Origin: an uncultured Candidatus Saccharibacteria bacterium
GTDB lineage: Bacteria > Patescibacteriota > Minisyncoccia > UBA6257 > GWB1-50-10
Length of the DNA stretch: 64,000 bases
NCBI GenBank assembly: GCA_964466475.1
Contig: CAYXNB010000001.1
Location: 44,635 to 108,634 of the forward strand
Direction: 5' to 3'
Shown: piece by piece, positions 1 to 64,000 of the stretch
Numbering within the stretch: position 1 is the stretch's first letter
How the letters are laid out: every line of letters begins with the position of its first letter
Translations under genes and position numbers: made by a program
Notes under the pieces: generated by a model
What the model was told of the DNA's origin: nothing
What the model saw: only the letters and a program-made list of their open reading frames with translations
Database searches by the model: none

Positions 1-516
1 AAAAGCGGGTTGGTTTCTTCACTCATAATCTGCGGAGATACCCCCATCTACGCAGACTCATCCTGCGTGTACCGAGGAGGAAGTGCCTGGAGAGAAGAAC
101 TTCTTCAGGAAGGCGTTCCTGAAAGCCGCATCCTCGTGCTTCCCCATATCGCGGGGAACACACGCACGGAAGCCTGCGGCATTGTCCAGTGGGCGCATGA
201 AAGCGGCTACTTGACGTTTTCCGTTGCCGCCCACTACGTCCATATCAGGCGCGCGTACCTCACAGTCATAGAGGCCGCGCTCCAGGCGCATTCTCGCAGT
301 GGCATATTCACGCGGGTACACCCCGCATGTCCGCCAACCACCCCATGGAAAGGAGTGAAGATCTGGTCACAATCCCCAATCCCTGTTTCCTGGGAAACCG
401 CCCTTCGAATAGAGGACGAGGAGAAGATTCCCGAATACAGAGAGCGAGGACATGTCGCAACCGAGGATCGGGCTCGGTTGTATCTGAGGGCGTTTTTCGC
501 CAAAACTCCGGCTTGA
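1..516 (+). CDS. DUF218 (YdcF/SanA-like) domain protein, 5'-partial (frame open to window edge)
   Basis: Track ORF 10..516 starts on TTG but the frame is open from base 1, so the gene continues upstream; internal motifs LIICGDTPIY and FSVAAHYVHIRRAY resemble the DUF218 core; no other domain recognised. Confidence 0.4.
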   Translation, partial: KSGLVSSLIICGDTPIYADSSCVYRGGSAWREELLQEGVPESRILVLPHIAGNTRTEACGIVQWAHESGYLTFSVAAHYVHIRRAYLTVIEAALQAHSRSGIFTRVHPACPPTTPWKGVKIWSQSPIPVSWETALRIEDEEKIPEYRERGHVATEDRARLYLRAFFAKTPA

Positions 517-560
517 TACCCCGAAGTCCCTGTGCAAAAACATCTGGCACGGGGACTTTT

Positions 561-1277
561 TTAAAATTCTATTTCGGTACGAGAATTAAACATCATGTGC
601 GCTTGGACTTCTTTCGCGCAGTATTTTTTCAACAATTTTGCGAGTTCGTCTGTCGCCTCCTGTAATTCCGCATCGCTTGTCGGGGGCAGGACGTCTATTG
701 CCATAATGGCGCTTTCTGTGTCTTTAGTGATTTTCGTCCTCTCCCCTTCCCTCCAGTTCCAGCGGCGGCAGACAACTCCCCGATCATCGCGGTAGATTAT
801 TTCCCCGGGTTCGGGCGGGTCGTTTTCCTCCCCGCCAAGTTTTATGAATTCCTCGTCGCCTTCGGCAAAATCAAGCATAAGCCCACCTTCCAAGGTATCC
901 ATGTCTTCCCCGCCCACGGGAATCATATATTTTATGGAAACATAGTTATAGATATCCACGAGCGGATGAATGCCCCAAAAGTCCCTGCCTTTTAATACTT
1001 GCCGCGCGAGCGCCTCATTTGAGGGGTTGTACCGCCCGGGGTCCGCGCCGAACGCCTTGTAGGCCTCGCGCCACGATTTGATGTTCGGATGCTCCGTTGG
1101 CGCTCCAAACTCTGCGAATTCTTTTTTTAAATTTTTTTCCGCTTCCCGAAATTTTGTTTTTAATTCTTCAGGCAGAGGTTCGCTTGAAATGCCTTTCGCA
1201 ACAACCACTCCGGCCCGAAATTCGGGAAATTTTTCGAATATTTCCTTGTTAATAATGAATTTCATGGTTTTATGCAC
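561..1277 (-). CDS. B3/4 (tRNA-binding, PheT-like) domain protein
   Basis: 238-aa ORF; segment VDIYNYVSIKYMIPVGGEDMDTLEGGL matches the B3_4 domain signature (N-x-v...G-x-P-x-h-x-fD) found in PheT and stand-alone paralogs. Confidence 0.45.
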   Translation of the reverse strand: MHKTMKFIINKEIFEKFPEFRAGVVVAKGISSEPLPEELKTKFREAEKNLKKEFAEFGAPTEHPNIKSWREAYKAFGADPGRYNPSNEALARQVLKGRDFWGIHPLVDIYNYVSIKYMIPVGGEDMDTLEGGLMLDFAEGDEEFIKLGGEENDPPEPGEIIYRDDRGVVCRRWNWREGERTKITKDTESAIMAIDVLPPTSDAELQEATDELAKLLKKYCAKEVQAHMMFNSRTEIEF

Positions 1278-2154
1278 TCTTTGTAATCAATTTTTGTATA
1301 TGTTTTGCAATCTTTTGTGGATCGTACACGTCAAGAGCAATTTTGCATGGCGGGTTATTTTTCGAAAACAACGTTCTTCCCCTCTGCTCTCCCCTCTTTA
1401 CCACTCGAATTCCTGATCTTTTCCATTTTACGCTTTCGGGAAAAAATTCTATATATACCGCAAGCGGATCGTGGAGTGCAAAATTTTTTTCATGGTGAGA
1501 ATTATTCCTTTGAAACCACGTTAGAAGTATTTTTTTTAGCCATCGCGTTGATGGGTCACGTGCTGACATTTTTTTAATGTCTCCCTCGTTCCAATATACC
1601 TTACGTGTTACGTCCAAAGGCACTACTTTTACTTTTTTGTTTGCAGTATGTTTCTGAAAAAATTCTGCGCCTGCGTCAGGGTCAAATCGAATATTCGTTT
1701 CAGAATACGGGGTTTCATTTCCTGGCACCTCAAATGCTCCACCCATTATCACTATCTCTTCGGGAGGCGTCGTATATCGCATTATGTCTATTATGTTTGT
1801 CATGGGCCCCAAAGAAATTATTTTTTTATTTTCCGGAATTCTTTTTAAGGGGCGCGCTTTCCCTGAAACCTTGGGATGCACCCCCCAAAGCCCATCCGGT
1901 CCGTGAAAGTAATCTGGCCATGGACATTCCAGCGGCCTTTGCGGACTTTGCGCCCCTCGGACATATTTCCAATGCCTTGCCTTTTGATATATAAACTCCC
2001 GCGCATTTTTTCCTGTATAGCGCTCCGGAGCGTTTCCAAACGTGGAAACCAGCGTATGCGTCCCCCGGGGGGCCAATGCGCACAATAAAAAAAGCGCGAC
2101 TATATCATCGATTCCCGGATCGCTCACTATTGTGTATGTGTTTTGCATATTCAT
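1270..2154 (-). CDS. Inosine-uridine preferring nucleoside hydrolase family protein
   Basis: N-terminal DPGIDD aspartate cluster (IVSDPGIDDIVALF) diagnostic of IU-nucleoside hydrolases; length 294 aa typical. Confidence 0.85.
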   Translation of the reverse strand: MNMQNTYTIVSDPGIDDIVALFLLCALAPRGTHTLVSTFGNAPERYTGKNAREFIYQKARHWKYVRGAQSPQRPLECPWPDYFHGPDGLWGVHPKVSGKARPLKRIPENKKIISLGPMTNIIDIMRYTTPPEEIVIMGGAFEVPGNETPYSETNIRFDPDAGAEFFQKHTANKKVKVVPLDVTRKVYWNEGDIKKMSARDPSTRWLKKILLTWFQRNNSHHEKNFALHDPLAVYIEFFPESVKWKRSGIRVVKRGEQRGRTLFSKNNPPCKIALDVYDPQKIAKHIQKLITKSA

Positions 2155-2205
2155 AGTATATGTTGCGAGGCTCTTCCGAGGAAGAGCCTCGCCCGTTTTT
2201 ACACT

Positions 2206-3855
2206 TCAAGAGAGTTGGTCGAGCGTCTCGATCACCCCCTTTGTGTATGACGCTTTCGTCACATGATCGGCTGCTTGCCGATCTTTTTCGGATGCGTTCT
2301 GCACCTGTACGGAGAGGCACAGCGCGGAAGCGTGGACCAGATCGGATGCGGAATTTCCGATCATCACGCACTCTTTTTCTTCGAGATACGCCATCCACGC
2401 AATCTTCCGCAGCGCTTTTCCTTTCTGTTTGCGGAAATCTGGTTCGGCGTGAATCGCCACGAATCCATGTTCCGGAGCGATATCAACCGCCTCCCCAAAT
2501 CTTTCACGCAGTTTTGTGCCAAGGGCGCGCGCGATGACTGGATTCGGGTTTCCCTCGTCATCCAGAGTGAACACCGAGCAGCTGCGGATTCGCCCCACTC
2601 CGAAGGCGATGCCGGGTCCTTTTAAGCCGGTTTCTCCTCCGAATTCTTTCGAGACGATTTCCGTTTTCAAAACCGGCGTTCCGGTTTTTTCAGCCCACTC
2701 TTCGATTTCCCTCCGCGCCTCTTCTGGTTTCCAGTCGACGATTGCCCTTCCGTTTATCACGGCTCCGTTTTCGGAGATGGTGGGCCCCTGCAGACCGTGC
2801 CCCCTTCCCCACTCTTCGAGCATTCGGTGAGGAGAATCGGAACAAAGACCAACGCTCCACCCCCCTTTTTCCGCTTTCTCGACACTTTCTCGCAAGTGCC
2901 GTTTGTGTGCGGTGAGAACGTTTTCCTTCAGAAGGGTTTCGTTGAGGTCGATGAACACGACCCCTTTTTGGCCCTCGATCGTCACCTCAGGACCTTCGGA
3001 GCAGTCGTCGAGCACGTTATTCATGTCGGCGCACACGGCGACGAGGGGTTCCGTTCCCACATATCCCTGCCTTTGCATGTGTTTGCAAAAGAATGGGTCC
3101 GCGTCCTGAAGCGTGATGTGGGGAAACTTCTCCCAAAACACCTTGTTCAGACCCCAGACTTCCTTTGCGAACCACAGGACCTTTTCTCGAGGAATGCTCG
3201 AGCGCTTGTGTGTGTCCACAAATGGAAGAATGTAAGGAGCCCTTGAGAGAGTTCCGTCGTGGTGTCGTATGACCAACCCTCCCCCATGAGATCCCACAAG
3301 GAAGTCCCGAGGGTCGTTTAGGTCAACCACCTCTTCCTTTGTTCGCGTTTCCGTTGCCCACACCTTCGTTGCCACCTCGGGAACGCCCACCTGTATTCCG
3401 CATACGATTTCTCGTATGCGGACCTCGTATTCCCTGAGCAGATTTATTATCCGCTGGATTGTTCCTCCGGAGAAGATGTCGTCCTCCAGAAGCACGTATT
3501 CCCCCTTGGGAATACTTTCTGCCTGTTCACGGAGCGTCTTAAAGCCCGGTCGTCCTCCTATTCCGGTATCCTCTCTTCCTCCCGGAAGGAAGATCCTTGA
3601 GACCCCAAGGTTTATGTCCCCTTCGACACACGGATCCGCAGAGATTGTCGGTCCGTTTGCTCTTTTGAACATTTTCTCCCTTATGTCATGGAGATGGTGT
3701 TCTACCATTTCCACCTCTCCGCCGAACGCCTCTCTGAAAACATCGAGAAGTCCGCGCGTGAATTTTTCCCACGCTCCCATTCCCTCTCCAGCATCGAGAG
3801 GAATTCCTTCAAGAGCCCAGTCGCCTTCGTTACGGAAGATGTAGACCTTGCGCAT
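2206..3855 (-). CDS. Phosphoribosyltransferase - HAD hydrolase fusion protein
   Basis: N-terminal half has type I PRTase PRPP-binding motif (YVLLEDDIFSGGTIQRI); C-terminal half has HAD motif I (VVFIDLNETLL) and motif IV (MIGNSASD). Confidence 0.6.
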   Translation of the reverse strand: MRKVYIFRNEGDWALEGIPLDAGEGMGAWEKFTRGLLDVFREAFGGEVEMVEHHLHDIREKMFKRANGPTISADPCVEGDINLGVSRIFLPGGREDTGIGGRPGFKTLREQAESIPKGEYVLLEDDIFSGGTIQRIINLLREYEVRIREIVCGIQVGVPEVATKVWATETRTKEEVVDLNDPRDFLVGSHGGGLVIRHHDGTLSRAPYILPFVDTHKRSSIPREKVLWFAKEVWGLNKVFWEKFPHITLQDADPFFCKHMQRQGYVGTEPLVAVCADMNNVLDDCSEGPEVTIEGQKGVVFIDLNETLLKENVLTAHKRHLRESVEKAEKGGWSVGLCSDSPHRMLEEWGRGHGLQGPTISENGAVINGRAIVDWKPEEARREIEEWAEKTGTPVLKTEIVSKEFGGETGLKGPGIAFGVGRIRSCSVFTLDDEGNPNPVIARALGTKLRERFGEAVDIAPEHGFVAIHAEPDFRKQKGKALRKIAWMAYLEEKECVMIGNSASDLVHASALCLSVQVQNASEKDRQAADHVTKASYTKGVIETLDQLS

Positions 3856-4153
3856 CTACCTCTCCTATTCCACAGATTAGTTGTGAACGAACAGCGGCCC
3901 CGATTGAGGCCGCTTTAGGAAGTTTGATTCAGATTATAAATGTGTGTTCAAACGCCATAAACCGCCCTCAATTTAGAGGCGTGGGCACGACGCACTGCAG
4001 TTGTTAATGTATATTTATAATTCATTATATTTTTATCATACTCCTCTTTTGCTTCTTGTCAAGATTTCGGTTTACCGCTTCCCTTGATTATTTCCCTGGT
4101 TTTGTATAATAAGAGGCAGTTTTCGCGCTTGTTGTGTTAGAAAGGAGGGTCTC

Positions 4154-4246
4154 ATGAAGCGACATAAAATGTTCCGTCTCGAGCGTTTTGTAAGACGCAT
4201 CCGAACTTTCCTCTTCATACACGTGTCCTGGTATAAGCATGTGTAA
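4154..4246 (+). CDS. Small ORF (30 aa, MKRHKMFRLERFVRRIRTFLFIHVSWYKHV) with near-perfect Shine-Dalgarno
   Basis: AAAGGAGGG 5 nt upstream of ATG in a divergent intergenic region; too short for domain assignment; could be a leader peptide or a chance ORF. Confidence 0.2.
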   Translation: MKRHKMFRLERFVRRIRTFLFIHVSWYKHV

Positions 4247-4314
4247 CGAATAGGCGCGCGGCTTTTTCTTTTCGGAGAGCCGCGCTTCTATTTTTTTATT
4301 CTTTTTGGTCAACC

Positions 4315-4344
4315 TTGTGCTTCTGGGCATGCTATGGGTATAAT
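4315..4344 (+). promoter_or_regulatory. Putative sigma70-like promoter (TTGTGC -35, 18-nt spacer, TATAAT -10) for the downstream oxidoreductase gene
   Basis: Consensus-like TATAAT at about 4339-4344 and TTGTGC at about 4315-4320; implies the real start of the next gene is ATG 4371 rather than the track TTG 4347. Confidence 0.3.
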
Positions 4345-4370
4345 TTTTGTGTTTCTATCATACTAAAAAA

Positions 4371-5984
4371 ATGAGAATACTTACAGGCAAAAAGTGGCGG
4401 GAAGGATATCTGGACTACCACAAAACCAAGGGAGAGCAGAGGATCCAGGTGCTTGCCTTTAAAAATCTGGAAAAGCTGGAGGGTGTGTACCACACGCGGA
4501 CAAAGAGCTTGCGCCTCTTGTGGAACTACTTCCCTGTTGTCGGGCTTGAAGGACTTATTACCAAAACATGGTCCCGTTTGCGGGAAGAGCGAAGAAATGA
4601 AAAATATGTTTCCTGCGGCATCGGAAAAGTTATTGAGACCGGAGAAGTTGTCGGCTTTGTCGCCCCGTGGCACCCGGCCTTGCCGGAACGTATTGTGTTG
4701 CCGGAGGAATTGATTTTCAAACTTGATGTTTTGCCCGAATTACCGGGGGACGTGATCCTGTATGTTTCTTTGATGAAAAACGCGGATTCCTGCTTTCGCC
4801 GGAATGACAAAGGCAAATGGTGGAGTGCTGCGCGGGCGTGGAGCATCCAGTCCGGTATTACTATTACCGATGCAATGCGGGCGAAGCTTGCGGAAGGCGC
4901 GAAAAAAGAAATCGCCGAAACAAACTGGCAATCCGGTCGGCGCGTTGAATCCGCTAATCCGAGTCCGGTTTCCGAGACGAGGGGTTCCTCAACGGATTCG
5001 GGGCAAAACACCAAAAGCGGCGCACTTTTCGGGTACGGCAATTACGCGAAAATAAACATTATTCCCTACTCAAAACCTTTTGTGAATATCCGGGCAGTAC
5101 ATGAAATTGACCCGACCCAGATATTTTTGGAGCAGGGCATCAATCGGTGGGACACATCTCCCCTGCCAAGACAGGATGAAAAACACGACGTGTATTTTGT
5201 CGCGACCTACAACCATACCCATGTTCCGATCACGCTCCACGCCTTGCGGCAAGGCGCGTATGTGGTGGTGGAAAAGCCGGTTGCCATGGATTATGAGGAA
5301 TTGAACGAGTTGGAAAATGCCTTGCGCGCGGCGGGAAGAAAACTTTTTATCGGCTTCCATAAGCGGTACGGACTTTTCAACAAACTCGCGCTTCAGGATC
5401 TGGGCGTTCAATATGGCGAACCGATCTCCTACCACTCAATCGTGTACGAACTTATCCAGCCGGAACTTTTTTGGTACAACTGGCCTGTTTCGCGCAGCAC
5501 CTTTTTCGCGAACGGATGCCATCAGATCGATCACTTTCTTCATCTCAACAACTTTTCCAAGCCAAAGGATTTTGATATCAAACTTTTGGCCGACGGCGCG
5601 GTTGAGGTCTGGATTGAACTGGAAAATGGCGCGGTCTTCACCACGACGTTTAGCGAAAAGGGGGTGTTTCGCGTGGGGCCGCGGGATCATGTGGAATTAA
5701 AAGTACACAATCGGAACGTGCGGATTACGGATGCCATCAAATACCAATCCGAAGACAATTCCCGCATTATCCGCAAAAAACGGATTTTTAAGACCAACAG
5801 TTATAAAGACATGTATCAGACGATCTGCCGGAAGATCGCGGAGAAAAAAGACGGGGACACCATAGAGTCCGTCGTCATCTCAACAAAACTCATGCTGGAT
5901 TTGGAGGAAAAGCTGCAGGCGCAAAAAGGATGGGGCGACAGATATGCCCGCGCCAAAGATGAATTCTGGCGTTATTTCAGGTGA
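4371..5984 (+). CDS. Gfo/Idh/MocA-family NAD(P)-dependent oxidoreductase with about 220-aa uncharacterised N-terminal extension
   Basis: C-terminal half: Rossmann GYGNYAKINIIPY and the EKP motif (VVVEKPVAMDYEEL) typical of Gfo/Idh/MocA sugar oxidoreductases; N-terminal 220 aa has no recognisable domain. Confidence 0.6.
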   Translation: MRILTGKKWREGYLDYHKTKGEQRIQVLAFKNLEKLEGVYHTRTKSLRLLWNYFPVVGLEGLITKTWSRLREERRNEKYVSCGIGKVIETGEVVGFVAPWHPALPERIVLPEELIFKLDVLPELPGDVILYVSLMKNADSCFRRNDKGKWWSAARAWSIQSGITITDAMRAKLAEGAKKEIAETNWQSGRRVESANPSPVSETRGSSTDSGQNTKSGALFGYGNYAKINIIPYSKPFVNIRAVHEIDPTQIFLEQGINRWDTSPLPRQDEKHDVYFVATYNHTHVPITLHALRQGAYVVVEKPVAMDYEELNELENALRAAGRKLFIGFHKRYGLFNKLALQDLGVQYGEPISYHSIVYELIQPELFWYNWPVSRSTFFANGCHQIDHFLHLNNFSKPKDFDIKLLADGAVEVWIELENGAVFTTTFSEKGVFRVGPRDHVELKVHNRNVRITDAIKYQSEDNSRIIRKKRIFKTNSYKDMYQTICRKIAEKKDGDTIESVVISTKLMLDLEEKLQAQKGWGDRYARAKDEFWRYFR

Positions 5985-7129
5985 GCGGCAATCCGTTCCC
6001 CTGCTTTGCCGTCGCCGTAGGGGTTCCCTGCGCGGGACATACGCTCATATATTTCCTTGTTTTCTAAAAGTTCGCGGACGCCTGAGACAACGCTTTCTTT
6101 TTTCACTCCGACGAGCTTGCTTACCCCGGCGTCAATTCCTTCCTGCCGTTCCGTTTTTTCACGCATGACGAGTACGGGCTTCCCAAGCGATGGCGCCTCT
6201 TCCTGAATACCGCCGGAGTCGGTCAAAATGATATGGGCGTTTTTCATTGTTTCCACCATCTTGCCGTACAGCAGGGGCTCGCAGAGTTCTATATTTTTAA
6301 TGTCTTTTAATTCAGCCTTTACAACTTCGCGCACATTCGGGTTCGGGTGTACCGGAAAGATAATTTTTATTTCGGGATAGGTTTTTGCGATTTCTTTTAA
6401 CGCTTCGCAGATTTCTTTCAGCCCCTCGCCGAAACTTTCGCGGCGGTGGGCGGTTACGAGGATGGTTTTCGTAGAAGTGGATATTTTCTCCCGAGGTTCA
6501 ACCTCATTGTTTAGAGGTTGAACCTCTAAACGCGCAACGGAAAGAAGAGCGTCTATGGCCGTGTTCCCCACCACGTGGATATCCTTTTCATCAATGCCTT
6601 CGCGGAGCAGGTTTTGCTTCGCGGATTCCGTAGGCGCGAAATGAATGTCCGCGAGGCGTGCGATTAACTGCCTGTTTATTTCTTCGGGAAATGGAGCCCA
6701 CTTGTCATGAGTGCGGAGGCCTGCTTCCACGTGTGCCACCTTTATCTTGTTCAAAAATGCGAGAAAGGCCGCAAGGAAGGCGGTTAAAGTGTCGCCTTGA
6801 ACAATGACCATATCCGGCTTTTGTTTTTTCAAAAACCTCATATACCGGAGAATTCCCAAGCCGCTTTGGATTCCGGCTATTCCTTTTTGAAAAATTCCGG
6901 CCCCCCGCCCGAACATTCTGTCGCTTATGGAAATCGGAAATACGACATCAGGCTTGATGCCGAAAACCTTGAGCGTTTCCCCCAGCATCGCTCCGTGCTG
7001 GCGAAATACGCACACGCTTGTTTTCATGCCTTCCTTCCGAAGCGCGGATATGACCGGGGCGAGTTTTATGGCTTCAGGGCGAGTACCGATGACTATGCAA
7101 ATATGTTTCATAGTATTATTTTTTCCCAC
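5972..7129 (-). CDS. wecB: UDP-N-acetylglucosamine 2-epimerase (non-hydrolysing)
   Basis: Full-length match to WecB/MnaA pattern: ICIVIGTRPEAIKLAPV N-terminus, HVEAGLRT, DSGGIQEEAPSLGKPVLVMRE C-terminal motif. Confidence 0.9.
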   Translation of the reverse strand: MGKNNTMKHICIVIGTRPEAIKLAPVISALRKEGMKTSVCVFRQHGAMLGETLKVFGIKPDVVFPISISDRMFGRGAGIFQKGIAGIQSGLGILRYMRFLKKQKPDMVIVQGDTLTAFLAAFLAFLNKIKVAHVEAGLRTHDKWAPFPEEINRQLIARLADIHFAPTESAKQNLLREGIDEKDIHVVGNTAIDALLSVARLEVQPLNNEVEPREKISTSTKTILVTAHRRESFGEGLKEICEALKEIAKTYPEIKIIFPVHPNPNVREVVKAELKDIKNIELCEPLLYGKMVETMKNAHIILTDSGGIQEEAPSLGKPVLVMREKTERQEGIDAGVSKLVGVKKESVVSGVRELLENKEIYERMSRAGNPYGDGKAGERIAAHLK

Positions 7130-8286
7130 TTTTCCGTGGACGACTCTATGGAGAAATGTTCTTTTGCGTATTTGAGACCATTTTTTCCGAGCTCTTTCAA
7201 ATGCGCCTTATTATCATACATAAAAAACAGGGCTTGCAAACAAGCATATTCGTTTTCGTATGACGCTGATTCGCCGCATCCCGCGTTTTTAATAATCTCA
7301 TGCGCCTCGCTTTTTTCATGCAGAAAGCCGAGTGCCGGAAGCCCTGCCGCCATATAGCCCATGAGTTTTGCCGGAACCGCGGGAGTCGTGTTTTTCGCGG
7401 TAAGCGTGATGAGTCCCACATCCATTTCTTTCAGCAGATCTCCGTATTCCTCTTTTGGAACCCAGTTTTCGAAATGTACGTTTTCGACACTCTCTTTTTC
7501 TTTTGCCTCCACAAGCCGTTTTTTTTCCGATCCGTCTCCGCATACCAAAAATACAATGTCCGGATGCGTTTTTTCAATCTTTTTTCCGAGGCGGAGCAAA
7601 ATATCAAGCGCTTGCGAAGGACCCACGACCCCGCCGAAAAATATAATGAACTTTCCCTCCAGCCCGAACTTTTTACGAAACCCCCCTGTGTTTTTCGCCT
7701 CCGCAAACTGCCCTGCATCCACCCAGTGCGGAATGACCTCTATTTTTTCCCCCGGTACGCCCCTTTGTTCCACCAGATAATTTTTGTGCTCATGCGAGGG
7801 AGTCGCTATCACGTCGCACGCCTTGTACGCGCGGTACTCCATGCGCTCGAAATACTTAAGAGCCATCTTGTTCCGGAGCACTCCCAGATCAACCGCGTTT
7901 TGCGGAAAGATGTCCTGAACGTTTAAAACATACTTCGCTCCGTATTTCTTTTTCGCCTGTTCCGCTACCCATGCCAGGGGGAGCGGCGGGCTGTGCACGA
8001 TCGCGGCATCAATCTTCGCGCAATTTTTCTTTACCGCGCGCCAGAATATCCGCGGCATGGTAAGCCATGAAATGCCTTTTACGATAAACGACACATCGTG
8101 ATGCGGCAGGGTTTTTACGCGGATAATTTTTATTCCGTCCTCTTCCGCGACTCCGCTTTTTTCCGCCGAGGTAACGACAGCCACCTCGTGCCCCCTTTTT
8201 TGGAGCGCGGCCGCGAGCCCGCGCATGAGCTCCGCCGCGGACCGAAGATTGGGAGGATACGAATCGGTTACGATAAGTACTCGCAT
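7108..8286 (-). CDS. GT4 glycosyltransferase (WbuB/WcaI-like)
   Basis: MRVLIVTDSYPPN N-terminus and the E-x7-E region typical of GT-B group 1 transferases; gene order after wecB resembles wecB-wbuB arrangements. Confidence 0.75.
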   Translation of the reverse strand: MRVLIVTDSYPPNLRSAAELMRGLAAALQKRGHEVAVVTSAEKSGVAEEDGIKIIRVKTLPHHDVSFIVKGISWLTMPRIFWRAVKKNCAKIDAAIVHSPPLPLAWVAEQAKKKYGAKYVLNVQDIFPQNAVDLGVLRNKMALKYFERMEYRAYKACDVIATPSHEHKNYLVEQRGVPGEKIEVIPHWVDAGQFAEAKNTGGFRKKFGLEGKFIIFFGGVVGPSQALDILLRLGKKIEKTHPDIVFLVCGDGSEKKRLVEAKEKESVENVHFENWVPKEEYGDLLKEMDVGLITLTAKNTTPAVPAKLMGYMAAGLPALGFLHEKSEAHEIIKNAGCGESASYENEYACLQALFFMYDNKAHLKELGKNGLKYAKEHFSIESSTEKWEKIIL

Positions 8287-8993
8287 TAATATTCTTTATT
8301 CCTGTTTTTTAGCGTATTTGTCAGCCAATCATCGAGGAGTTCGGTGTTGGGGATGATGCAGTGCCCGCCGATCTTCCCCGGGACAGGGTTCAAAACCGGA
8401 CGCACCACGTTTTCCCTGCCCAATTTTTTGTATCCTTCGTTATAATCCCTGTTCGGGATTGTATATACTTCTTCAAAATCAAGCTCCATGGCTTCGCAGA
8501 CGCGCTTTACCTCTTTCGCGAAGAGAATGTTCCAGCCATAGTACGAAGTATCGAGAATTTTCGCGAGCTCCGTGGTTTCGCTTTTTGCGAATGTTTTTAC
8601 GGGAATTCCGATGTTTTTGAAATACGCGGCCGCCTCTTCCGCTTTTGGGCCGCCAAAATACTTTACGAAAGTTTTCATACCTTCCGCAAGATGAGGATGC
8701 GTGCCGCGCACCGGGCTATGGACCGCGTCCTTCCCTATCGCGGCCGTTGTTCCCACGGCAACGGTTCCGTGGATGATAACGAGCTCCGAATCATACTCCT
8801 TCGCGTATTCCCGGGTAACCTCGACAAAATTTTTGATCGGAGGGTAACATACGTGAAGTACGCTAAAACTTCCCTTCAGATCGCTTTTTGAATCGCGGGT
8901 TTGCACCGGATACCGGAGCGAGAGCACCTCTTTCAACGCGCTTCCGATTTCACCCTCGCCGACTATGAGATGTGTTTTTCCCCTTTCTTTCAT
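8286..8993 (-). CDS. Short nucleotide-sugar dehydrogenase-like protein (UDP-Glc/GDP-Man dehydrogenase family, lacks C-terminal UDP-binding domain)
   Basis: Rossmann LIVGEGEIGSAL, KSTVPVGTT-like LVIIHGTVAVGTT, and catalytic-Cys region KIGGHCIIPN aligned to GGSCFPKD; only 235 aa. Confidence 0.5.
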   Translation of the reverse strand: MKERGKTHLIVGEGEIGSALKEVLSLRYPVQTRDSKSDLKGSFSVLHVCYPPIKNFVEVTREYAKEYDSELVIIHGTVAVGTTAAIGKDAVHSPVRGTHPHLAEGMKTFVKYFGGPKAEEAAAYFKNIGIPVKTFAKSETTELAKILDTSYYGWNILFAKEVKRVCEAMELDFEEVYTIPNRDYNEGYKKLGRENVVRPVLNPVPGKIGGHCIIPNTELLDDWLTNTLKNRNKEY

Positions 8994-11007
8994 GTTTTTT
9001 CAGTTCGTGTATTTTAGCATCTATCATAAGCTGATACCACCAGCCCTGAAGCACATGAAACAAAAAACCCTCCTTTCCGTCAAGAATTCCCAGACGCACC
9101 ACATACCGATAGAAAAAATAGAGGCCGGGACGGATAAAGAGCGGCAGGTTTCCGTATATCCGCTCTTTTACCCACCTTCTTTTTTCTATGCGCTCCCCCC
9201 CGAGCCGCGCCTCCACCCGACCTGTTTTTTTCTCCCGCAACCGTTCGCGCGCCTCTCTTGACGAATATGAGTTATGCTTCGCGATCCAGGCCTCAAGGCC
9301 GTTTTTATTTTCATCCACAAAATCATGCTTCAGTCGTCCGGCCCGGCCACCCTGAAGCACCACGTGTTCATCCACCTCGCGCTCCTCGTACCAGGCCTTC
9401 CCCTTTCGAAACAGGCGGAGTATCCAGGTTGGATAGTACCCGCCGTGCCGGATCCAGCGGCCCAAAAAATATCCCCGCCGCTTCATGTAGTATCCCACGA
9501 TATCTTCCGGCGTTTTCGGGAGCGTTTCCCGTATCTCCCTCGCTATCTCGGGGGTCAGATATTCGTCCGCGTCAAGGCGCAATATCCAGTCGCCCCGCAT
9601 TTCTATATTTCCCAGCGCCCAGTTAAACTGGTCTGCCTGATTCTCAAACTCGTGTTCATAGAAGCGCACGCCGTACATTTTCGCGATTTCGCGAGTCGTG
9701 TCCGTGGAGAACGAGTCCACCACGATAATTTCGTCCGCGACGTCCTTTATGCTTTTCAGGCACGCCCCCAGGTTTTTTTCCTCGTTTTTCGTCAGAATGA
9801 CGGCGGTTACGGATACCTTCTTTTTTTCTTCCATACAATCTTGATAGAGCCGTATAAATTCTTCGGCGATTTTTTCTCCCGTAAATTTTTCCCTGACCAA
9901 CTCCCTTCCCCGAACTCCCATTTCCTCCGCCTCTTTTTTCAACGCTTCGCGAATCCCCCGCGCGAGCGCGTCTTCATTTTTTTCCACCACAATCCCCGCG
10001 TTCGCCTTTTTTACTTCGGGAGCGATGCCTACTCCGCTCGTAAGGACTACCGGAATTTTCAGATACATCGCCTCCACCGCGGACATTCCGAAACTTTCCA
10101 TGTATGAGGGCAGCACAAGCGTCTTCGCGGCACGAAGAAGGCCTATTTTATTCTTGCCCGTTACCAGGCCCGCGAATACCACGCTCCCTCCAAGTCCGTT
10201 CTCGGCAATCATTTTCCGAATTTCCGTTCCGTATCCGTCTTCGTCACTCCCCGCAAGGACCAGCACCACGTTTTTGTTTTCTTCCCGCACTTTTTTGAAT
10301 GCCGGAATGAGCGTGTCTATGCCTTTTATCCAGTTCAGCCGCCCCAGGAATAAAACAATGTCCTTTTCCCCCTTGCCGGCTATCCCCAAATTTTTCCGGA
10401 CGATCTCTTCCTCCTCCCCTTCTTCTTTCTCGATCTCTTCGTTTATGCCGTTCGGGATTACGCGCACCTGCCGCGGGTTCGGAAAGCCCTGCTCCTTGTA
10501 TTCCTCATATTCGCGCTCTATGGTTGTGTGCAGCGCCTCAGCGCGCGCAATATTTCTACCCTCCACAAGCGCGATGTAGAGATTTTTCAGAAGCGTCCTC
10601 CTCCCGCCCATGGCTTGCTTCATCAGGCTTCCGCGAGGCGATATGATATACGGAATTCCGTATTTTCTCGCATAGTATCCGGCGAGGGTCGAGGTTGCCC
10701 GAAAGACAGAGTCGGTGTGAATCACGTCAAACTGGCCCGCGGTTTCGCGGAGCTTTTGATGCATGGCGCGCGAATATTCCCATGCCCGAGGAAATGAGGT
10801 CGGGAAATACCACACACGCACCCCGTCCACAACCACCTCCTCGTTTTTCGGCACGTCCAGCGTGTTTTTCCCGTCCATGTCCGTGGTATAGACCGTTACG
10901 TCCACTCCTTTTTTTACCAGCCATTTGTTCAGGTTGTGCACCGAGGCAATGGGGCCCCCGTACCGGTGTGCGGGCACGTACACAGACGCGAGATGAAGTA
11001 TTTTCAT
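8950..11007 (-). CDS. Bifunctional glycosyltransferase: N-terminal GT4 domain fused to C-terminal GT2 domain
   Basis: N-terminus MKILHLASVYVPAHRYGGP plus the E-x7-E region (GT4); C-terminus VSVTAVILTKNEEKNL, VVDSFSTDTT, LDADEY (GT2 DxD); 685 aa. Confidence 0.75.
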   Translation of the reverse strand: MKILHLASVYVPAHRYGGPIASVHNLNKWLVKKGVDVTVYTTDMDGKNTLDVPKNEEVVVDGVRVWYFPTSFPRAWEYSRAMHQKLRETAGQFDVIHTDSVFRATSTLAGYYARKYGIPYIISPRGSLMKQAMGGRRTLLKNLYIALVEGRNIARAEALHTTIEREYEEYKEQGFPNPRQVRVIPNGINEEIEKEEGEEEEIVRKNLGIAGKGEKDIVLFLGRLNWIKGIDTLIPAFKKVREENKNVVLVLAGSDEDGYGTEIRKMIAENGLGGSVVFAGLVTGKNKIGLLRAAKTLVLPSYMESFGMSAVEAMYLKIPVVLTSGVGIAPEVKKANAGIVVEKNEDALARGIREALKKEAEEMGVRGRELVREKFTGEKIAEEFIRLYQDCMEEKKKVSVTAVILTKNEEKNLGACLKSIKDVADEIIVVDSFSTDTTREIAKMYGVRFYEHEFENQADQFNWALGNIEMRGDWILRLDADEYLTPEIAREIRETLPKTPEDIVGYYMKRRGYFLGRWIRHGGYYPTWILRLFRKGKAWYEEREVDEHVVLQGGRAGRLKHDFVDENKNGLEAWIAKHNSYSSREARERLREKKTGRVEARLGGERIEKRRWVKERIYGNLPLFIRPGLYFFYRYVVRLGILDGKEGFLFHVLQGWWYQLMIDAKIHELKKHERKGKNTSHSRRG

Positions 11008-12473
11008 GCTTTTTTGCGGATCATTCCCATAATTTCCCTAAATGCTTTTTCCCGCATTGTATATAACATACCCGCGTATACCGCCCCTGACAATACCACG
11101 TTCCCCAACACGTGCAGTCCGCTCATTTTTATAATCGCACTTCCCCCCGCCATGATCGCGGAGGCGGCGAGTATTTTTCCTAACTGCGGACGCACCCGCA
11201 CTCCTGAAATTTTTTCCGCAAAACCCCAGACAAGCGTCATGTAGAGAAAAGCCGTTGTCGTAGTCGCCACGGCGGCGCCGAGCGCTCCATAGGCCGGAAT
11301 GAGAAGCGCGTTTAGGGCCACATTGGTTCCTGACGCCACTATCGTCATCCAGATCGCGTTTGCCTGTTTATCGTACGCGAACAGAAGGTTGAAAAATATA
11401 GCGAATGGACTGCTTGCGATCGTCATTAAAAGCAGTATCCATAATACGCCCCCCGCTCCAATATATTCCCCACCGAATAAGAACCCCAAAAGATCGTTCC
11501 CCACCACAAATCCGCCCGCGATAAACGGAAGGGTTACGAGATACGTTGCCTGGAGCGCCCCGCGCGCGGTTTCCTCCATCCTTTTTACGTCCTTTTGATG
11601 CACGAATCTCGAGACCGCGGGAAAGATTGCGGTCGCGATGATTCCGGGCAGAATGCTTAGTATCCCCACAATCCTCTGGGATGCCGCGTATTTTCCTATT
11701 TCTTCCGCGGTTCTCCACCATCCGAGCATTACAATGTCCACGTTGAACAGAAATAGGCTCGCGAATCCGGAGATGGCAAGCGGCCAGGCGGATTTCAATA
11801 TCGGCAAAATCAGCGCCTTTTTTGCGTTTTTTATCAATCCCCTTAGGAACGGGCGCGCCATGCCCGCGGCAACGCATGCGCCGAGGATGGCTGCAAAGGC
11901 ATATCCCATGGCGAATGCCAGAGGCGTTTTTGAAATAAGGAGCGCGACTATGCCGCAAAGAGCGACCAGCGCATTTGACGCAACCGTAACCGCGGCCTCA
12001 AGCTCCATTTTTTCCTTGCCCCGAAAAAGCGCGATCAAAAAGTCCCGCATATCATCCGCCACCAAAATCAGCATGACAAGCGGCAGAATCGGCAGCGCTT
12101 CCTCCACGGAACTCAGGAACGGCGCGACTCCGACCATGAGCGCGGCCGTTACAAGAAGAAGCCCCACCTCAATCCAGAGCGCGGTTGCTATATAAAACGG
12201 CTCCTCCTCCGTTTTTTTCGCTATTTCGCGCGTAAGGATGGAGTCAACTCCTATATTTTTTATAAATATAAAAAAGCCCATGAGGCCCATGGCGTATGAG
12301 AAAACTCCATATCCTGAAGCGCCCAGAACCCGTGCCGCGTATATCACGACCAATCCCTTTAAAAGCCTGCTCCCCGCGCTTCCCGCAAAGAGCCACGCCG
12401 CGTTTTTTACTATTGTTTCCTTTGTGCCGGCCATACGCGAAACACTATGCATTTTTTCTCTCCTCCCGTCCAT
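11004..12473 (-). CDS. Wzx-like polysaccharide flippase (MOP/oligosaccharidyl-lipid flippase family)
   Basis: 489 aa, about 12-14 predicted TM helices, N-terminal IVKNAAWLFAGSAGSRLLKGLVVIYAARVLG typical of polysaccharide biosynthesis protein family. Confidence 0.65.
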   Translation of the reverse strand: MDGRREKMHSVSRMAGTKETIVKNAAWLFAGSAGSRLLKGLVVIYAARVLGASGYGVFSYAMGLMGFFIFIKNIGVDSILTREIAKKTEEEPFYIATALWIEVGLLLVTAALMVGVAPFLSSVEEALPILPLVMLILVADDMRDFLIALFRGKEKMELEAAVTVASNALVALCGIVALLISKTPLAFAMGYAFAAILGACVAAGMARPFLRGLIKNAKKALILPILKSAWPLAISGFASLFLFNVDIVMLGWWRTAEEIGKYAASQRIVGILSILPGIIATAIFPAVSRFVHQKDVKRMEETARGALQATYLVTLPFIAGGFVVGNDLLGFLFGGEYIGAGGVLWILLLMTIASSPFAIFFNLLFAYDKQANAIWMTIVASGTNVALNALLIPAYGALGAAVATTTTAFLYMTLVWGFAEKISGVRVRPQLGKILAASAIMAGGSAIIKMSGLHVLGNVVLSGAVYAGMLYTMREKAFREIMGMIRKKA

Positions 12474-13716
12474 ACGTTAGCGCCACATGAAGAACTCCTA
12501 AAATTACGAGCGATTTTATGAGTCCGGCGTAGACGGGCGAAACCCAGTCCTCCGTCCCCTTCACTACCTGGAACCAGACGACCGCGTATATCATGATGCC
12601 GGAAAGGGCTTTGCCGGACTGCTTTATCAAACATTCATATAAAAACCTCCAGACGGCTCCGAGGGCCATCATGCCCCAGATAACGCCCGCAAGTCCGAAG
12701 TTCATATACCAGTCGCCCATGTTCGTCGGTCCTATTGTCGAGGTTACGGTCGGATGAAGGATCCCCAGCCGATGACCCAGGCCGCTCCCCCCGCTTATTA
12801 CCGGCTTTGTTTTCCAAAGTATTCTCGGAGGACCCAAACTTATGAAAAATTTTTTCAGGGATTTTTCTTCGAGAAGCGGGTCTATGTTTTCCACGATTTT
12901 TGAAAACACCACAAACTGGTTCAGGCGACTTAATGAACTTTCCGCGGCAAATCGCGCGGCTCCGCCTATTGCTCCCGCCCCACCGGATGCCTCCCCAAGA
13001 TACGGGGCGAGTATCTCCGGACTTCTGCACGCGCTCCCCAGAGGGAGGGCCGTGAAAACAGCTACCGCGCATATTCCGACCAGTTTTTTCCAGCGTATCG
13101 CCCCCCCGTACCACAGGACCATACACCAAGCAATGACGGGTACGATAAACGAAGTTCTGTTGCAGGAAGGAATCGCGTAGATCATCTCGCCCGCAAACGT
13201 TCCCCACGCCGCGTACTTCCATATCCGCGATCCCGCGCCTCCCCGTGCCCGCGCGCGAAGATGCATTCCCCACGCGATTACGAGCGCGGCGTATCCAAAA
13301 ATTGAGAGCATCCCCATCGCGCTAAACCACGGGCTTTTTTCAAGCGGTGTCGGGATCACGTGAAACCGATAGGCGCCCCCCGCGATCTGGATAATCTTCC
13401 CGGCTGTCGCAAAAAACCACAGCACGAACCAAACTATACGCGCCCTTTCTTCCTTCCAATCTTTTCGCAGTCCGGCGCCTATCCTTTTTTCCGCTCCGTT
13501 CAATATTCGCATTCTGTATCCGATAAAAAAACTTGAGCATCCAAGGATCGCGTATATAAGCGCTATCGCGTTTATGTTTTTCGGAACCCCCACGCTTTCG
13601 CTAAACCAGTCCCCAACCCCCAGAATGGCGAGGAGCGGAGCCGAAAAAAATATGACCCCGTAATAGAGGGTTGCGGAAAATCCGAGAGAGAAAGGATCAA
13701 TGCCCTTCTTATCCAT
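12445..13716 (-). CDS. Polytopic membrane protein, candidate O-unit polymerase (Wzy-like)
   Basis: 423 aa, about 10+ hydrophobic segments with a large loop; sits between flippase and glycosyltransferases; no strong motif, assignment by context. Confidence 0.35.
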   Translation of the reverse strand: MDKKGIDPFSLGFSATLYYGVIFFSAPLLAILGVGDWFSESVGVPKNINAIALIYAILGCSSFFIGYRMRILNGAEKRIGAGLRKDWKEERARIVWFVLWFFATAGKIIQIAGGAYRFHVIPTPLEKSPWFSAMGMLSIFGYAALVIAWGMHLRARARGGAGSRIWKYAAWGTFAGEMIYAIPSCNRTSFIVPVIAWCMVLWYGGAIRWKKLVGICAVAVFTALPLGSACRSPEILAPYLGEASGGAGAIGGAARFAAESSLSRLNQFVVFSKIVENIDPLLEEKSLKKFFISLGPPRILWKTKPVISGGSGLGHRLGILHPTVTSTIGPTNMGDWYMNFGLAGVIWGMMALGAVWRFLYECLIKQSGKALSGIMIYAVVWFQVVKGTEDWVSPVYAGLIKSLVILGVLHVALTYGREERKNA

Positions 13717-15442
13717 GTTTTTGCTTTGTAAAATCCCTTCTCTGAATCTCTATATCGTCCACCCGTTCTTCCGTGGATTTTTCCGCAGTTATCATCACTC
13801 CATATCCCCATAAAAACGGAATCTTGAACCTGCAGATGCTGTTCAGGCGTCTCGCGCGGCGAAGCGCACGGTGCGCCCCGTACAACCATTCGTTCGTCTT
13901 TCGCAACGCCTGTTTTCCGTAGGCGGGGTAGAGGGCGAGAGCGAGGAGCGCCACCAGATGATTTGGTATCGCTACGATAATCCCGCGATAATCGGAGAAG
14001 AGGACGGAAAATCCGCTGTGCCGAAGAAGGATGTGAAGCGTTTTCGGAGAATAGACGTGGTAGTGATGATCCGGAAAATCCTGGTACAAGGGTACGCTTA
14101 AAAGCAGCTTCCCGTCCGGAGCAAGCGTCCTTCGTATTTCTTCAAGAGTTTTTTTATCTTCCCACACATGCTCCAACACCTCGGTCATCACCGCGTATTT
14201 GAAGTAATTATCGGGAAACGGAAGGGGCTCCGTAACGGACTGCCTGCGAAACCATTCCGGTTCCGCGATTCCGTTATCCACCACGTCCACCAGGTAAGTT
14301 TCTTCGCACTTTTTTTTGATGTCCGGATAGTCCCTGCCCTCATAGTCCCCTATGACGAGCACCGGTCCCCGGTCAATCGTATCCAGAATATACCTGTTTT
14401 GGGTGTATCCGCCCGGGAAGTCTGACATGGTTTTCTCCGGAAACGCCTTTCTAAAAAGTCGACGCGGAAATGTCCGCGCGCCCTTGTGGGCGCGATAGCC
14501 CAACCTCACCACCCGCCTCGGAAGAAGCAGAAACGGCAGGGCTATCCAGAATTCTAGGAAATTCCAATAAAGCCGAAATGCTTTGTTTATTTTCGGCGAC
14601 TTCGACGCGAACCCTGTTTCATGTCCCAGCGCCCGCTCCACCACAACCGCTTTCCACGCTTTTCGAAATTGCGCCCGCATTGCCCCACGCAACACTCGTT
14701 TTTTTAAAAATTTTTTAAACCGGAGTGCGACCTTAGAATAGTTTATCCCGTGCACCTCAAAGGAATCGTACCAGCGCGCTTCTCCGGACGGCTTTGGATT
14801 ACTCCACACGCACGGCTCCTGAAGAAAGCGTAATCTCCCCCCTCCTTTTGTTATCACGTGAAGCACGAGGTACAACCCTGATAGCGTTGTCCCTATGCAT
14901 TCTTCCGCGCCCCCCATCCCGCTTTCCGCCACCTCTTTTTTAATAATTGTCATCGAAGGGAACCCCAAAAGCCCTATATTGATCGCGACAATCTCGTTCG
15001 AATCCCGAAATACCCGGTCGCCACCCAAATCCAAAGCAACATCCCGTTTGTCATATACGCTTCTCGAATTTACCCAGACGAAAGACGTTTCCGGATCTTC
15101 CGTAACGCATCGGAGAACTCTTTTTACCGCGTCCGGCGCCATGACGTCGTCTCCGAACCACCAGACATATTTTCCCCCGGCTTCTTTTGTCAAAAATAAG
15201 AGCGCCATGTCGTATCCTCCTTGTTTCGCTTTCTCTCCCTTATAATACCGGAGCGTTCCCGGGAACCGCGAAATTTCTTTTTCCACTATTTGTTTTGTTT
15301 CATTGCCGGGGCTATCGTCGCGTATCACGATTTCAACCTCCGGCCTCATCTGCTTTCCCACGCATTCCAGGAATGCCCGTACCCGTTCCGGCTGATTTAT
15401 GGTCGGCAGGCAGATGCTTAAAATAATGGTTTTCTGACTCAT
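13709..15442 (-). CDS. GT2 glycosyltransferase fused to C-terminal class I SAM-dependent methyltransferase
   Basis: N-terminus IILSICLPTINQPERV, IRDDSPGNET, WWFGDDV (GT2; paralog of 21837..22862); C-terminus VLVIGDYEGRDYP and VMTEVLEHVWEDKKTLEEIRRTLAPDGKLLLSVPL (MTase motifs I and post-II); start at internal Met giving 4-nt ATGA overlap with upstream gene. Confidence 0.65.
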   Translation of the reverse strand: MSQKTIILSICLPTINQPERVRAFLECVGKQMRPEVEIVIRDDSPGNETKQIVEKEISRFPGTLRYYKGEKAKQGGYDMALLFLTKEAGGKYVWWFGDDVMAPDAVKRVLRCVTEDPETSFVWVNSRSVYDKRDVALDLGGDRVFRDSNEIVAINIGLLGFPSMTIIKKEVAESGMGGAEECIGTTLSGLYLVLHVITKGGGRLRFLQEPCVWSNPKPSGEARWYDSFEVHGINYSKVALRFKKFLKKRVLRGAMRAQFRKAWKAVVVERALGHETGFASKSPKINKAFRLYWNFLEFWIALPFLLLPRRVVRLGYRAHKGARTFPRRLFRKAFPEKTMSDFPGGYTQNRYILDTIDRGPVLVIGDYEGRDYPDIKKKCEETYLVDVVDNGIAEPEWFRRQSVTEPLPFPDNYFKYAVMTEVLEHVWEDKKTLEEIRRTLAPDGKLLLSVPLYQDFPDHHYHVYSPKTLHILLRHSGFSVLFSDYRGIIVAIPNHLVALLALALYPAYGKQALRKTNEWLYGAHRALRRARRLNSICRFKIPFLWGYGVMITAEKSTEERVDDIEIQRRDFTKQKHG

Positions 15443-16662
15443 GTTTTTTTTGCGAAGAATTTTTTTATTGTTTCCGCAATATACTCCACTTCCGCCTGCT
15501 TCAGGTACGGGTGGCATCCCACGTAAAACCCGCTCTCATTGATCCATGCTGCCACCGGATAGTCCTTTTCGATTTCTCCAAAATATTTTTTATATACCGG
15601 CTGATTTATGAGCGGCACCATCTCTCTGGTCTCTATTTTTCGTTCCTCTAGGAAATTCACCAGGTCGTGTTTCTTGCCGTTTCTCAGTACGATGGGATAC
15701 ATCATAAAATTATGATCCCTGTCCTTGGGCGCACGGGGAAGCTGAATTTCATTCTCAAGACAGGAGAGGCGTTCGGTATACACCTTTGCTATCTTCCTTC
15801 TTTTTCTGATGTTTTCCGCCCGTGTTTCGAACTGCGCCACTCCAATCGCCGCCTCAAGCTCCGTCGCCCGCATGCTGTGCCCGAACCGCACGAATGAAAA
15901 GCGCTTTTCCACGATAAGGGAAAGTTTCTTTTTGGACACATTGTCGTCCGCGTCTATATTAAGGTAGATTGAATCCCGCCCGTGGTTCATAAAACTTCTC
16001 ATGATAATTGCGAGTTCTGGATCGCTTGTAATCGCGAGTCCCCCGACTCCGGTTACCAGAAAATGCGCCACGTATGTTGAAAAACATCCCACATCTCCGA
16101 AAGACCCCACTTTCCTTCCCTTGTGCCTTGCAAACATGCATTCACAAGAATCCTCAAGCACCCGGAGGCCGCGCTTTTTCGCCACCGCCATCACGCCGTC
16201 CATGTCGCACGGGAGCCCGAACAGGTGCACGGGGAGTATCGCTTTTGTCCGCGGAGTTATTGCCGCCTCTATCTTCTCCGGATCTATGTTGTAAGTATCT
16301 CTTTCCACGTCCACAAACACCGGACGCATATTGTTGTATATGACAATATTGGAGGTAGCGATAAACGTTACCGCAGGCACGATCACTTCGTCTCCGTCCT
16401 TCCATTGGTACTTTTCTTTCATTGCCGCAAGCGCCATATGGAGCGCGCTTGTGCCGCTATTTGAAAATACGGCGAATTTCGCCCCATGCTCTTTCGCAAA
16501 TATATCCTCAAATTTTTTACTCCATGGTCCGTAAGAAAGACGCCCGCTTTTTATCACGTCTGCGAGATATTTTTTTTCCTTTGCACCGAATTTAAATCCG
16601 GCGGATCCAATGGGGTGCTTTGGTTTATATTCCATGTTTTTTTGATACAATCTCCGCTTCAT
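15439..16662 (-). CDS. PMP-dependent sugar 3-dehydratase of DegT/AHBA-synthase fold (E1/ColD-like; Schiff-base Lys replaced by His)
   Basis: DegT-family fold; active-site segment FSTYVAHFLVTGVGG aligns to FSFYANKIMTTGEGG of the bona fide aminotransferase at 23524..24627, with His at the Lys position as in ColD/E1 dehydratases; adjacent to gmd and fcl-like genes. Confidence 0.6.
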   Translation of the reverse strand: MKRRLYQKNMEYKPKHPIGSAGFKFGAKEKKYLADVIKSGRLSYGPWSKKFEDIFAKEHGAKFAVFSNSGTSALHMALAAMKEKYQWKDGDEVIVPAVTFIATSNIVIYNNMRPVFVDVERDTYNIDPEKIEAAITPRTKAILPVHLFGLPCDMDGVMAVAKKRGLRVLEDSCECMFARHKGRKVGSFGDVGCFSTYVAHFLVTGVGGLAITSDPELAIIMRSFMNHGRDSIYLNIDADDNVSKKKLSLIVEKRFSFVRFGHSMRATELEAAIGVAQFETRAENIRKRRKIAKVYTERLSCLENEIQLPRAPKDRDHNFMMYPIVLRNGKKHDLVNFLEERKIETREMVPLINQPVYKKYFGEIEKDYPVAAWINESGFYVGCHPYLKQAEVEYIAETIKKFFAKKT

Positions 16663-17578
16663 ACCATTCTATTGTTTTTCGGAGACCCTCTTCAAATCCT
16701 GTCCGCGCCCGAAAGCCGAATTCCCGTTCCGCCTTTGCTACATCCAGCATTCTTTTTGGCTGACCATCCGGCCTTGTCGGATTCCACCGTATTTTTCCCC
16801 GGAAGTTCATGTGTGCTGCTATGTTTTCCGCAAGATCTTTTATGGAGATTTCCATGCCGGACCCAAGGTTTACGGGATCGGGTTTTTCATACTTTTCCGT
16901 CGCGAGAACTATTCCTTCCGCCGCGTCTTCAACATACAAAAATTCACGCGTCGCCGTGCCGCTCCCCCACACCTCCACCTCCGCCTTTCCAGCTTCTCTT
17001 GCTTCGCGGATTTTGCGAATAAGCGCGGGAATCACGTGCGAGGAATCGAGGTCGAAATTGTCTCCGGGTCCATAGAGGTTGATCATAAGAAGATGGATAC
17101 CTGAAAACCCGTACTCCGCGTAATACGACCGCGTTTGTTCAAGCATCATTTTTTTCGCGATACCGTAAGGCGCATTTAATTCCTCCGGATATCCGTCCCA
17201 TAGAGATCCTTCGCGAAACGGAGTCGGACAATATTTCGGATAGGAGCAGACCGTCCCTATGCCCACGAATTTTTTTATTCCCGCCCTGTAGGATGCCTCC
17301 ACCATATTCAGCGCCATTGCCGCATTATCATAAAAAAGCACTGCCGGATGCTCTTTGTTGAAGCCTATGCCCCCGACCACTCCCGCGAGATGGATGACAA
17401 CATCCGCCCCGCCAACCGCGCGATCACAGGACTCTCTTTGTCGCAGATCGAATCCGGGGCGCCGGGGAACTCGAATATTTTCTTCTGCAACCCCCCGTTC
17501 GACGAGTTTTTTTCGCACATACGCGCCCAGAAATCCGGCTCCTCCTGTTACCACCACTTTTTTATCGTGCAGTATCAT
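16625..17578 (-). CDS. fcl: GDP-L-fucose synthase family epimerase/reductase (Fcl/ColC-like)
   Basis: VVVTGGAGFLGAY Rossmann, catalytic Y-x3-K (PYGIAKK), 317 aa; immediately downstream of gmd with ATGA overlap. Confidence 0.7.
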   Translation of the reverse strand: MILHDKKVVVTGGAGFLGAYVRKKLVERGVAEENIRVPRRPGFDLRQRESCDRAVGGADVVIHLAGVVGGIGFNKEHPAVLFYDNAAMALNMVEASYRAGIKKFVGIGTVCSYPKYCPTPFREGSLWDGYPEELNAPYGIAKKMMLEQTRSYYAEYGFSGIHLLMINLYGPGDNFDLDSSHVIPALIRKIREAREAGKAEVEVWGSGTATREFLYVEDAAEGIVLATEKYEKPDPVNLGSGMEISIKDLAENIAAHMNFRGKIRWNPTRPDGQPKRMLDVAKAEREFGFRARTGFEEGLRKTIEWYEAEIVSKKHGI

Positions 17579-18552
17579 CGTGTTTTCTCCTCTCTTACCC
17601 GCCGCACGTCCTCTTCGACCATCATGCGGACAAGATCTTCAAAGGAAGTTTTGGGCTTCCAGCGGAGATGCTTTTTCGCTTTTTCGATATCTGCAACGAG
17701 GTTCTCCGGCTCGTTTCTCCGCTTTTCTGTCATATTTTCCGAAACATACTTTTTCCAATCAAGCCCGAGCATTCCGAATGCCCGTTCCGTGAATTCTTTT
17801 ACCGTGTGAGTCCTGCCGGTCCCTATAACATAATCGTCCGGTTCTTTTTCCTGGAGCATAAGCCACATGGCCTCCACATAGTCGCCCGCGAATCCCCAGT
17901 CGCGCCTGGCGTTTAGATTACCCAGATTCAGCCCGCATTCCTTGCCGTACCTGATCCCTGCCGCGGCATGCGTAATTTTCCTTGTTACGTACATTTCATT
18001 CCTTCTCGGCGATTCGTGGTTAAACAAAATTCCGGTGCAAGCAAAAACTCCGTATGCTTCCCGATATATTCTTGTGAGCTGCAGCGACGCGGCTTTTGCG
18101 ACTCCGTAGACCGAAATCGGGGCATAGGGCGTTTTTTCGTTCTGAGGGAAAATTTTTGTCTTGCCGAATATCTCGCTTGATCCCGCTCCGAAAAATCTGC
18201 ACCCGCTTCCCTTTCGCTTCAGGGCGGCGAGGAATATCTGGGTTGCCATTGCGTTTATGGCGATTGTTTCCGTTTCTTCCTCCGGGCGCTGGGACTGCTT
18301 TTGGCCGGCCAGATGATAAATTTCATCCGGACGCACGGCGACCAGATTCTTCACGAAGTTTTCATCCCCCACGGATCCGCGACGCATCTTCACGCGACCC
18401 TCAAGGTGGCGTATCCTCCAAAATTCCGGACTTTTCCAAGAAATTTTTTGGCGCGTCACTCCTACTATGTCATATCCCTTTTTCAAAAGAAACTCTGCCA
18501 GATATGATCCGTCCTGTCCGGTCATTCCTGTTATTACCGCCTTTTTCTTCAT
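17575..18552 (-). CDS. gmd: GDP-mannose 4,6-dehydratase (copy 1)
   Basis: [55 protein letters not shown] hallmark Gmd motifs; start set at internal MKKKAVITG giving ATGA overlap with upstream gene. Confidence 0.85.
   Translation of the reverse strand: MKKKAVITGMTGQDGSYLAEFLLKKGYDIVGVTRQKISWKSPEFWRIRHLEGRVKMRRGSVGDENFVKNLVAVRPDEIYHLAGQKQSQRPEEETETIAINAMATQIFLAALKRKGSGCRFFGAGSSEIFGKTKIFPQNEKTPYAPISVYGVAKAASLQLTRIYREAYGVFACTGILFNHESPRRNEMYVTRKITHAAAGIRYGKECGLNLGNLNARRDWGFAGDYVEAMWLMLQEKEPDDYVIGTGRTHTVKEFTERAFGMLGLDWKKYVSENMTEKRRNEPENLVADIEKAKKHLRWKPKTSFEDLVRMMVEEDVRRVREEKTR
17831..17916. repeat. 86-bp tract 100% identical to 19782..19867 (gene-conversion tract between gmd paralogs)
   Basis: taatcgtccggttctttttcctggagcataagccacatggcctccacatagtcgcccgcgaatccccagtcgcgcctggcgtttag present in both gmd copies while flanking coding sequence is diverged. 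Confidence 0.8.
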
Positions 18553-19466
18553 GTGTTTTTTTCCCACCACCGGCACTCCGGAGCCCACTCCTTCATGCGG
18601 TTGTAGGTCAGACGAAGTCCTTCCTCTAAGGTGTGTCGCGGCTCCCAGCCGGTCAATTTTTTTACCAACGAAATGTCACATCGAAAATTCATCGGGCCGG
18701 ATACCTGCTTCCGAAGATCGCGTATTTTTTTTCCGGAAATTTCTCCCAATATATCCGCTATGCGCTTTACGCTGACCGATGTGCCAGTGCCCAGATTCAC
18801 AATTCCGGTGTATTCCGTATCCGTCAATTTTACGATTGCCTCCGCCGCATCGTCCAGATACAAAAAGTCCCGCACCGGATCCCCGTTCCAAATAGTCACC
18901 TCTTCCGGCCCTAGTATATTTTGCACTAAGGTCGGCACAAGGTCAGGACGTACAAGTTTTGTCGGTCCGTAAATGTTTGAGAATCGGATGACGATGGAGG
19001 GGACTCTGTCCTTATAAAAACACACAACCTCTTCCGACAGGTGCTTGCTAAATATATATTCGTTTACATATGGATTCGTCTCCTGACTTTCATCCACTGG
19101 CAATTTCATTTTCCTTTCATCATAGAGCAGTATGGTTGTGAAGCAGACAAATTTTTTTATGTTCCTTTTTTGAAAATAAAAGAGCGCCTTTTTTATAGGC
19201 AGAACGTTTTTTTCAATGCCGATAATCGGATCTCTGTTTATGACGTGGTGATCGGAACTTCCGATAAGAAATATCACCTTTTCTACCTCCACGCTGTCTA
19301 GCGCGCGGAGATCGTCCATGCTCTCCAGATGGATGTGCTCGTTTTTTACATAGTCCGGCGGCTTTGTTCTGCCCACCGATATAATATCGGGGTATTTTTC
19401 CAATATAATCGGCCCCAAAAATCCACTCCCTCCGAACAACAATGTTTTTCCCCCGTATTTTTTCAT
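18549..19466 (-). CDS. NAD-dependent epimerase/dehydratase (extended SDR), candidate GDP-4-keto-6-deoxymannose reductase (Rmd-like)
   Basis: LLFGGSGFLG Rossmann, Y-x3-K (YIFSK), 305 aa; sandwiched between two gmd genes. Confidence 0.55.
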   Translation of the reverse strand: MKKYGGKTLLFGGSGFLGPIILEKYPDIISVGRTKPPDYVKNEHIHLESMDDLRALDSVEVEKVIFLIGSSDHHVINRDPIIGIEKNVLPIKKALFYFQKRNIKKFVCFTTILLYDERKMKLPVDESQETNPYVNEYIFSKHLSEEVVCFYKDRVPSIVIRFSNIYGPTKLVRPDLVPTLVQNILGPEEVTIWNGDPVRDFLYLDDAAEAIVKLTDTEYTGIVNLGTGTSVSVKRIADILGEISGKKIRDLRKQVSGPMNFRCDISLVKKLTGWEPRHTLEEGLRLTYNRMKEWAPECRWWEKNT

Positions 19467-19470
19467 GTGG

Positions 19471-20505
19471 TTATAGCGTAATTCCGCTCTTTTTCAGGTC
19501 GTGCTCAAGCATCATTTTTACGAGTTCGCGGAAGGTCGTTTTCGGCTTCCACCCAAGATTCTCCCGCGCCTTTTTCGCGTCTCCCTGGAGCGCGTCTACC
19601 TCGGCCGGACGAAAGTACCGAGGGTCGATTTTGACGATAATCTTTCCGGTCCTTCTGTCCTTGCCAACCTCTTCCGTTCCCCGTCCTTCCCAGATTATTT
19701 CAAATCCCGCGAGACGGCAGGCCTCTTCCGCAAATTCCCGAACCGAGTGCGTTTCTCCGGTCGCGATGACGTAATCGTCCGGTTCTTTTTCCTGGAGCAT
19801 AAGCCACATGGCCTCCACATAGTCGCCCGCGAATCCCCAGTCGCGCCTGGCGTTTAGGTTTCCCAGATAGATGGCGTCCAGCTCGCCCTTTAATATTTTT
19901 GCCAGCGAAAGCGTGATTTTTCTCGTTACGAAATTCTCCCCCCTTCGCGGAGATTCGTGATTGAAAAGAATCCCATTGCACGCGAACAGCCCGTAACTTT
20001 CCCGATAATTCCTTGTGGCCCAGTATGCGTACACCTTTGAGACGCCATAGGGGCTGCGCGGATGAAAGGGAGTTTCTTCATTTTGAGGCGGGGGCGATGC
20101 GCCGAACATTTCGGAACTCGAGGCCTGATAGAATTTCGCCTTCGGATGATCGTGCCGCACCGCCTCCAGGATTCTCGTGGTCGCGAGCGCGGTCGCATTT
20201 CCGGTAAATTCCGGAACCTCAAAACTGACTCCCACGTGGCTTTGGGCCGCGAGGTGGTAGATCTCGTCCGGCCCCAGAGACTGAATGATACGATGCAAAG
20301 AGCTTGAATCGGTCAGGTCCCCATAGTGGAGTTCGATTCTATTCTCCCTATCATGTATGTCGGGGAAGAGGTGCTGAATCCGTTCGCGATTAAACGTGCT
20401 TACCCTCCGCACGATGCCGTGGACCTCGTACCCCTTTTCCAAGAGGAGTTCGGCAAGATACGATCCGTCTTGTCCGGTAATTCCGGTTATGAGCGCTTTT
20501 TTCAT
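19471..20505 (-). CDS. gmd: GDP-mannose 4,6-dehydratase (copy 2)
   Basis: [64 protein letters not shown]; 344 aa full-length Gmd. Confidence 0.88.
19782..19867. repeat. Partner of the 86-bp identical tract at 17831..17916
   Basis: See 17831..17916. Confidence 0.8.
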
Positions 20506-20522
20506 GTTGTTTTCTTTATTAC

Positions 20523-21800
20523 TTATTTTTCTATGACTTGAAACTCCGGCATGGGCACGATGAATTTACCTCCTCTGCCCAAAAATTCGCTCTCGCGCTC
20601 CCGAAATTCTTTCAAAAAATGCCAGGGCAGTATAAAAAAATAGTCCGGCATCGCCCTTCGCGCCTCTTCTTCGGAAATAATGGGTATCCAGGTTCCCACG
20701 GTCATTTTACCCCACTTCATGGGGTTGCGCTCCACCGCGCTTTTCACGCACGCGTTGTCCAGGCCGTAATACTGCAGAAGCGTGTTTCCCTTGGTCGAGG
20801 CGCCGTAGGCATATATCGTCTTTCCGCTTTCCGCCTCTTTTCGTATGAACGCGGATGTTGCTTCTTTTAGTTCGTCCACCCGCTCCGCAAATTCCCGGTA
20901 AATCGTTTTTTCGTCAAGACCGAGGTCTTTTTCCTTTTTTCGCATGGAGAGGACTCTGTCTTCCGCTCCCTCGCGCCTTCGGATCGACTTTCCTTCTCCC
21001 CGGACACGAATATACACCCGGAAGCTCCCTCCGTTTATATCGTTCGTTTCCACGTCAAACACCTCAAGACCGTGCCTTTCCAAAAGCCGCTCCAGGGACC
21101 TTAACGAATAATACTCCAGGTGTTCGTGGCAGATATTCCCCACTTCGTTCGTTTCCAACATGAGCGGCAAATAACTCATCTGGATAATAAACACTCCTTC
21201 AGGGTCCAGGCATTCCCGCGCTCCGCTTACAAAGGCGTTCGGATCATCCAGATCGTAAAACATAGCGATCGCGGTTATGATTTTCGCTTTTTTGTCGCCG
21301 AATTCCTTTTTCCACGCCGCAGCGGAAAAAAAATCGTTTATGATCCTGTCCGTTCCTTTTTCGTAATGCTTTTCCAGGTTTTTCGCAGGTTCGAATCCGG
21401 TTTTTACGATCCCTCCCCCCGCGTATCCCCGAAGGAGGGTTCCGTCATTTACCCCTATGTCCATCACAATATCCCCCGGTTTCAACGGGGCCATTTCTTC
21501 GGCGCGCCTTGCGATGCCGTGAAGTTCGTTCGTCATGGTTCTGTTCGTTCCGGAAAGATACCAGTACGTCCTGTAGAGCGCTTCGTTCGAGACCGTGTGC
21601 TTTAACTGAAGCAGTCCGCAACCGCCTCTTTTCTCTTCACACAGCACGAGCTCCAGAGGAGCCCGCACCCCCTCGTTTTTTTCCTCCTCCGACAAAAAAT
21701 CCGAAACATACAGATCTCCGAGAGAAAGGACGGGCAGGAGATCCGCGTTTCCGCACACCCTGCATTCCCGTATTTCCCGATATGGAGGGTTTTTGCTCAT
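20523..21800 (-). CDS. SAM-dependent sugar C-methyltransferase family protein (TylCIII/NovU-like; N-terminal Zn-ribbon + MTase + C-methyltransferase C-domain)
   Basis: N-terminal CRVCGNADL...C Zn-binding (Methyltransf_13-like), central [16 protein letters not shown] motif, 425 aa length typical of NDP-hexose 3-C-methyltransferases. Confidence 0.6.
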
Positions 21801-21836
21801 GATTGCCTTACAATATCAAAGACCTTGCTCTTTTGT

Positions 21837-22862
21837 CTATCTTTTTCTTTTCTTTAATCCTTTCCATTTCCGCTCCTCAAAAAATATTTTGTACATCCGG
21901 TAGAGCAGAATGATAACCGGGCGCGGAAGCAAAAAAAGAGGCAGAGCGACCCAGCATTCGGGGTAACTCCAGTAGAGGCGGAGCATTGTAAGTCGCTTCC
22001 CTTTCGGGGTGTCCCATCCTCCGGCCCATCCGACCACCATTCCCCGCCATACCTGGCCAAAATTTTTGGCAAGCATGGTACGAACTGCGCGCCTGGAAAA
22101 GTTCTTTTCAAACGATTTTATCACGTCGTGGAAAACAACTCCGAACACGCGGAATCCGTTATTTTCTATCTTCCCCCCCTTCGTGGTCTCGGCGACTATT
22201 TCTTCTCTCGGGGTCGGATGGCATATCACGTACGGCCCTTTCAGAAAATAATTCTTTCCCCCGCTTACGATCGCGGTCAAAACCGGCATAAGCGAGGCGA
22301 ATCCGAATCCGATTGAAACTTTTCTTCCTTTTTCCACGCCGGGCAGCGCCGCTTCCCGTTTCGCACAAAAAGTGGAGAGGAGGCCCAGATTCGCCCCCAA
22401 AAGTTCCAAAACTTCGTTGTGATCTCGAAAAAAGCCCTCTTCCCTGTCCGGGATTGCGATAAGCCCGGAGTCCGCAATCATAAAATTCGCCCAAATGAAT
22501 GAGATTTCCGGGTGTGCGCGGATGATACGGAGTACGTGGGCTATCGCGCCCTCCTTCATCTCGTCGTCGTCGCTAAACCACCAGATATATCGTCCGGAGG
22601 CGTTTTCTATCAAGAAAAGATTCGCGGCGTCAAGGCCTATTTTTTCTCCATGTACATACCGGTACCTAATCCCGCTCCCCTCGAGGAGACTTCGGGTTAT
22701 TTTTTCCGTCTCGTCGTCCGGGCTGTCGTCACGGATTACTACCTCCACCTCGTCTGTTATCTGCGGAATAATGTTTTTCAGGCACTTCTCAAAATCCTTC
22801 GGACGATTGTAGGTTGGGATGCAGACGCTCAGGATCGGTTCGTTTTTCATGTTTTTCATCAT
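21837..22862 (-). CDS. GT2 glycosyltransferase
   Basis: ILSVCIPTYNRPKDFEKCL, VVIRDDSPDDET, WWFSDDDE; paralogous to N-domain of 13709..15442. Confidence 0.7.
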   Translation of the reverse strand: MMKNMKNEPILSVCIPTYNRPKDFEKCLKNIIPQITDEVEVVIRDDSPDDETEKITRSLLEGSGIRYRYVHGEKIGLDAANLFLIENASGRYIWWFSDDDEMKEGAIAHVLRIIRAHPEISFIWANFMIADSGLIAIPDREEGFFRDHNEVLELLGANLGLLSTFCAKREAALPGVEKGRKVSIGFGFASLMPVLTAIVSGGKNYFLKGPYVICHPTPREEIVAETTKGGKIENNGFRVFGVVFHDVIKSFEKNFSRRAVRTMLAKNFGQVWRGMVVGWAGGWDTPKGKRLTMLRLYWSYPECWVALPLFLLPRPVIILLYRMYKIFFEERKWKGLKKRKR

Positions 22863-22901
22863 ACCTTGTCCTACCCTCTTTTTTCAATTACGCTTTTATA
22901 T

Positions 22902-23498
22902 ATGAAGCGCGTATATATTGCCTCATCCATGCCCATCGGGGAACGATGCCTCGGATTCGCGCGGGAACATCTGCCTGAGGGGACCCTTCTTGCCGACGAC
23001 ATGAATTCATGCGAAGTGTTTATCTCCGTATTCTATAACCAACTTATTACAAAAGAATTTATCAATTCTCGGGAGCAATGCTTAAACTTCCACGCTGGCA
23101 TTCTCCCCCAATATCGCGGTTCCGGCACCATCAACTGGGCCATTATAAACGGAGAAAAAGAAACCGGAGTAACACTCCATGAAATTGACGAAAAAATCGA
23201 CCACGGGGATGTGATTGAGGTTCGCTCCTTCCCGCTTGGGGATATGGACACGTGTGAGAGTGTGTTTAAAAAAACAGAAAAACTGGTGTTTCAAATGTTC
23301 TGTGATTGGTTTCAAAAACTCGCCCTTGGAAAATATACTGCTATCCCCCAGGACCATTCAAAAGCGCGCCTGTATTCCCGCGCGGATCTCCAAAAAGCGA
23401 AGGATCTGACCCCATATGTCCGCGCCTACCATCTGCCGGGCAAGGAGGCGGCCTATTATTACAACAGAAAGGGAGAAAAGGTCTATCTTGAATGGTAA
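22902..23498 (+). CDS. Sugar N-formyltransferase (formyl_trans_N family)
   Basis: Catalytic N-x-H...D signature NFHAGILPQYRGSGTINWAIINGEKETGVTLHEIDEKIDHGDVI; track ORF 22512..23498 trimmed to internal ATG because upstream part is antisense to the GT2 gene. Confidence 0.7.
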   Translation: MKRVYIASSMPIGERCLGFAREHLPEGTLLADDMNSCEVFISVFYNQLITKEFINSREQCLNFHAGILPQYRGSGTINWAIINGEKETGVTLHEIDEKIDHGDVIEVRSFPLGDMDTCESVFKKTEKLVFQMFCDWFQKLALGKYTAIPQDHSKARLYSRADLQKAKDLTPYVRAYHLPGKEAAYYYNRKGEKVYLEW

Positions 23499-23523
23499 TG
23501 GGTTATTCTGTATCATTCCATCC

Positions 23524-24627
23524 ATGAAAACTTCCACCCCCATCCGCATTCGGGTTTGCGAACCGGACATCGGCGAACTTGAGGTGCGCGCCGTTACGGA
23601 CGCGATCAAAAACACCTATATTTCCTCGGTTGCCCCTCCGGTCAAGGATTTTGAGGAGGCGTTTGCAAAATATTTCGGAGCGAAATACGCGGTAGCGGTC
23701 AATTCCGGGGGCTCGGCCCTTTTCCTCGCCCTGAAGGCGATTGGAGTCGGACCGGGAGACGAGGTGATCGTCCCCACCTTCACCATGATAGCAACCGCGG
23801 CCGCGGTGACCCACTGCGGCGCCCGGCCGGTATTCATTGATTCTTCCGCGGAGAGTTTCAACATGGACCCCGGGGCGATCGAGACGCTTATTACCCCCCG
23901 CACCAAGGCAATCATTCCCGTCCATCTTTATGGGGAGTCCTGCGACATGGATTCCATTATGGAAATAGCGGAAAGATACGGGCTAAAGGTGATCGAAGAC
24001 GCGGCCGAATCCCATGGCGCGAAATACAAAGGCAAGCTGACGGGCACGTTCGGCGTCGCCGGATGCTTTTCTTTTTACGCCAACAAGATCATGACCACCG
24101 GAGAGGGCGGCATGATCATTACCGATGACGACCACCTCGCGCATCGTCTGCGCCATATGCGCGGATATGATTTTGACGACTTGAAACATTTCTGGCACCG
24201 GACTATCGCGTGGAATCTTCGCATGTCCGCGCTCGGGGCCGCGCTTGGCGGAGCGCAACTCGCTCGCCTACCCGAACTTATCGCAAAGCGGCGCGCGAAC
24301 GCCGAGTATTACACGGAACGACTGAAAAGTGTTAAAGATCTCTCGTTTTTTCTGGAAAAACCTGACACGTTTTCCGTATTCTGGATGTACTCGCTTCTTG
24401 CGGAACGCAGGGATGAGCTTATGAATTTTCTCTCGAAAAACGGGGTGGAAACCCGGACGTTCTTTATCCCCATGCACCAGCAGCCGGTATATAAACAAAA
24501 GGGCAGTTTTCCCCACGCGGACCGGTACGCCGAACTCGGACTTTACCTGCCCTCTTCTTCCCATCTTTCGAACGAACAAAAAGACGAGGTAATTGCCCTT
24601 GTACGCGCGTTTTACGGCGCCTCCTAA
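23524..24627 (+). CDS. DegT/DnrJ/EryC1/StrS-family PLP-dependent sugar aminotransferase (perosamine-synthetase-like)
   Basis: FSFYANKIMTTGEGG with conserved Schiff-base Lys, VIVPTFTMIATAAAV, IPVHLYGESCDM; start at internal MKTSTPIRIRV. Confidence 0.8.
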   Translation: MKTSTPIRIRVCEPDIGELEVRAVTDAIKNTYISSVAPPVKDFEEAFAKYFGAKYAVAVNSGGSALFLALKAIGVGPGDEVIVPTFTMIATAAAVTHCGARPVFIDSSAESFNMDPGAIETLITPRTKAIIPVHLYGESCDMDSIMEIAERYGLKVIEDAAESHGAKYKGKLTGTFGVAGCFSFYANKIMTTGEGGMIITDDDHLAHRLRHMRGYDFDDLKHFWHRTIAWNLRMSALGAALGGAQLARLPELIAKRRANAEYYTERLKSVKDLSFFLEKPDTFSVFWMYSLLAERRDELMNFLSKNGVETRTFFIPMHQQPVYKQKGSFPHADRYAELGLYLPSSSHLSNEQKDEVIALVRAFYGAS

Positions 24628-24638
24628 ATATCTTCTTT

Positions 24639-25670
24639 TCAAAGCGCTCCCAATAGGCGCTCCAACTCCGTCCTCATTCCATATCCGTTCTCCACGCACC
24701 GCAGGCGGCCCGCCCGCCCCACGGCCTTTCTCGCGGCTTCGTCCGCGAGATATGTCCGTATTTTTTGGATCAACTCTTCCCGCGAACCGAAAAATTCCGC
24801 CTCTTTGCCTTCCCGGAAAAACTCCAGGTGCCTCCTGGTTCGTTCCCCCAGCATAAACCCGCCGCAGGCGGGAATTTCCACGCTTCTTGATGTTATTTCG
24901 TCCCTGTTTATCTTCCGTAAAAAACAAAGATTAATTTTTGTTCCGTTTATCGCTTTTACGTAATCCTCTCCCAGCACGGCTTCGTTTTTTACCTCCAGAT
25001 TTTTATGTCTCGCCCCGAAGCGCGCCCATCCGTTTCCCCAAACCACGATCCGGATTCCCTGCTCCGCGAGAGCGAGCATGGCGTCTGCCCGCTCCTTTTC
25101 CCATGTGCCGATAAAAGAAACCTCCGCGGAAAATTTTTTTATGTCCTCCTCCCGCATTTCCATCGGACGATGCAGCGTCTCGTCGTAGGTTTCGAGTGTG
25201 AGAAATGTTTTTTTCGCTCCCATGGCGAGGAGTTCCTTCAGGTTGTATTCTTTGGTGGTAAAGAGCATATCGTAGAGCGGCAGACATTCTTCGTAATACT
25301 TCGATTTGTTGTGAGGAGCGGCCATGTCGTCTTCGGAAAACGAAACAAATTTCGCCTTTGGCAGGAGCTCCCGCGCCCGCCGCAGGGCGCTTTTCCGTAT
25401 CATGACCCCTTTTTCTATCCATACGACTTCATACCCTCCCCTCTGCGCCTCTTCTTCCAATATCCTGTTTGCCCCGGCTCCGTCTTTCGGGAGACCAAGC
25501 TTCCACAATATCCTTTCCCCCACTCCCCCCTTCTCGCCCCTGCCCGCGCGGTCGGATATTTTGGTATGCGAATATGCCCGGACCTCGCAGCCGATATCCC
25601 GAAAGGCGCGCGAGCGCATAAAACTTCTTCCGTATTCGTTCAGGTCGCCGATGAAAAGTATGCGTTTCAT
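24639..25670 (-). CDS. CgeB-like / DUF3880 glycosyltransferase (Glyco_trans_1_2 C-domain)
   Basis: C-terminal IPACGGFMLGERTRRHLEFF...REELIQKIRTYLADEAARKAVGRAG pattern of PF13524; track ORF N-terminal 92 aa (Arg/Gly-rich) discarded, start at MKRILFIGD with ATGA overlap. Confidence 0.55.
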   Translation of the reverse strand: MKRILFIGDLNEYGRSFMRSRAFRDIGCEVRAYSHTKISDRAGRGEKGGVGERILWKLGLPKDGAGANRILEEEAQRGGYEVVWIEKGVMIRKSALRRARELLPKAKFVSFSEDDMAAPHNKSKYYEECLPLYDMLFTTKEYNLKELLAMGAKKTFLTLETYDETLHRPMEMREEDIKKFSAEVSFIGTWEKERADAMLALAEQGIRIVVWGNGWARFGARHKNLEVKNEAVLGEDYVKAINGTKINLCFLRKINRDEITSRSVEIPACGGFMLGERTRRHLEFFREGKEAEFFGSREELIQKIRTYLADEAARKAVGRAGRLRCVENGYGMRTELERLLGAL

Positions 25671-26821
25671 TTTTTTCCTGAAAGCCCGAGGGCTTTTCTT
25701 ATTCCCTCCACGTCTTTTTCGTGGCTGTATTCCCGTATGATCTTTTTTGACTCCTCGCCGAACGCCCTCCTTTCCTCCTCGTTTTCCGCGAGACGGCGCA
25801 CGTATTCCGCCAGACGCTCCGCGTTGCCGCACGGGAATACAAACCCGTTTTTCCCGTGACGCACCAGATCCGCCGCGCATCCCGCCATGTCCGAAACCAC
25901 GACAGGCAGGCCGGCGCACATGGCTTCGTTCACAACCAGGCCCCATGTTTCGCCCGCGCCCGAAGGAAGGATGAATATGTCAGATTCCGCGTACCAGTTG
26001 GGCAGCTCTTTTTGATTTTGGAAACCAGCGAAACGCACATGCTCCAATGAATTCCGCCGCACGTACTCTTCCATCTCTTTTCGCAGCGCGCCCTCCCCTA
26101 CCAGAGAAAGCGCGGGCAAAAGTTCGCGGGACATATCCCCCTTTTTTAATATGCGAAGCGCTTCCAAAATATCAAAAACCCGTTTTTTCGGTATCAACTT
26201 TCCCACAAAAAGTGCGGCGGGCCTGCCTTTATGTTTCCTCCTTTGCACCATAAAATTGGCGTTATCCACTGCATACGGGACAAAATGCATCTTTTCTTCC
26301 GGAACGCCGTAGGAGGCATAGAATTTTTTATTTTCCAGCCCGATACAGAGAACTCCCCTGCTTTTTTCAAACACCCGCCTCAAAACAATCTTTTTCATCG
26401 TCTGCTTCCAACCCGTTTTCAGGAGCTCCTGATTCAGAGGGCTTTCTCCGTGCCAGTACACCGGCGTTTTCCGCAAAAGCGCCGTAAGAAAAGCCAGCCA
26501 GTTGGTAAACGAATTCCATCCTGAAATAATGATCGCGCCGTACGCCCCCTTCCATATTTCCCGCGCAACACCCGGATTTATCTGCCCCCAGAAATTGCTC
26601 GACGGCCTTGGGGAAATATTTTTTAAAAATACGTGCCGGTATCCTCCGAGAAGCGGGGTGTCCCACTTCACTTTTTTTCCGAATTCCGGATCATAGGTTT
26701 CCTTTGCCCCGAAATCCCACGAGAAATAAACCGTGAGATCAATATCGTTTTCCGCTTCTAATCTGCGAAAGAGAGGGACTTCGTATTGTATGGCGTGCGA
26801 TTTCAGTATTGCTATTTTCAT
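25667..26821 (-). CDS. GT4 glycosyltransferase
   Basis: MKIAILKSHAIQYEVPLF N-terminus; E-x7-E (ETWGLVVNEAMCAGLPVV). Confidence 0.8.
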   Translation of the reverse strand: MKIAILKSHAIQYEVPLFRRLEAENDIDLTVYFSWDFGAKETYDPEFGKKVKWDTPLLGGYRHVFLKNISPRPSSNFWGQINPGVAREIWKGAYGAIIISGWNSFTNWLAFLTALLRKTPVYWHGESPLNQELLKTGWKQTMKKIVLRRVFEKSRGVLCIGLENKKFYASYGVPEEKMHFVPYAVDNANFMVQRRKHKGRPAALFVGKLIPKKRVFDILEALRILKKGDMSRELLPALSLVGEGALRKEMEEYVRRNSLEHVRFAGFQNQKELPNWYAESDIFILPSGAGETWGLVVNEAMCAGLPVVVSDMAGCAADLVRHGKNGFVFPCGNAERLAEYVRRLAENEEERRAFGEESKKIIREYSHEKDVEGIRKALGLSGKK

Positions 26822-26931
26822 CCCTCACATACCATGCGCAAATACCGCGTTAGTCGCACAGGTATTGCGCATACGTTTTGCACTTGTTCGACCATTTGCG
26901 CCATTGCCCAAGCGCATGTTATGTGAGGGAT

Positions 26932-27987
26932 TCATGCGTTTGCGAATTTTTCCACAAGGATTTGTACCCGTCCCTGAAAATGTTTTATGCTGTATATTGT
27001 GAGGCATTGTTCCCGTATTTTTTTTCTTTTTTCCGTGTCTCCTTTTTCGTTTTTGCGGACTACCTCCACGATGCCCCGCGCGATATCCGCCGGATCATCC
27101 GGATCCACAAGCGTGCCGAGTGCTCCGCCCAAAAGCGCCTCCCTGCATCCGTATCCGTCACTTGCCACAACCGGCACGCCGCAGGCGAGCGCTTCGATAA
27201 ACACAATCCCGAATCCTTCTTTTTTTGAGGGGAGCACGAATACGTCCGCGAGATTATAGAACGCCCTTCTGTCCTCGTTTTTTACATCCTCTACGCGCAC
27301 CACGCGCTTTTTCAGGTCCCTGTCTTTCAGTAAATCCTCCACCCGTTCATCCCTACCCCTACCTGCCAGACAATAAACGGCTTCCGGCACCTCCCGTATC
27401 ACGAGCGGCATGGCCCGGAGCACGCGGTCCTGCCCTTTTTCTTCTTCGGAGTTCAGGCGGGAAAGGGTGAGAATTACCTTTTTCCCCCGGAGGCCGAGCG
27501 CGGACACCAGATCTTCCCGCGGGGATTCTATAAAAAACAGGTCTTCGTCCACCGCGCTTGGGAGCATGAATATTTTATCCCGCGCTTCAGGCACCTGCGA
27601 AAGCGCGTGATTTTTCGTGTATTCGGAAATTACGATTATCTGTTCCGCCTCCCGCACGGCCCGGAGTTTCAATTTACTCTTGATTGCCATGGCTTCTATT
27701 CCATAGAGCGCGAGTGTGTACGGGATGCGAAGCGCGTTTCGCAGAAACAGCGCGATCGGAGAAAAATTAATATGCGCGGAGTGCAGCAGGTCCGGCCGCC
27801 GAAAAATCGCCTCGAAAAGAACGCGGAGCACGAAGAATCCCTTTGCCGTAATCCCCCTGCCGCGGAGTTCAATAAGGCGCACTTCGCAGCCGGAGGCACG
27901 GAGCGCCTTTAAAAAGTCTCTGTTATACTTTTCAATTCCTCCGACCGCGTTTACGTCGGCCGCGATAAAACATATTTTCATTGCCAT
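26932..27987 (-). CDS. GT4 glycosyltransferase
   Basis: MAMKICFIAADVNAVGGIEKY N-terminus, EGFGIVFIEALACGVPVV E-x7-E; track N-terminal extension discarded. Confidence 0.75.
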   Translation of the reverse strand: MAMKICFIAADVNAVGGIEKYNRDFLKALRASGCEVRLIELRGRGITAKGFFVLRVLFEAIFRRPDLLHSAHINFSPIALFLRNALRIPYTLALYGIEAMAIKSKLKLRAVREAEQIIVISEYTKNHALSQVPEARDKIFMLPSAVDEDLFFIESPREDLVSALGLRGKKVILTLSRLNSEEEKGQDRVLRAMPLVIREVPEAVYCLAGRGRDERVEDLLKDRDLKKRVVRVEDVKNEDRRAFYNLADVFVLPSKKEGFGIVFIEALACGVPVVASDGYGCREALLGGALGTLVDPDDPADIARGIVEVVRKNEKGDTEKRKKIREQCLTIYSIKHFQGRVQILVEKFANA

Positions 27988-28697
27988 GACATTCTGCCTT
28001 TTTTCACTTTCCTCTTCAAGCGAACGCTGAAGGCGAGCGTTCTTTTGATAAATTTCCATTGCGCTCCAAACCCGGTGTTCCAGCTCGATACTCCGTGGAC
28101 CCGCTTTCTGAAGTCCACCCGAAATCTTTTTACCCGATATCCTCTTTTTTTCGCGAGGAGGAGCGCGTAGAGATCGAGGGCAAAATCCTCGGGGGGATCT
28201 TCCCACGATTCAAAAAAACTTTTATGAAAGCAGTTCGGCTGGGCGTTTATGTCCCACAAAATTTTTCCGAAGAGCGCGCTCTCAAACACGCCCATTCCCG
28301 CGGTAAAAAACTTGTCCGTAAGCGGCCGGCCCCTTCTTTTCCCTTTTACGTAGGCGTTTTTCGGGTCTTCTTCCTGCTCCATGATGCGCATGGCGCGGAC
28401 CAGATCTTCGGGGTCGCACTGCAAATCCGCGTGCGTCCATATATACCACTCTCCTTTCGCGGCGCGGAGACCGGAGGCCACCGCCCTGCCGTATCCGGGA
28501 TGTTTTTCTTCAATACTCCGCGCGAAGGGAAATTTTTCCAGGATATTTTTCAGCACTTCGGCCGTTTCGTCTTTTGAATTATTGTCCACTAGGATCACCT
28601 CCGCGTCTTCCCTTCCCACGCTTTTTTCCAGACGCCCCAGGAGCGCGGGGATGTTTCCCGCCTCGTTGTAGCAGGGTATGACGATTGAATATTTCAT
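27978..28697 (-). CDS. GT2 polyprenyl-phosphate sugar synthase-like glycosyltransferase (DPM1/ArnC-like)
   Basis: MKYSIVIPCYNEAGNI, VILVDNNSKDET, short about 240 aa soluble GT2 typical of Dpm1/GtrB/ArnC; ATGA overlap with the GT-C gene upstream. Confidence 0.7.
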   Translation of the reverse strand: MKYSIVIPCYNEAGNIPALLGRLEKSVGREDAEVILVDNNSKDETAEVLKNILEKFPFARSIEEKHPGYGRAVASGLRAAKGEWYIWTHADLQCDPEDLVRAMRIMEQEEDPKNAYVKGKRRGRPLTDKFFTAGMGVFESALFGKILWDINAQPNCFHKSFFESWEDPPEDFALDLYALLLAKKRGYRVKRFRVDFRKRVHGVSSWNTGFGAQWKFIKRTLAFSVRLKRKVKKGRMSWQ

Positions 28698-30601
28698 ATG
28701 TCCTTGTTTCGGACAAGCATTTCTATCTTCGACCCGTATTCCCGGTCTTCTGTTATTTTCCATACTTTCCATCCCAGCCCTTCCAGCTCCCTCCGCAAAG
28801 CGTCGCCTTCCGCGAGATCGGAAATCATGACGAGGCGGATTCTTTTGTCTTTGTCTATCCCCCGCGCCCTGTTTCCCCCCTTTTCCACGAAATCATAAAT
28901 CGCCTTCTCCTTTTCGGTTTCTTCTATGCTCCAGCGGTATTGTATCTGGGGAAAGACACCGTAGGTTACTCCCGCGACATACACGCTTCCGGCATATCCT
29001 CCTTTTTTTGCCTCTTTCATCGCATCACGATACGGATGGGGAATCTCCGAGAGAACGTGGTATTCCCCCCTCTTTTTTATAATTTCCGAAAATGATACTT
29101 TCAGATCTTCTGCCGGAATATTCAGCCGCGGCAGATCGCGAAACGTCCGTATGTTAAAGATAATAAGGAGCGCCGCAAGCGACGCGAAGCAGCCCCTTCC
29201 CCACCTTCCTCTTCGCGCGCACTCCCGGCCGATCAGCGCGAGACCGAGTACCGCAAGAGGAGCCACGTATTCCGCCTGATATCTGCCGATCCCCCAGAGG
29301 CCCGGGTGTATGGAATAAAACATGTATGCTGAAACGGCCATAAGCGACACGATGCCTGCTCCCCGCCTCAGGTCCCTTGAAAAGAGAATCGCCCCTGCCG
29401 CCGCCGCCACAACCCACGGCAGGAAAACAGAGTTTTCTATCGCGTTCCATACGATTCCCGTGCGGATTGCGTACCAGACCCGCATGATTCCAATATCCGC
29501 GTGCGGGATGTCCAGCCCTCCCGCTTCCGGCACATACGATGCCGTTGTGCCGTAAAGCAAACTTTTTGCCGCAAATGGCACCATAAGGAGGATCGGCGCA
29601 AGGGTCATCATAATCCTCTTTATGTCCCGTTCTTTCGTCTTCCAGCAGTGCGCCGCGTACCATATACCGAGAGGGACTATTGCGCCCATTGCCGACTGCC
29701 GCATAAGCGAGGTAATCGAAAGAAGCGCGAACCACCAGAAAAATGCATTTTCTTTTTTATCTTCGTCTTTTTCCGAAAACGAAAGGAGGAGGGCGGCCCA
29801 AAAAAGGGCTGCCCAGACGGACTGCTCCACAATAACGCCCGCGTGCCAGAGTACCGGAATGGTGCCTACCGCAAACGCGGCAAGGCGCGCGCCCGTTTTT
29901 CCGGCGTACGCGCGCGCGTAGCGATACACAACGAACATGATCCCCAGAAGCGCCGCGAATGCGGCCAGCCGAAAACCGAGACTCGTCATGCCAAAGATCG
30001 TCCCTCCCAGCCAAAGCGGGACGAAACGAAGAGGCGGGTGGGTTCCTTCGCTTCCCCCGAGGAGTATGACCGCACTTCTCGCCGCAAGAAAGACGCTGCC
30101 CCACGCGACAACTCGCGTCCACGCGCTTCCTTTTTTCCCCAATTTCCAAAACATATACGCTCCGGCGGCTATCGCGATATTTACGAAAACAATCGCGTCC
30201 GCATAAGCCGCGTTTCCGAACCATGCCGGCATATATCCGGCGAGTGTCTGCACTATTTTTATACCGGGCAATTCGGATCCCCCCGCGTGCGAAAACGCGT
30301 CTCCGACCATGGGGCGAAGGAGCGCGTTCCACGAAAGCAAAACCATGCCTGCGACAAACAAGACCGCGCTCCACGCGTCCTCTTTTCGGAATATAAACGT
30401 TTTCACATATGTTCCCTTTTCCGCGTGAAACGTAAAAAAGACAAATATGCCGAGAAGAAGCACGGCAAGGAGCGCGTTCCAAACCGCACCGAGCCCTCCG
30501 GTCAGCGCGCCAAAAAGCCCGTAATTCCAAAAAAAGGCGAAGGCGAGTATTCCGAAAATATTTACGCGAACCGCGTATTCTTTTTGTCGCTCTATATTCA
30601 T
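28694..30601 (-). CDS. GT-C superfamily polytopic membrane glycosyltransferase (ArnT/PMT-like) with C-terminal soluble domain
   Basis: More than 12 hydrophobic helices over 470 aa followed by about 170-aa soluble domain; paired with DPM1-like GT2 as in ArnC/ArnT, GtrB/GtrC and Dpm1/PMT systems; start at MNIERQKEY. Confidence 0.5.
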   Translation of the reverse strand: MNIERQKEYAVRVNIFGILAFAFFWNYGLFGALTGGLGAVWNALLAVLLLGIFVFFTFHAEKGTYVKTFIFRKEDAWSAVLFVAGMVLLSWNALLRPMVGDAFSHAGGSELPGIKIVQTLAGYMPAWFGNAAYADAIVFVNIAIAAGAYMFWKLGKKGSAWTRVVAWGSVFLAARSAVILLGGSEGTHPPLRFVPLWLGGTIFGMTSLGFRLAAFAALLGIMFVVYRYARAYAGKTGARLAAFAVGTIPVLWHAGVIVEQSVWAALFWAALLLSFSEKDEDKKENAFFWWFALLSITSLMRQSAMGAIVPLGIWYAAHCWKTKERDIKRIMMTLAPILLMVPFAAKSLLYGTTASYVPEAGGLDIPHADIGIMRVWYAIRTGIVWNAIENSVFLPWVVAAAAGAILFSRDLRRGAGIVSLMAVSAYMFYSIHPGLWGIGRYQAEYVAPLAVLGLALIGRECARRGRWGRGCFASLAALLIIFNIRTFRDLPRLNIPAEDLKVSFSEIIKKRGEYHVLSEIPHPYRDAMKEAKKGGYAGSVYVAGVTYGVFPQIQYRWSIEETEKEKAIYDFVEKGGNRARGIDKDKRIRLVMISDLAEGDALRRELEGLGWKVWKITEDREYGSKIEMLVRNKDI

Positions 30602-31779
30602 GTATTGCGTTTTCGTAAAATCACGCGTCTCTGAAGCGCCAATACGTTTGGAGCCGCGCGCGTCAGGATCCCGTCTATTGCCCGCACTACCCGCAAAAGC
30701 GCGCGGGGCAGCGGAAGAGAAATCGTGTTCGCGATTACTCCTCCGGAGTTGAGGAAGAGGAGGCATTCCGCCCATTCCTGTTTTTCCATATCGAAATACG
30801 GAACGCCCTTCCTGAACTTTTCCGCGTCGTCAAACAGCAGATTCGGGATCGCGCAGTTTGCGGACCAGGGATCTTCAGGGTCGTTGCACACGGATTTCCG
30901 GTCAAATACGTCCACCTCAAACGAATACCCTTCGTGGCGCATAAGGCGGAGAATAAAGCGCATCAAAAGCGACGCGTTTATTTCCTGAACATAGAGCCGT
31001 CCTCCGGGTTTTAAAATCCTGGCCATTTCCTGAAAAAATTCAAGCGGGCGCGCAAGGTGGTGGATCATGTTGTTTGAAACCACGAAATCGAATTCCGCGT
31101 CCCGGAAGGGTGTGCGGAGCGCGTCCACGTTTTTCGCGTCGAGCCAGGGGTGGTCCGCGCAGTCGGTCAGAAGAAATGATTTCGCCCGTATGAATTCTTT
31201 TGCCACGCCCGAACCGCATCCCACCTCGATCCCGCGTTCATGTTCCCCGATCTGCGCGCCCATCCATCCATACCGCTCGGCGAGCAGGAACTTCAGGTTC
31301 GGAGACCCCGGTCCGTAAAAACGCTTTCGCGCGGCTTCCACGTCCCCTTCGTGCCGCATCCGGTTTTCCTCATGACGCGCCCGATACGGGGCTCGGAGAA
31401 CTCTCCCCATAAACGGCAAGTCGTGGAATACGATGTATTTTAAGACGATAAAATTTATCGTTGCCGCAAAGCCGGTTGCCGCGGCATAGGCGAAAAGAGG
31501 AGACCCCAATACGCGAAGAAGGACGGCGTTTACCGCCACGTTGCCTCCCAGGGTTATCGCGTAGAGCGCGATGAATTTGATTATTTCACGCCTTGTGATC
31601 TTTTTTCTGCCAAATGTCCAAAACGCGTTTAGCGCGTATGATGCCGCGATGCCGCACAGAAACGCGATTGCCTTTGCCGCCGAAGGGTCGAGTCGGGAAA
31701 AAAGAAAGGCATAGACCCCGGCGTCAATAGCGAGAACCGCGAATCCGGAAATAATGAATTTTCCCGCTTGATTTCTCAT
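30598..31779 (-). CDS. GtrA-like 4-TM domain fused to class I SAM methyltransferase
   Basis: N-terminal 120 aa four-helix GtrA-family topology (FIISGFAVLAIDAGVYAFLF...FIVLKYIVF); C-terminal IEVGCGSGVAKEF (motif I) and ILKPGGRLYVQE. Confidence 0.6.
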   Translation of the reverse strand: MRNQAGKFIISGFAVLAIDAGVYAFLFSRLDPSAAKAIAFLCGIAASYALNAFWTFGRKKITRREIIKFIALYAITLGGNVAVNAVLLRVLGSPLFAYAAATGFAATINFIVLKYIVFHDLPFMGRVLRAPYRARHEENRMRHEGDVEAARKRFYGPGSPNLKFLLAERYGWMGAQIGEHERGIEVGCGSGVAKEFIRAKSFLLTDCADHPWLDAKNVDALRTPFRDAEFDFVVSNNMIHHLARPLEFFQEMARILKPGGRLYVQEINASLLMRFILRLMRHEGYSFEVDVFDRKSVCNDPEDPWSANCAIPNLLFDDAEKFRKGVPYFDMEKQEWAECLLFLNSGGVIANTISLPLPRALLRVVRAIDGILTRAAPNVLALQRRVILRKRNT

Positions 31780-31785
31780 GAGATG

Positions 31786-32601
31786 CTACGCCATTGTATC
31801 GAAAAATTTTTTCCATGCCGCATCCGCTCCCGTTTTCACCTCCGCTTCGCCAAAAACGCGGTACCGATATTCCCGCTCTTCGTATGCGTAGAGGTCCTCG
31901 GGCTTTCCCCACCCTACATAAAGATCTACGTCAAATATCACACTCTTTTTCCCCATCGCCCTGTAGAAGGCGGGCATGGAGTCCACGTAGAATTCGTTAT
32001 TTACCCTCGCCTCCGCCCGCACCATGGCGTCATAGCCCGCCAAAAAATTTTTGGCGCTTTTGAAATAAAAAGAAGCCACAATGGCGTGATCGTTATACGG
32101 ATTATCCGACACCGGAATTTTTACCGATACGTCTTCAATTGTTTTTTCATCTTTTTCCAGGCGCAGCCAACCCCACGCTTCCGGCTTTTCCCTCAAAAGT
32201 TCGTTTTTGGTAAAGGTCCAGATTACGGCATCCGCTTCGCTTTTTAGGGCGACGAACCTGTCTTCGTCGTACAAAAAACTATTGTCGCACGCGGCGATAA
32301 ATACTTCTTCTTCCGGAGGGAGGGTGCGGACCGCGCACGCGGAGGTTCCGGCCTGACCAACCGGATTTTCTTCCACCATCACTTCGGCATTCGGGACCTC
32401 GCGCCTTAAAAACTCGCCCAGCCGGAATTCCTCCTCGTGTTCCTTCCGTACCACGAATATGATTTTTTCGCTTTTCGGCAGACGCTCAACTGCCCGCAGA
32501 ATCATGGGCTTGCCCGAAACCGGAATAAGAGGCTTCGGCAAAAGATAGCCGCGGTCGGCAAACCTTTTGCCCTTCCCCGCCATGGGTACGATAGTTATCA
32601 T
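31786..32601 (-). CDS. Sugar/polyol-phosphate nucleotidyltransferase (NTP_transferase fold), paralog A
   Basis: IVPMAGKGKRF...YLLPKPLIPVSGKPMI N-terminal nucleotide-binding signature; substrate not assignable. Confidence 0.55.
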   Translation of the reverse strand: MITIVPMAGKGKRFADRGYLLPKPLIPVSGKPMILRAVERLPKSEKIIFVVRKEHEEEFRLGEFLRREVPNAEVMVEENPVGQAGTSACAVRTLPPEEEVFIAACDNSFLYDEDRFVALKSEADAVIWTFTKNELLREKPEAWGWLRLEKDEKTIEDVSVKIPVSDNPYNDHAIVASFYFKSAKNFLAGYDAMVRAEARVNNEFYVDSMPAFYRAMGKKSVIFDVDLYVGWGKPEDLYAYEEREYRYRVFGEAEVKTGADAAWKKFFDTMA

Positions 32602-32661
32602 TTTTTCATACTATGCTTTTGCATCCATACTCACAAGATGTTTCTCTCTCATTCCGTGAAA

Positions 32662-33471
32662 CTACCCCCGAATCCAGGCGGGGATTGCTACCACGTTTTC
32701 CCCTCGCGCTTTTTGGAAAACCTCGAGAGTCTCCTCTTTTACCACATAAAGCTCGTATCCCAATCGCGTCAATAAGCCAATCGCTTCCTTTATTTTATGC
32801 TCAAACTCCTCCACCGAATTCGTATATTCAAATAAAATGATCGGCTTGTGTTTTTCTATTATTTCTTTTCCGCTCAGTATCACTCTTGCGTCCGATCCGT
32901 CCGTGTCTATTTTTATAAAATCTAATTTTTTGAACGTTTTGCAAAATCTGTCGAGGGTAACGGTTTGCACACTTATTTTTTCCGTAAGTTCATAATTTTC
33001 CGGATATAAACTCGCGCTTTTGTTATGCATATTTTCCCCGGGGGAGTACAGGGTCATTGTTTTTTCTTCATTGTATATAGCAATTTCGTAGCAAGTAACA
33101 TTTTTTAGTTTGTTTAACAGCAAATTTTTTTTCAATCGCTTCATGAACTCTGGATGTGGTTCTATCGCGTGTACACACTCGGAATATTTTGCCATGGGCA
33201 AAGTATATATCCCCATATTCGCTCCGATATCCAAGCATACCGAACTTTTTGTGAGGAAATACTCAAGTATCCATATAACATCGTTTTCGTACCCTCTATC
33301 CCAGTATAATCTCCAATCCATTAAACGGCTCGTATCGCAGTGGATGAGCATTTTTTTGTAGGGGATGATGCCGACAAATTGGTTTTTCCCTCCCGGCCGG
33401 TCAAATAGCCGTATTATCCTGTGTCTTCCTTTGAATTTGACGTTCCGTAAAAAATCGCGTAGTCGGTTCAT
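32662..33471 (-). CDS. FkbM-family methyltransferase
   Basis: CLDIGANMGIYTLPMAKYSECVHAIEPHPEF matches Methyltransf_21/FkbM motif; gene is markedly AT-richer than neighbours. Confidence 0.65.
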   Translation of the reverse strand: MNRLRDFLRNVKFKGRHRIIRLFDRPGGKNQFVGIIPYKKMLIHCDTSRLMDWRLYWDRGYENDVIWILEYFLTKSSVCLDIGANMGIYTLPMAKYSECVHAIEPHPEFMKRLKKNLLLNKLKNVTCYEIAIYNEEKTMTLYSPGENMHNKSASLYPENYELTEKISVQTVTLDRFCKTFKKLDFIKIDTDGSDARVILSGKEIIEKHKPIILFEYTNSVEEFEHKIKEAIGLLTRLGYELYVVKEETLEVFQKARGENVVAIPAWIRG

Positions 33472-34376
33472 GTTTTATGTTTTGCCATTTTAAGATAATT
33501 TTCCCAATAGCAAAATATTTGGTCCATCTCGCTCTTCGAAAGAGGCGAGGGTCTGTCTTTTATGTCCGCGGGGCAGTTCTCCGGAACTTCTCTCTTTTTT
33601 TTGTTTTGTTCCAAAAAATTACACACTATACGCGTCCAAAACTCGTACTCCCGCAGGTCTTCGGGCGTGCCCCACTGGAGAAAATGGGATATCTTGTCGT
33701 ACACGCCGACACGGAGTCCGTCCTCGACGAGCAGGTTGTATACCAAACTGACGTAATATTCCCCTCCGAAACCCCTGTCTTGCCTTACGCATTCTTCAAA
33801 ATATTTTTTTACGTACGCCCCCTTCCTGAAATAATACGTGCCCGGAGAATGCATGGACTTCATTTTATCCTCTTCAAACGAATGTTTTTCCCTGATTTCC
33901 CTCAAAAGGCCTTGCGCGCCAACGCGCACGCTCGCGTACAGATTTTTTTCGCGGAGGAGGTGAGGATGGAATCCGGTATAGACCGGAACGCAGCCGTCAA
34001 AACCTTCCTCTGTCATTTTGTGGCAAAAGTCTCCATAATCCCATTTCATAAAAAAATCGCAATAGTTCACGATCACCGGCTCCTCGTCTTCGATGTACCT
34101 GCTTGCCGCGAGTGCCGCGGGGACCGGTCCGGGCACGATCGTTTCCACGACCGCGATCTTCGCTTTCGGTTTCTTCTTCATAATTACTTCTTCCATATTC
34201 GTTTTCTCCAGATGCTCTTTTCTGCATACGCAGACCACGTCTTCTTCTCCCGGAAACAGATCAAACACCCATTCGATCATGGGTTTCCCGTCCACGGGGA
34301 TAAGGGGCTTGGGGAGGAGGTATCCGGCATTTTTGAACCGCGCCCCCTCTCCCGCCATTGGTATAACTATTTTCAT
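33468..34376 (-). CDS. Sugar/polyol-phosphate nucleotidyltransferase (NTP_transferase fold), paralog B
   Basis: IVIPMAGEGARF...YLLPKPLIPVDGKPMI; 302 aa with C-terminal extension. Confidence 0.55.
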   Translation of the reverse strand: MKIVIPMAGEGARFKNAGYLLPKPLIPVDGKPMIEWVFDLFPGEEDVVCVCRKEHLEKTNMEEVIMKKKPKAKIAVVETIVPGPVPAALAASRYIEDEEPVIVNYCDFFMKWDYGDFCHKMTEEGFDGCVPVYTGFHPHLLREKNLYASVRVGAQGLLREIREKHSFEEDKMKSMHSPGTYYFRKGAYVKKYFEECVRQDRGFGGEYYVSLVYNLLVEDGLRVGVYDKISHFLQWGTPEDLREYEFWTRIVCNFLEQNKKKREVPENCPADIKDRPSPLSKSEMDQIFCYWENYLKMAKHKT

Positions 34377-35371
34377 ACTCCTTTCATAAGGCGGACCCTC
34401 GCCTTTTCGCTTTCCATTTCACGGAGCCGGCGCCGCTCTTCCTCGGGAAGCCCCTGCCATGACCACCCCCTCCGCGCGATCTCTTCCATAATGTAGAGCC
34501 AGGCAACCAAAGTTTCTTCTTTTGCGAGAGATTCCGCCTCCCCCCCACGGTAATATATCTCCCCGTTTTCTTCCACCGCCATATCGCCGCAAAACACTTC
34601 CTGATCCGGAAAAAGGACCGCTTTTTGAAATTTCTTCATGTATTCCGGATTTTTTCGTGCCATCTCCCGAATATATTCCGTGCCGCTTTTCCACCCGCCT
34701 TCCGGCGCCTCTGCCATCCGGCGGACCACCCTCACCTCCGGATACCCGATCTCTCCGCCCTCGCGGAGCGCCTCATGCAGAGCGTCATGAAGACCCAGGG
34801 CGCGAGATGCGCTTTCTGCCGTTGTAATTACTCCGTGATTTTCCAGTATCCATACGCCGATATTTTCTCTTTGCCTTTTCTTTTTCTCTTCCCGTATCGC
34901 TTCCGCGAGCGGAATTCCTGGCGTACAGTACGGAATCCATGCCCAGGGCGCGCCGATCTTTTTTCCCGCGTGTTTTATCGCATCCCTTCCCTCTTTCGCG
35001 CAGGCAAAGACGTTTCCATAGACAGAATGTGTGTGGATCACGAAATTATCGAGAAGGGCATGAAACCCGGTTTCTATGGAGGGCCGAAGCGACTTTCCTC
35101 CGGAGTCCACGATCAGTTTTCCGAACGCCTCCTCTTCTCTCATTTCCTGCCACAGAGTTCCCTCGTAATAGGCGCGCGACTCTTTTTCCCGAAGCATCAC
35201 GATACCGACATTTTCTTGCACGTCTTCCAAACGATATCCCGATGCCTTGATCGCCATTTTTCCCTCTCCCTTTACGGAAATGTTCCCTCCCCCGCCCTGC
35301 ACAAAATCGGGACGCCCCCCCAGGACGCGCGCGATCCGCTCGATCTCTTTTGTGCCTTCCTTTATATCCAT
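34373..35371 (-). CDS. Class II aldolase/adducin-domain protein (fuculose-phosphate aldolase / ribulose-5-P 4-epimerase fold) with C-terminal extension
   Basis: GGGGNISVK N-terminal motif and RPSIETGFHALLDNFVIHTHSVYGNVFAC (metal-binding His cluster); start at MDIKEGTKEI. Confidence 0.6.
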   Translation of the reverse strand: MDIKEGTKEIERIARVLGGRPDFVQGGGGNISVKGEGKMAIKASGYRLEDVQENVGIVMLREKESRAYYEGTLWQEMREEEAFGKLIVDSGGKSLRPSIETGFHALLDNFVIHTHSVYGNVFACAKEGRDAIKHAGKKIGAPWAWIPYCTPGIPLAEAIREEKKKRQRENIGVWILENHGVITTAESASRALGLHDALHEALREGGEIGYPEVRVVRRMAEAPEGGWKSGTEYIREMARKNPEYMKKFQKAVLFPDQEVFCGDMAVEENGEIYYRGGEAESLAKEETLVAWLYIMEEIARRGWSWQGLPEEERRRLREMESEKARVRLMKGV

Positions 35372-37482
35372 GATTCTTGCGATTTCATCCGCCCAAATAT
35401 GACATAGACGAGAAGAATCTGAATCACGCCTTCGTGCCCATTTTTCCATTCCGGGTCTTCCCGCGCTGCGTCCCAAAGCTCCGGAAGGATCCGGTAGGCG
35501 ATTTTTTCTATCGCTTCTTTCGATATATCTCCCCGAATCTCCCCCCGCTGCCTTTCCTCAAAGAGTTCGTGCTCCACGCCCATTCCCTCTTCCGCAAGCG
35601 CGACAAGGAGCGGGTCCATACCCACGCTGTTCGCGCATTCCCAGCCGATGATTACGGAACGTTCTCCATCCCCGCTTTTGGGCGCGATTATCAGGTCCGC
35701 GTATTTTTTCTGCGCCTGTATGAATATCCGATCCTTTTCCCGTTTTTTTATCTGCTCAAGCACGCCCTCCTTCGCCTTGCCGCGCTCCCGCATGTCCCGC
35801 TCCATTTTCCAGCGCAAACGCAGGTCTTCGTCCGTATCCATAAACACCCTCATGTCGAGACGCCTTCTCATGCTTTCCAAAAACAAAGAATGCAGGCCTT
35901 CAAAAACAACAATCCGCTTGGACTCCAGTTTTTCCGGCAGAGTAAATCTGCCCGAGGAGTGGTCGTACCTTCTTCGTTCTACCGGACGCCCCTCCTTTAA
36001 CTTCGCCACGGATTCCACTTCTCCGTGAAGGTTGTTCGCGCGGGGATCGAGGTGCGTGAAGGCTTTCCACGCCTCGTGCCCCCGCTCCCATTTGTGCGCG
36101 TCATCCCCTTCTATGATCGCGGTGTTTTTTTCGCCGAACACGGCGCGCAAAAAACGCGCGACCGTGCTTTTACCGGAACCGGAATCACCCGAAATTCCCA
36201 CGAGATAGGGCTCGTAGTATATTTTGTATTTTGTATTGCTCTCCACCCCTTTTTTATAAATCCATATCACATTTACGAGAAGCGCGGTCTGCAGGAGAGT
36301 AAAGATGATCCGGAGAATTTTTTCCGCACTCCATCCGGCTCGCGCAAGAACCGCGTACGCGCGGGGAATGACTCCCGCGGACTCCGGCGACAGGGGGAAG
36401 AACGCTCCGGGAATATCCGAGTTCGGTACAAGGAGGAAGAAGAGGATGTAGAGTGCTTGCAGAGCCGCGAAAGCGTATCGGGGCGCGTTTTCTTGCTTTA
36501 TGTAAAAATACAGAAGGAATGGCAGTACCCAGTAGTACCAGCCGGGCATGGGCGCGATGAGCGCGGTCAGTATCCCGAAACTAAATCCGAGAAACATAAG
36601 GAATATGTCGCGATTATACCGCCGAAACGCCAAACTTCTCACGAAGAGCGCGACATAGACCGCGGGCACGATGTAGATCACCGCCCCCGCTCCAAGGACT
36701 ATTTTCAGGTCAAAAATCTTCTCTCCCTCTTCTCCTCCCGTTATCACGCGGCGAAATTCCGCCGAAGAAAGGAAGGGCGCGTTTGCCAGAATCCATGTTC
36801 CGAATGTCAGGCAAAAAAACGCTCCCGCCCTCCGGAGCCCGCCCGCGCCGATCCGAAATACGTACACAAGAGTAAAAGGGACGAGCGCCAAAATATGAAT
36901 TTTCGCGGCAATGGCGATACCAAGGAACACTCCCGCCTCTTTCCATTTTTCCTTGCAGAGGAAGTACAGAGCGACGAAGAGGAACATGATGGGAACGGAA
37001 TCCAGCTGTCCGTGCACGTAGTTGATATAAAAAAGGACCGGAGAGCACCAATAATAGATGAGAACTTTTTTCTCCTTTCCCTTCAGCCATCGCGCGAGAA
37101 TAAGCAAAATAACAATATCCGCGAAAAGGATCGGCAAGCGGTAGAGAAAAAGATCGAGATGAGAGATTCCTTCCGCCGCCCGCATGATCGGAGCAAGCAA
37201 TATGCCCGGAAGCCCGACAAACCAGAGCATGATCGCGCCATACGGAAAGTGGGCCGCTCCGCCCGCGCTCGCGAAATACTCATAAGGATTCTGGAACCCG
37301 CTTTGCCCGTAGTAGTTCAGAAAGGGAATAAAAAGCCGCGTTAAAAATTCCGACCCGAAGAGCGCGGCCGCAGCGAGTTTTATTCCGAGCGCCGCCAAAA
37401 AAACAGGCGATTTCAAAATACCCACCTTTGATCTGCCGTCTTTTTCTCTTAATGCGCCGCCTGCTTTTCGTATCCAGTTCAT
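35362..37482 (-). CDS. Fusion protein: N-terminal polytopic membrane domain (GT-C/DUF2029-like, about 420 aa) + C-terminal uridine-kinase/phosphoribulokinase-family P-loop domain
   Basis: C-terminus YLVGISGDSGSGKSTVARFL (Walker A), YDHSSGRF, IVVFEGLH, DMRVFMDTDEDLRLRWKMERDMRERGK match Udk/PRK family point by point; N-terminus more than 10 TM helices. Confidence 0.6.
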   Translation of the reverse strand: MNWIRKAGGALREKDGRSKVGILKSPVFLAALGIKLAAAALFGSEFLTRLFIPFLNYYGQSGFQNPYEYFASAGGAAHFPYGAIMLWFVGLPGILLAPIMRAAEGISHLDLFLYRLPILFADIVILLILARWLKGKEKKVLIYYWCSPVLFYINYVHGQLDSVPIMFLFVALYFLCKEKWKEAGVFLGIAIAAKIHILALVPFTLVYVFRIGAGGLRRAGAFFCLTFGTWILANAPFLSSAEFRRVITGGEEGEKIFDLKIVLGAGAVIYIVPAVYVALFVRSLAFRRYNRDIFLMFLGFSFGILTALIAPMPGWYYWVLPFLLYFYIKQENAPRYAFAALQALYILFFLLVPNSDIPGAFFPLSPESAGVIPRAYAVLARAGWSAEKILRIIFTLLQTALLVNVIWIYKKGVESNTKYKIYYEPYLVGISGDSGSGKSTVARFLRAVFGEKNTAIIEGDDAHKWERGHEAWKAFTHLDPRANNLHGEVESVAKLKEGRPVERRRYDHSSGRFTLPEKLESKRIVVFEGLHSLFLESMRRRLDMRVFMDTDEDLRLRWKMERDMRERGKAKEGVLEQIKKREKDRIFIQAQKKYADLIIAPKSGDGERSVIIGWECANSVGMDPLLVALAEEGMGVEHELFEERQRGEIRGDISKEAIEKIAYRILPELWDAAREDPEWKNGHEGVIQILLVYVIFGRMKSQESWI

Positions 37483-38162
37483 TGCGTTTCTTCCATTACC
37501 ACGGAGGGGATTCCGGCTAGTTCCGCGCCTTTCGCGTCCTTTGTTTCCGCGTCTCCTATCATGATCACGTCTTCGGCGCGCATGCCCAACTTGCGAAGCG
37601 CGAGGGCGAATATCGGCCTGTCCGGCTTTTCCGCTCCCGCCTCTTCGGAAGACGCCATCGCGCGCAGAAGTCCGTCCAGGCCCAGGCGCTGTATTTTTTT
37701 CATCTGAATACGCGCGGTCATGTCCGTTACGATAACTACGGGCTTTCCGGCTTTTTTACACCACAAAAGAAATTCTTGCGCGCCCTTTCTTGCCCGCATG
37801 GCGCTCAAAAAATTCTTCCAATACGCTTCTTCCATTGCGAGAACTCTCCCCGTCCGGAGCGCGCCTTCTTCCTTTTCCACGTACCGCTGAAAGTATAATA
37901 CCCTTGAGTGGCACGCGGCCTGCGCCGGAATATGTTTTTTCACCTCGGCCCGCGCCTCCCGGTACGCCTCTTCAAATTTTTGGAAGGATATGTTTTTTCC
38001 TTTTCGCGCCTCTTTCCATGCCGCGCGGAGTGCTTTTTTGTGGCACCTCTCGTAGGAGTAGAGCGTGCCGTCCAGATCAAGGAGCACCCCCTTCGCCCCT
38101 TCCACGAGGCGCCTTACCTCCCTGAACGACGAGGCGCGGGTCTGCCGCATATTATGTTTCAT
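37479..38162 (-). CDS. HAD-superfamily hydrolase
   Basis: Motif I VLLDLDGTL, motif IV IMIGDAETKD; start at MKHNMRQ with ATGA overlap; track N-terminal extension discarded. Confidence 0.65.
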   Translation of the reverse strand: MKHNMRQTRASSFREVRRLVEGAKGVLLDLDGTLYSYERCHKKALRAAWKEARKGKNISFQKFEEAYREARAEVKKHIPAQAACHSRVLYFQRYVEKEEGALRTGRVLAMEEAYWKNFLSAMRARKGAQEFLLWCKKAGKPVVIVTDMTARIQMKKIQRLGLDGLLRAMASSEEAGAEKPDRPIFALALRKLGMRAEDVIMIGDAETKDAKGAELAGIPSVVMEETQ

Positions 38163-38758
38163 ATTTCTTTTTCCCATTCGGCAACCCACTCCTTTCCCGC
38201 CATGACCGCGTCCAATTCCACGCCCAGGTCCCGAAGGGCTTTTCTGTACGGAACAATGTCTTTCCCCCGTCCCCATCGGTCCGGGGACACAAGACAGATT
38301 TTCCATTCCGGCAATATACCTACCACTTCTTCATTCAACGGCAGAGACGAGATGGTGTCAATCCAGAGCCAGTCCGCCCTTCCCTTGTATCGCTCCGCGA
38401 GATGGTAACACTCTTCTTCGCTCAGCCGCACCGCGATCTCGCGCGCACCCTCGCGAGTCGCGCGATACAAGTACGGAAACTCCACGTCAAGCAAAAAATA
38501 ATTATTTGGCGGAATGCCATACTTCTCGGCGAGATTCCTGCACCCCTCTTCGATTCCTGCTTCTTTTATATTGAATATGATGAAGGCGTGTTTATATTCG
38601 CGAAGATAATCATCAAGGTACTCTCCGCGCCCGGGATCGTGGTTTAGATAGAGGCGATCGCTCCCCGGATCGTGACGCACGTCAACCTCTACCCCGTATC
38701 GCGCGGGGATTCTTTGCAGTTCATTCCTGGTATTTACCCGATGGATGATAATAATCAT
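38159..38758 (-). CDS. Small glycerophosphodiester-phosphodiesterase-like (GP-PDE/PLC-like TIM barrel) protein
   Basis: IIIIHRVNTRNELQ...VEVDVRHDPGSDRLYLNHD follows the GP-PDE H-R...E...E-x-D-x-R...HD catalytic pattern; only 199 aa. Confidence 0.4.
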   Translation of the reverse strand: MIIIIHRVNTRNELQRIPARYGVEVDVRHDPGSDRLYLNHDPGRGEYLDDYLREYKHAFIIFNIKEAGIEEGCRNLAEKYGIPPNNYFLLDVEFPYLYRATREGAREIAVRLSEEECYHLAERYKGRADWLWIDTISSLPLNEEVVGILPEWKICLVSPDRWGRGKDIVPYRKALRDLGVELDAVMAGKEWVAEWEKEI

Positions 38759-38763
38759 TTCTC

Positions 38764-39549
38764 CTACTCCTCAATTCTTTCACGGAACGATTCTTTTAGC
38801 ATTCGCACGAGCGACCCCTCCTCGATTCCCAGAAGTTCCTCAAATTCTTTTTGTTCCATTTCCGTTGCCTTAAGCTGCACCTCGTCCAAGGGCTTCCCCT
38901 CGAATTTTTCTCTAAACAAATCCATAAACTCCCTGTTGTACCCGCGCTTCCCGGCCTCCAGAATTCTTGCCCGAAAGTCGCTTATTTCCGACCCTCCGAC
39001 CACGTGGTCAGCAAGATGAATTATTTTTTCCCCGATCGGGCGATTTTTCAAGTACTCCTCGCTCGCCTCTTCCGGCGTATTCGCGGAGGTAAGGCGTACC
39101 ACGTCTTCGGGCACCCCGAGCCGGCGCAGTGCCTCCTCGTCTTTTTCTCCGGACTCCTTATATCCGCGCCGCACTCCCCATCCGCGCATCAGAAGCACCT
39201 CCCATTTCTTCATCCAGTCGTGCAATATCGCGGCGCTCGTTATTTTTTGTCTTTCTTCTTCCGGTAACGCAAGGCGTTCTCCCAAAATATCCGCCACGAC
39301 TCCCACCATAAGCGTGTGCTCTCCGGCCACTTTCCAGTCGTCATCCGTTATCATCCAGGGCACCGCGTCCTCTTTGCTTTTCTTTACCCTTCTTCCCCCG
39401 CGAACTATCGTGCGCTCTCCCCATATTCCGCCTTTTTCCAGAATATTTTTTTCCCGCGGATGACTCTCCGCGAAACGTTCCAAATACGCCCTTCTTTTTT
39501 CCGGGTCTATATGTATCTCTTCGGGTTGTGTTTGTTTTTCAAAATTCAT
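38764..39549 (-). CDS. HD-domain phosphohydrolase-like protein
   Basis: AAILHDWMK and IHLADHVVG consistent with H...HD...H...D metal-dependent phosphohydrolase. Confidence 0.4.
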   Translation of the reverse strand: MNFEKQTQPEEIHIDPEKRRAYLERFAESHPREKNILEKGGIWGERTIVRGGRRVKKSKEDAVPWMITDDDWKVAGEHTLMVGVVADILGERLALPEEERQKITSAAILHDWMKKWEVLLMRGWGVRRGYKESGEKDEEALRRLGVPEDVVRLTSANTPEEASEEYLKNRPIGEKIIHLADHVVGGSEISDFRARILEAGKRGYNREFMDLFREKFEGKPLDEVQLKATEMEQKEFEELLGIEEGSLVRMLKESFRERIEE

Positions 39550-40349
39550 TGTTTTTTCTTTTTATCTTCCCCGCGAAGACGGCTGTTTACCTCATGCGCA
39601 ACCTCGATGAGGCGCAGCCGCATGTTTAATTCTTTTGCCCTTTGCGCGATTGCCTGCGTGTCTTTTGGAAAACAAAATCCGCCATAACCGCGATAACCAT
39701 CATCGTGCACGTCCCAGTGGCTGCTCCCTATTCTCGGGTCATGCACCAGACATTTTTTTACTGCGTCATAATTCGCATCGCCCAGCGCTTCGCAAAGATC
39801 ATATATTTCGTTCGCGAAAACGACTCGCGTCGCGAGATACGAATTTATCCAATATTTCAAAACCTCGGCTTCGGTTGAGGTTGTGATTTCCGAAAAATCC
39901 GCTTTTGGCAAAAGTTCCAAAATTTTCGGCGCGACTTTTTTTCCTTTTTCGCTTGCGTATCCGACCACCTGAATACTGGGATGTAAAAAATCCTCTTTCG
40001 CGGTTTTCGCGCGGAGAAATTCCGGATTGAAGAGAATGACCTTTTTCGGGCACATCTCCTGGAATTTTTTGGTGGAACCCGGGACGATGGTGGATTTTAT
40101 AACCGCGATTTTTCCGTCCTCGATGTTTGCCAAGGACTCCCTGACCGCGGAGTCGTCATACCCCCTGCCGTCCTCGTGGAACGGAGTGGGGACCGCGATA
40201 AAAATTATGTCCGCCCTGTTTACCTCCTCTACAGAGCCGATTTTTTTGAATTTGTCGTAGGCGAAGACATCCGCCCCATGCGATTCGAACCATTCTTTTA
40301 TAGGAGTGCCCACATATCCCAGGCCGATTATTCCGATTTTTTCTTTCAT
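39546..40349 (-). CDS. Truncated (mini) UDP-glucose/GDP-mannose dehydrogenase family protein lacking the C-terminal UDP-binding domain
   Basis: MKEKIGIIGLGYVG, KSTIVPGST, catalytic GGFCFPKD; ends about 30 aa after the catalytic Cys (267 aa vs about 390-450 normal); ATGA-coupled to UXS gene. Confidence 0.65.
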   Translation of the reverse strand: MKEKIGIIGLGYVGTPIKEWFESHGADVFAYDKFKKIGSVEEVNRADIIFIAVPTPFHEDGRGYDDSAVRESLANIEDGKIAVIKSTIVPGSTKKFQEMCPKKVILFNPEFLRAKTAKEDFLHPSIQVVGYASEKGKKVAPKILELLPKADFSEITTSTEAEVLKYWINSYLATRVVFANEIYDLCEALGDANYDAVKKCLVHDPRIGSSHWDVHDDGYRGYGGFCFPKDTQAIAQRAKELNMRLRLIEVAHEVNSRLRGEDKKKKQ

Positions 40350-41293
40350 GGTACTGCTTTGAAATATTGTATGGTGCGCATAAGACCCTCCTCAAGCAGA
40401 ACTTTCGGTTCCCACTTCAAATGTTTTTTTGCCTCGGTTATGTCCGGACGGCGGCGGCTCGGATCGTTTTCCGGCAGTTTTGTGTGTATGATTTTGCTTT
40501 TACTCCCGGTGAGCTGAATAATAATCTCCGCGAGCCGTTGGATCGTATGCTCTTCGCCCGGATTCCCCAAGTTTATGGGGCCTGTCCCCCCATGCCGCAT
40601 CATGCGGCACATGCCCTCCACCAGATCGTCCACATATTGAAAACTTCTGGTATGCGATCCATTCCCATAGATCGTGATGTTTTCTCCCCGGAGCGCCTGG
40701 TTGACGAAATTTGAGATCACCCTGCCGTCGTCCGGGCACATGCGCGGCCCGTATGTATTAAAAATGCGGATTACTTTTACATCCACGTTCCGCTCGCGGA
40801 AATAGTCAAAGCACAAAGTTTCGGCCGCGCGTTTGCCTTCGTCGTAGCACGCGCGGGGGCCTGTGGGATTCACATTCCCCCAGTAGGTTTCTTTTTGCGG
40901 ATGCTCTTCGGGGTCGCCGTACACCTCGGAAGTCGAGGCCTGGAGAAGTTTTGCCTTCTTTTTTTGCGCGAGGTCAAGAAGATTTTTCGTGCCCAGTACA
41001 TTGGTACACAATGTGAAAACAGGATTTTTTTGATATTGCGGTGGCGAGGCGGGCGAGGCGAGGTTGTAAATCTCGTCTATATTTCCCGTAATCGCGAGGG
41101 GACGAATAATATCATGTTTCAGAAAGCGAAATCGCGGCTCCTTTTTCAGGTGTGCCATATTCTCCTTTCTGCCGGTTACAAAATTGTCCACGCAAAACAC
41201 TTCGTATCCGTCCCGTAGCAGGCGATCGGCGAGGTGCGAACCGATGAATCCCGCTCCGCCCGCTACCAGCGCTTTTTTATACCCCCTTTTCAT
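40346..41293 (-). CDS. UDP-glucuronate decarboxylase (UDP-xylose synthase, UXS/ArnA-decarboxylase family)
   Basis: ALVAGGAGFIGSHL, diagnostic VDNFVTGRKENM, Y-x3-K (YDEGKRAAE), 315 aa. Confidence 0.85.
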   Translation of the reverse strand: MKRGYKKALVAGGAGFIGSHLADRLLRDGYEVFCVDNFVTGRKENMAHLKKEPRFRFLKHDIIRPLAITGNIDEIYNLASPASPPQYQKNPVFTLCTNVLGTKNLLDLAQKKKAKLLQASTSEVYGDPEEHPQKETYWGNVNPTGPRACYDEGKRAAETLCFDYFRERNVDVKVIRIFNTYGPRMCPDDGRVISNFVNQALRGENITIYGNGSHTRSFQYVDDLVEGMCRMMRHGGTGPINLGNPGEEHTIQRLAEIIIQLTGSKSKIIHTKLPENDPSRRRPDITEAKKHLKWEPKVLLEEGLMRTIQYFKAVP

Positions 41294-41897
41294 CGTCGTA
41301 TATTTTCTTTAATTCGATGACCCGCACATCATTCGGCCAATAACGGAGCGTCTTGTCCGAGAATTCCAAAATTTTTTTCCCGTCCTCTTTTACCCTGTAG
41401 AGGTCAAGCATTCCGTAGAGCGCGGGCGGAAGTTTCGGGGCGATATCCAAGACTTTTTTGTAGTACGCTTCCGATTTTTCAAAGTATCCATCTTTTCGGA
41501 ATTGCAGCCACAGGAAATGGTGCAGACGCGCGAGGTTGACTAGGTGCAGAACGTCTTCCTGGTCGGAATACCCTTCGATAAAAGTCACGAGATCCATAGA
41601 TACCTCTTCCGGCTGGATACCTTTCGATACCAGCGTGATAATGTCTCCCTGAATGAACTTTACTATCTCGTCATCGGATATCGGGGCGTTAAAATCCAAG
41701 ACGCGCCTGAAATTCTCTTTAAAGGCGGGTGCGCTCTGCACGCTTCGCGCCCCTTGGAGCGCCTCGATGTATCGCCTCGCCTTTTGGAGCGGCAGGTACG
41801 CCCCGAAGTAGAGTGAGAGGACGCAGAGAATGATCCCGCATGCACCTGCCGTGTATTTAAACGCGTTTTTCATGATGTTCCTTTCCATACGCAACAT
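41277..41897 (-). CDS. Hypothetical membrane-anchored protein
   Basis: Single N-terminal TM (GACGIILCVLSLYFGAY) then soluble domain; no motif. Confidence 0.35.
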   Translation of the reverse strand: MLRMERNIMKNAFKYTAGACGIILCVLSLYFGAYLPLQKARRYIEALQGARSVQSAPAFKENFRRVLDFNAPISDDEIVKFIQGDIITLVSKGIQPEEVSMDLVTFIEGYSDQEDVLHLVNLARLHHFLWLQFRKDGYFEKSEAYYKKVLDIAPKLPPALYGMLDLYRVKEDGKKILEFSDKTLRYWPNDVRVIELKKIYDDEKGV

Positions 41898-43191
41898 ACC
41901 AGCCGAAGGCGAGCATAATGAATATATTGATATAGATCACGAGCACGTCGAAAAGCACCAGCCCCTGAACCAGGTACGCCGCGGGCAGGGCAAAAATCGC
42001 CCCCATAACCCCGGAAGGCAGGTTTAGAAATTTTCGTTTTTTCCACAATCCCCAGTAGAATGCCGCAAACATGGAAACATAACTTACAAGACCGATCACG
42101 CCTCCGGCAACCAGATAATCAAAAAACACGTTGTGCGCCCTGTCAAACCACGCTCCGAATCCTTCTTCCGGTTTAAAATACGCGGGATTGAAGTTCTTTT
42201 GAAACAGGTATCCGAAATTTTCAGGCCCCCAACCCAGTACGGGCCGCTCCTTGAAACTTTCCCATGCAATACCCCACATGATGGTCCGGTGTTCAAAGGT
42301 CTCTGCCGTGAACGAAATGTCAAATATCCTCGATCCCGGTATCCGCCGCACGAACTCGTTTTCCCGAAAAGTCACCAAAAGGACTCCCGTGATCGCAAGT
42401 GCCGCTCCCACACCTATCGCCCACTTTCTCCATGACCTGTTCGATAGCGCCACGTAGGCGAGCATTATAAACGCTCCGGCCCCGAGCCCCAAAAACGCCC
42501 CACGGGTCGCGGCAAGCAAAAATGCTGCTCCAAAGACCGCGAGCATGCACCAGATAACGAGCGCTCCCGGAGATCTCCAAAGATGCCGCCGATACAGGGT
42601 AAAGAGAAGGTAGAATCCGTAAAACGCCGAAAAAATGAGGTACGCTGCCACATAGGCCGGATTCCCAATGGAGCCCTGGAATCGGAAGGCGGGGTCTTCG
42701 AACGTAGGCCCTATGAATCCGTTGTACCCCGCGCCCGCGCCCAGACCATAGAGCAGCATCAGGATCGCGCTCCAAAGCCCCACCCAAAAAAATTTTCTCC
42801 AGTGCTCTTCTTTGGTAAAAAGCGCTATGAGCAGAAAAAAGAAAATCCCCAGATGGATTATCTGGAGCGCCCCTTCGCCCCGCTCGAAATTTGACCAAAA
42901 CGCGACGACGCGGTTTCTCGCGAATGCGGCGGAGAGGGTGAAAAAAAATACGAACGAAGCAACCGCAAGGGTGAGCGGCTTTTTCCATGCTTCCGCGATT
43001 CTTTTTTTATCCTCTTCTTTGTTTTTTTCAAACAGAAGCCCGAGGATGAAAAAAATCAGGGAAATATCCATAATGCCCCTGAACCAAACGTATTTCCCCA
43101 CTATAAAGGGAAAGAGCGTGCTCTTGGTTACGATCGCTATCGTTACCGGCGCAAGGTAAAGAAAGAGGCGGGATATGGAGAAATACGGCAT
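41857..43191 (-). CDS. Wzy_C-family membrane protein (O-antigen ligase / O-oligosaccharyltransferase-like)
   Basis: 12 TM; ATRGAFLGLGAG and periplasmic loop with RAHNVFFDYLVAGGVIG typical of Wzy_C (WaaL/PglL/PilO family). Confidence 0.75.
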   Translation of the reverse strand: MPYFSISRLFLYLAPVTIAIVTKSTLFPFIVGKYVWFRGIMDISLIFFILGLLFEKNKEEDKKRIAEAWKKPLTLAVASFVFFFTLSAAFARNRVVAFWSNFERGEGALQIIHLGIFFFLLIALFTKEEHWRKFFWVGLWSAILMLLYGLGAGAGYNGFIGPTFEDPAFRFQGSIGNPAYVAAYLIFSAFYGFYLLFTLYRRHLWRSPGALVIWCMLAVFGAAFLLAATRGAFLGLGAGAFIMLAYVALSNRSWRKWAIGVGAALAITGVLLVTFRENEFVRRIPGSRIFDISFTAETFEHRTIMWGIAWESFKERPVLGWGPENFGYLFQKNFNPAYFKPEEGFGAWFDRAHNVFFDYLVAGGVIGLVSYVSMFAAFYWGLWKKRKFLNLPSGVMGAIFALPAAYLVQGLVLFDVLVIYINIFIMLAFGWYVAYGKEHHEKRV

Positions 43192-43223
43192 AGCGCCATC
43201 ATATCACAGGTTGCTACGACCTG

Positions 43224-45479
43224 CTACCGCGCGCCCTTTTGGGCCGTCCTGATTTTTTCAATAATTTCCCATTCCCCTTTTTCTGCAAGATCGGCCAGAA
43301 CCTTCATGTCTTCTTCCAGTCCCTCCACCCGCGCCCCCAGGTCGTTCGCTATCAAAACCGCATTTTTTGAATCCCTGGTTTTCAAGGCGTGGCGAAGCGC
43401 CCGCTCCAGATATTCTATTCGCGTAAAAGCGATCCTCCGGTTGATGCCCCGAACAACCAGATCAGTAACCTTGTCGTCCATGCCCCAGGCCGCGTACAAG
43501 AGGGCTATGTTGTGAAAATCCGATCCCAGAAACGTCTTCCATTCCGGATCGAGTTCTTCGGCGCGAGCAAGCTCTTTTTTCGCGTCTTTTTCCTGTTCTT
43601 CGTTCCCTATGGAGAGCATGAGCGCAAGATGATAGTGGGCGCGCGCGACCTCCGGGGAGAGGGCTACGGCTTCCCGCGCTACCCGGACGGATTCCTCCAC
43701 CCTTCCCTGCCCTCCCAGGGCAAAGGCGAGCTGGTAGAGAAGCTCCTGGCGTCTGGGCGCGAGTTCGAGCGCCTGGCGCGAGAGCGCTTCGGTGATCTTG
43801 TAAATTTCCTCGTGCTCGCGCGCCTGGATATGCGCGGCCTCGATGAAGCGTATAAAATTTCGTACGTCCCCCGGCTCCCGTTTTATCACCTCGTCAAGTC
43901 CCTGCACCAAGAAATTCGCCAAAGGCTTGTATGCAGGAGCCTCGAAAATTTCCGGCTGGGCCTTTTGATATATTTCTATCGTATGCGCCCGCAGGGATTT
44001 TTGTATAAAGTTATACGGTTGGTACGCTTTTTCGAGGCGACCCATAACTTCGTCCAGATTCCCCTCATTCCTTGCTCCCTCAAAGTTTCTTGCCTGGACG
44101 TAGGGCACGGCGTTATATATTACGAAAAGATACGCCGCCACTCCCGCCCCGAGAAGCGCCCCCGACCCCTTTGCCGCCGATATCTTTTTTTCCTCCTTCC
44201 CTTTCTCGGCCCGCGTGATGAAAACCAGATACCCCAGGAGCGCGAAAAGGGTGAGATAGGACAAAAACTGGTCAAACAGCACCAGGTTTTGCGTTATGTA
44301 TCCCGCGAGAAAAATCGAGAATACCTTCTTTTCATAGGTGCGTTTCCGCAAGCACCAGAGCGCCGATCCGAGAAGAAGAACGTAGGCAATAAGCCCCGCG
44401 ACACCCTGCTGAACAAGAAGGTCAAATATTTTATTGTGCGCCCGATCCAGCCACGTTTCGCCGTAGAGCGCCATGTCCGGATCATAGTGCCGAAGATAGG
44501 CGATCATGTAGTTTTCAATCCCCCAACCGAATACCGGCCGCTCCAAAAACGCCTTCCAGGAAAGTTTCCATGTCATAAGACGCATCTCTGTCGAGGAGTC
44601 CGCCCTGTCCTGAAGCGCGGTTTTCGCGAGTCGATCAAGTCCCGGCACTTTTTGCCACATTTCGTTTTCTTTTGTGTTCCAAAAAACAGCCGCAAAAACT
44701 ACGGACGCACCGAGAAGCATTAGGGATATTTTTTTCGACAGGCCCCGCCCCCGAACCGCGTTCCATATAAGAAAGACGGCTAGCGCCGCTCCCATGCCCA
44801 GAATCGCTCCGCGCGTACCCGAAAGAAATATCCCGACGGCTCCCAAAGGAAACGCTGCGAGAGACGCCCACCACCAGAATGTCTTTTGTTTCACCTCTTT
44901 CAAAAGTATGCCTGCGAACGCCATCAAAAACATAAGATGTGCGGCGAAAAACGCCGCGTTTCCTATAAAAGAATCTATTCGCTGTTTTGGTCCGAGGGCG
45001 AACGGAAAACGCTCCACTCCGGCGAATTGTAAAAATCCGTACAGCATAAGGACCAACCCTCCTCCGATCCATATTTTCAGATATGTTATCCAGTCCTCTT
45101 TTTTAAAGACCAGGGCAGTAAGCGCGAAAAGGGCCCCGTAGTGCAGCATGCCGACCAGCCCTTCGGCGCGCTCAATATTCCCCCACAGAGCGCGATAGGT
45201 GTCCACAGCAAACACCGCACTTATGGCAAGCGTTAAAAAAAATATCCCCGCGGATATTACGATCGGATGAAAGAAAAATTCCTTTTTGCCCTCTTCCTCC
45301 GTCTTTTCCCCGCGCGCCCACTTCCAAAAAATCTCCGCGGCATAGGCCACGACCGCGAGTTCCACCAATGCCCGAAAAAATACCATCTTGCCAAAAAGCG
45401 CGGGGGCTATCGCTTCTTTAGTAATCACAAGCGGGGTGAGCGCTGTGGCAAGGAGGAGGTATTTCGTTATCCGCATCAT
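43224..45479 (-). CDS. Wzy_C-family membrane domain fused to C-terminal TPR repeats
   Basis: GTRGAILGMGAA Wzy_C motif; C-terminal about 300 aa TPR-like (ALELAPRRQELLYQLAFALGG...); start moved to MMRITKYLL because a terminator hairpin overlaps the track start. Confidence 0.7.
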   Translation of the reverse strand: MMRITKYLLLATALTPLVITKEAIAPALFGKMVFFRALVELAVVAYAAEIFWKWARGEKTEEEGKKEFFFHPIVISAGIFFLTLAISAVFAVDTYRALWGNIERAEGLVGMLHYGALFALTALVFKKEDWITYLKIWIGGGLVLMLYGFLQFAGVERFPFALGPKQRIDSFIGNAAFFAAHLMFLMAFAGILLKEVKQKTFWWWASLAAFPLGAVGIFLSGTRGAILGMGAALAVFLIWNAVRGRGLSKKISLMLLGASVVFAAVFWNTKENEMWQKVPGLDRLAKTALQDRADSSTEMRLMTWKLSWKAFLERPVFGWGIENYMIAYLRHYDPDMALYGETWLDRAHNKIFDLLVQQGVAGLIAYVLLLGSALWCLRKRTYEKKVFSIFLAGYITQNLVLFDQFLSYLTLFALLGYLVFITRAEKGKEEKKISAAKGSGALLGAGVAAYLFVIYNAVPYVQARNFEGARNEGNLDEVMGRLEKAYQPYNFIQKSLRAHTIEIYQKAQPEIFEAPAYKPLANFLVQGLDEVIKREPGDVRNFIRFIEAAHIQAREHEEIYKITEALSRQALELAPRRQELLYQLAFALGGQGRVEESVRVAREAVALSPEVARAHYHLALMLSIGNEEQEKDAKKELARAEELDPEWKTFLGSDFHNIALLYAAWGMDDKVTDLVVRGINRRIAFTRIEYLERALRHALKTRDSKNAVLIANDLGARVEGLEEDMKVLADLAEKGEWEIIEKIRTAQKGAR

Positions 45480-45520
45480 ATGCCCTATTCTGCCAGGTTT
45501 TTTGTTTATCCTCAAGAAAT

Positions 45521-45548
45521 CCAAAAACCGCCCGAAGGCGGTTTTTGG
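45521..45548. terminator. Bidirectional rho-independent terminator hairpin (CCAAAAACCGCC-CGAA-GGCGGTTTTTGG)
   Basis: Perfect 12-bp stem with A/T-run flanks immediately downstream of the surface-protein gene stop (45588). Confidence 0.6.
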
Positions 45549-45587
45549 TTACGTTCGAGAACGCTTGTCGTTCTACGCCACCATTCC

Positions 45588-48500
45588 TTACTTGGAAACG
45601 GTCTTGTAGGCCGACGGCAGATCCTTCACGTAGTATCCGTTGAACCAGTCCGCGGTCGTTTCCGAATGCGCTGTATCGGTAACCGAATGATCGGACCAGA
45701 TGAATGACGGCTGTCCGTCGTGTGTCGAGGTTTCCGCCCCGTTCACTGTGGTTGCCGTTATTACTGCGGATTCCGTCAGGAAGAGACGGACTGAAGCGTT
45801 CGGGCTCGCACCCGCCGCGGTTGAAAGATCCGCGAACGGCAGCGCGACTTCATACGTCTTCGAAGATCCCGCCGCGATTTCTTCCGCGGTCGTAAGAATG
45901 ATCGTTACGTATCCGGAGTTTCCTCCAGTGATGGTCGCGTTTTGCGCCGTTGTGGACGCTACCGCGTTGCCGCTGATCGCCGAAGCGATATCCAGGTTCG
46001 AGCTTACGGACGGAGCGATTCTCTTGATCGTAATCGTTCCGGTCGTGCCCGGTACCGAGCTCAATGACGACATTGTGGCGTCTGTCATTGCCACGTTCAA
46101 CTGGATCTTCTTCCAGGAAATCTGCTCTGCCGAATCCGCGTCGATCTTGAAGGCGAATACCGGTTGAGCGTTTCCTGACCGGAGATTGTACGACTGAGTC
46201 GGCAAGCTGATTGTCGGCTTGGTCTTGTACACAACCTTCCGGTTGCCGGTCGCGGCCGTGATGGACGTATCCTTCGCGGTCGCGCCCTGCGAATCGAATC
46301 CTGCGGCCATGACGCTTACGAACACGGTTTCTCCGGAGTCAGCCCCTCCCGAATTGGTGTTCAAGGCACCTTTTACGGTCAAGGTCTTTGATCCGTTCTT
46401 CGGAACCTTCCAGCCGAGGTCGTCAACGAAGACCACGCCGGAATTGTCTCCGGAACCGGTTACCGGATATCCGTCCGCGGTGCCGATCTGCGTCGCCCCG
46501 TCATAGAGCTTCACTCTCGGCACTTCGTCCGCCGCGCCGGTTGATGTCGCTGTCGCGGAAGAGGACGTTACGACAAGAAGCTGCATGTCGTTTACCGTCA
46601 TTTCTTCGTTGGTCGCGCTAAACCGGAATTTGGCGAGCGTCTGTTCGCGTCCCGCGATCACGATGCCGGCTTCCGAGTCCTCGTCATCCGGAGCTTTCGC
46701 CACGGTGATGCTGCCCACGTCGGCAACCGTTACCACTACGCTTGCCGTGGTGGTGTTGATGCCGGAGGGGCCGCTGATCGTGGCGGAGTTTCCGTCAACG
46801 TCGGTCGCGGTAATGTAGGTTGAGTTGGAGTTTACCAATCCGAACCTCCATGTGTCGCCGTTTGTCGCGTTCGCGTCAATGTTACCCTTCAGGGTCAGCA
46901 CCTTGGTTTCACCCTTTTTCAAGGTGATGTTCAGGTTGCTGAAGGTTGTCGAAAGATCCGTGTCAAGCGACTTGGTGTCGGAAACACGGGTTTCTCCGTC
47001 ATAGAGGGCCAGGGACTGCACCTCTCCCGTTCCCAGAGTTCCGCTGCCCGCGGTCGAAGTCGTCTTGATGGACGTAATCTTCACGTCTCCGCCGGTTGCC
47101 CGGAAGGAGAAGCCCACGAGCGGAACTTTCTGAGTTCCCCGAACGTATGTCTGCGATGTCGGAGTCGAGGCAAGCTGCACGGTTACGGTCGGTACCCGCG
47201 TGTCCTGCACGTTTCCGGCGATCGTCGAGTTCGGGACGATGTCCGAGGTCGCGACGTTGGTGTTGTTGTCCAGGTTCTTAATATCTCCCGACACAAAGGC
47301 AAGGAGAGAAACCAGGATGTCGTCACCATCGTCGTTGTCCGCGTCCACGTCAACCGTTACCTTGAACCGGCGCGACTCTCCGGCAGCCATGTTGATGACG
47401 TCGGTGAATGTCACGTCAGTCGAGATTGTTACGTCCGTTGCGGAGGTTACAACCGCGTTCTTTTCCACATCCCAGACCTTCATATCCATAAACCCTTCTC
47501 CGGATTCAAGTCCGGTTGTGGTCGCGTGGAAGCGAAGGTTCTTGATCTCGACTTCGTTCTGGGACGCGAGTGTGAAGTCAAACACGGTCTGATCCTGTCC
47601 GCGGAGCGAGACGTCTCCCGCGATCGGGCCGTTGAAGGTGATGGTCACCTGTCCGCCCGAGATCGTAAGAGTGTCCGCATCCCCGTCGGCATCCAATCCG
47701 CCAATGGTCGGCAACACGGGATACCCGTACTGCTTTCCGATCGCGCGGATGTCGGACGAGGTGTCGAAGCGAATGATGATAGTATCGTTCGCCCGCGCCT
47801 TTCCGCTGATATCACCGTAGATCTTAAAGGTCCTTTGCTGACCCTTTTCGATCGTGTACGGCTTTGAAAGGACAAAAGTGATAAGATCTTTTGTTCCGAT
47901 CGAATCCGCGGTTCCGATGGTTTCGTCGTTTACCTTCAGTTTGAAGTTCGAAAGATGTTCATTCTGAATGGTTCCGGTTTCAACCACCGCGATTTTTTCA
48001 ATGATTACGTCTTCCGTTGAGGAGGCCGTAAAAATGATTTCCTGCAACAGGGCTTCTTTTTGCCCGATACGGGGGTTTGCCGGAGCAGCTCCCGAGGTCG
48101 GATCAAGTCCTCCCACGGTCTGTCCCGCTATTTCCATGAGGTTCCCCGTAACGCCGGTTATGGTCGGCGCCGCCGGTGTTCCTTCCCCGGAAACCAACTT
48201 CATGTAATTCCTGTTTCCGGTCGTTGATCCTGCCGCGATATCCGCGATCAGGGTCAAGGTCTTCACCTCGTTGTTCAAGGTGAGTTTCAAACCGGGGAAG
48301 CTTACCTCGTGCGTGGTGGAGTTCAGCGTCTTACCGCTGGTAAGCCGCGTGTCTCCCTGCATCAGGTTAAAGCTTCCGGAAACAAAGTCGGTTGTCGCAC
48401 CGATACCTTCTCTCTTGAAGACAAGGGAGTCCAAGGTTCCGGTGCCTGCGACGTTAAACTTCAAGAATTTAACGCCGCTCGCGCCTTTCGGCACCGCTCC

Positions 48501-49082
48501 CGCGCCCGCGTTATCCGCGGCGAGGGTGACCGCGATTCCCGATGAAGGAATCACGACGTTTGCCGGAGGCGGAGTTGTGGTTCCGGGAGTTGTCGTCCCC
48601 GGGGTCGTCGGCACTACCACCGCGCTCGCGATGGCATTGCGCGTCAAAGGACCGAAGTAACCGACGGAAGGAGTTACCCCCTTTGCCGCCTGCCACTTGG
48701 CCAAGGCCGCGCGAGTTGCCGGACCGAAGTAGGACGATTCGTTGCCCGGAGATCCCGCACCCGAGGCGGAAACCTGATACCCGTTCGCGTTTAAGGTCTG
48801 CTGAAGGCACTTTACGTCATCTCCTGTTGAACCCAAGGTGAGGTCTCGGGTGAACGAGCAAGAAACAGCGACAGCGCCGCCAGTGGTCCCTCCGGTCTGG
48901 GCCGCAAGTTGTCCCTGGAGCTGCGAAATCAATGCTAATAGTTGGTTGATCTGTGCCTGGAGTTGCTCGACCGTAAGGGTCTGGGCTCCTGCCACAGGCA
49001 CGATTGCAGCCGCGCCCGAGAGCCAGATGGCGGTAGATACCGCAACGCCCACAGACGCAGCCTTTTTCATGAATGTACTCAT
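45588..49082 (-). CDS. Giant repetitive cell-surface protein: signal/TM anchor, coiled-coil, peptidoglycan-binding domain, then about 950 aa of Thr/Ser/Gly-rich beta-repeat modules
   Basis: N-terminus MKKAASVGVAVSTAIWLSGAAAIVPVAGA; PG_binding_1-like GSTGDDVKCLQQTLNANGYQVSASGAGSPGNESSYFGPATRAALAKWQ; repeated modules of pattern K-T-L-T-[LV]-KG-x-[IL]-[DN]; 1164 aa. Confidence 0.7.
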   Translation of the reverse strand: MSTFMKKAASVGVAVSTAIWLSGAAAIVPVAGAQTLTVEQLQAQINQLLALISQLQGQLAAQTGGTTGGAVAVSCSFTRDLTLGSTGDDVKCLQQTLNANGYQVSASGAGSPGNESSYFGPATRAALAKWQAAKGVTPSVGYFGPLTRNAIASAVVVPTTPGTTTPGTTTPPPANVVIPSSGIAVTLAADNAGAGAVPKGASGVKFLKFNVAGTGTLDSLVFKREGIGATTDFVSGSFNLMQGDTRLTSGKTLNSTTHEVSFPGLKLTLNNEVKTLTLIADIAAGSTTGNRNYMKLVSGEGTPAAPTITGVTGNLMEIAGQTVGGLDPTSGAAPANPRIGQKEALLQEIIFTASSTEDVIIEKIAVVETGTIQNEHLSNFKLKVNDETIGTADSIGTKDLITFVLSKPYTIEKGQQRTFKIYGDISGKARANDTIIIRFDTSSDIRAIGKQYGYPVLPTIGGLDADGDADTLTISGGQVTITFNGPIAGDVSLRGQDQTVFDFTLASQNEVEIKNLRFHATTTGLESGEGFMDMKVWDVEKNAVVTSATDVTISTDVTFTDVINMAAGESRRFKVTVDVDADNDDGDDILVSLLAFVSGDIKNLDNNTNVATSDIVPNSTIAGNVQDTRVPTVTVQLASTPTSQTYVRGTQKVPLVGFSFRATGGDVKITSIKTTSTAGSGTLGTGEVQSLALYDGETRVSDTKSLDTDLSTTFSNLNITLKKGETKVLTLKGNIDANATNGDTWRFGLVNSNSTYITATDVDGNSATISGPSGINTTTASVVVTVADVGSITVAKAPDDEDSEAGIVIAGREQTLAKFRFSATNEEMTVNDMQLLVVTSSSATATSTGAADEVPRVKLYDGATQIGTADGYPVTGSGDNSGVVFVDDLGWKVPKNGSKTLTVKGALNTNSGGADSGETVFVSVMAAGFDSQGATAKDTSITAATGNRKVVYKTKPTISLPTQSYNLRSGNAQPVFAFKIDADSAEQISWKKIQLNVAMTDATMSSLSSVPGTTGTITIKRIAPSVSSNLDIASAISGNAVASTTAQNATITGGNSGYVTIILTTAEEIAAGSSKTYEVALPFADLSTAAGASPNASVRLFLTESAVITATTVNGAETSTHDGQPSFIWSDHSVTDTAHSETTADWFNGYYVKDLPSAYKTVSK

Positions 49083-49449
49083 TTTGCTGTAATTTCTGTA
49101 ATTATCGACTTAATGTTTGTTTTTGCTCGACCTTTATGTTTTTCTGCTCCCCTTTTGCCCGCCTTCGACAAGGCGAGAAAAGGGGGGTTGGTAATAAAGT
49201 AATCCTTCGATTTCTCTCAGGATGTTTTAGCCCTTTGTTTTGTAAGGTATGTAGAGCTAAAACAAAAAACTCGCTTTGGAGCGAGGTTTGCACAAATACC
49301 ACGAGTCCCCCGGACTGGTGTTATTTGTGCTTGGACAAGGCCTCACTCCTGTCTTTTGCACAATTTTGCTATTATATCCTACTTTTCAAGTATTTTCAAC
49401 CCTTTTCACTAATTATAACGATGTAACGCGGAGGGGCGTTACAGGATGT

Positions 49450-50028
49450 TTACAGCCCCCAGGAGGTTGTTCCAAGCACGAAAAGGAGAATTACGCTAAA
49501 TACTAGGCACTCTTTGAGGATGCCCTCTCGGCCCAAAGCCCCGCTTCTCGCCTTTTCCATAACCCTCCGTAAAACCAGATAAATGAGAGCCAGGATTGCC
49601 GAGAAACTCACCGGATGCAGGGGGAGAAAGTTCAAAATCCAGGCGATTTGTGCACTCAAAAATGCGGCGCCTCCGGCCAGGCACATATTCCGCTTTTTTC
49701 CGGTTTCCGCGATTTCCGCCTCTTTATAGAGCAGGGTGAAGACGATACCGACCAGAAGCAGGGTGAAGAGCCAGAAATTTTGCGGAGCGCGGAGCGAGGT
49801 GCCGAAAAACGCGGCGAGAAAGACCAGTCCCGTCATTGCCGGTTCCCACTTTTTTCCCTTTTTTATGGTCCAGAACGCGGCGACGCCCGACGCCGCCATA
49901 CCCAAAACACCTCCTTGTACAAGGCAAAATATGCCGGCTCCGGCAAGGAGCGCGTACTTAGACGCCGATCTCCACCCGATTTGCCTTAGCGTCGAACGCG
50001 ATAGTAATTTTTTGGCCTTCTGTAACAT
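49450..50028 (-). CDS. Hypothetical small membrane protein (start uncertain; overlaps clpB 3' end)
   Basis: 4-5 hydrophobic segments; no motif. Confidence 0.3.
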   Translation of the reverse strand: MLQKAKKLLSRSTLRQIGWRSASKYALLAGAGIFCLVQGGVLGMAASGVAAFWTIKKGKKWEPAMTGLVFLAAFFGTSLRAPQNFWLFTLLLVGIVFTLLYKEAEIAETGKKRNMCLAGGAAFLSAQIAWILNFLPLHPVSFSAILALIYLVLRRVMEKARSGALGREGILKECLVFSVILLFVLGTTSWGL

Positions 50029-52597
50029 CTCCTCGTATCAGCTTATCCGCGAGCGCATCCACGATGATTTTTTGGATAAGCCGCTTTATGGGTCTCGCGC
50101 CATATTCGGAGTCAAACCCTTTTTTTGCAAGGTGTGCCTCCACTTCTTTTTGAATATCCAGATCTATTCCCTTTTCTTTCAGCCGCTCCTTTACCTCGTC
50201 AAGCTCCGCGCGGACGATCTTCCGTATGTGCACTGGAGAAAGAGGGTGGAAAATGATGATCTCATCCAATCGGTTCAAAAATTCTGGCTTAAAGGTTTCC
50301 TTGAGGTCTTCTTCCACCTTTGTCCGAAACTCTTCTTCTTTGCGCCTTGCCTCTTTTATTTCTTCCGCGTCACCCCGAAATCCCAGGGACGAAAATTCCT
50401 GAAAATATTCGCTTCCCACGTTCGAGGTTAAGATAATTACGGTGTTTTTGAAGTTTACCAGCTTTCCCTTGGAATCCGTAAGCCGTCCGTTGTCCAGAAT
50501 CTGGAGCAGGATGTTGAATACTTCGGGATGGGCCTTTTCTATCTCGTCAAATAAAATGAGCGAATAGGGCCTGTGTCGCACCACTTCGGTCAACTGCCCG
50601 CCCTCTTCGTGGCCCACATATCCGGGCGGCGACCCCACAAGCCGCGCGACCGCGTGCCGCTCCATGTATTCGGACATATCGATCCGCACCAGCGCTTTTT
50701 CGTCGTTAAACATAAACTCCGCGAGAGTACGGGCAAGATGTGTCTTTCCCACGCCCGTGGGGCCGAGAAACATAAAGGAGGCGAGGGGCTTGCCCGCGTC
50801 CGCGAGTCCTGCGCGGGACCGCTTTAAGGCGCGGGAGACAGCCTCGATCGCTTCTTTCTGCCCAACCACGCTTTTTTCCAGTTCTTTTTCTATTCGCGAG
50901 AGTTTCTGCATCTCGGATTCAAGCATCTTTACCATAGGGATGCCCGTCCAGCGCGCCACAACCGAGGCAATATCTTCCTCATCCACGAATTCTTTGATGA
51001 ATTTATCGCCCCTGGTTTCGCCGATGTATTTTTTCTCGAACGCTTTTACTTCTTTTTCCGCGCGCGGCAATTCGCCGTAGAGAATCTGCGCCACTCGCTC
51101 CAGATTTCCTTCGCGCTCCGCTATTTCGGATTCACGCTTCAGATCTTCCACTTTTTTACGCAAATTATGCAGATTTTCCACGGATATTTTTTCCGCGTGC
51201 CACTTGGCCGAGAGTTCGTCGTTTTCTTTTTTGAAACGGACGAGTTCGCGCTCGACCTCCTCCAGCCGTTCTTTCGCTTTTTTTGACTCGTCGCTCGTGA
51301 GCGCGGATTTTTCTATTTCCAGTTTCGTCATCTGCCTTCTTGTCTTGTCAATCTGGGCGGGCATGCTGTCAGACTCAAGCGAGCGCGCGGCAGCGGCCTC
51401 GTCAATCAAATCCACAGCCTTGTCGGGCAGAAAGCGGTCGCTGATGTACTTTGCCGAAAGGTTTACCGCGGCCAAAATCGCGTTGTCTGAAATCTTCAGG
51501 CCATGGTGCATCTCGTATTTTTCTTTCAGTCCGCGCAAAATGGCAATGGAGTCCTCGATGGTCGGCTCCTCAACGTAAACAGGTTGGAATCTGCGCTCAA
51601 GCGCGGCGTCTTTTTCTATATATTTCTGATATTCTTTAAGCGTTGTTGCTCCTATTGCCCGGAGTTCTCCGCGGGCAAGCGCCGGTTTTAACATATTCGA
51701 GGCGTCTACCGCGCCCTCCGCCGCTCCCGCGCCGACGATCATGTGGATTTCGTCAATGAATAGAATGATCTTGCCCGCGGAATTCTGCACTTCTTTCATG
51801 AATGCCTTGAAGCGGTCTTCAAATTCCCCCCGAAACTTGGTGCCCGCAATAAGCGATCCGATGTCGAGCATCACCACCTCCCTGCCCTTCAGGGATTCGG
51901 GAACTTCTTCCGCGATGATCCTCTGGGCAAGCCCCTCCACGATCGCGGTCTTCCCTACGCCGGGCTCGCCTATCAGGACCGGATTGTTTTTGGTGCGGCG
52001 GGACAATATCTGCATGAGGCGGCGGAGCTCTTCTTCGCGGCCTATTACCGGATCCAGTTTGCCCTCGCGCGCGCGGTTTGTAAGGTTCACCGCGTATTTT
52101 TCAATCGCCTGAAATTTGGACTCCGGCATTTCGTCCGTTACTCTGTTGGCGCCCCGCAGACCTGCCAGCGTGCGCACAAGCACGTCTTTTCTCGCTCCGG
52201 CGCGCATCAAGATTTCGCCCGCGCGCGAGGGTACTTCAACAAGAGAGAGCAGCAGGTGTTCGCAGGAGATGTATTCATCGCGCCCCCGCATGGCTATTTC
52301 CGCGGCCTTATCCAAAATCCGCATAAGTTCGTGGGAAAGATAGAGCTGGCCCACAGATCCGGAGCCGGTGAATATCTTGGGGAGTTTATCAAGTTCCGTT
52401 GCCAAGTCGCCCTCCACCGCCTCGATCGCCACGTTCGAGCGCACGAGCATGGGACGGACCAGGGTGTCGGCCTCATCCAAAAGAGCCCTCAAAAGATGGA
52501 GGGCGCCGAGCTCCCCGTGATTCATGCGGGCAACCATTTCCTGCCCGTTCTGGAGTGCTTCCTGCGCTTTGATTGTAAAGCGGTGAAAATTAGGCAT
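49958..52597 (-). CDS. clpB: ATP-dependent chaperone ClpB
   Basis: 879 aa; N-domain, two AAA+ modules with Walker A (GEPGVGKTA and GPTGVGKTH), long coiled-coil M-domain. Confidence 0.95.
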
Positions 52598-52602
52598 GAC
52601 GA

Positions 52603-52839
52603 TTACGCGATTGCGAGCATTTTTGACTTTCTCGTGAATTCTCTTATATTTTTTTCTTCTTTTTTGAAGTCGTCAAAACTAAATTCGTAAAAACTTACGC
52701 GCACCATTTCTCCTTTTTTGTCATAGTCAATCACCGCGTTTCCCTGAATGTCCGAATCCGCGCTTTTTTCGTTTTTCACAATTATCGAAAGGACTTTATT
52801 TTTTTTGTCATATTCAATTTTTGGTTTTTTTTGCTTCAT
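52603..52839 (-). CDS. DUF2283-family small protein (putative antitoxin of DUF4258/DUF2283 pair)
   Basis: 78 aa; IEYDKKNKVLSIIV...NAVIDYDKKGEMVRV follows DUF2283 Y-D...D-x-L-x-I...iDyDe-x-G pattern; ATGA-coupled to upstream DUF4258 gene. Confidence 0.5.
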   Translation of the reverse strand: MKQKKPKIEYDKKNKVLSIIVKNEKSADSDIQGNAVIDYDKKGEMVRVSFYEFSFDDFKKEEKNIREFTRKSKMLAIA

Positions 52840-53147
52840 ATATATTTTTTTATTTTTGATGTTTCGATCACCGTAATGATTCTACATGTTTTCCCGCGCC
52901 ATTCTCCGGCTACCAGCAATAATCTTTCTTTCCCGTTCCTCCTGTACAATCTTTTGAATAAGAACCTTTTATTTTCGTCATAAAGTGTTTCTGTCGGAAA
53001 TTCAATGGTCTTTTTTACGTTCTCTTCCATGATTCCGCGCTCTTTCATTCGCGCTTTCGCGTGTGAAGTAATGATATATTTCACTACCCTAGTATACCTT
53101 ATTTTCCTAGAAATTGGAACCCCCCTACAAATCCGCGGGGCGCTCAC
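52836..53147 (-). CDS. DUF4258-family protein (putative toxin component)
   Basis: IITSHAKARMKERGIMEENV matches DUF4258 N-terminal i-x-t-x-HA...R-x-x-eRgI signature; start codon uncertain (GTG alternatives). Confidence 0.5.
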   Translation of the reverse strand: MSAPRICRGVPISRKIRYTRVVKYIITSHAKARMKERGIMEENVKKTIEFPTETLYDENKRFLFKRLYRRNGKERLLLVAGEWRGKTCRIITVIETSKIKKYI

Positions 53148-54429
53148 CGAGACGAATTTTTATTTCTAACACCTGATTTCCCCTCCGTACCTTCAGCGCA
53201 ATTGTTTCCCCCACGTCGTATTTTTGAATTATGGTCGCGAATGATTTTTTCTCTACTTTTTCTCCGTTTACCTCCAAAATAATGTCCTCGGCCCGCAGGC
53301 CCGCACGCGAGGCCGGAGTGTCAGGATAGACCGCGGGTCCCTCTTCGGATCCGCGAAGCACGATGCCGTATTCCACGGGCATACTTTGCTTTTTCGCGAG
53401 TTCGGGCGTGATCGGAACATACCGGATTCCCACATACGGAGTTTTGATGGTTCCTGTTGTTTTTACGGACTGGATGTCGCGCTTTGCCTGATTTATGGGA
53501 ATCGCAAAACCTATGTTTTGCGCGCCGGAGACCATGGCGGTATTTACGCCTATCACCTCTCCCTTCAGGTTCAAAAGCGGGCCGCCCGAGTTTCCGGAAT
53601 TTATCGCCGCGTCCGTCTGGATCAGCCCCTCAATGCGCTCGCTAAATCCCCCGCCGGAGGCGGTAATGTCGCGCGCGAGGCCGGAGACAACGCCGAGCGA
53701 TACGGTGTTTCTGAACTCTCCAAGCGCGTTTCCTATGGCTATGGCGGTCTGGCCGAGCTTTACCGCGTCCGAATCCCCAAGGCGGGCGGGCACGAGCCCC
53801 CGCGTTTCTATTTTTATAACCGCGAGGTCGAGGATCGGGTCGCGGGCAAGGACTTTCGCTTCATGCTTTTTTCCGTCGTTGGTAAAGACCGTGTATTCCG
53901 CGCTCTCGTCCAAGACCACGTGCTTGTTCGTTACGATAAGCCCGTCTTCTGAAATAATAAATCCCGATCCGCCCCCGACTTCCCGTTTTTCCGTTCCTCT
54001 CTGGCAGTTTGTTTCATATTGGAATCCTCCGCCGAAAAAATCCTGAAACTCCGGCGGCAGATCGCCCCAGGGGTTGTACCGGCACCGCTCGATTACGGGC
54101 ACGTCTTTTGATACGGCAATAGAAACAACCGAAGGCGAGGCCTTTTCAACCGCGCTCGTTACGGCCTCTTCATAATCAATCGCGGGTTTGTAGAGAGTTA
54201 CGGGTTTTTGTTCTTCCTTTTGTTCTTTATCCTTAATCCTTGATCCCTGATCCTCCGTGCTTGTCGCCGCGGGCGCGGATATTCCCTTAAAGAAGTTTTT
54301 AATGTCGTCCAGAATTCCGGCTTCCGCCCTATGCGGGAAGAAGCCGTTTATGGCGGCTCCTCCCAGAATTACACTCGCTATAGTTAGAACAAAAAATTTT
54401 CTCAACATGTCGAAAATCTCTAATCTCAA
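53125..54429 (-). CDS. htrA: HtrA/DegP-family periplasmic serine endoprotease with PDZ domain
   Basis: Catalytic triad context VTNKHVV (His), D (LAVIKIE), GNSGGPLLNLKGEVIGVNTA (Ser); C-terminal PDZ; N-terminal signal anchor. Confidence 0.9.
   Translation of the reverse strand: MRLEIFDMLRKFFVLTIASVILGGAAINGFFPHRAEAGILDDIKNFFKGISAPAATSTEDQGSRIKDKEQKEEQKPVTLYKPAIDYEEAVTSAVEKASPSVVSIAVSKDVPVIERCRYNPWGDLPPEFQDFFGGGFQYETNCQRGTEKREVGGGSGFIISEDGLIVTNKHVVLDESAEYTVFTNDGKKHEAKVLARDPILDLAVIKIETRGLVPARLGDSDAVKLGQTAIAIGNALGEFRNTVSLGVVSGLARDITASGGGFSERIEGLIQTDAAINSGNSGGPLLNLKGEVIGVNTAMVSGAQNIGFAIPINQAKRDIQSVKTTGTIKTPYVGIRYVPITPELAKKQSMPVEYGIVLRGSEEGPAVYPDTPASRAGLRAEDIILEVNGEKVEKKSFATIIQKYDVGETIALKVRRGNQVLEIKIRLGERPADL
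54226..54253. repeat. Heptamer tandem repeat (CTTRATC x4) inside htrA coding region
   Basis: ctttatc cttaatc cttgatc cctgatc; encodes DQGSRIKDKE on coding strand; same repeat family as 57168..57200. Confidence 0.7.
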
Positions 54430-54533
54430 AACCCTAATCTCTAAACAATCTCAAATATCAAAACTCAAAAACGTTTTTGACATTTGGGTTTTGAATTTGT
54501 TTAGAGATTAGAAATTAGGATTTAGAGATTATC
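54413..54533. repeat. About 120-bp imperfect palindrome centred on perfect CAAAAACGTTTTTG core, between SIMPL gene stop and htrA start
   Basis: Arms rich in TAATCTC/GAGATTA units: left aaaatctctaatctcaaaaccctaatctctaaacaatctcaaatatcaaaactcaaaaacg, right mirror cgtttttgacatttgggttttgaatttgtttagagattagaaattaggatttagagatta. Confidence 0.7.
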
Positions 54534-55332
54534 GTATCTCGTACGTCAACGTAACGCTCACTTGCACATCCTCGCTTCCGGGCTCGATCGAGGGCGATGG
54601 CGCACTCTCTGCCATGTCCCCTCCCATGCCAAGCGCCTCTCCCTTTGCATAATAGATTGGCGGGTATCCTCCTGCTGATTCATAAATCGAGATTAGTTTG
54701 CCGACGCGAAATCCTCCGGCTTTGGCGATCTTCTCCGCCTTTTTCTGCGCTTTTTCTATGGCCTCGGCGCGAGCGTCGTCCTGCACGCTTGTCGGGTCAT
54801 CAATGGTAAAGTTCAAACTCGAGGCCTGGTTTGCTCCGCTTTTCACCACGCCGGAGACGATGTCTCCTGCTTTCGCGAAATCGCGGATTTTCACGCTCGC
54901 GGACTGGGTGATGGTATATCCCACGATCTTTGGCGGCGGGCAGGGCTCGGCTTTTCGCGAGTCAGCGCCATATATCACCGGGCCGCATGAATAATATTCA
55001 TATCTCGGGTTTACGCTGTACTGGCTTGTTTTTATGTCTTCCTTTTTTACGCCCTGTTCCTTCAAAAAGGCGATCGCCTTATTCATTTTTTCCGTATTCT
55101 CGGTCTGAAGTTCGGCGAGTTTTTCTCCGCCCTCGGTAATGACGCTAAAGGTAAACTCCGCCACGTCCGGCACGCCGGTCGCTTTTCCTTCCGCGCTTAC
55201 GGAAAAACTGCGAAGCGATCCGGGATTAATGGATTTCCCGACCGACCCGGCAATACTCATAATGCCGTACCCGAATGCCAACACTCCCACGATGAGCGAT
55301 ATTCCCAAATAGTTTTTTATTTTTTCATTCAT
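54529..55332 (-). CDS. SIMPL-domain (DUF541) periplasmic protein
   Basis: N-terminal TM anchor; VSAEGKATGVPDVAEFTFSVI...SQYSVNPRYEY pattern of SIMPL/26-kDa periplasmic immunogenic protein family. Confidence 0.7.
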   Translation of the reverse strand: MNEKIKNYLGISLIVGVLAFGYGIMSIAGSVGKSINPGSLRSFSVSAEGKATGVPDVAEFTFSVITEGGEKLAELQTENTEKMNKAIAFLKEQGVKKEDIKTSQYSVNPRYEYYSCGPVIYGADSRKAEPCPPPKIVGYTITQSASVKIRDFAKAGDIVSGVVKSGANQASSLNFTIDDPTSVQDDARAEAIEKAQKKAEKIAKAGGFRVGKLISIYESAGGYPPIYYAKGEALGMGGDMAESAPSPSIEPGSEDVQVSVTLTYEIR

Positions 55333-55445
55333 AGTATTTATGTGATTAAAGTGGCCACTTTGTTCCTCACATATCTATCATACGATAGATTTTTTATTTT
55401 GTAACGCCTTTGAATTTCAAAGGGGGAGACAATGCTCCCCCAAGA

Positions 55446-55658
55446 TTACAACCGAATCGTCCACCCCCGCACAGAGAAGGTTCGCGCCGATGGGCTCCGC
55501 CGCCATCGGCGAATCCGCCACCGCCACGAGGGCGGCTCGACCCACCGCCCGGAATCTTCGTTCCAGATTCCCTCGACGCCAAGCAGGCGTTCCACGAGGG
55601 AAAACGGGAGTTTTGTGAGTTCTCTAATTTCATCGAGAGAGAATTCTTTGTTATTCAT
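55446..55658 (-). CDS. Small hypothetical protein (70 aa), possible HTH N-terminus, Arg/Trp-rich tail
   Basis: Good SD (GAAAGGAG 8 nt upstream); N-terminus FSLDEIRELTKLPFSLVERLLGV resembles short HTH/excisionase-like segment; sits in an atypically GC-rich 200-bp patch. Confidence 0.3.
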   Translation of the reverse strand: MNNKEFSLDEIRELTKLPFSLVERLLGVEGIWNEDSGRWVEPPSWRWRIRRWRRSPSARTFSVRGWTIRL

Positions 55659-55721
55659 AAGAATTCTCCTTTCTTCCTTTGTTAGTTTAACACAACGCTT
55701 TTTGTTTTAGAGAGGTACGGA

Positions 55722-56231
55722 TTATTGCGTAATTTCCGGGTGTTCCGCCAAATACCGGTCTCGTACGAATATTCCGAGAGTCGGCGCGGTATTTTCCATG
55801 CTTCTGTCGCGATTGTTGTACAAAAAAATTTTCAAAAACTGCATGTACGATTTATCATAAAGCGCGTGTATGGATTTAATGGCTGCTGCCTCCACATCAT
55901 ATTTAACTTGTGGATTTTCTCTATCTATGAATTCAAAAAACTCCTTCTTATTCTTTTCGAAGACATTTTCAAAACCGATATTTTTTATGAATTCCCTTCC
56001 TTTTTCCGTTAAATTGAGTGGGCTTAATGTTTGTAGTTCGTTTGGGTCAAATTTTTCGTGATATCGAGTAAGATAATTTGCCACGATTTGAACATTGTGT
56101 TTTATTTTTGTTGTTGTTTTCTCCAATTCGGATAAAATTTGAAGTTTTTTTCCAATATAAATAAGGGCCGTGACTATAGACGGAATTCCGATTGTGATTA
56201 TGATAGTGATTACAATATCCAACCATTTCAT
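55722..56231 (-). CDS. Hypothetical membrane-anchored protein, AT-rich gene
   Basis: 169 aa, N-terminal TM (IVITIIITIGIPSIVTALIYIG); about 38-40% GC vs about 55% in flanks. Confidence 0.45.
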   Translation of the reverse strand: MKWLDIVITIIITIGIPSIVTALIYIGKKLQILSELEKTTTKIKHNVQIVANYLTRYHEKFDPNELQTLSPLNLTEKGREFIKNIGFENVFEKNKKEFFEFIDRENPQVKYDVEAAAIKSIHALYDKSYMQFLKIFLYNNRDRSMENTAPTLGIFVRDRYLAEHPEITQ

Positions 56232-56250
56232 ATATTTATATTATAGCACG

Positions 56251-57459
56251 TTATGACACCAGAGCATTTTTGATTATTTTCCCTATTTTATGAGCATCTT
56301 TCTTCGTTGTTTCCCGCCCCAAACTGAAGCGGATACTCCTTCGGGCAATATCTTCCGGAATACCCATAGCAAGGAGCGCGTACGAGGCCTCTTGCGAGCG
56401 CGTGGAGCAGGCCGCGCCGGAGGAGACGGCAACTCCAAGGGCATCAAGGCGGGCGACCAGGTTTTTTGAGGCGTTTGGAAATGCGGCGTTTAGGATATGC
56501 GGGAGCGTATTTTTATTTGGCGTATTTCTTACGGCCCCTGGCACTGCTTTTTTAATTTTTTTCCACAGGCATTCTCTTAATTTTCCCAAGCGCTTTGCTT
56601 CTTTTGCCTGGATTTTTATTGCCTCTTCCGCCGCCCTTACAAACCCCACGATCGCCGGAATGTTTTCCGTGCCGGAACGAAAGCCGAATTCCTGACCGCC
56701 TCCGGTTACGATAGGATTTAGGGGATAGCCACTAGCCACTAGCGCGCCTACTCCTTTTGGTCCGTAGATTTTGTGCGAAGAAATGGTCATCATGTCCACA
56801 CCAAGTGTTTTTATGTCGCAGTCCAGATACTGGAAGGCCTGGACAGCGTCGGTGTGTACGAGCGGGTAATTGGTAATTGGTAATTGGTAATTGTTTGTTT
56901 CTTGCTTCTTCTTTCTTGTTTCTTCGCGAAACTCGCGAACCGTCTTCGCGATTTCACGTATCGGCTGAATCGTCCCCGCCACATTATTTCCATACATCAC
57001 GGACACAAAAATGGTGTTTTCATCGAGTGCGGCTTCCAGTTTTTTCAAATCCACCACTCCATTTTTGTCCACCGGAATTTCAACTATTTCCACACCTTCC
57101 CGCGCTAAATCCCGCGCGGTTTCCAAAACGGACTCGTGCTCAACCGCGGAAACAATAATTTTCGGTTCCTTAATCCTTAATCCTTGATCCTTGATCCTTG
57201 CTATCGTGCCGCGAAGCGCGAGATTGTTCGCCTCTGTCGCGGATCCGGCAAAAATCACCTGTCGAAACTCCGCTCCTACGAGACGCGCCATTTTTTCGCG
57301 CGCCATATCAAGCGCGGCCGAGGCCTCCTGCCCGAATGAGTGGAGCGAACTCGGATTCCCGAACCGCGCCGCAAAATACGGCTCCATTTCTTTTCTTGCC
57401 GCCTTTGAAACAGGAGTGGTTGCCGCGTGGTCGAGGTAGATTCTTTCTTGCCTTTTCAT
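56251..57459 (-). CDS. iscS: Cysteine desulfurase (class V aminotransferase, IscS/NifS-like) with internal low-complexity insertion
   Basis: LDHAATTP, PLP-Lys context TISSHKIYGPKGVGAL, catalytic Cys loop SSGAACSTRS; insertion EETRKKKQETNNYQLPITNYPL encoded by GGTAATT x4 tandem repeat. Confidence 0.88.
   Translation of the reverse strand: MKRQERIYLDHAATTPVSKAARKEMEPYFAARFGNPSSLHSFGQEASAALDMAREKMARLVGAEFRQVIFAGSATEANNLALRGTIARIKDQGLRIKEPKIIVSAVEHESVLETARDLAREGVEIVEIPVDKNGVVDLKKLEAALDENTIFVSVMYGNNVAGTIQPIREIAKTVREFREETRKKKQETNNYQLPITNYPLVHTDAVQAFQYLDCDIKTLGVDMMTISSHKIYGPKGVGALVASGYPLNPIVTGGGQEFGFRSGTENIPAIVGFVRAAEEAIKIQAKEAKRLGKLRECLWKKIKKAVPGAVRNTPNKNTLPHILNAAFPNASKNLVARLDALGVAVSSGAACSTRSQEASYALLAMGIPEDIARRSIRFSLGRETTKKDAHKIGKIIKNALVS
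56865..56892. repeat. Perfect heptamer tandem repeat GGTAATT x4 inside cysteine desulfurase gene
   Basis: ggtaattggtaattggtaattggtaatt; unit not a multiple of 3. Confidence 0.85.
57168..57200. repeat. Heptamer tandem repeat (CCTTRAT x4.7) inside cysteine desulfurase gene
   Basis: ccttaat ccttaat ccttgat ccttgat ccttg; encodes KDQGLRIKEPK; same family as repeat in htrA. Confidence 0.8.
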
Positions 57460-57497
57460 GAGCCCACATTAAATCATGGCAAGAGAAAAATCTATAT

Positions 57498-57995
57498 CTA
57501 CTTACGTTTTGCGTTCTGAACTTTTTCCTTCTTGGTTTCTTCCACGATTTTATAGAGATCCATCTTTCGCAAAATAACGAGGAGGAGCGTCATGCCGATC
57601 GCGCTTATCGCGGCAAAAGCCGTGAGCCCGATACCTGCCAGCATTCCGATCGCGGCAACGAACCAGATGGATGCCGCGGTAGTTAGCCCGTGCACGCGCG
57701 GCCCCTGGTGGATGATGATGCCCGCGCCCAAAAATCCGATACCGACCACTATGTTCGAGATGATGCGGAGAGCCGAACTGTTTTGCACAATTGCCTGCAT
57801 AGCAACCCCTTCGTTCGGAGTAATAAGGTAGGGCAGCGCGATACTCCCGATGGTAAAAAGCGCGGCGCCCGCGGAAACCACGATGTCCGTGCGGATGCCG
57901 GCTTCTTTGCCGACCACCTCCCGCTCCCATCCCACGATCGCGCCCAAGGCTATCGCGACTCCCAGGCGTATTATCATTTCTTCAAGCGTAAGCAT
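57498..57995 (-). CDS. mgtC: MgtC/SapB-family membrane protein
   Basis: LGVAIALGAIVGWEREVVGKEAGIRTDIVVSAGAALFT matches MgtC N-terminal signature; 165 aa, 4-5 TM. Confidence 0.75.
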   Translation of the reverse strand: MLTLEEMIIRLGVAIALGAIVGWEREVVGKEAGIRTDIVVSAGAALFTIGSIALPYLITPNEGVAMQAIVQNSSALRIISNIVVGIGFLGAGIIIHQGPRVHGLTTAASIWFVAAIGMLAGIGLTAFAAISAIGMTLLLVILRKMDLYKIVEETKKEKVQNAKRK

Positions 57996-58045
57996 GATTC
58001 TATTATACCATTTACTATTTTCTATTGTTTTGTATGATACATGTC

Positions 58046-58702
58046 ATGTTTAAATTACCCATTCCCCCCCGCGACATCCTCGTCTCCCTGAGGCGCGGCT
58101 TTCGTTTTAAGAGCCCGCTTTTCTATACCTTTGTCGCGATTCTTTTTACCGCGGCCATTATTCTCGCTTCCCATCTTTTTTCCCGCGCGGAGTTTGCGGC
58201 GGAGATTCCTCCGGAGTTTCTTGAAGCGCGGCGCGACGCCTCCCTGACCAGCAAGGAGATCGTCGTCCTTACCGAATCCGTAAACAAAGCGGTGCGCGAG
58301 ATAAATCTGTTAGATGTCGCGGAACAGCGGCCAAGGGCGATGGAGGTCGTGGAACTGGCAAAGACGGACATCGCGAGCGCGAGTTCGCGCGCCTTTGATC
58401 TTTCACGCCACCTTGAACGCATGACCCAGTCGCTTTCTTCCCTTTCCTCCGGCTCTGCCCAGCGGCTCGCGTATGCCGCGATCGCGACCGAACTTTCGCT
58501 GGTCAGCGAATTTCTTACCTATACCGAAAACTTAAACGACTTTCTCGCGAGCATCGAGCGGTCGTTTACCCGCGGCTCCACGCGCGAGGAGCAAGAGGCG
58601 ATCTCAAAAGCGTTGCATGAAGTAAACGAAAGCGCGAAAACCATCAACCGCTTAAACGACGAGTTTCTCGCCAAAATGAAACTCTTTGATACTTCGCTCT
58701 AG
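58046..58702 (+). CDS. Hypothetical membrane-anchored protein (possibly coiled-coil)
   Basis: One N-terminal TM (LFYTFVAILFTAAIILASHLF) then Ala/Glu/Leu-rich soluble region; start chosen at MFKLPIPP. Confidence 0.4.
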   Translation: MFKLPIPPRDILVSLRRGFRFKSPLFYTFVAILFTAAIILASHLFSRAEFAAEIPPEFLEARRDASLTSKEIVVLTESVNKAVREINLLDVAEQRPRAMEVVELAKTDIASASSRAFDLSRHLERMTQSLSSLSSGSAQRLAYAAIATELSLVSEFLTYTENLNDFLASIERSFTRGSTREEQEAISKALHEVNESAKTINRLNDEFLAKMKLFDTSL

Positions 58703-58723
58703 TTTTGATAAGTTTAGGATATT

Positions 58724-58795
58724 GCCCCCGTAGCACAATGGATAGTGCAGCGGCCTTCTAAGCCGCGTATGTAGGTTCGATTCCTGCCGGGGGTG
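58724..58795 (+). tRNA. tRNA-Arg (anticodon TCT)
   Basis: Cloverleaf: acceptor GCCCCCG/CGGGGGT, D-arm GCAC-AATGGATA-GTGC, anticodon stem GCGGC/GCCGC with loop CTTCTAA, T-arm GTAGG-TTCGATT-CCTGC; CCA not encoded. Confidence 0.85.
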
Positions 58796-58928
58796 CGTTT
58801 TAAATTGTTTCTCTTTTCTTTTCGTGATACCTTTTTATTGGTCTTCTATATTCGTTTTCCCTCCCTCCTGCTCTGACTCCGACACACGCGATGGCGGGAG
58901 GGAATCTGCGGGCCATGCCCGCCCGAGA

Positions 58929-58963
58929 GGCGTTTCGCGCTAGCGAACGCCTCTTTGTTTTTA
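58929..58963 (+). terminator. Hairpin (GGCGTTTCGCG-CTA-GCGAACGCC) followed by T-rich run
   Basis: Interrupted 10-bp stem then tctttgtttttatt; about 130 nt downstream of tRNA-Arg. Confidence 0.4.
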
Positions 58964-58983
58964 TTGTGCCGCGGGAGGGAATT
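58964..58983. repeat. 20-bp perfect direct copy of the tRNA-Phe 3' end region (ttgtgccgcgggagggaatt = 59131..59150)
   Basis: Exact 20/20 identity 167 bp from the genuine tRNA 3' end; additional degenerate copies of GGGAGGGAAT at about 58893 (direct) and about 59076 (inverted). Confidence 0.75.
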
Positions 58984-59097
58984 CTTCTCCCCTGTCGCGA
59001 ACTAAAGTTCGCTCCTCCTCCAAAGCCGGGCGCACTCGCTCCATCGTGCCCCGCATGCGCGAGTGTCGCCTTCAATTCCCTCCCGCATGGATACACA

Positions 59098-59126
59098 AAA
59101 AGAACTCGCGGGCGAGTTCTTTTTGT
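59098..59126. terminator. Bidirectional rho-independent terminator (AGAACTCG-CCCG-CGAGTTCT flanked by A5 and T5)
   Basis: 8-bp GC-containing stem, 4-nt loop, A-run upstream and T-run downstream on both strands; lies just 3' of the minus-strand tRNA-Phe gene. Confidence 0.65.
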
Positions 59127-59133
59127 GCACTTG

Positions 59134-59459
59134 TGCCGCGGGAGGGAATTGAACCCCCGACGCCAGCCTCTTCCAAGGCGATGTTTCCCGAATTACTCCG
59201 GGGTTCGGACTATATCATCCCCGCCTTCCGTATTCATGTTTCTCATCGAAGGCGGGGTCGGGCGCTATTTGCGAGTTTATTGTTGGGACTCACTCGCTAG
59301 TCTCTACACCTTCCCCGCAACCTTTGCCCTGCGGGGCTTGGCTCGGGATTGTCCCGCCTTGGCGGGATTTCCCCGAATTCACCCGATTTTTCTCATTCCG
59401 CATTTCTGCGAAGGGCCCCAAAGATTTAGGGCTGCGCTCTACCACTGAGCTACCGCGGC
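59134..59459 (-). tRNA. Intron-containing tRNA gene; exons assemble a canonical tRNA whose anticodon loop reads CUGAAGA, tentatively tRNA-Phe (GAA)
   Basis: 5' exon about 59427..59459: GCCGCGG-TA-GCTC-AGTGGTA-GAGC-G-CAGCC-CT; 3' exon 59134..59173: GAAGA-GGCTG-GCGTC-GGGGG-TTCAATT-CCCTC-CCGCGGC-A; all four stems base-pair; A73 discriminator; interrupted after U33 by 253 nt. Confidence 0.7.
59174..59426 (-). ncRNA. Group I self-splicing intron (253 nt) in tRNA anticodon loop
   Basis: Intron begins AAAUCUUUGGGGCC: IGS GGGGC pairs with exon-end GCCCU giving the U-G wobble at the 5' splice site (P1); R-like GGUGUAGAGACUAGC and S-like GAUGAUAUAGUCCGAAC elements form P7; P/Q-like GAAUUCGGGGAAAUCCCGCC and CAAUCCCGAG; terminal G before exon 2. 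Confidence 0.7.
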
Positions 59460-59765
59460 ATATTTAGTTTTTCTTCTGCGCTTCGCTTATTCCCTACTCC
59501 ACGATGCCTTCGGCTGCGCTCTTCCCGGGCGCGCCTTCCTTTATTATAGTATTACAAAAAATTTTTTTTGTACATTGTGCGGCTTTTGTACGTTGCGCGG
59601 CGCGGCCTCGCTTCTCTTCTTGTCTTACTTATGACGTCCTCAAACTGTCCACATATGCAGAAATTTTGAGGACGGCGCAAATTCAGCGTCGCTCTTTTTG
59701 CAACTTCTCCCCTCTTCTTGTATTCTTTTTCTGTACTCTTTTTCACTCCTTTTCACTCCATTTTT

Positions 59766-60494
59766 ATGCCATCGGTTATTGAGGTAAAAAACTTGCGAAA
59801 GGAATTCGGGAAGGCCTTGGCCGTGGACGGGGTTTCTTTTTCGGTTGAAGAAGGGACGATTACCGGACTTTTGGGGCCGAACGGCGCCGGCAAGACCACG
59901 ACCATTCAGATGATGCTCGACATCATTACCCCGACCTCGGGCGAGATTAATGTTTTTGGCCTGCCCCTTGCGAAGCATCGCGAGGAAATACTGGGGCAGA
60001 TTAATTTTTCCTCCCCCTACGTTGCCCTGCCCCTGAATCTGAAGGTTATTGAAAACCTGCTTACCTTCGCGCGACTTTACGGAGTGAAAAATCCGCGCAA
60101 AAAGATTTTGGAACTCGCGGAATTTTTTGAAATTACCGATCTTTTGCCGAAACTCACGGTAACACTCTCCACCGGCCAGATGACGCGGGTGAATCTTACA
60201 AAGGCCCTGCTAAACAACCCGAAAATTTTGCTGCTTGACGAGCCAACCGCCTCGCTCGATCCGGACATCGCGGACAAAACCAGAAAACTTTTGAAGCAGA
60301 TTCAAAAAGAGCGCGGTATCACTATCCTTTACACTTCGCACAACATGGCGGAGATCGAGGAACTTTGCGAACGCATCATCTTTTTGCAAAAAGGGCGGAT
60401 CGTGGACGACGGAACGCCTCAGGAACTTGTGAAGAAATACGGGAGAAAAGATTTGAATGAGGTGTTTTTGCATATCGCGCGCGAACAAATATGA
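59766..60494 (+). CDS. ABC transporter ATP-binding protein (ABC-2 exporter type)
   Basis: Walker A GPNGAGKTT, signature LSTGQMTRV, Walker B ILLLDEPTASLD, H-loop YTSHNM; start at ATG 59766 inside track ORF. Confidence 0.9.
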   Translation: MPSVIEVKNLRKEFGKALAVDGVSFSVEEGTITGLLGPNGAGKTTTIQMMLDIITPTSGEINVFGLPLAKHREEILGQINFSSPYVALPLNLKVIENLLTFARLYGVKNPRKKILELAEFFEITDLLPKLTVTLSTGQMTRVNLTKALLNNPKILLLDEPTASLDPDIADKTRKLLKQIQKERGITILYTSHNMAEIEELCERIIFLQKGRIVDDGTPQELVKKYGRKDLNEVFLHIAREQI

Positions 60495-61279
60495 AGTGGC
60501 ATAGAATCCAGGCATTACTCATCCGCCACCTCTACCTTTACCGGCGTTCCCTGCCCCGCATCATGGATGTTTTTTACTGGCCGGTCATGGATATTTTGGT
60601 TTGGGGATTTTTCAGCACGTATCTTGAGAAAACCAGCATGGCGGGCTTTAACGCGGTTTCCGTACTCCTTGGCGCCATGATCTTTTGGGATCTGCTCAAT
60701 CAATCTCAAAAAGCCGTGTCTGTGGCGTTTCTTGAAGACATCTGGGAGAAAAACCTCATCAATATTTTTGTCGCGCCTGTCCGGATCAGCGAATTTTTGG
60801 GAGCAACGGTTTTAATAGGGCTCGTTCGTATCGGACTTGTTTCCGTTGTGCTTGGGGGACTTGCCTTTCTTTTCTACAAATTCAATATCTTCGTGCTCGG
60901 GCTTTACCTTATTCCTTTTGTGGCAAACCTGCTTTTATTCGGCTGGATACTGGGGATTTTTACCACGGGCATTATTTTGCGCTACGGCACCCAGGCGCAG
61001 ATCCTTGCCTTTGGTTTTATCTTCATCATTCAGCCGTTTTCCGCGGTGTTTTATCCTGTTTCCGCCCTGCCTCAAGCCCTGCAAATAGTTTCTCTTGCCC
61101 TGCCCTCGGCTCATGTGTTTGAGGGGTTGCGGGCAGTGCTTTTGGGACACGCCTTTCCGGCCGGGCCACTCATCCTCGCCACCTTTATCAACGCCTTGTA
61201 TCTCGCGCTCGCGCTTCTCTTTTTTACCGCGATGTTCCGGCGCGCGAAAATAAAAGGGCTTTTGCAGAAATTGGATTAG
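60491..61279 (+). CDS. ABC-2 family transporter permease
   Basis: 262 aa, 6 TM; ATGA overlap with the ATPase gene. Confidence 0.8.
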   Translation: MKWHRIQALLIRHLYLYRRSLPRIMDVFYWPVMDILVWGFFSTYLEKTSMAGFNAVSVLLGAMIFWDLLNQSQKAVSVAFLEDIWEKNLINIFVAPVRISEFLGATVLIGLVRIGLVSVVLGGLAFLFYKFNIFVLGLYLIPFVANLLLFGWILGIFTTGIILRYGTQAQILAFGFIFIIQPFSAVFYPVSALPQALQIVSLALPSAHVFEGLRAVLLGHAFPAGPLILATFINALYLALALLFFTAMFRRAKIKGLLQKLD

Positions 61280-61893
61280 TATTTCTTCGCGCGTCGTTTT
61301 CTTGGGGGACGCACTCCGATCCACTCCGCCACAACGTGACGCAGGCCGAAGAGGAAAATAAAGATAATGAGCGCGGCGGAAAATATTTCCCGCACCACCC
61401 ATGCCTCGCGCTCTATTCCCACGCGGTACGCGAGAAAGATAAAAAGCGGGGTTACCAGCCCGAGCCAGGTCAGGACTCCCAAAAACCGATAACGGATGAA
61501 GGTGTAATATCGCACTTTCATCCAGCCGCTTAAAAAGACTACGGCCAAACTAAGGTAAATGACGAGGCGCGAAAGCGCGATTGTTTTCGCCGGATTTTCG
61601 TTGAGTGCGGTTTCTATGCGTTCGTGCTGTTTTATTTTATTTTCAATAAAACTTCCCAAAGGAGTGTTGCGCAAGGCGCGGCCGATACAATATATGAGAG
61701 ATTCGTAGCCAAGAATAACGGCAACCACTACGGATATAAATTCCCACAAGCGTATTTCTCCTCTTTGAATGAGGAGCGTGCCGATTAAGACCCCGCTTTC
61801 TCCCTGGATCGCGGAGATGACGCCGATAGTGCCGAATTTTAATGCCGGATGGCTTGCAATCCACAGGAGCGCCTGCTCTATCAAATTGCCCAT
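61276..61893 (-). CDS. DedA/VTT-domain family membrane protein
   Basis: GESGVLIGTLL and RLVIYLSLAVVFLSGWMKVRYYTFIRYRFLG resemble DedA motifs; start moved to MGNLIEQ to avoid overlap with divergently oriented arfB. Confidence 0.45.
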   Translation of the reverse strand: MGNLIEQALLWIASHPALKFGTIGVISAIQGESGVLIGTLLIQRGEIRLWEFISVVVAVILGYESLIYCIGRALRNTPLGSFIENKIKQHERIETALNENPAKTIALSRLVIYLSLAVVFLSGWMKVRYYTFIRYRFLGVLTWLGLVTPLFIFLAYRVGIEREAWVVREIFSAALIIFIFLFGLRHVVAEWIGVRPPRKRRAKKY

Positions 61894-61920
61894 TGGGATA
61901 TTATACCTTACAATGTTTTT

Positions 61921-62334
61921 ATGACTATCAAAGATCTGGAACATATCGTTCATTTCAAGGCCTCCCTGTCCGGCAAGGCAGGCGGGCAAAACCGCGATCA
62001 TCGCTCAACCAAGGTCCATATGTGGGTTCCGATCGAAGACCTCCCCCTGGAGCCGCTCCAAAAACGGCGGCTTCGCGAACACCTCTCGCATCATGTGAAT
62101 CATGATGACGAACTCTGGGTGGAGGATCAGGAGACACGTTCGCAGGATCAAAATCGGGACAAGGCGCTGGAACGCTTGCTTCACATGATTGAGGAAGCAA
62201 TCAAAGAACCGACTCCCCGCATTCCCAATGAGCCCCCACGGAGCGCGGACGAGCGGCGTTTGCAGGAAAAACATCTTGTTTCGCGCAAAAAGCAGGCCCG
62301 TTTCGAGGGCAACTTGCCGCACGGGAATCCTTAG
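61921..62334 (+). CDS. arfB: Alternative ribosome-rescue factor ArfB-like peptidyl-tRNA hydrolase (GGQ domain protein)
   Basis: FKASLSGKAGGQNRDHRSTKVHMW contains the RF-1-domain GGQ motif; about 137 aa with basic C-terminal tail typical of ArfB/YaeJ. Confidence 0.75.
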   Translation: MTIKDLEHIVHFKASLSGKAGGQNRDHRSTKVHMWVPIEDLPLEPLQKRRLREHLSHHVNHDDELWVEDQETRSQDQNRDKALERLLHMIEEAIKEPTPRIPNEPPRSADERRLQEKHLVSRKKQARFEGNLPHGNP

Positions 62335-62350
62335 TTTATGCTTTTGGCAT

Positions 62351-62427
62351 GGTGACCGTAGCTCAACTGGCAGAGCTCTAGGTTGTGGTCCTAGCGGTTG
62401 CGGGTTCGAGCCCCGTCGGTCACCCCA
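62351..62427 (+). tRNA. tRNA-His (anticodon GTG) with encoded G-1 and CCA
   Basis: G-1 + GTGACCG acceptor pairing CGGTCAC, D-arm AGCT-CAACTGGCA-GAGC, anticodon stem CTAGG/CCTAG loop TTGTGGT, discriminator C73, CCA present; A of CCA is the A of the downstream ATG. Confidence 0.85.
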
Positions 62428-63062
62428 TGAATTCATTCCGGCTTCAGATACTATTTGCCATATTCATAGCCCTGCTTATCGGCATGAATCTTTTGGGCGC
62501 GAAGATTATCCCGCTCTGGAGCGTGTTTTCCGCCTCAGTCGGAATTTTTATGGTCCCCCTAAGTTTTCTTGCCACGGATATTGTGGAGGAGGTATATGGC
62601 AAAAAAATCGCAAGGCAGTTCGTGCTTGCCGGCATGATCGCGATTTTGGTCATCATGCTTTTTGTGGCACTTTTTGTGGCGCTCCCTCCGCACGCGCGGT
62701 TTACGAACAACGAAGCGTATGTGGCGGTATTCAAAAGCTCGCTCCGCATTATGGCGGCAAGCATTATCGCCTTTCTCCTCTCCCAGTTTCACGACGTGTG
62801 GTCGTTCGGACTTTGGAAGGAGAAGACGCACGGAAAATTCCTTTGGCTTCGCACCAATGCCTCTACCGTCGTTTCCCAGGCAATAGATACGTTTCTCTTT
62901 ATGATGATCGCGTTTTATCAGATGACGCCCAAATTCACCTTTGCGTTTGTCATGGGCATCGCGATTCCCTATTATATCTTCAAGGTTGTTTTTGGAGCCG
63001 TTAGTTCCCCCCTGGTATATCTCGGGGCGTGGTGGCTCAAGGGAGAGAAAAAGCGGGATTAG
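62427..63062 (+). CDS. yhhQ: Queuosine-precursor transporter (YhhQ/Vut family, DUF165)
   Basis: SFLATDIVEEVYG, FHDVWSFGLWKEK, AIDTFLFMMIAFY match YhhQ family conserved blocks; 6 TM. Confidence 0.7.
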   Translation: MNSFRLQILFAIFIALLIGMNLLGAKIIPLWSVFSASVGIFMVPLSFLATDIVEEVYGKKIARQFVLAGMIAILVIMLFVALFVALPPHARFTNNEAYVAVFKSSLRIMAASIIAFLLSQFHDVWSFGLWKEKTHGKFLWLRTNASTVVSQAIDTFLFMMIAFYQMTPKFTFAFVMGIAIPYYIFKVVFGAVSSPLVYLGAWWLKGEKKRD

Positions 63063-63123
63063 TTTAGTGGCAAAATGGGAGTTTTCCAAACTCTAGTCGC
63101 GAGTTCGATTCTCGCATCCCGCA
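63053..63123 (+). tRNA. tRNA-Gly (anticodon TCC)
   Basis: Acceptor GCGGGAT/ATCCCGC, D-arm GTTT-AGTGGCA-AAAT, anticodon stem GGAGT/ACTCT loop TTTCCAA, T-arm GCGAG-TTCGATT-CTCGC; first 10 nt overlap the yhhQ stop; CCA not encoded. Confidence 0.8.
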
Positions 63124-63176
63124 CAATTGACTTATCTTTGTTTTTGTTTTTTAATATTTATTGAAGGGAGTTTGTC

Positions 63177-63440
63177 ATGAAAAAGATCCGCGGCCGATGG
63201 TACCTCACCGCCGGCGAGATGGTCTTGTTCGTGCTCATAGTTTCGCTTCTTCTCGGGATGGTGATTACCGCGATTCTGCGGGATCGCTATCCCGAATTTT
63301 TTGAGCCGCCCCGTCGGCCGCCCGTTTCGGCGCCGGCTCGCACGCTTAGCGCGAAGGCCCCAGGCCTTCGCGCGTTTCGTTATGAAAATTCAAAAAAATC
63401 TGATATTGTCATACATATCCCGCTTGTAACGTTACATTAA
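63177..63440 (+). CDS. Small membrane protein (87 aa), hypothetical
   Basis: SD GAAGGGAG upstream; one TM (MVLFVLIVSLLLGMVITAIL) then Pro/Arg-rich tail. Confidence 0.4.
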   Translation: MKKIRGRWYLTAGEMVLFVLIVSLLLGMVITAILRDRYPEFFEPPRRPPVSAPARTLSAKAPGLRAFRYENSKKSDIVIHIPLVTLH

Positions 63441-63479
63441 TAGATGAAACAAATTCCTTATTTACTACGTTCTACTTTA

Positions 63480-64000
63480 TGAAAGAGTCCGAGCTCATTT
63501 TACAGGCCAAAAAGGGTGATTCCGAAGCATTCGGGACTCTTTACGACACATACGCCCCGGCCATTTACCGCTTTGCGCTTTTCAAGGTCGGTACGAAAAG
63601 CGATGCCGAAGACATTACCCACGGGGTGTTTCTGAAGGCCTGGAAGAGCGTCAGGAAGTACCGGGAAGAAGGACACCCGTTTTCGAGCTGGCTCTACCGC
63701 ATCGCGCAGAACACCATCATTGACCATTACCGCTCTTCCAAGAATCATCGGGATATTGATTCCCTGCCCGAGGATTCACTTTCCGAACATCCGGGATTTG
63801 AGGAAAACGTGGATCGGGGTCTGCGCGCGGAACTGGTGCACAAGGCCATACGGGAACTTGACGACACAAGCCAGAGCGTGCTTTTAATGAAGTTCGTCAA
63901 CGACCTTTCAAACAAAGAGATTTCGGCAACGCTTCAAAAGAGCGAGGGCGCGATACGTGTTATCCAGCACCGCGCGTTAAAGCAATTAAAGACGATCCTG
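63480..64000 (+). CDS. RNA polymerase sigma-70 factor, ECF subfamily (3'-partial, runs off window)
   Basis: Region 2 FLKAWKSVRKY...SWLYRIAQNTIIDHYR and region 4 SVLLMKFVNDLSNKEISATLQKSEGAIRVIQHRALKQLK; ATG 63480, no stop before window end. Confidence 0.85.

Follow-up and report, generated by a model that had tools for sequence, protein, structure and literature searches.

A conserved, mobile gene cassette of a Candidatus Saccharibacteria bacterium with a putative pentulose-phosphate-derived route to glycan decoration

Three-component extracytoplasmic systems, such as GtrA/GtrB/GtrC of Shigella and Salmonella phages, ArnC/ArnE-F/ArnT and the mycobacterial MtxS/MtxT, combine a small cytoplasmic-face GT2 glycosyltransferase, a GtrA-family protein and at least one GT-C glycosyltransferase, and the known Gtr systems draw on housekeeping UDP-Glc or UDP-Gal. 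PRPP-dependent pentofuranose systems comprise PPPRS/UbiA-PRP, a MATE flippase and a GT136 GT-C (Kelly et al. 2024, PMC11127046). In both these and mycobacterial DPR/DPA synthesis, a dedicated route turns a metabolite of the pentose phosphate pathway into a pentose linked to polyprenyl phosphate, which GT-C enzymes use for side-chain addition, and a HAD phosphatase takes off the 5-phosphate.

The region described here lies in a 64,000-nucleotide stretch from an uncultured Candidatus Saccharibacteria bacterium (GCA_964466475.1, CAYXNB010000001.1:44635-108634), hereafter the window. It is read, with moderate confidence, as one instance of a conserved glycan-decoration cassette that moves horizontally, a three-component lipid-carrier system with its own pentulose-phosphate-derived sugar-precursor pathway; it probably converts the central metabolite ribulose 5-phosphate into an unusual activated sugar and attaches this to cell-surface glycans via a lipid carrier. 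Like the three-component systems, it has the GT2, the GtrA-family protein and GT-C proteins, encoded together, mobile, and plasmid-borne in E. coli. Unlike the Gtr systems, it carries a GT-C-like domain joined to a kinase and, in addition, five or six conserved genes (for a PRK-like kinase, HAD, class II aldolase, two nucleotidyltransferases and a GDPD-like protein), which imply that the cassette must make a dedicated donor. With the PRPP-dependent and DPR/DPA routes it would share the dedicated path from pentose phosphate metabolism to a lipid-linked pentose for GT-C enzymes, and the removal of a 5-phosphate by a HAD phosphatase. In contrast to these routes, neither a UbiA-type synthase nor DprE1/E2 is present; the lipid donor would come from the GT2 and a nucleotide sugar, and entry would be through PRK rather than PRPP. 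No published description of the cassette was found.

All eight open reading frames originally listed between 31786 and 39549 were confirmed at those coordinates on the minus strand, also by gene calling done independently on the source contig, and neighbouring frames overlap by 4-10 nt or are separated by short gaps. The domain calls were likewise borne out for the two nucleotidyltransferases with their quoted motif, FkbM, Aldolase_II, HAD and HD. The functional unit is larger than this interval and extends downstream to 27978, taking in three genes of the glycosylation machinery, all on the minus strand. The first encodes a GT2 of the DPMS/GtrB/ArnC type (27978..28772, likely start 28697; Glycos_transf_2 85 bits), a putative polyprenyl-phosphate sugar synthase, whose scores against ArnC (43 bits) and Dol-P hexose transferase (41 bits) are below the cut-offs, far below in the case of ArnC and DPMS. 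The second is a PMT_2-type GT-C glycosyltransferase (28694..30775; PMT_2 42.5 bits) with about 10 predicted hydrophobic segments, whose true start is probably downstream of 30775; related loci have a membrane protein of 530-630 aa in its place, with PMT/PMT_2 matches in locus L070. The third fuses a GtrA-family membrane domain, a putative flippase or anchor, to a class I SAM methyltransferase (30598..31779; GtrA_DPMS_TM 62.7 bits, Methyltransf_11 55 bits), and the Hirschia orthologue of the methyltransferase part is 44% identical. The DPMS/GtrB-like GT2, GtrA and GT-C together are machinery for glycosyl transfer via a polyprenyl-phosphate carrier.

A scan of species-representative genomes yielded 80 loci from CPR, DPANN, Bacteroidota, Verrucomicrobiota, Armatimonas and others. 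Co-occurrence was counted in 32 fully flanked loci from different species, in which the GDPD-like gene has 8 kb or more of sequence to either side. Nucleotidyltransferase 1 (NT1) is found in 30 of these 32 and the PRK fusion in 17, and in 29 both an NT1 homologue and a GT2 lie within 9 kb of the GDPD-like gene, a co-occurrence far beyond chance. The invariant core comprises the GDPD-like protein, NT1 and the GT2 (46-52% identical in every related locus), usually with GtrA and a GT-C, and is found in CPR bacteria, DPANN archaea, Bacteroidota, Verrucomicrobiota, Legionella, Azospirillum, Hirschia and two E. coli plasmids. The order GDPD-like-HAD-(TM-PRK)-aldolase-NT2-NT1-MT-GT-C-GT2 is repeated in CPR bacteria and one DPANN archaeon, and a compact cassette of the same eight genes occurs on E. 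coli IncR plasmids, an Azospirillum brasilense plasmid and pHbal01 of Hirschia baltica, and on the Legionella sainthelensi chromosome. The set of the original prediction does co-occur as a unit across phyla and domains. Outside this unit are the HD and FkbM genes and the UGDH-like gene next door, which were added in particular lineages.

The core occurs with either of two feeder sets, which exclude each other. Set 1, the window type, consists of PRK, HAD, the long class II aldolase and nucleotidyltransferase 2 (NT2), and is replaced in 20 loci by set 2, consisting of RPE, AraD (317 bits, above the cut-off), NTP_transf_2/His_Phos_1 (a His-phosphatase) and a 2H phosphoesterase. PRK was found in none of the 20 set 2 loci, and this displacement suggests that pentulose 5-phosphates are the starting point of both sets, which supply one common core. 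The cassette of L. sainthelensi adjoins a separate pentofuranose module of the UbiA-HAD/DprE1/DprE2 type, and their presence side by side indicates that the two are not redundant. No solved glycan structure could be linked to the module in any organism carrying it; a single E. coli host was examined and is of type O35, not of a serogroup that contains xylulose.

The kinase of set 1 is the C-terminal part (aa ~420-706) of a 706-aa fusion protein (35362..37482, minus strand; Pfam PRK 136 bits). Its polytopic membrane domain (aa 1 to ~415) has about 9-10 predicted hydrophobic segments and weak, sub-threshold matches to GT87, ALG3 and Alg6_Alg8, by which it resembles a GT-C glycosyltransferase, and it is joined to PRK everywhere, in the archaeon to GtrA as well. 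The earlier label of a plain "Udk fusion" was rejected, given the N-terminal membrane domain and the higher scores of PRK than of Udk among both PDB sequences (cyanobacterial phosphoribulokinase 132 bits vs uridine kinase 76 bits) and NCBIfam models (PRK 187 bits vs udk 105 bits). The NCBIfam PRK model matches all 25 orthologues, at best with 8e-64 vs 2.5e-30 for udk. Conserved residues include the P-loop, D460/D461, H508 and K559-R562-D563-R567, and D461 and H508 align with the catalytic Asp/His dyad defined for PRK (PMC9978339). The match covers the N-terminal half of PRK only, and the NCBIfam score of 187 bits is below the curated equivalog cut-off of 236.

The HAD phosphatase (37479..38150, minus strand, start per independent gene call) is closest to the haloarchaeal ribulose-1,5-bisphosphate (RuBP) 5-phosphatase family, which was defined experimentally on an enzyme characterised in haloarchaea (PMC9700705). 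It matches the family model NF053830 over its full length at 194.9 bits (cut-off 330; next family 108 bits), this family is the best for 27 of 27 orthologues, and D25/D27 of the DxD motif are invariant. A very unlikely alternative makes the kinase a uridine/cytidine kinase and the HAD a YjjG-like pyrimidine nucleotidase, both only tuning the nucleotide supply of the nucleotidyltransferases with no ribulose bisphosphate involved. Udk models do match the kinase at 104-105 bits and the YjjG family the HAD at 93 bits, and the E. coli copy is annotated "uridine kinase" in RefSeq; PRK nevertheless outscores Udk in every orthologue and among PDB structures, the RuBP phosphatase family reaches about twice the YjjG score in all 27 HADs, and the RPE and AraD of feeder set 2 are pentulose-phosphate rather than nucleotide enzymes.

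Adjacent to the kinase gene, a long class II aldolase-fold enzyme is encoded (34373..35371, minus strand, 332 aa; Aldolase_II 77 bits), akin to the aldolase part of bifunctional rhamnulose-1-phosphate aldolase/SDR proteins. RhaD-ADH-type (ketose-1-phosphate aldolase) families are matched by 24 of 24 orthologues, and the Zn-binding His triad and Glu are kept in all 24, the invariant residues being E100, H113, H115 and H179, with G26, G28, G29, N30 and S32 in the phosphate loop. RhaD-type models score 51 bits with the window protein vs 24 bits for ribulose 1-phosphate (Ru1P, FucA-type) aldolase, the best E-values in the family being ~1e-24 vs 7e-10.

In the haloarchaeal non-carboxylating pentose bisphosphate pathway, RuBP 5-phosphatase is followed by Ru1P aldolase (Sato et al. 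2022, PMC9700705), and the cassette resembles the haloarchaeal operon in placing a HAD nearest to that phosphatase beside a class II aldolase-fold gene. There is a slim chance that the kinase, the HAD and the aldolase are a catabolic or salvage version of this pathway, yielding DHAP and glycolaldehyde and present in a glycan cluster by accident. However, RuBP in the cassette would come from a PRK-like kinase instead of R15P isomerase, and ATP-driven conversion of ribulose 5-phosphate to RuBP followed by cleavage would be energetically pointless; neither R15P isomerase nor nucleoside phosphorylase is linked. The aldolase is long and nearer the RhaD type, and the context is biosynthetic and membrane-linked: the kinase is joined to a GT-C-like membrane domain, and the linkage to nucleotidyltransferase, GT2, GtrA and GT-C is kept across domains of life and on plasmids.

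A biosynthetic use has a parallel in the nucleotide-heptose pathway (HldE, GmhB, HldE/HddC), which likewise runs from a kinase via a bisphosphate and a HAD phosphatase to a sugar 1-phosphate and a nucleotidyltransferase. In the cassette, by contrast, the kinase is of the PRK/Udk P-loop type rather than PfkB, the phosphate would sit on the non-anomeric C1 of a ketose, and a second nucleotidyltransferase and the GDPD-like enzyme have no counterpart in the heptose pathway. Ketose-phosphate chemistry, already raised in the original prediction, remains the best lead, with a PRK-like kinase, a RuBP-5-phosphatase-like HAD and a ketose-1-phosphate-aldolase-like enzyme; the accompanying statement that sugar-1-phosphate-forming enzymes are lacking did not hold, as kinase and HAD are a plausible ketose-1-phosphate-forming pair.

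NT1 (31786..32601, 271 aa; NTP_transf_3 and NTP_transferase matches) and NT2 (33468..34376, 302 aa; NTP_transf_3 42.6 bits), both on the minus strand, share the motif MAGxGxRF...LPKPLIPVxGKPMI, and each shows about 26-30% identity with orthologues of the other. Conserved residues are G9, G11, R13, K23, Q83, D106, K161 and D207 in NT1, and G9, G11, R13, K23, D107, E163 and K164 in NT2. In Proteobacteria NT2 is fused N-terminally to NT1 (E. coli, Azospirillum and Hirschia proteins), and the protein P0339 is a variant of the fused enzyme with an extra GtrA domain. Both have few relatives in the PDB, one of which is HddC. An IspD/TarI-type identity was rejected for the pair, with IspD at 19 bits (cut-off 27) and sugar-1-phosphate nucleotidyltransferases scoring instead.

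The GDPD-like core protein (38159..38758, minus strand, 199 aa) has no match in Pfam, NCBIfam or PDB sequences, and its more than 1000 homologues are all labelled "hypothetical". The GDPD-like call, while finding no Pfam support, agrees with a confident alignment-based AlphaFold (AF2) model (pLDDT 96.7), the best Foldseek matches of which are the GDPD TIM barrels 3ks5, 1zcc, 2pz0 and 3qvq (E ~1e-5, TM 0.6-0.67). With invariant H6, R7, N9, E24, D26, R28, H40, N63, K65, E66, D91 and E93, this GDPD/PI-PLC-like TIM-barrel protein is a putative metal-dependent phosphodiesterase.

These enzymes had been taken to resemble CDP-ribitol/CDP-glycerol-like activation of a polyol or ketose phosphate, which could be phosphodiester-linked to the glycan; in such a model the GDPD-like, HAD and HD enzymes would trim or edit it. 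The two nucleotidyltransferases do stand alongside three phosphoesterases, phosphodiesters are the substrates of GDPD enzymes, and the known entry point of CDP-ribitol (TarI/TarJ; compare TagD) is also ribulose 5-phosphate followed by a nucleotidyltransferase. Feeder set 2 moreover contains a Pol-beta-type NTP_transf_2 domain, a fold common to LicD/fukutin-type phosphotransferases. On the other side, no TarJ-like reductase is conserved, nor is TagF, LicD or a CDP-alcohol phosphotransferase, the nucleotidyltransferases are not of the IspD/TarI type, the HD protein is not conserved, and the invariant partners, GT2, GtrA and GT-C, move glycosyl residues through polyprenyl monophosphate. The phosphodiester/polyol interpretation is therefore only partly supported, and we regard it as unlikely.

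For the favoured cassette with its pentulose-phosphate-derived donor, what was observed, namely domain identity, conservation of catalytic residues, synteny, fused genes and feeder sets that exclude each other, can be arranged into a route. The substrates throughout, the step order and which sugar results are all inferred, as is what the GDPD-like protein does. The PRK-like domain would phosphorylate ribulose 5-phosphate to ribulose 1,5-bisphosphate, from which the HAD would strip the 5-phosphate to give ribulose 1-phosphate. The aldolase-fold enzyme may then remodel the ketose 1-phosphate, possibly by C4 epimerisation via retro-aldol and aldol reactions, and NT2 and NT1 with the GDPD-like protein would produce a nucleotide-activated glycosyl donor. 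An extra step by the latter is postulated because the phosphate of ribulose 1-phosphate is on a non-anomeric carbon, so that a conventional nucleotidyltransferase followed by GT2 would give no direct glycosyl donor. The GT2 would place the sugar on polyprenyl phosphate, GtrA would aid its crossing of the membrane, its transfer to the surface glycan would fall to the GT-C proteins, namely the PMT_2 enzyme and the membrane part of the kinase fusion, and a methyltransferase would often O-methylate it. Parts of this route are linked by fusions, namely NT2-NT1, membrane domain-PRK, GtrA-methyltransferase in the window and GtrA-RPE in set 2 loci. By sequence score, it counts against this reading that no enzyme reaches its curated equivalog cut-off (PRK 187/236, RuBP phosphatase 195/330); the same result agrees with the original view that the genes map onto no standard nucleotide-sugar pathway. 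Also against the reading are the kinase match to just half of PRK, the need to postulate an extra step, the true UXS beside the module in the window and in Hirschia, the sub-threshold GT-C matches of the membrane domain, and the failure to link a solved glycan structure to any carrier of the module.

Next to the module, 39546..41293 (minus strand) holds two genes. One encodes a truncated UGDH-like protein of 267 aa, in which just the N-terminal and central UGDH domains are found, and the other a genuine UDP-glucuronate decarboxylase (UXS; 398 bits vs human UXS1). A 60% identical UXS orthologue lies directly upstream of GT2 in Hirschia, a number of loci have UXS-like genes in the vicinity (L043 and L074, with 50-59% identity), and with a true UXS beside the module the GT2 might simply use UDP-xylose. 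The trio of GT2, GtrA and GT-C would then transfer an ordinary sugar, while PRK, HAD, aldolase, nucleotidyltransferases and GDPD-like protein would be a separate co-located pathway for another substituent or metabolite. This is quite unlikely: most loci lack UXS, among them the E. coli and Legionella cassettes, which are self-contained, NT1 stays near GT2 and the GDPD-like gene (29/32 loci), and the NT2-NT1 and GtrA-RPE fusions and the GtrA variant P0339 physically tie precursor enzymes to the membrane machinery. UXS is a recurrent accessory neighbour.

Two further genes on the minus strand complete the original list. The HD-domain phosphohydrolase (38764..39549; HD 27 bits) has a homologue in none of the 80 related loci and is outside the conserved module, though co-transcribed in the window. 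The FkbM-family methyltransferase (32662..33471; Methyltransf_21 76 bits, TIGR01444 105 bits) is a lineage-specific accessory, rarely conserved in related loci, where its place is taken by a TylF-type (L002, L004, L087) or other methyltransferase.

The interval 31786-39549 holds eight ORFs on the minus strand, which overlap by 4-10 nt or are separated by very short gaps, and a gene call made independently on the source contig (Logan SRR5011273) returned identical genes, with 35371 as the start of the long class II aldolase-fold protein D (332 aa) and 38150 as that of the HAD phosphatase F (223 aa). Coding bias is strongly minus-strand over the entire window, and long plus-strand ORFs overlapping the module genes were unsupported. 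The ORF set proposed in the original prediction was borne out in this way, as was its pair of paralogous nucleotidyltransferases with the motif MAG-x-G-x-RF...PKPLIPV-x-GKPMI, here termed NT1 (protein A, 31786-32601) and NT2 (protein C, 33468-34376), which Pfam and NCBIfam place in NTP_transf_3/NTP_transferase. The same databases agree with the naming of an FkbM methyltransferase (B), the aldolase fold of D, the HAD assignment of F and an HD protein (H). The observation is therefore confirmed as real and its interpretation is partly supported, while the unit is larger than first described, as it runs on downstream, still on the minus strand, through a GtrA-methyltransferase fusion (30598-31779), a PMT_2 GT-C protein (28694-30775) and a GT2 glycosyltransferase (27978-28772).

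These downstream genes reveal the nature of the transfer half. The GtrA domain (PF04138) scored 62.7 bits and PMT_2 scored 42.5 bits, each against a cut-off of 26.1, and the counterpart of the GT-C protein in the related locus L070 matched both PMT and PMT_2. GtrA, as a gene or a domain, is likewise part of the cassettes from E. coli, Azospirillum, Hirschia and Legionella. GT2 matched Glycos_transf_2 of Pfam with 85 bits, above the cut-off, which is a family-level assignment only, since it scored 43 bits with the ArnC equivalog and 41 bits with that of Dol-P hexose transferase, both far under the cut-offs; no TM segments were predicted in it. The module thus carries the GtrA and GT-C components of Gtr/Arn-type three-component systems, together with a GT2 that is a putative counterpart of their GtrB/DPMS/ArnC-type enzyme, and judged from these domains its transfer half probably belongs to this class. 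It differs from the PRPP-dependent pentofuranose system (PPPRS/UbiA), whose mark is the UbiA phosphoribosyltransferase, as no UbiA domain was found in the window region or the cassettes, UbiA appearing only in a separate module that neighbours the L. sainthelensi cassette.

Homologues of NT1 and of the 199-aa GDPD-like protein G number hundreds to thousands, and the named ones belong mostly to Patescibacteria and DPANN archaea. The neighbourhoods of three NT1 homologues, two bacterial and one archaeal, share the order G, HAD, TM-PRK (the membrane domain-kinase fusion E), aldolase, NT2, NT1, methyltransferase, a 550-590-aa membrane protein and GT2, with proteins 31-57% identical to those of the window. 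Scanning for the G family with one genome per species gave 80 loci, covering CPR (Liptonbacteria, Doudnabacteria, Kazan, Kerfeldbacteria, Gracilibacteria, SR1 and Parcubacteria), DPANN (Woese-, Pace- and Nanoarchaeota) and MAGs of Bacteroidota, Verrucomicrobiota, Armatimonas, Acidobacteria, Lentisphaerota and Spirochaeta, although some MAG labels may mislead. Counts were made for the 32 loci in which G is flanked by 8 kb or more in each direction, using crude ORF calling and blastp (E <= 1e-5) within 9 kb. An NT1-like enzyme was present in 30/32, GT2 in 30/32 and the two jointly in 29/32, so that the co-occurrence of the set as a unit is well documented. NT2 was found in 21 of the 32, the PRK fusion in 17, the HAD phosphatase in 15, the long aldolase likewise in 15, and the HD gene in none (0/32). 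It follows from these counts that G, NT1 and GT2 form the invariant core.

The HD protein, FkbM and a UGDH-like gene were excluded from the core for lack of conservation, the latter two being rare in related loci. A methyltransferase is a frequent accessory, and its family varies between loci. Chance juxtaposition was also rejected, on account of the synteny and of the gene fusions NT2-NT1, membrane domain-PRK, GtrA-methyltransferase and GtrA-RPE.

Twenty loci without the PRK fusion, HAD, long aldolase and NT2 (PRK in 0/20) carry an alternative set instead. It comprises a fusion of GtrA to ribulose-phosphate-3-epimerase, to which an NTP_transf_2 domain of Pol-beta type is at times added; a phosphatase of the His_Phos_1 family that often bears NTP_transf_2 at its N-terminus; a 2H (2',5'-RNA-ligase-like) phosphoesterase; and a 235-aa canonical class II enzyme that scored 317 bits against the AraD (L-ribulose-5-phosphate 4-epimerase) threshold of 257. 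Two pentulose 5-phosphate-centred enzyme sets serve one G/NT1/GT2 core, a pattern of non-orthologous displacement. The CDP-polyol-like activation and phosphodiester-linked substituent envisaged in the original prediction are weakened by the Gtr-type partners and by the lack of a reductase or a phosphotransferase.

Protein E, a 706-aa fusion, had been described as a Udk fusion. The fusion stands, its N-terminal ~415 residues being polytopic, while the uridine-kinase identity is disfavoured. Among PDB sequences its C-terminal domain scored 132 bits with cyanobacterial phosphoribulokinase (PRK) versus 76 bits with uridine kinase, and NCBIfam PRK surpassed udk in all 25 of 25 E orthologues tested (best 8e-64 vs 2.5e-30). 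E is accordingly not a plain uridine-kinase fusion. The match to NF005655 (PRK), at 186.7 bits, lies under the curated cut-off of 236 and spans only positions 7-184 of the 326 in the profile. It is confined to the N-terminal half of PRK, and the C-terminal half is therefore absent or replaced in E. Across the family (33 sequences), conservation is 90% or higher for the GDSGSGKS P-loop, D460/D461, H508, R467 and K559/R562/D563/R567, which align with PRK 6hzk and include the motif K-x-x-R-D-x-x-x-R. The P-loop, the catalytic Asp/His dyad defined for PRK (PMC9978339) and the basic sugar-phosphate-binding residues are all present in E. The membrane domain gave weak but recurrent GT-C matches in 26 orthologues, to GT87 in 6, ALG3 in 5 and Alg6_Alg8 in 3, the best of the last with an E-value of 6.9e-8.

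The HAD phosphatase F matched the haloarchaeal ribulose 1,5-bisphosphate (RuBP) 5-phosphatase family NF053830 over its full length with 194.9 bits, compared with 108 bits for the next family, and NF053830 was the top family in 27/27 F orthologues (best E-value 4.9e-60), although 194.9 bits falls short of the equivalog cut-off of 330. The DxD motif is invariant (D25 and D27). The haloarchaeal enzyme was shown experimentally to be specific for the conversion of RuBP to ribulose 1-phosphate (PMC9700705). E and F might alternatively be a nucleoside kinase and a nucleotidase, a reading that is disfavoured, as the score differences are consistently against it and the alternative set contains ribulose-phosphate-3-epimerase and AraD.

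D exceeded the Pfam Aldolase_II cut-off of 22.2 with 77 bits, and its metal site is intact, with E100, H113, H115 and H179 invariant in 24 sequences. All 24 of these members matched the aldolase domain of rhamnulose-1-phosphate aldolase/SDR proteins. This RhaD-ADH-type domain was also the best specific match of D, at ~51 bits versus cut-offs of 568-1213, followed by ribulose 1-phosphate (Ru1P) aldolase with 24 bits and AraD with 21 bits; the equivalog cut-off was reached for none of FucA, RhaD, AraD, Ru1P aldolase and MtnB.

Both nucleotidyltransferases bear the signature of the sugar-1-phosphate enzymes (RmlA/GlmU/GalU superfamily; GxGxR, catalytic Lys and acidic/Lys site residues) and score above the Pfam cut-offs, with G9, G11, R13, K23, Q83, D106, K161 and D207 conserved in NT1 and G9, G11, R13, K23, D107, E163 and K164 in NT2. 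Neither reached the IspD threshold as an IspD/TarI-type cytidylyltransferase, as NT1 scored 19 bits with PF01128 (cut-off 27), NT2 gave no match, and both scored 18-21 bits with TIGR00453 (cut-off 181). On the E. coli, Azospirillum and Hirschia plasmids the two form one protein of 556-588 aa, with NT2 N-terminal and NT1 C-terminal. Homologues of this fused enzyme number thousands, the best 120 clusters at 90% identity being 79-99% identical to it, and the named hosts include Legionella sainthelensi and Crenobacter. The fused double enzyme is unusually conserved and comes from many metagenomes (P0241-P0360, homologues of L088:6022-7692), and one variant, P0339 (680 aa), has an additional GtrA domain.

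G gave no match to Pfam or NCBIfam at E <= 0.01, and searches of PDB sequences with phmmer and with a profile of 40 homologues (hmmsearch) were both empty. AlphaFold prediction from the single sequence reached a pLDDT of 41.6, which rose to 96.7 with an alignment of 40 homologues. With this model, the top 14 Foldseek matches were all GDPD TIM barrels (E 8.5e-6 to 2.8e-4, TM 0.58-0.67), and the invariant H6-R7, E24-x-D26 and H40 resemble the HR...ExD...H catalytic pattern of GDPD. The earlier label 'GDPD-like' is accordingly correct for the predicted fold, with a motif that resembles that of GDPD, while membership of the GDPD family fails at the sequence level. Two G paralogues lie on one Liptonbacteria contig (JACOXY010000011.1; L010 and L014), one in a full module and the other without NTase, GT2 or PRK.

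Taken as a whole, we give slightly better than even chances to a Gtr-type glycosylation system with its own pentulose-phosphate feeder pathway, for which we infer the substrates and steps of E, F, D, the nucleotidyltransferases, G and GT2. E would phosphorylate ribulose 5-phosphate to RuBP, as its PRK-like residues suggest, and F would remove the 5-phosphate to leave ribulose 1-phosphate, the same kinase-then-phosphatase logic as in the nucleotide-heptose pathway. D would then act on a ketose 1-phosphate, the nucleotidyltransferases and G would yield an activated donor, GT2 would presumably load it on polyprenyl phosphate, and the GtrA and GT-C proteins would finish the extracytoplasmic glycosylation. 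The weak point of this model is that the phosphate of ribulose 1-phosphate is not anomeric. A catabolic pentose-bisphosphate pathway built from the same enzymes makes no energetic sense and leaves the conserved linkage unexplained. GT2 might also merely use UDP-xylose, as the neighbouring protein J scored 398 bits with human UXS1, which marks it as a genuine UXS, and a 60% identical UXS orthologue adjoins GT2 in Hirschia, whereas the self-contained E. coli and Legionella cassettes lack UXS.

A more specific version of the feeder model, speculative and on balance improbable, is a previously undescribed way of activating a ketopentofuranose (ribulo- or xylulofuranose) with a nucleotide, by walking the phosphate along the sugar. 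PRK would make the 1,5-bisphosphate and HAD would leave ribulose 1-phosphate, which NT2 would turn into an NDP ester. The GDPD/PI-PLC-like G would use the anomeric 2-OH to generate a 1,2-cyclic phosphate, whose ring would open with the phosphate staying on the anomeric C2, and NT1 would carry out a second nucleotidylation to NDP-2-ketopentofuranose. GT2 would convert this to polyprenyl-P-ketopentofuranose for transfer by the GT-C protein. In the alternative feeder set, the Pol-beta-type nucleotidyltransferase, the His-phosphatase and the 2H cyclic phosphodiesterase would take equivalent roles. Such a route would account for the second nucleotidyltransferase and the obligatory G, and also for the cyclic phosphodiesterase of 2H type that the alternative set contains.

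Xylulose, a ketopentofuranose, occurs in glycans of E. coli O95 and O97, Y. enterocolitica O:10, C. jejuni RM1221 and Devosia, with the genes for its biosynthesis unassigned, and the cassette is a candidate for the source of these residues. Strains with xylulose also include Y. enterocolitica O:5,27 and Eubacterium saburreum T15, while those of O:10 and Devosia are WL-21 and D. submarina KMM 9415T. If true, the phosphate-walking route would explain the genetic origin of xylulofuranose in bacterial glycans, and RuBP and a PRK homologue would gain a role outside carbon fixation.

A tblastn search with G located the module on plasmids of cultured bacteria, namely an E. coli IncR plasmid (NZ_CP145712.1), p5 of Azospirillum brasilense MTCC4039 and pHbal01 of Hirschia baltica ATCC 49814. 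The order in these hosts is fused NTase, GtrA, GT2, G, TM-PRK, HAD, long aldolase and a ~580-aa membrane protein. The E. coli cassette of eight genes spans 6022-14984 of the 33-kb IncR plasmid, in a region (6022-17325) where IS26 is adjacent, and strain ES3 from bullfrog carries a second, identical cassette, also on a plasmid. Carriage in E. coli amounts to 2/5426 complete genomes by megablast and sensitive blastn, both on plasmids, and no match was obtained in 50,697 phage records or in IMG/VR. The host of NZ_CP145712.1, strain S1-CAM-01-A from human stool, has a wzx/wzy cluster of O35 type, not O95 or O97. With an O35-type host and two carriers among 5426 genomes, in which the presence of O95/O97 is uncertain, the link to the xylulose serogroups is neither supported nor refuted. 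This compact plasmid cassette makes the feeder model directly testable.

In L. sainthelensi (LR134178.1; 4343-9681 and 10001-18922), the eight-gene cassette adjoins a second module comprising a UbiA-HAD fusion, a DprE1-like FAD protein (FAD_binding_4), a DprE2-like SDR (adh_short) and a 612-aa membrane protein. This neighbour, and not the cassette, is organised like the three-component system for PRPP-dependent pentofuranose (Araf-type) addition of Kelly et al. (PMC11127046), and since the two stand in tandem they are distinct kinds of system. A Scandinavium goeteborgense plasmid (NZ_CP054057.1) was rejected as a member, as its G-like protein is 29% identical and NTase and PRK are lacking. There the distant G-like protein lies beside a HAD phosphatase (9001-10692) in an ABC-transporter-type O-antigen cluster, which may represent another use of the G family.

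No enzyme of the feeder half in the window reached an equivalog threshold, and no papers on the module or the PRK/GT-C fusion were found in the limited library of literature searched, in which the feeder half has no described counterpart. The precursor pathway is probably new. Should the proposed reading hold, it would be a new nucleotide-sugar pathway starting at ribulose 5-phosphate, would give roles to more than 1000 'hypothetical' GDPD-like proteins, and would point to a widespread unrecognised surface decoration in CPR, DPANN, Bacteroidota, Verrucomicrobiota, Legionella, plant-associated Alphaproteobacteria and E. coli plasmids. It would also offer a concrete candidate for the long-missing xylulose (ketopentofuranose) genes of O antigens and capsules, and PRK-like kinases of non-autotrophs would have a function apart from the Calvin cycle. 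PRK homologues in CPR/DPANN have been read as partial Calvin cycle markers, so the reading would matter for metagenomic 'carbon fixation' calls, and a PRK-like family tied to glycans calls for caution with Calvin-cycle calls in these lineages.

Several further features surround the module in the window. The UGDH-like gene (39546-40349, minus strand) lies between the HD and UXS genes in translational coupling, and its 267-aa product retains the NAD-binding and central domains without the C-terminal UDP-binding domain. Directly upstream of the module, 41857-45524 and 45588-49082 (both minus strand) encode consecutive Wzy_C/O-antigen-ligase-like membrane proteins, the second with TPR repeats, which are adjoined by a 1164-aa protein with a peptidoglycan-binding domain. 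Within the long minus-strand cluster of the module, 13709-24627 holds a separate deoxy/amino-sugar toolkit with GDP-mannose 4,6-dehydratase, several SDR epimerases/reductases, two DegT aminotransferases, a Methyltransf_14 C-methyltransferase and a GT2-methyltransferase fusion. At 59186-59437 on the minus strand, with tRNA genes nearby, a full-length match to Rfam RF00028 (84 bits) marks a group I catalytic intron.

What the first reader, a model, noticed from the sequence alone, without database searches (positions are those of the whole stretch)
35362..37482. Unusual fusion: polytopic GT-C-like membrane domain + uridine-kinase/PRK-family P-loop kinase
The C-terminal 280 aa match Udk/PRK block by block (GISGDSGSGKST, YDHSSGRF, VFEGLH, DTDEDLRLRW-ERD-RERG). 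They are fused to a 420-aa, >10-TM N-terminal domain of the glycosyltransferase-C/DUF2029 type. A nucleoside/sugar kinase tethered to a membrane transferase inside a glycan cluster suggests phosphorylation of a lipid-linked or membrane-proximal sugar, or local nucleotide regeneration. I know of no characterised precedent.
Basis: partly seen in the sequence, partly recalled or inferred. Interest (0 to 1): 0.65.

Follow-up and report, generated by a model that had tools for sequence, protein, structure and literature searches.

The report
Membrane glycosyltransferase-fold protein fused to phosphoribulokinase-like kinase
A real and widespread but unstudied membrane protein joins a glycosyltransferase-type membrane domain to a phosphoribulokinase-like kinase, and it marks a conserved gene set, found in bacteria, tiny archaea, plasmids and giant viruses, that probably builds an unknown activated pentose-derived sugar for surface glycans.

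Summary

The fusion is conserved in at least 483 protein clusters and 176 species. It marks a cassette: GDPD-like protein, HAD phosphatase closest to ribulose-1,5-bisphosphate 5-phosphatase, the fusion, a class II aldolase-family enzyme, and two nucleotidyltransferase-like proteins. A GtrB-like GT2 and GtrA usually accompany it. Pairwise gene fusions link nearly all of these parts.

Giant-virus contigs carry the soluble enzymes without the GT-C domain, beside a GT61 glycosyltransferase.

Best reading, inferred: the kinase makes a pentulose 1,5-bisphosphate, probably RuBP, as the first step toward a nucleotide-activated sugar. That sugar is loaded onto polyprenyl phosphate, flipped, and used outside the cell.

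The GT-C domain keeps donor-site residues but lacks the canonical catalytic acid of loop 1, so its catalytic role is open.

I found no characterised member. The product sugar is unknown; a ketopentofuranose is a speculative candidate.

The parts
35362..37482 (-). Fusion gene, 706 aa: N-terminal GT-C-fold membrane domain plus C-terminal PRK-like kinase
   Evidence: ORF. Pfam. Full-length AlphaFold model with pLDDT 93.6 and pTM 0.92. More than 290 full-length homologs.
36223..37482 (-). GT-C-fold domain (aa 1-420), 12 predicted TM segments. Invariant residues are K35, D122, W145, S147, P148, Y155, D161, K194, P202, P311, G314, W315 and P321. No conserved acidic residue in external loop 1 (aa 45-107).
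35365..36222 (-). Cytoplasmic PRK-like kinase domain (aa 421-706). P-loop at aa 432-439. D460, H463, R467, Y506, H508, K559, R562, D563 and R567 are invariant.
   Evidence: Sequence matches. Foldseek TM 0.79 to 9qko_A over 299 columns. Residue mapping. Conservation.
38159..38758 (-). Conserved ~200-aa cassette protein ('UNK199'), probably a PI-PLC/GDPD-like phosphodiesterase. Invariant motifs are HR.N, G.E.D.R and HD.
   Evidence: Found in 63 of 87 bacterial/archaeal loci and 33 of 41 viral-type loci. No Pfam or NCBIfam hit. Plasmid homologs at 37-39% identity are annotated 'PI-specific phospholipase C/glycerophosphodiester phosphodiesterase family'. Fused to the aldolase in L025.
37479..38150 (-). 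HAD-IA phosphatase, 223 aa as called in the twin contig (the ORF extends to 38306). Closest curated family is ribulose-1,5-bisphosphate 5-phosphatase.
   Evidence: NF053830 at E 2.3e-57 and 194 bits, below the cutoff of 330; next best family 107 bits. Six homologs from other lineages give the same top hit. Present in 64 of 87 loci. Gene call.
34373..35371 (-). Class II aldolase/epimerase-family protein, 332 aa. Its start overlaps the fusion's stop by 10 nt. The metal-site motifs are readable: PSIE, IHTHS, ENHG.
   Evidence: PF00596 at E 2e-21. Closest to the aldolase domain of bifunctional rhamnulose-1-P aldolase/SDR. Present in 78 of 87 loci. Fused to the C-terminus of the fusion protein in 1058-1060-aa variants.
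33468..34376 (-). Nucleotidyltransferase-like protein 1 ('NTP302')
   Evidence: PF12804. Sugar-1-P nucleotidyltransferase families and PDB entry 4evw. Present in 76 of 87 loci.
32662..33471 (-). FkbM-type methyltransferase, inserted in the cassette in this lineage and not part of the conserved core
   Evidence: PF05050 at E 4e-21. No homolog in the other loci, apart from a Methyltransf_21 gene in L003.
31786..32601 (-). Nucleotidyltransferase-like protein 2 ('NTP271')
   Evidence: Hits in 76 of 87 loci, a few of which are cross-hits to gene 1. Fused to NTP302 in Flavobacteriaceae, plasmids and giant viruses, and to GT2 in six loci.
30598..31779 (-). GtrA-family membrane protein (N-terminal ~120 aa) fused to a SAM methyltransferase
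   Evidence: PF04138 and methyltransferase families. GtrA found in 33 of 87 loci. GtrA is fused to the N-terminus of the GT-C/PRK protein in ~840-aa variants.
28694..30775 (-). Second, separate GT-C-type membrane protein (PMT_2/ArnT-like, 693 aa); candidate acceptor-specific transferase
   Evidence: PF13231. Homologs in 10-11 loci. 40 of 61 long loci hold some additional large polytopic protein.
27978..28772 (-). GtrB-like GT2 (putative polyprenyl-phosphate glycosyltransferase)
   Evidence: PF00535. 55% identical to the cassette GT2 of Zeaxanthinibacter. GT2 found in 56 of 87 loci.

Best explanation
Anatomy. The gene encodes a bifunctional inner-membrane protein. Its cytoplasmic C-terminal domain is an active ATP-dependent sugar-phosphate kinase of the phosphoribulokinase type. 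Its N-terminal 12-TM domain has the GT-C fold and keeps the outer-leaflet residues that in Gpi14 and PimE hold the polyprenyl-phosphate-sugar donor.

Cassette. The protein is the signature component of a conserved, horizontally mobile gene set.

Inferred pathway.
1. The kinase phosphorylates C1 of a pentulose 5-phosphate, most likely Ru5P, giving RuBP.
2. The adjacent HAD enzyme removes the 5-phosphate. Net effect: the phosphate moves from C5 to C1, which frees O5.
3. The class II aldolase-family enzyme and the GDPD-like enzyme remodel the ketose 1-phosphate.
4. The two nucleotidyltransferase-like proteins make a nucleotide-activated product.
5. In bacteria and DPANN archaea, a GtrB-like GT2 loads it onto polyprenyl phosphate and GtrA flips it. 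GT-C-type proteins, the fused domain and/or a variable second one, then use it outside the membrane. In giant viruses a soluble GT61 uses the nucleotide sugar directly.

Why fuse. The fusion tethers the first committed cytoplasmic step to the membrane machinery that consumes the lipid-linked end product. This would serve co-localisation or coupling.

Shown: anatomy, fold, conserved residues, gene linkage, fusions, distribution. Inferred: substrate, every reaction step, the product, and the purpose of the fusion.
For: Kinase type. PDB phmmer gives 1e-36 to cyanobacterial, plant and archaeal PRKs against 1e-19 to Udk. NCBIfam PRK07429 scores 184 bits against 102 for udk. Foldseek aligns ~300 columns to full-length PRKs with TM 0.72-0.79.

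Kinase residues. The equivalents of CrPRK R64, Y103, H105, R159, D160 and R164 are R467, Y506, H508, R562, D563 and R567. These, with D460, H463, K559 and the P-loop, are conserved in at least 90% of 104 representatives.

Gene linkage across 87 loci from at least 8 phylum-level groups. Aldolase in 78, NTP gene 1 in 76, NTP gene 2 in about 70, HAD in 64, UNK199 in 63, GT2 in 56, GtrA in 33.

Fusions between parts. GT-C+PRK+aldolase, GtrA+GT-C+PRK, aldolase+UNK199, NTP1+NTP2, and NTP2+GT2.

HAD. All 7 tested have RuBP 5-phosphatase (NF053830) as top family at 136-194 bits. That enzyme is specific for RuBP and yields Ru1P (PMC9700705).

Giant-virus loci. The kinase without GT-C sits with aldolase, UNK199, the NTP pair and GT61 in 33-36 of 41 loci. 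This shows the soluble enzymes form a self-standing unit feeding a Leloir glycosyltransferase.

Plasmids. The cassette is a compact operon on E. coli, Azospirillum (beside O-antigen genes) and Hirschia plasmids.

Against: No biochemical data exist for any member.

The kinase is below the NCBIfam PRK cutoff (184 against 236), and CrPRK R67 is replaced by E470.

The HAD is far below the equivalog cutoff (194 against 330). The aldolase resembles Ru1P aldolase only weakly (23.9 bits against 300). So RuBP and Ru1P as intermediates rest on best-hit logic.

A ketose 1-phosphate is not an anomeric phosphate. A normal sugar-1-P nucleotidyltransferase step therefore needs an extra conversion that I can only postulate.

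HAD is absent near 23 of 87 bacterial loci and from most viral loci. Some of that absence may be due to contig ends.

The GT-C domain has no conserved acidic residue anywhere in external loop 1 (highest D/E fraction 0.49). All characterised relatives have their catalytic base there.

Two-thirds of long loci carry another, variable polytopic protein. The fused domain may therefore not be the transferase.

Minimal loci (L001, L006) lack GT2 and GtrA nearby.
Confidence: 0.5

Rival explanations
1. The kinase part of the main model stands, but the fused GT-C-fold domain is not a glycosyltransferase. Like PIG-U in GPI transamidase, it would be a catalytically dead GT-C fold. It would bind the polyprenyl-phosphate(-sugar) carrier and act as anchor, scaffold or sensor. 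For example, it could couple kinase activity (precursor supply) to carrier-lipid availability, or partner GtrA in handling the lipid-linked donor. A separate, variable polytopic protein would be the acceptor-specific transferase.
Against: D161, K194, D122, W145, P148 and D356 are invariant or nearly so on or near the outer face. Two of them match donor-contacting residues of active enzymes. Such conservation is more typical of an active site. One-third of long loci, and the minimal three-gene loci, show no other candidate transferase. A different base, D161 or D356, could serve an unusual donor.
Confidence: 0.3
2. One reading: the kinase is a uridine/cytidine kinase that regenerates nucleotides locally for the glycan machinery.
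For: Pfam PF00485 covers both activities. JGI and PGAP name members 'uridine kinase'. The core fold also matches Udk structures over ~190 columns.
Against: Udk matches are 17 orders of magnitude weaker than PRK matches. The udk equivalog models score 102 bits against cutoffs of 180-220. The extra ~100-aa C-terminal PRK sheet domain is present. H463 and R467, the PRK phosphate-binding positions, are invariant, and the THLDPRANN motif matches PRK TALDPRANN. From memory, Udk carries NYDHPxAxD at that position. Nothing in the cassette uses a nucleoside.
Confidence: 0.04
3. One reading: the kinase phosphorylates a lipid-linked or membrane-proximal sugar, or the polyprenol carrier itself, at the cytoplasmic face of the GT-C domain.
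For: The covalent tether to a lipid-carrier-binding fold is conserved in hundreds of clusters. The confident fixed interdomain geometry (pTM 0.92) would suit a membrane-surface substrate.
Against: The same kinase subfamily (about 40% identity, same motifs) is fused to an unrelated soluble domain in giant-virus contigs. Those contigs have no GtrA, GT2 or GT-C but keep the aldolase, GDPD-like and NTP genes. The residues that bind the phosphate of a small sugar phosphate are all kept. The neighbouring HAD resembles a phosphatase of a soluble bisphosphate.
Confidence: 0.07
4. The kinase, HAD and aldolase form a catabolic route like the haloarchaeal non-carboxylating pentose bisphosphate pathway (Ru5P to RuBP to Ru1P to DHAP plus glycolaldehyde). 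Their place in a glycan cluster would be incidental.
For: The HAD's best family is the RuBP 5-phosphatase of that pathway, and the aldolase weakly hits Ru1P aldolase. In haloarchaea the two genes also form an operon (PMC9700705).
Against: The three genes are tied by gene fusions to nucleotidyltransferases, GT2, GtrA and a GT-C fold. They travel with GT61 in viruses and with O-antigen genes on the Azospirillum plasmid. Spending ATP to reach DHAP plus glycolaldehyde from Ru5P has no catabolic advantage in organisms that have a pentose phosphate pathway. The aldolase is closer to RhaD-type domains than to the haloarchaeal enzyme.
Confidence: 0.05

Closest known systems
Dimeric (cyanobacterial, plant, archaeal) phosphoribulokinase, e.g. 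Synechococcus PRK 6hzk, Methanospirillum PRK 5b3f, 'cyanobacteria-specific PRK' 9qko
   Same: Fold over ~300 residues, including the C-terminal sheet domain. The P-loop is kept. All residues reported to bind Ru5P or catalyse are kept (R64, Y103, H105, R159, D160, R164 equivalents). About 36% identity over the 175-residue core.
   Different: Fused behind a 12-TM domain. Below the curated PRK cutoff. R67 equivalent is Glu. No regulatory cysteines. Found in non-autotrophs inside glycan clusters, with no RuBisCO or Calvin-cycle link in the locus. Activity untested.
GT-C glycosyltransferases of the PIG-M/ALG3/ALG6/PimE group, which use polyprenyl-phosphate-monosaccharide donors
   Different: No conserved Asp or Glu in external loop 1, where the catalytic base of all these enzymes sits. 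An invariant Lys in TM1 (K35) and Asp in TM2 (D122). A cytoplasmic kinase is fused at the C-terminus.
PIG-U / GAB1, the non-catalytic GT-C-fold subunit of GPI transamidase
   Different: PIG-U works inside a transamidase complex in eukaryotes. Here the donor-site Lys and acid are strictly conserved, and the genomic context is a Gtr-type system.
GtrA/GtrB/GtrC-type three-component glycosylation systems (also CsbB/GtcA/YfhO and ArnC/ArnT)
   Same: A GT2 polyprenyl-phosphate glycosyltransferase, a GtrA-family protein and GT-C-type membrane proteins are encoded together. Conserved A and B parts sit beside a variable large polytopic protein. The system is mobile and placed outside or beside O-antigen clusters.
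   Different: Known systems take a housekeeping UDP-sugar. This one brings its own six-enzyme precursor pathway, and one of its GT-C folds is fused to the pathway's kinase.
Haloarchaeal non-carboxylating pentose bisphosphate pathway (RuBP 5-phosphatase plus Ru1P aldolase; Sato et al. 2022, PMC9700705)
   Same: A HAD phosphatase of the same closest family sits next to a class II aldolase-family gene, with RuBP as the implied intermediate.
   Different: There RuBP comes from nucleosides through R1P kinase and R15P isomerase, and the pathway is catabolic. Here a PRK-type kinase is the implied source, and the genes are welded to nucleotidyltransferases and glycosyltransferases.
NDP-heptose pathway (GmhA, HddA/HldE kinase, GmhB HAD phosphatase, HddC/HldC nucleotidyltransferase)
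   Same: Same logic: sugar monophosphate to bisphosphate by a kinase, removal of the distal phosphate by a HAD enzyme, then nucleotidyl transfer.
   Different: Unrelated kinase family. The substrate is an aldose with an anomeric phosphate. There is no aldolase-family or GDPD-like step and no membrane fusion.

Membership tests
Pfam PF00485 PRK/uridine kinase family | Score above the Pfam gathering threshold, with a Walker A P-loop | tested here: met
   136.4 bits against a cutoff of 22, aa 428-599. GDSGSGKST is present and invariant.
Phosphoribulokinase (EC 2.7.1.19), dimeric type | Residues binding the Ru5P phosphate and catalytic residues (CrPRK R64, Y103, H105, R159, D160, R164) | tested here: met
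   They map to R467, Y506, H508, R562, D563 and R567. Mapping used the 6hzk alignment and the residue list in bioRxiv 10.1101/422709. All are conserved in at least 90% of 104 representatives. The R67 equivalent is E470; the paper says R67 is not strictly conserved.
Phosphoribulokinase (EC 2.7.1.19), dimeric type | Full two-part fold, including the C-terminal sheet domain absent from Udk | tested here: met
   Foldseek aligns 299-306 columns with TM(target) 0.72-0.79 to 9qko_A and 5b3f. Udk aligns over only ~190 columns.
Phosphoribulokinase (EC 2.7.1.19), dimeric type | Curated family score (NCBIfam NF005655/PRK07429 cutoff 236 bits) | tested here: not met
   183.7 bits, matching only profile positions 7-184 of 326.
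Phosphoribulokinase (EC 2.7.1.19), dimeric type | ATP-dependent conversion of Ru5P to RuBP | not testable with these tools
   Needs an enzyme assay.
Uridine kinase (Udk) | Curated equivalog score (NF004018 cutoff 180; TIGR00235 cutoff 220) | tested here: not met
   102.7 and 101.5 bits. PDB Udk hits are at 1e-19, against 1e-36 for PRK.
GT-C glycosyltransferase superfamily | GT-C membrane fold (conserved TM1-7 module with a long external loop 1) | tested here: met
GT-C glycosyltransferase superfamily | Catalytic Asp/Glu in external loop 1 or at the tip of JM1 (Gpi14 D39, ALG6 D69, PimE D58) | tested here: not met
   No column between residues 30 and 115 has more than 49% D+E in 104 representatives, and none reaches 50% in 86 close homologs. 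This is a sequence-level test; no 3D superposition was available.
GT-C glycosyltransferase superfamily | Polyprenyl-phosphate-sugar donor site (Lys at the start of TM6 and an acidic residue in loop 2) | tested here: inconclusive
   Invariant K194 and D161 align with the K of HFKIYP and the E of GNAES in GPI-MT-I. These correspond to Gpi14 K173 and E140 and parallel PimE K195 and D160. However, the HMM alignment is weak (E 0.03).
Pfam GT87 (DUF2029), ALG3, Alg6_Alg8 | Score above the gathering threshold | tested here: not met
   Window protein: ALG3 17.8 bits against 23.6, and Alg6_Alg8 10.9 against 25. Some homologs pass: P0040 at 29.1 and P0166 GT87 at 26.5.
Gtr-type three-component glycosylation system | Co-encoded GtrA-family protein, GT2 polyprenyl-phosphate glycosyltransferase and GT-C-type protein | tested here: met
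   Window: GtrA domain at 30598-31779, GT2 at 27978-28772, GT-C folds at 35362-37482 and 28694-30775. GT2 is in 56 of 87 loci and GtrA in 33 of 87. GtrA and GT2 are fused to cassette proteins.
Non-carboxylating pentose bisphosphate pathway | RuBP 5-phosphatase (NF053830, cutoff 330) and Ru1P aldolase (NF053831, cutoff 300) | tested here: not met
   The HAD scores 136-194 bits. It is the top hit in 7 of 7 tested but below the cutoff. The aldolase scores 23.9 bits.

The most novel reading that the evidence does not exclude
The cassette is a previously unrecognised nucleotide-sugar pathway in which a phosphoribulokinase homolog and ribulose-1,5-bisphosphate serve glycan synthesis rather than carbon fixation.

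Its purpose would be to move the phosphate of a ketopentose from O5 to O1 so that the sugar can close a furanose ring. The steps would be:
- PRK plus the 5-phosphatase shift the phosphate from O5 to O1.
- The class II epimerase-type enzyme sets the configuration.
- The PLC/GDPD-like enzyme shifts the phosphate to the anomeric O2 through a cyclic phosphate.
- The nucleotidyltransferases make an NDP-ketopentofuranose such as NDP-xylulofuranose.

This would be the missing route to the xylulofuranose residues known in chlorovirus N-glycans and in several bacterial polysaccharides. According to the 2020 E. coli O-antigen review (PMC7685785), no activation genes are known for them.

In bacteria, the fused GT-C-fold domain would couple this pathway physically to the lipid-carrier stage.
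Probability: 0.2. Interest if true: 0.9.

Novelty: new variant of a known kind. Interest (0 to 1): 0.72.

Why it matters
If the model is right, phosphoribulokinase and RuBP, textbook markers of CO2 fixation, have a second life in building cell-surface glycans in heterotrophs, symbionts and viruses. PRK hits in metagenomes, including CPR, DPANN and giant-virus genomes, would then need re-reading, because some are glycan genes rather than Calvin-cycle genes.

The cassette defines an uncharacterised sugar-activation pathway. It is shared by ultrasmall bacteria and archaea, Bacteroidota, Proteobacteria (including an E. coli plasmid) and giant viruses. It is mobile and likely changes surface antigens.

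It offers a concrete, testable candidate for the unknown route by which ketopentofuranoses such as xylulofuranose are activated.

The fusion also gives a rare case of a GT-C fold wired to a cytoplasmic enzyme. That is useful for asking how precursor supply and lipid-carrier use are coordinated across the membrane.

Cultured carriers make experiments possible now: Zeaxanthinibacter enoshimensis DSM 18435, Geojedonia litorea, Azospirillum brasilense MTCC4039, Hirschia baltica ATCC 49814 and E. coli S1-CAM-01-A.

Tried and rejected
1. Frameshift or two genes. Rejected: one ORF, two independent assemblies, hundreds of co-linear homologs.

2. HAD fused to the fusion protein in L009. This was my own script artefact. 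An in-frame stop separates the two genes, so the claim is withdrawn.

3. Stand-alone versions of the membrane domain. Apart from fragments, only P0154 (423 aa) might be one. Not pursued.

4. Kinase-only search. It returned mostly fragments. P0135 proved to be a divergent or truncated bacterial fusion.

5. Family assignment of UNK199. Pfam, NCBIfam and a PDB profile search gave nothing significant (GDPD at E 0.19-1.6). Only PGAP names on plasmid homologs and the HR.N / E.D / HD motifs support a PLC/GDPD-like fold.

6. N-terminal ~190-aa domain of the giant-virus kinase. No PDB sequence match, and Pfam searches were exhausted.

7. Naming viral isolates that carry the cassette. The top 120 hits are all unnamed metagenomic sequences. 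I could not check chloroviruses MT325 or TN603.

8. Link to E. coli O95/O97, which contain xylulofuranose. The cassette is in only 2 of 5426 complete E. coli genomes, both on plasmids. Distant DNA search finds nothing else. No protein-level search of E. coli genomes was available, so this is neither support nor a clean refutation.

9. Literature. Searches combining PRK, GtrA, GT-C, aldolase, Patescibacteria and giant virus found no description. Jaffe et al. 2019 (PMC6389311) describe only soluble PRKs of Gottesmanbacteria and Peregrinibacteria linked to RuBisCO.

10. Similarity among the extra large membrane proteins of different clusters. None by BLASTP.

11. Whether the kinase active site faces the membrane domain.

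Full report
1. OBSERVATION

Window 35362..37482 on the minus strand is one ATG-started ORF of 706 codons without interruption. The same protein, identical in all 706 residues, is encoded on two separately assembled public contigs.

Pfam places aa 428-599 in PF00485 at E 1.4e-39. The N-terminal 420 residues are strongly hydrophobic. AlphaFold helices, hydropathy and the positive-inside rule give 12 transmembrane segments with both termini in the cytoplasm, so the kinase is cytoplasmic.

The fusion is not an accident of this genome. A search with the whole protein returned more than 290 co-linear homologs at 39-51% identity. A profile of the membrane domain alone found 483 representative clusters at E<=1e-30, and nearly all complete ones are 660-750 aa.

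2. THE KINASE IS A PHOSPHORIBULOKINASE-TYPE ENZYME

Against solved structures, the best sequence matches are cyanobacterial, plant and archaeal PRKs at 1e-36 to 1e-27. Uridine kinases follow at 1e-19 or weaker, and the proteobacterial octameric PRK 1a7j is barely detected. NCBIfam gives 184 bits for the PRK07429 model and 102 bits for udk, both below their cutoffs.

The full-length AlphaFold model (pLDDT 93.6, pTM 0.92) superposes on complete PRK chains over about 300 columns. TM on target is 0.79 for the 'cyanobacteria-specific PRK' 9qko and 0.72 for Methanospirillum PRK. Udk chains cover only about 190 columns. The C-terminal 100 residues, which Pfam does not cover, are therefore the PRK sheet domain.

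The gap-free alignment to Synechococcus PRK can be combined with the residue list for Chlamydomonas PRK (bioRxiv 10.1101/422709). R64, Y103 and H105 hold the phosphate of Ru5P, and R159, D160 and R164 sit in the catalytic loop. Their equivalents here are R467, Y506, H508, R562, D563 and R567. These residues, with D460, H463, K559 and the P-loop, are conserved in at least 90% of 104 representative family members. R67, which the paper says is not strictly conserved, is E470.

The kinase is therefore very probably active and binds a phosphorylated sugar in the way PRK binds Ru5P. It is not a curated-threshold PRK, and its activity is untested.

3. THE MEMBRANE DOMAIN HAS THE GT-C FOLD BUT LACKS THE USUAL CATALYTIC ACID

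A weak profile alignment to GPI-MT-I pairs three features:
- invariant D161 (motif HGQLD) with the Glu of GNAES
- invariant K194 with the Lys of HFKIYP
- W145/P148 with WLxNP

In the Candida glabrata enzyme, that Glu (E140) and Lys (K173) contact the mannose of Dol-P-Man (PMC12653191). In PimE, K195 and D160 are needed for activity (PMC12041525). The donor site of a polyprenyl-phosphate-sugar enzyme therefore seems to be kept on the outer face.

The catalytic base of these enzymes lies in external loop 1: Gpi14 D39, ALG6 D69, PimE D58 at the tip of JM1. In non-catalytic PIG-U it is replaced. In this family, no column between residues 30 and 115 is acidic in more than 49% of sequences. The only conserved acids are D122 in TM2, D161, D292 on the cytoplasmic side, and D356 in the last outer loop.

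Whether the domain transfers sugar with a different base, or only binds the lipid-linked substrate, cannot be decided here.

4. THE GENE IS THE HALLMARK OF A CONSERVED CASSETTE

A scan of one genome per species found relatives in 176 species:
- many Patescibacteria
- Bacteroidota, including the cultured Zeaxanthinibacter enoshimensis and Geojedonia litorea
- Rickettsiales
- other Alphaproteobacteria
- Melainabacteria
- Bdellovibrionales
- a spirochete symbiont
- DPANN Woesearchaeota

In 87 loci, homologs of the window's neighbours recur as follows:
- class II aldolase-family gene: 78, usually 0-100 bp downstream
- first nucleotidyltransferase-like gene: 76
- second nucleotidyltransferase-like gene: about 70
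- HAD phosphatase: 64, usually directly upstream
- unannotated ~200-aa protein: 63
- GtrB-like GT2: 56
- GtrA: 33

Gene fusions tie the parts together:
- GT-C+PRK+aldolase, about 1059 aa
- GtrA+GT-C+PRK, about 840 aa
- aldolase plus the 200-aa protein
- the two nucleotidyltransferase-like proteins with each other
- the second nucleotidyltransferase-like protein with GT2

In the window, all parts lie on the minus strand between 27978 and 38758. An FkbM methyltransferase is inserted, and GtrA is fused to another methyltransferase.

5. CLUES TO CHEMISTRY

All 7 HAD proteins tested, from different lineages, have as best curated family the haloarchaeal ribulose-1,5-bisphosphate 5-phosphatase. They score 136-194 bits against a cutoff of 330, and the next family scores 98-122 bits. 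That enzyme is specific for RuBP and yields ribulose 1-phosphate (PMC9700705).

The aldolase-family protein keeps the metal-site motifs, read directly from the sequence. It is closest to the ketose-1-phosphate aldolase domain of RhaD-type bifunctional enzymes.

The 200-aa protein has no Pfam or NCBIfam match. Its invariant HR.N, G.E.D.R and HD motifs look GDPD/PI-PLC-like, and PGAP names its plasmid homologs that way.

Both nucleotidyltransferase-like proteins resemble sugar-1-phosphate nucleotidyltransferases and the uncharacterised Vibrio protein 4evw.

6. THE SOLUBLE PART STANDS ALONE IN GIANT VIRUSES, AND THE WHOLE SET IS MOBILE

The same kinase subfamily, about 40% identical with the same motifs, occurs fused to an unrelated soluble ~190-aa domain. 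It is found on contigs that also carry PCNA, eIF4E and DVNP, and on 38 IMG/VR contigs, many of them labelled giant-virus MAGs.

In those 41 loci the following co-occur, with no GtrA, GT2 or GT-C:
- nucleotidyltransferase pair: 36
- aldolase: 33
- 200-aa protein: 33
- GT61 Leloir glycosyltransferase: 34
- HAD: 15

This shows that the kinase works with the soluble enzymes independently of the membrane domain. It also argues that the product is a nucleotide-activated sugar.

The complete bacterial set forms a compact operon on three plasmids:
- an IS26-flanked region of an E. coli IncR plasmid
- an Azospirillum brasilense plasmid, beside O-antigen-type ABC transporter, GDP-fucose and GT1 genes
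- a Hirschia baltica plasmid

Only 2 of 5426 complete E. coli genomes have it.

7. MOST LIKELY MECHANISM (INFERRED)

The PRK-like domain phosphorylates a pentulose 5-phosphate, most simply Ru5P, at C1. The HAD enzyme removes the 5-phosphate.

A chemical reason for this detour is that a ketopentose 5-phosphate cannot form a furanose ring, whereas the 1-phosphate can. Sato et al. observed cyclised Ru1P.

The aldolase-family enzyme could epimerise the sugar by retro-aldol/aldol chemistry, as L-ribulose-5-phosphate 4-epimerase does. The GDPD-like enzyme could move the phosphate through a cyclic phosphodiester, as PI-PLC does. The nucleotidyltransferases would then activate the sugar.

GT2 would load it on polyprenyl phosphate, GtrA would flip it, and GT-C-type proteins would use it outside. 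This matches the logic of GtrABC-type systems and of the NDP-heptose pathway (kinase, HAD phosphatase, nucleotidyltransferase). Both comparisons rest on my own knowledge.

The fusion places the first committed step at the membrane machinery. Whether that serves channeling, stoichiometry or regulation is unknown.

8. OPEN POINT ON THE MEMBRANE DOMAIN

40 of 61 long loci contain another large polytopic protein, and these are unrelated between clusters. This resembles the variable, acceptor-specific GtrC. The window has a separate PMT_2-type GT-C.

Together with the missing loop-1 acid, this leaves a real possibility, which I put near 0.3, that the fused domain is a carrier-lipid-binding partner rather than the transferase.

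9. WHAT THE SUGAR MIGHT BE

Xylulofuranose, sometimes methylated, occurs in N-glycans of chloroviruses MT325 and TN603 (PMC9614988). It also occurs in a few bacterial polysaccharides (PMC8707391). The E. coli O-antigen review states that no genes for an activated Xulf are known (PMC7685785).

A pathway that starts from Ru5P, frees O5 and contains an epimerase-type enzyme fits such a product. So does the presence of a methyltransferase in the window's cassette.

This is a lead only. I could not test whether Xulf-producing organisms carry the cassette, and the E. coli DNA searches gave no link.

10. NOVELTY AND VERDICT

The components belong to known kinds: PRK/Udk fold, GT-C fold, Gtr-type system, HAD, class II aldolase, nucleotidyltransferases.

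What is new is the architecture and the cassette as a unit, a PRK homolog recruited to glycan synthesis, and the spread from CPR bacteria to giant viruses. I found no description of these in the literature. Database names are generic and contradictory.

I rate it a new variant of a known kind, with a substantial chance that the precursor pathway is new chemistry. Its functional guesses are replaced by a better-supported but still untested model.

Noticed in passing
L089-L129 (IMG/VR and ENA contigs); e.g. L089 6001-11389: Giant-virus-type contigs carrying PCNA, eIF4E and DVNP, many named GVMAG. They hold a soluble version of the cassette: an unknown ~190-aa domain fused to the PRK-like kinase, a class II aldolase, the GDPD-like protein, a fused nucleotidyltransferase pair and a GT61 glycosyltransferase. 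These PRK hits in giant viruses are probably glycan genes, not carbon-fixation genes.
   Followed up: partly
L130 (E. coli plasmid NZ_CP145712.1 6022-14984), L131 (Azospirillum brasilense plasmid NZ_CP032350.1 42469-49853), Hirschia baltica plasmid NC_012983.1 ~65993-68636: The complete cassette is a compact operon on plasmids of cultured bacteria. In E. coli it lies next to IS26 on an IncR plasmid and is present in only 2 of 5426 complete genomes. In Azospirillum it lies beside O-antigen ABC-transporter and GDP-fucose genes.
   Followed up: partly
window 36223-37482 (aa K35 and D122): An invariant Lys in TM1 and an invariant Asp in TM2 lie within the membrane-spanning helices. They may form a buried charge pair. 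Its role (structure, phosphate binding, transport-like function) is unexplained.
   Followed up: no
window 39546-40349 and 38764-39549: The UDP-glucose/GDP-mannose dehydrogenase-family ORF is only 267 aa. It lacks the C-terminal UDP-binding domain and part of the N-terminal domain. An HD-domain protein of unknown role follows it directly. This may be a truncated or degenerate gene, or a split arrangement.
   Followed up: no
window 30598-31779: A GtrA-family membrane domain is fused to a class I SAM methyltransferase. Together with the FkbM methyltransferase at 32662-33471 inside the cassette, this suggests the transferred sugar is methylated in this organism.
   Followed up: no
window 41857-43191, 43224-45524, 45588-49082: Two Wzy_C/O-antigen-ligase-family membrane proteins, one with a TPR tail, sit next to a 1164-aa protein that has a peptidoglycan-binding domain, upstream of the cassette. 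These are possible acceptor-side machinery for the glycan.
   Followed up: no
window ~21800-52600: Essentially all long ORFs with family matches lie on the minus strand, and GC skew is negative across the whole window (cumulative -3.5). This fits a long co-directional block on one replichore.
   Followed up: no
L009 6290-9145: In the Kazan-group MAG, the HAD gene and the fusion gene are in the same reading frame, separated by a single stop codon. A naive ORF extension makes them look like a 952-aa fusion; they are not fused.
   Followed up: yes
window 38159-38758 and alignment A4: The ~200-aa cassette protein forms a well-conserved family (29 invariant positions in 25 sequences). No Pfam-A or NCBIfam model detects it. 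It would merit a family model of its own.
   Followed up: partly
L001 8001-11939, L006 8001-12003: Some Bacteroidota loci hold only the fusion, the aldolase and one nucleotidyltransferase-like gene, with a NUDIX gene upstream in L001 (NUDIX also occurs in L003). HAD, GtrA and GT2 are not nearby. This may be a minimal form of the system, or the other genes lie elsewhere in the genome.
   Followed up: no

Follow-up and report, generated by a model that had tools for sequence, protein, structure and literature searches.

The 64-kb window (the whole stretch of DNA that was analysed) contains what is best explained as a whole, with moderate confidence, as a cell-surface glycoprotein locus of the Paceibacterota (CPR), built in a manner similar to the slg loci of Gram-positive bacteria. 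The surface gene, both Wzy_C genes and the glycan array are all located on the minus strand, and the order in transcription is surface gene, 751-aa Wzy_C protein with a TPR tail, 444-aa Wzy_C protein, 206-aa tail protein and glycan array. The original prediction had placed the surface gene downstream of the Wzy_C genes and had let the glycan cluster terminate in them. Read on the minus strand, the surface gene lies upstream in transcription, and the Wzy_C genes form the 5' end of the glycan array. The best reading of the TPR-tailed protein, to which we give about an even chance, is that of a dedicated O-oligosaccharyltransferase for the surface protein. The evidence points to a dedicated enzyme-acceptor pair and not to the "general" O-glycosylation system proposed before. 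Apart from the orientation, all features of the original prediction were recovered at the coordinates it gives.

The surface protein and its expression signals

The surface gene (45588..49082, minus strand) encodes 1164 aa, or 1160 aa if translation begins at the second ATG at 49070. A signal-peptide-like segment at the N-terminus is followed by a conserved coiled coil (aa 34-59), a PG_binding_1 domain (aa 86-151, E 5.6e-9), a disordered Thr/Pro linker (about aa 152-170) and about 980 aa of approximately six diverged beta-sandwich modules; the C-terminus carries a conserved WSD...DW motif. From residue 179 onwards the AF2 model (pLDDT 84.6) consists entirely of beta structure, and profile comparison identifies the modules as diverged repeats (D1 and D4, E 5e-14; D4 and D5, E 2e-11). 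Ser and Thr make up 22.4% of the residues, compared with 7-11% in ten other proteins of the window, and the protein is acidic (pI 4.7) with only 2 Cys. This bears out the earlier description of a secreted, Ser/Thr-rich neighbour with a peptidoglycan-binding anchor. Most homologues have a disordered Thr/Pro-rich linker at the corresponding position, in keeping with an acceptor role; linkers devoid of Ser or Thr (poly-Glu, VAPV repeats), which occur in some homologues, speak against it.

The family is conserved over its full length in the Paceibacterota, with more than 120 clusters at 31-65% identity, and all homologues stem from Patescibacteria MAGs (Jorgensen-, Lipton-, Wolfe-, Harrison- and Falkowbacteria). 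Structure searches returned generic Ig, cohesin or Calx-beta-like modules only, and no known S-layer protein was matched. We consider the protein to be the probable main cell-surface protein of this bacterium, and it may form a surface layer.

Several signals suggest that the gene forms a transcription unit of its own with strong expression. A sigma-70-like promoter, TTGAAA-17-TATAAT (49371..49399, minus strand; 11/12 consensus matches), is the best-scoring site within 41000-50200, and in relatives, too, a comparable TATAAT box stands 5' of the leader hairpin. The structured 5' leader of about 290 nt (49083..49364, minus strand) folds at -93.9 kcal/mol compared with -62.0 +/- 4.9 in shuffles (z -6.55). 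It carries a stem-loop whose stem covaries and whose loop, WGUGAGG, is invariant (49334-49353, minus strand), and a terminator-like hairpin with a T-run (49264-49285, minus strand). The motif was found in 42 out of 58 upstream regions; 88.6% of the cells of the stem are paired, and its 54 double changes stand against 20.6 +/- 4.8 in shuffles, a count that none of 500 shuffles reaches. Complementarity between the loop and the 5' arm of the terminator was seen in 27 of 36 loci, and no Rfam family matches the element. Tentatively, a WGUGAGG loop that alternates between the terminator arm and a CCUCAC site further along might control surface-layer expression in cis and represent a novel regulator class.

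At the other end, an intrinsic terminator (45521..45548, minus strand) with a 12-bp stem (CCAAAAACCGCC/GGCGGTTTTTGG), a TTCG loop and a T-rich tail lies approximately 40 nt 5' of the start codon of the TPR-tailed Wzy_C gene. The strong terminator and the long structured leader that had been anticipated are both present. Related loci share the terminator: 41 of 43 distinct ones carry an equivalent hairpin 3' of the surface gene, so that the surface gene and the Wzy_C gene are not simply co-transcribed.

The Wzy_C proteins and the glycan genes

As originally described, two Wzy_C proteins are present, one of them with a TPR tail. The gene of the larger one occupies 43224..45479 (minus strand; 751 aa from ATG), while the open reading frame extends to 45524 (766 aa from TTG). 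The ATG at 45479 is the likely real start, because the TTG is part of the hairpin of the upstream terminator, and the gene caller likewise gives 751 aa. Within the 766-aa frame, Wzy_C (PF04932) is found at aa 225-382 (E 1.5e-22) and TPR families at aa 583-637. The second paralogue (41857..43191, minus strand; 444 aa; Wzy_C E 3.1e-18) consists of the membrane domain only, shares 29% identity over 436 aa with that of the first, and keeps the same invariant residues. Both proteins score above the Pfam cut-off of 31.7 bits, with 80.4 bits for the 751-aa and 66.4 bits for the 444-aa protein.

In the structure model of the 751-aa protein (pTM 0.90), 12 TM helices adopt a WaaL-type fold and are followed by a Lys/Arg-rich loop, a 13th TM helix that WaaL lacks and approximately 290 aa of TPR tail. 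From this order the tail is predicted to be extracytoplasmic, on the side of the catalytic loop. It matches the TPR structure of OGT, and the best structural match overall is a ligase. No substitution of R223, R300 or H348 was seen in sets of 46 and of 11 sequences, and the three residues align to R191, R265 and H313 of WaaL. The corresponding Arg/Arg/His residues are required for activity in E. coli WaaL (R215/R288/H338) and in PglL (R224/R298/H349) (PMC3643930).

Ligases and protein transferases have the Wzy_C domain, the WaaL fold and the triad in common, so these features do not identify the acceptor, and the domain alone does not separate protein transferases from ligases or polymerases (PMC3643930). 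The PglL_A motif (PF15864), which distinguishes PglL from WaaL (PMC3643930), gave no match at E <= 0.01 in either Wzy_C protein. The RfaL equivalog NF012031 reaches 15.1 bits against a cut-off of 277 in the 751-aa protein and does not match the 444-aa protein, and neither protein reaches any curated NCBIfam family. We treat the TPR-tailed protein as a candidate O-oligosaccharyltransferase.

Directly behind the 444-aa paralogue follows a 206-aa protein (41277..41897, minus strand) whose single TM helix lies at the N-terminus and whose ectodomain is helical and TPR-like. Residues 460-637 of a fused, 645-aa second Wzy_C protein in one relative (L004) match it with 37% identity (E 7e-36), which marks the 206-aa protein as the detached tail of the second Wzy_C. 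The split form recurs in about 20 genomes, and the fused form occurs in three loci (L004, L015 and L043).

The glycan biosynthesis array (5972..41293, minus strand; about 35 kb by Pfam scans) contains sugar-nucleotide enzymes, GT2 and GT4 transferases and methyltransferases. A Wzx flippase (11004-12473, minus strand; PF01943, E 8e-35) is found beside a Wzy-like polymerase (12445-13716, minus strand; PF01901 37.7 bits, TIGR04370 weak), so flipping and polymerisation are already covered by a separate pair. Pfam further reveals a Gtr/Pmt-like trio on the minus strand, consisting of a GT2 (27978-28772), a PMT_2 GT-C (28694-30775) and a GtrA-methyltransferase (30598-31779). No homologue of a Bac_transf-type initiating transferase was detected in the 64-kb window by tblastn; in two related loci (L007 and L008) such a gene adjoins the surface/Wzy_C pair. 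Glycan genes beyond this pair vary between lineages.

From these parts the following mechanism may be proposed. The 116-kDa surface protein would be exported by Sec and anchored to peptidoglycan via PG_binding_1, with the chain of beta-sandwich modules projecting outward. The glycan cluster would build an undecaprenyl-pyrophosphate-linked glycan, which Wzx flips and the Wzy-like enzyme polymerises. The TPR-tailed enzyme, whose gene follows the terminator and is presumably less strongly expressed, would use this lipid-linked donor at its Arg/Arg/His site on the outer side of the cell membrane and transfer the glycan en bloc to hydroxyls of the surface protein, while the extracytoplasmic tail holds the protein acceptor. 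The second Wzy_C and its detached tail could act as a paralogous transferase that handles another glycan or another acceptor.

Conserved adjacency and competing explanations

The arrangement of Wzy_C and surface gene, whose conservation in relatives had been named as a check, is widespread. Directly 3' of the surface gene, on the same strand and starting after 1-590 nt, there is a Wzy_C gene in 40 of 46 informative species genomes; within 7 kb the count rises to 42, and the remaining four lack a neighbouring Wzy_C. In the most distant surface homologues (L009 and L011) the neighbour is a PMT_2 GT-C instead, accompanied by membrane proteins whose N-terminal half is multi-pass and whose C-terminus carries TPRs; one of these shows a weak TMTC_DUF1736 match (E 1e-3, below cut-off).

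The most serious alternative, though an unlikely one, is that the Wzy_C enzymes are ligases to a non-protein acceptor, i.e., a membrane glycolipid or a wall polymer. Their genes would then lie beside the surface gene because the polymer belongs to one envelope layer with the surface protein, e.g., as its partner. In favour of this, fold and triad correspond to WaaL, a lipid-acceptor ligase, the PglL-specific motif is absent, and a terminator separates the genes. A Wzy_C-type ligase, TacL, serves pneumococcal lipoteichoic acid. Moreover, no LCP-type wall ligase was seen in the 64-kb window, and some enzyme must attach a wall or lipid-linked polymer. A lipid A-core acceptor, however, is unlikely, because the host belongs to the CPR, which is treated as a monoderm clade with SLH/CsaB lost. 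The original prediction had seen no LPS core genes here, and no Lpx, Kdo or GT9 gene was found anywhere in the window. Against non-protein ligation in general stands the big extracytoplasmic TPR tail, a protein-binding module like that of the protein-glycosylating WsfB/WsaA, with its match to the OGT TPR structure. The model also has 13 TM helices, whereas WaaL has 12. Finally, the linkage to one protein gene survives rearrangement as well as divergence to the 30% level, which is hard to explain without a substrate role.

A second, improbable explanation is that the surface protein is glycosylated with single sugars on Ser/Thr via the Gtr/Pmt-like route and that Wzy_C does something else. Here the GT2 would make a polyprenol-phosphate sugar, GtrA would flip it and the PMT_2 GT-C would transfer it. 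The presence of the trio at 27978-31779 is consistent with this, as are the two distant loci in which PMT_2 and TPR-tailed membrane proteins take the place of Wzy_C next to the surface homologue. The Thr/Pro-rich linker of the surface protein fits as well, such linkers being typical Pmt substrates in Actinobacteria. On the other hand, PMT_2 lies approximately 15 kb from the surface gene and is not kept beside it in the 40 of 46 genomes with an adjacent Wzy_C, and the trio could equally decorate the lipid-linked glycan. The latter is the standard role of such trios, e.g., in adding the branching glucose of the P. alvei S-layer glycan (PMC2943079). The Gtr/Pmt and the Wzy_C routes are compatible with each other.

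It is still less probable that the genes share nothing but an inherited order in slowly rearranging small genomes, with the large protein acting as an adhesin or fibril, as its generic adhesin-like beta modules might suggest. The gene of a DUF5656-like small membrane protein (49450..49899, minus strand; PF18900 weak, on the gene call) sits between clpB and the surface gene and is a neighbour kept in many relatives. The htrA-clpB-DUF5656 context upstream is likewise conserved in most loci, and with clpB and htrA upstream there, part of the adjacency may reflect inherited synteny. The surface/Wzy_C pair nevertheless persists in six loci without upstream clpB and with a different upstream context (L018, L022, L027, L031, L053 and L063), and in a further one (L066) in which both partners have diverged to about 30% identity, while the genes 3' of the pair vary freely. 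The least probable reading makes the Wzy_C proteins repeat-unit polymerases or polymerisation accessories of the adjacent Wzx-dependent cluster, which their genes abut; some Wzy polymerases do match Wzy_C, but polymerases are repeat-unit specific, whereas these orthologues remain 35-45% identical across lineages with different glycan gene sets, a separate Wzy-like gene stands beside Wzx, and the best structural match is a ligase.

The original assignment of Wzy_C as an O-oligosaccharyltransferase acting on the neighbouring protein is partly supported and stands as the best-supported reading in terms of the monoderm host, the fold and triad, the predicted tail topology, the adjacency, the match to slg, the Ser/Thr-rich, acidic and nearly Cys-free putative acceptor and the separate Wzx/Wzy-like pair. 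Against it weigh the absence of PglL_A and of a curated NCBIfam match, the terminator between the two genes, the possible share of inherited synteny, the four genomes without a neighbouring Wzy_C, the homologues whose linkers lack Ser and Thr, the generic structure matches of the surface protein, and the failure to find an initiating phosphoglycosyltransferase in the 64-kb window.

Relation to known systems and significance

The closest precedent, by analogy, is the Gram-positive slg locus, represented by Paenibacillus alvei (WsfB/SpaA) and Geobacillus stearothermophilus (WsaB+WsaA/SgsE). The slg O-oligosaccharyltransferase WsfB combines Wzy_C with a C-terminal TPR, while WsaB lacks TPR and adjoins the 168-aa TPR protein WsaA; the S-layer genes of these loci are monocistronic and adjacent (PMC2943079). 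WsfB is described as the transferase that moves the glycan to SpaA. Both enzyme forms also occur here, fused in the 751-aa protein and split into 444 + 206 aa, and the surface gene is again monocistronic, with its own promoter, leader and terminator, beside a polysaccharide-type cluster in a monoderm host. The likeness to WsfB/WsaB is one of domain and locus architecture. Unlike in slg, the phylum is CPR, two paralogous Wzy_C enzymes are present, export is of the Wzx/Wzy type rather than by a Wzm/Wzt ABC transporter, and the acceptor belongs to an unrelated family (PG_binding_1 with cohesin/Ig-like modules instead of SLH-type S-layer proteins). Furthermore, the enzyme-acceptor adjacency is far stricter here.

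With PglL/PilO (TfpO) the enzyme shares the Wzy_C domain, a corresponding triad (R223/R300/H348 versus R224/R298/H349 in PglL) and a position adjacent to, and co-oriented with, the presumed acceptor gene. For comparison, pglL/pilO is a co-oriented neighbour of its pilin gene in 21 of 31 cases, and flexible, low-complexity segments of Ser/Ala/Pro type are the preferred acceptor sites (PMC3643930). It differs by the lack of PglL_A (PF15864), the non-pilin acceptor, the monoderm host and the long 290-aa TPR tail behind the 13th TM helix. WaaL of Cupriavidus metallidurans (PDB 7TPG/7TPJ) is 18% identical to the TPR-tailed protein, which differs from WaaL in its extra TM helix and TPR tail, its monoderm clade and the absence of lipid A-core genes from the window. 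A GT-C membrane domain with a lumenal TPR characterises TMTC1-4 and the protein O-mannosyltransferases of the PMT family, and proteins of this kind take the place of Wzy_C beside the most distant surface homologues. These are likewise multi-pass transferases with a lipid-linked donor and a non-cytoplasmic TPR that engages protein acceptors, but their fold is PMT_2/TMTC and they transfer single sugars, whereas a WaaL-type fold and en bloc transfer are proposed here.

Taken further, and only tentatively, a leader RNA switch not described before, the major wall-anchored surface protein and a dedicated TPR-tailed oligosaccharyltransferase might form a vertically inherited unit that defines the surface of these ultra-small episymbionts throughout the Paceibacterota; in some lineages TMTC-like GT-C enzymes would stand in for the transferase. 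If this is true, the freely varying glycan genes would dress one conserved protein scaffold in sugar coats that differ between lineages.

A large part of bacterial diversity belongs to the CPR/Patescibacteria, whose members live attached to other cells; in the literature library that was searched, no paper names a Parcubacteria surface-layer protein or its glycosylation machinery. The locus supplies a conserved protein that is a candidate for the principal surface protein of the Paceibacterota, wall anchor included, together with the most likely enzyme for its decoration. The conserved leader RNA provides another starting point, independent of these. If active, the enzyme would be a TPR-guided O-oligosaccharyltransferase from a monoderm, of interest for glycoconjugate production, and the components are small enough for E. 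coli glyco-engineering strains. From a biological point of view, the variable glycan cluster could explain host or phage specificity.

Gene order and the glycan array

All genes of interest are located on the minus strand of the window. In the order of transcription, clpB (52597..49958) is followed by the gene of a small DUF5656-like membrane protein (49899..49450), an intergenic region of 390 nt, the surface-protein gene (49082..45588) with its terminator, the Wzy_C+TPR gene (45479..43224), the second Wzy_C gene (43191..41857) and a gene for a 206-aa protein (41897..41277). Further 3', approximately 35 kb are taken up by genes for sugar-nucleotide enzymes, glycosyltransferases and methyltransferases, including a Wzx flippase (11004-12473) and a Wzy-like polymerase (12445-13716). 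The Wzy_C genes, the large secreted protein and the glycan cluster described in the original prediction are all present; the secreted protein, which had been placed downstream of the Wzy_C genes, is actually encoded upstream of them.

Two short proteins resembling UDP-glucose/GDP-mannose dehydrogenases are encoded at 39546-40349 (267 aa) and 8286-8993 (235 aa), both on the minus strand. Each has the N-terminal and central domains and lacks the C-terminal UDP-binding domain, and the short form is annotated in relatives, too (274 aa in the related locus L002). Between clpB and the gene of an HtrA-like protease, a toxin-antitoxin-like DUF4258/DUF2283 pair (82 and 78 aa; approximately 52603-53084, minus strand; 108-589 in locus L001) was found, which also occurs in a Jorgensenbacteria relative. 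The tRNA-Phe(GAA) gene (59133-59459, minus strand) has its anticodon loop split by a 254-nt group I intron (Rfam RF00028, 84 bits, 59186-59437), and ARAGORN in intron mode reconstructs a 73-nt tRNA from it.

Expression signals and leader RNA of the surface-protein gene

The best sigma-70-like site of the region, TTGAAA-17-TATAAT (11/12), is found at 49399..49371 on the minus strand. The leader of approximately 290 nt folds far more strongly than its shuffles (z -6.55), and a terminator with a 12-bp stem (45521-45548) lies 3' of the stop codon, so that the terminator and the long structured leader predicted for this gene are both borne out. With a promoter-like site, a leader and a terminator of its own, the surface-protein gene is a separate transcription unit. 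An equivalent hairpin was observed 3' of the gene in 41 out of 43 distinct related loci, with stems of 10-14 bp, flanking A- and T-runs and a distance of 20-60 nt from the stop codon.

Only about 40 nt lie between the terminator and the start of the Wzy_C-TPR gene in the window, and often less than 120 nt separate it from the hairpin in relatives; expression of the enzyme gene thus presumably occurs by read-through and at a lower level. The retention of the hairpin together with the close start implies conserved read-through or attenuated enzyme expression. A TTG start, corresponding to a 766-aa product, was rejected because it falls within the terminator hairpin.

The leader carries an RNA element (49264-49364, minus strand) with a stem-loop at 49334-49353 and a terminator-like hairpin plus T-run at 49264-49285, and it is also found 5' of the surface-protein gene in the related loci L002-L065. 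A stem of 6-8 bp, directly 3' of the -10 box, closes the invariant loop WGUGAGG. The stem variants covary (GCTTAG/CTAAGC, GTTCAG/CTGAAC, TTTGG/CCAAA and others): over 36 distinct loci, 88.6% of the cells are paired compared to 15-55% in slid controls, and 54 double changes are counted versus 20.6 +/- 4.8 in shuffles, with none of 500 shuffles as high. Within the 64-kb window there is a single copy of the 9-mer GWGTGAGGC, which is also nearly confined to the leader site in the related loci fetched. A search for an Rfam family matching the leader gave no hit.

The terminator-like hairpin follows 60-185 nt 3' of the stem-loop, and in 27 of the 36 loci the loop and its closing bases are complementary to the 5' arm of this hairpin. 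Its stem alternates between CTCGC/GCGAG and CTCAC/GTGAG, either of which can pair with the loop. A distal exact complement, CCUCAC, is located further 3' in 29 out of 35 leaders and is missing from the leader of the window. These complementarities suggest an antiterminator/terminator switch or a long-range clamp, and the element may act as an attenuator or such a clamp in the control of the surface-protein gene.

The surface protein and the two Wzy_C enzymes

Homologues of the surface protein form more than 120 full-length clusters (31-65% identity, 1100-1226 aa), and the named sources are all Patescibacteria/Parcubacteria MAGs (Jorgensen-, Lipton-, Wolfe-, Harrison- and Falkowbacteria). In the AF2 model, the Thr/Pro-rich linker VVVPTTPGTTTPGTTTPPP is disordered (pLDDT <50) and is followed by approximately 980 residues of beta structure (mean pLDDT 84.6). 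According to profile comparison, six module-sized segments are divergent repeats of a single unit (D1 and D4, E 5e-14; D4 and D5, E 2e-11; D2 and D4 as well as D3 and D4, E ~1e-6 to 1e-7). Ser and Thr make up 22.4% of the protein versus 7-11% for ten other proteins of the window. The mature protein has a pI of 4.7, and only two Cys residues occur, both N-terminal. High Ser+Thr, low pI and few Cys are typical for S-layer proteins, and the cryo-EM work of Luef et al. 2015 on CPR envelopes is said to have found an S-layer on CPR cells. The position of the linker is kept across 48 homologues, mostly as a Thr/Pro/Gly-rich stretch (TTPTTPTTP, TTTGGTTTGG, poly-Thr) and in a few as poly-Glu or VAPV repeats. 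Candidate glycosylation sites lie in the linker and in the modules rich in Ser and Thr. Foldseek matches comprise macroglobulin, complement and integrin chains; an alpha-2-macroglobulin-like function was rejected, as these are generic beta-sandwich arrays and a thioester is impossible with just two, N-terminal Cys residues.

The model of the 751-aa Wzy_C-TPR protein (pLDDT 92.9, pTM 0.90) has 12 TM helices, of which helices 9 and 10 are joined by the catalytic loop (aa 270-350). The profile of the membrane domain has WaaL as its sole match in the PDB (E 1.5e-10); phmmer against the PDB, with the isolated membrane domain or the 444-aa paralogue, gave nothing useful. The invariant residues R223, R300 and H348 align with R191, R265 and H313 of WaaL; in E. 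coli WaaL the same Arg/Arg/His triad (R215/R288/H338) is essential, and PglL conserves it, too (R224/R298/H349) (PMC3643930). From the Lys/Arg-rich loop 423-435 and the 13th, long helix 435-470 that follows, the positive-inside rule would place the TPR tail outside the cell, on the same side as the catalytic loop.

The 444-aa paralogue shares 29% identity across this whole membrane domain, and the same invariant residues. The 206-aa protein has a single N-terminal TM helix. In a relative, the second Wzy_C is a fused protein of 645 aa, and its last 180 residues are homologous to the 206-aa protein (37% identity, E 7e-36). The second enzyme of the window is thus of the same Wzy_C-plus-tail design, divided over two genes. 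Neither enzyme reaches a curated NCBIfam model (RfaL, 15 bits versus a cut-off of 277). The membership in the PglL family originally proposed was given up because neither enzyme matches the PglL_A motif PF15864.

Conservation of the pair and its likely function

Scanning one genome per species with 21 closer surface-protein sequences as query yielded 54 loci, all in Patescibacteria-type MAGs. The Wzy_C-TPR family HMM was applied to six-frame ORFs, and the count was made on the 46 loci in which the sequence extends 700 nt or more past the surface gene. A same-strand Wzy_C ORF starts 1-590 nt 3' of the surface gene in 40 of them, in agreement with the arrangement that was to be checked in relatives, and two more have a Wzy_C within 7 kb. 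The remaining four hold distant surface-protein homologues, with unrelated downstream genes by Pfam (an IS200 transposase, directly adjacent in one locus, a histidine kinase and a sigma-like factor). The pair is kept in six loci without clpB within 9-10 kb upstream (L018, L022, L027, L031, L053, L063). A Wzy_C-TPR protein of only 27% identity has a 1259-aa surface-protein homologue two genes upstream (hhalign E 7e-77), and another distant relative adjoins pilin-like N_methyl genes.

The genes past the pair vary widely, e.g., bacillosamine-type with Bac_transf (L007, L008), heptose-type with GT9 (L002) or asparagine-synthase-like (L006). A PDDEXK_3 nuclease-like domain is reported within a Wzy_C product (667 aa, L010 11545-13548) and a GT4 product (L010 18869 onward) of relatives, and small 23S_rRNA_IVP-family genes are scattered (L004 7212-7532; L010 13545-13916; L066 10872-11264). 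Both are possibly mobile or selfish elements inserted into the glycan loci of CPR bacteria.

The locus matches Gram-positive S-layer glycosylation (slg) loci feature by feature. In both, the surface gene is monocistronic and located beside a polysaccharide-type cluster; WsfB is a Wzy_C protein with C-terminal TPR, like the fused 751-aa protein, and WsaB with WsaA carries the TPR on a small neighbour protein, like the 444- and 206-aa pair (PMC2943079). The literature names WsfB as the O-oligosaccharyl:protein transferase for SpaA, and pglL and pilO are as a rule adjacent to their acceptor pilin genes (PMC3643930). Based on the slg-like locus and these two precedents, a dedicated O-oligosaccharyltransferase for the surface protein is the most likely function of the Wzy_C enzyme, a reading we hold with moderate confidence. 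The missing PglL motif, the terminator between the genes and the lack of an initiating phosphoglycosyltransferase in the window count against it. Nothing supports the 'general' system, acting on many proteins, that was first envisaged.

Wzy_C domain, fold and triad are uninformative as to the acceptor (PMC3643930), and ligation of the glycan to a lipid or wall acceptor is a possible, rather doubtful alternative. CPR bacteria are treated as part of a monoderm clade that has also lost SLH/CsaB anchoring (bioRxiv 10.1101/2021.05.31.446380; PMC8871954), and a WaaL-like enzyme is thus unlikely to have lipid A-core as its acceptor. As noted originally for LPS core genes, no Lpx, Kdo-transferase or heptosyltransferase genes were found across the 64-kb window, nor were LCP genes. 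Given the monoderm clade, the lack of LPS genes in the window and the low RfaL score, a strict WaaL reading was not adopted.

Glycosylation by a Pmt/Gtr-like route instead is unlikely. A trio of GT2, 693-aa PMT_2 GT-C and GtrA-methyltransferase fusion inside the glycan array (27978-31779, minus strand) could provide such a three-component route, for decoration of lipid-linked glycan or for direct protein O-glycosylation. L009 and L011, with the most distant surface-protein homologues, have no Wzy_C next to the surface gene; a PMT_2 GT-C enzyme and TPR-tailed membrane proteins of approximately 600 aa are found instead (L009 12471-19615, L011 11863-13650). In the latter, for which 7-9 TM segments are predicted, a multi-pass N-terminal half is combined with TPR at the C-terminus, and one of them gives a weak TMTC_DUF1736 match (E 1e-3). 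This faintly hints that a different TPR-tailed membrane glycosyltransferase may have replaced Wzy_C non-orthologously.

That surface gene and Wzy_C lack a functional link is improbable: the pair recurs in relatives with differing neighbours. A polymerase role of Wzy_C, in a window that also encodes a Wzy-like polymerase, is the least probable reading.

Our literature search found no paper describing a Parcubacteria surface-layer protein or a surface-protein/Wzy_C enzyme pair. The dedicated transfer proposed here would follow a known mechanism; the phylum and the acceptor family would be new.
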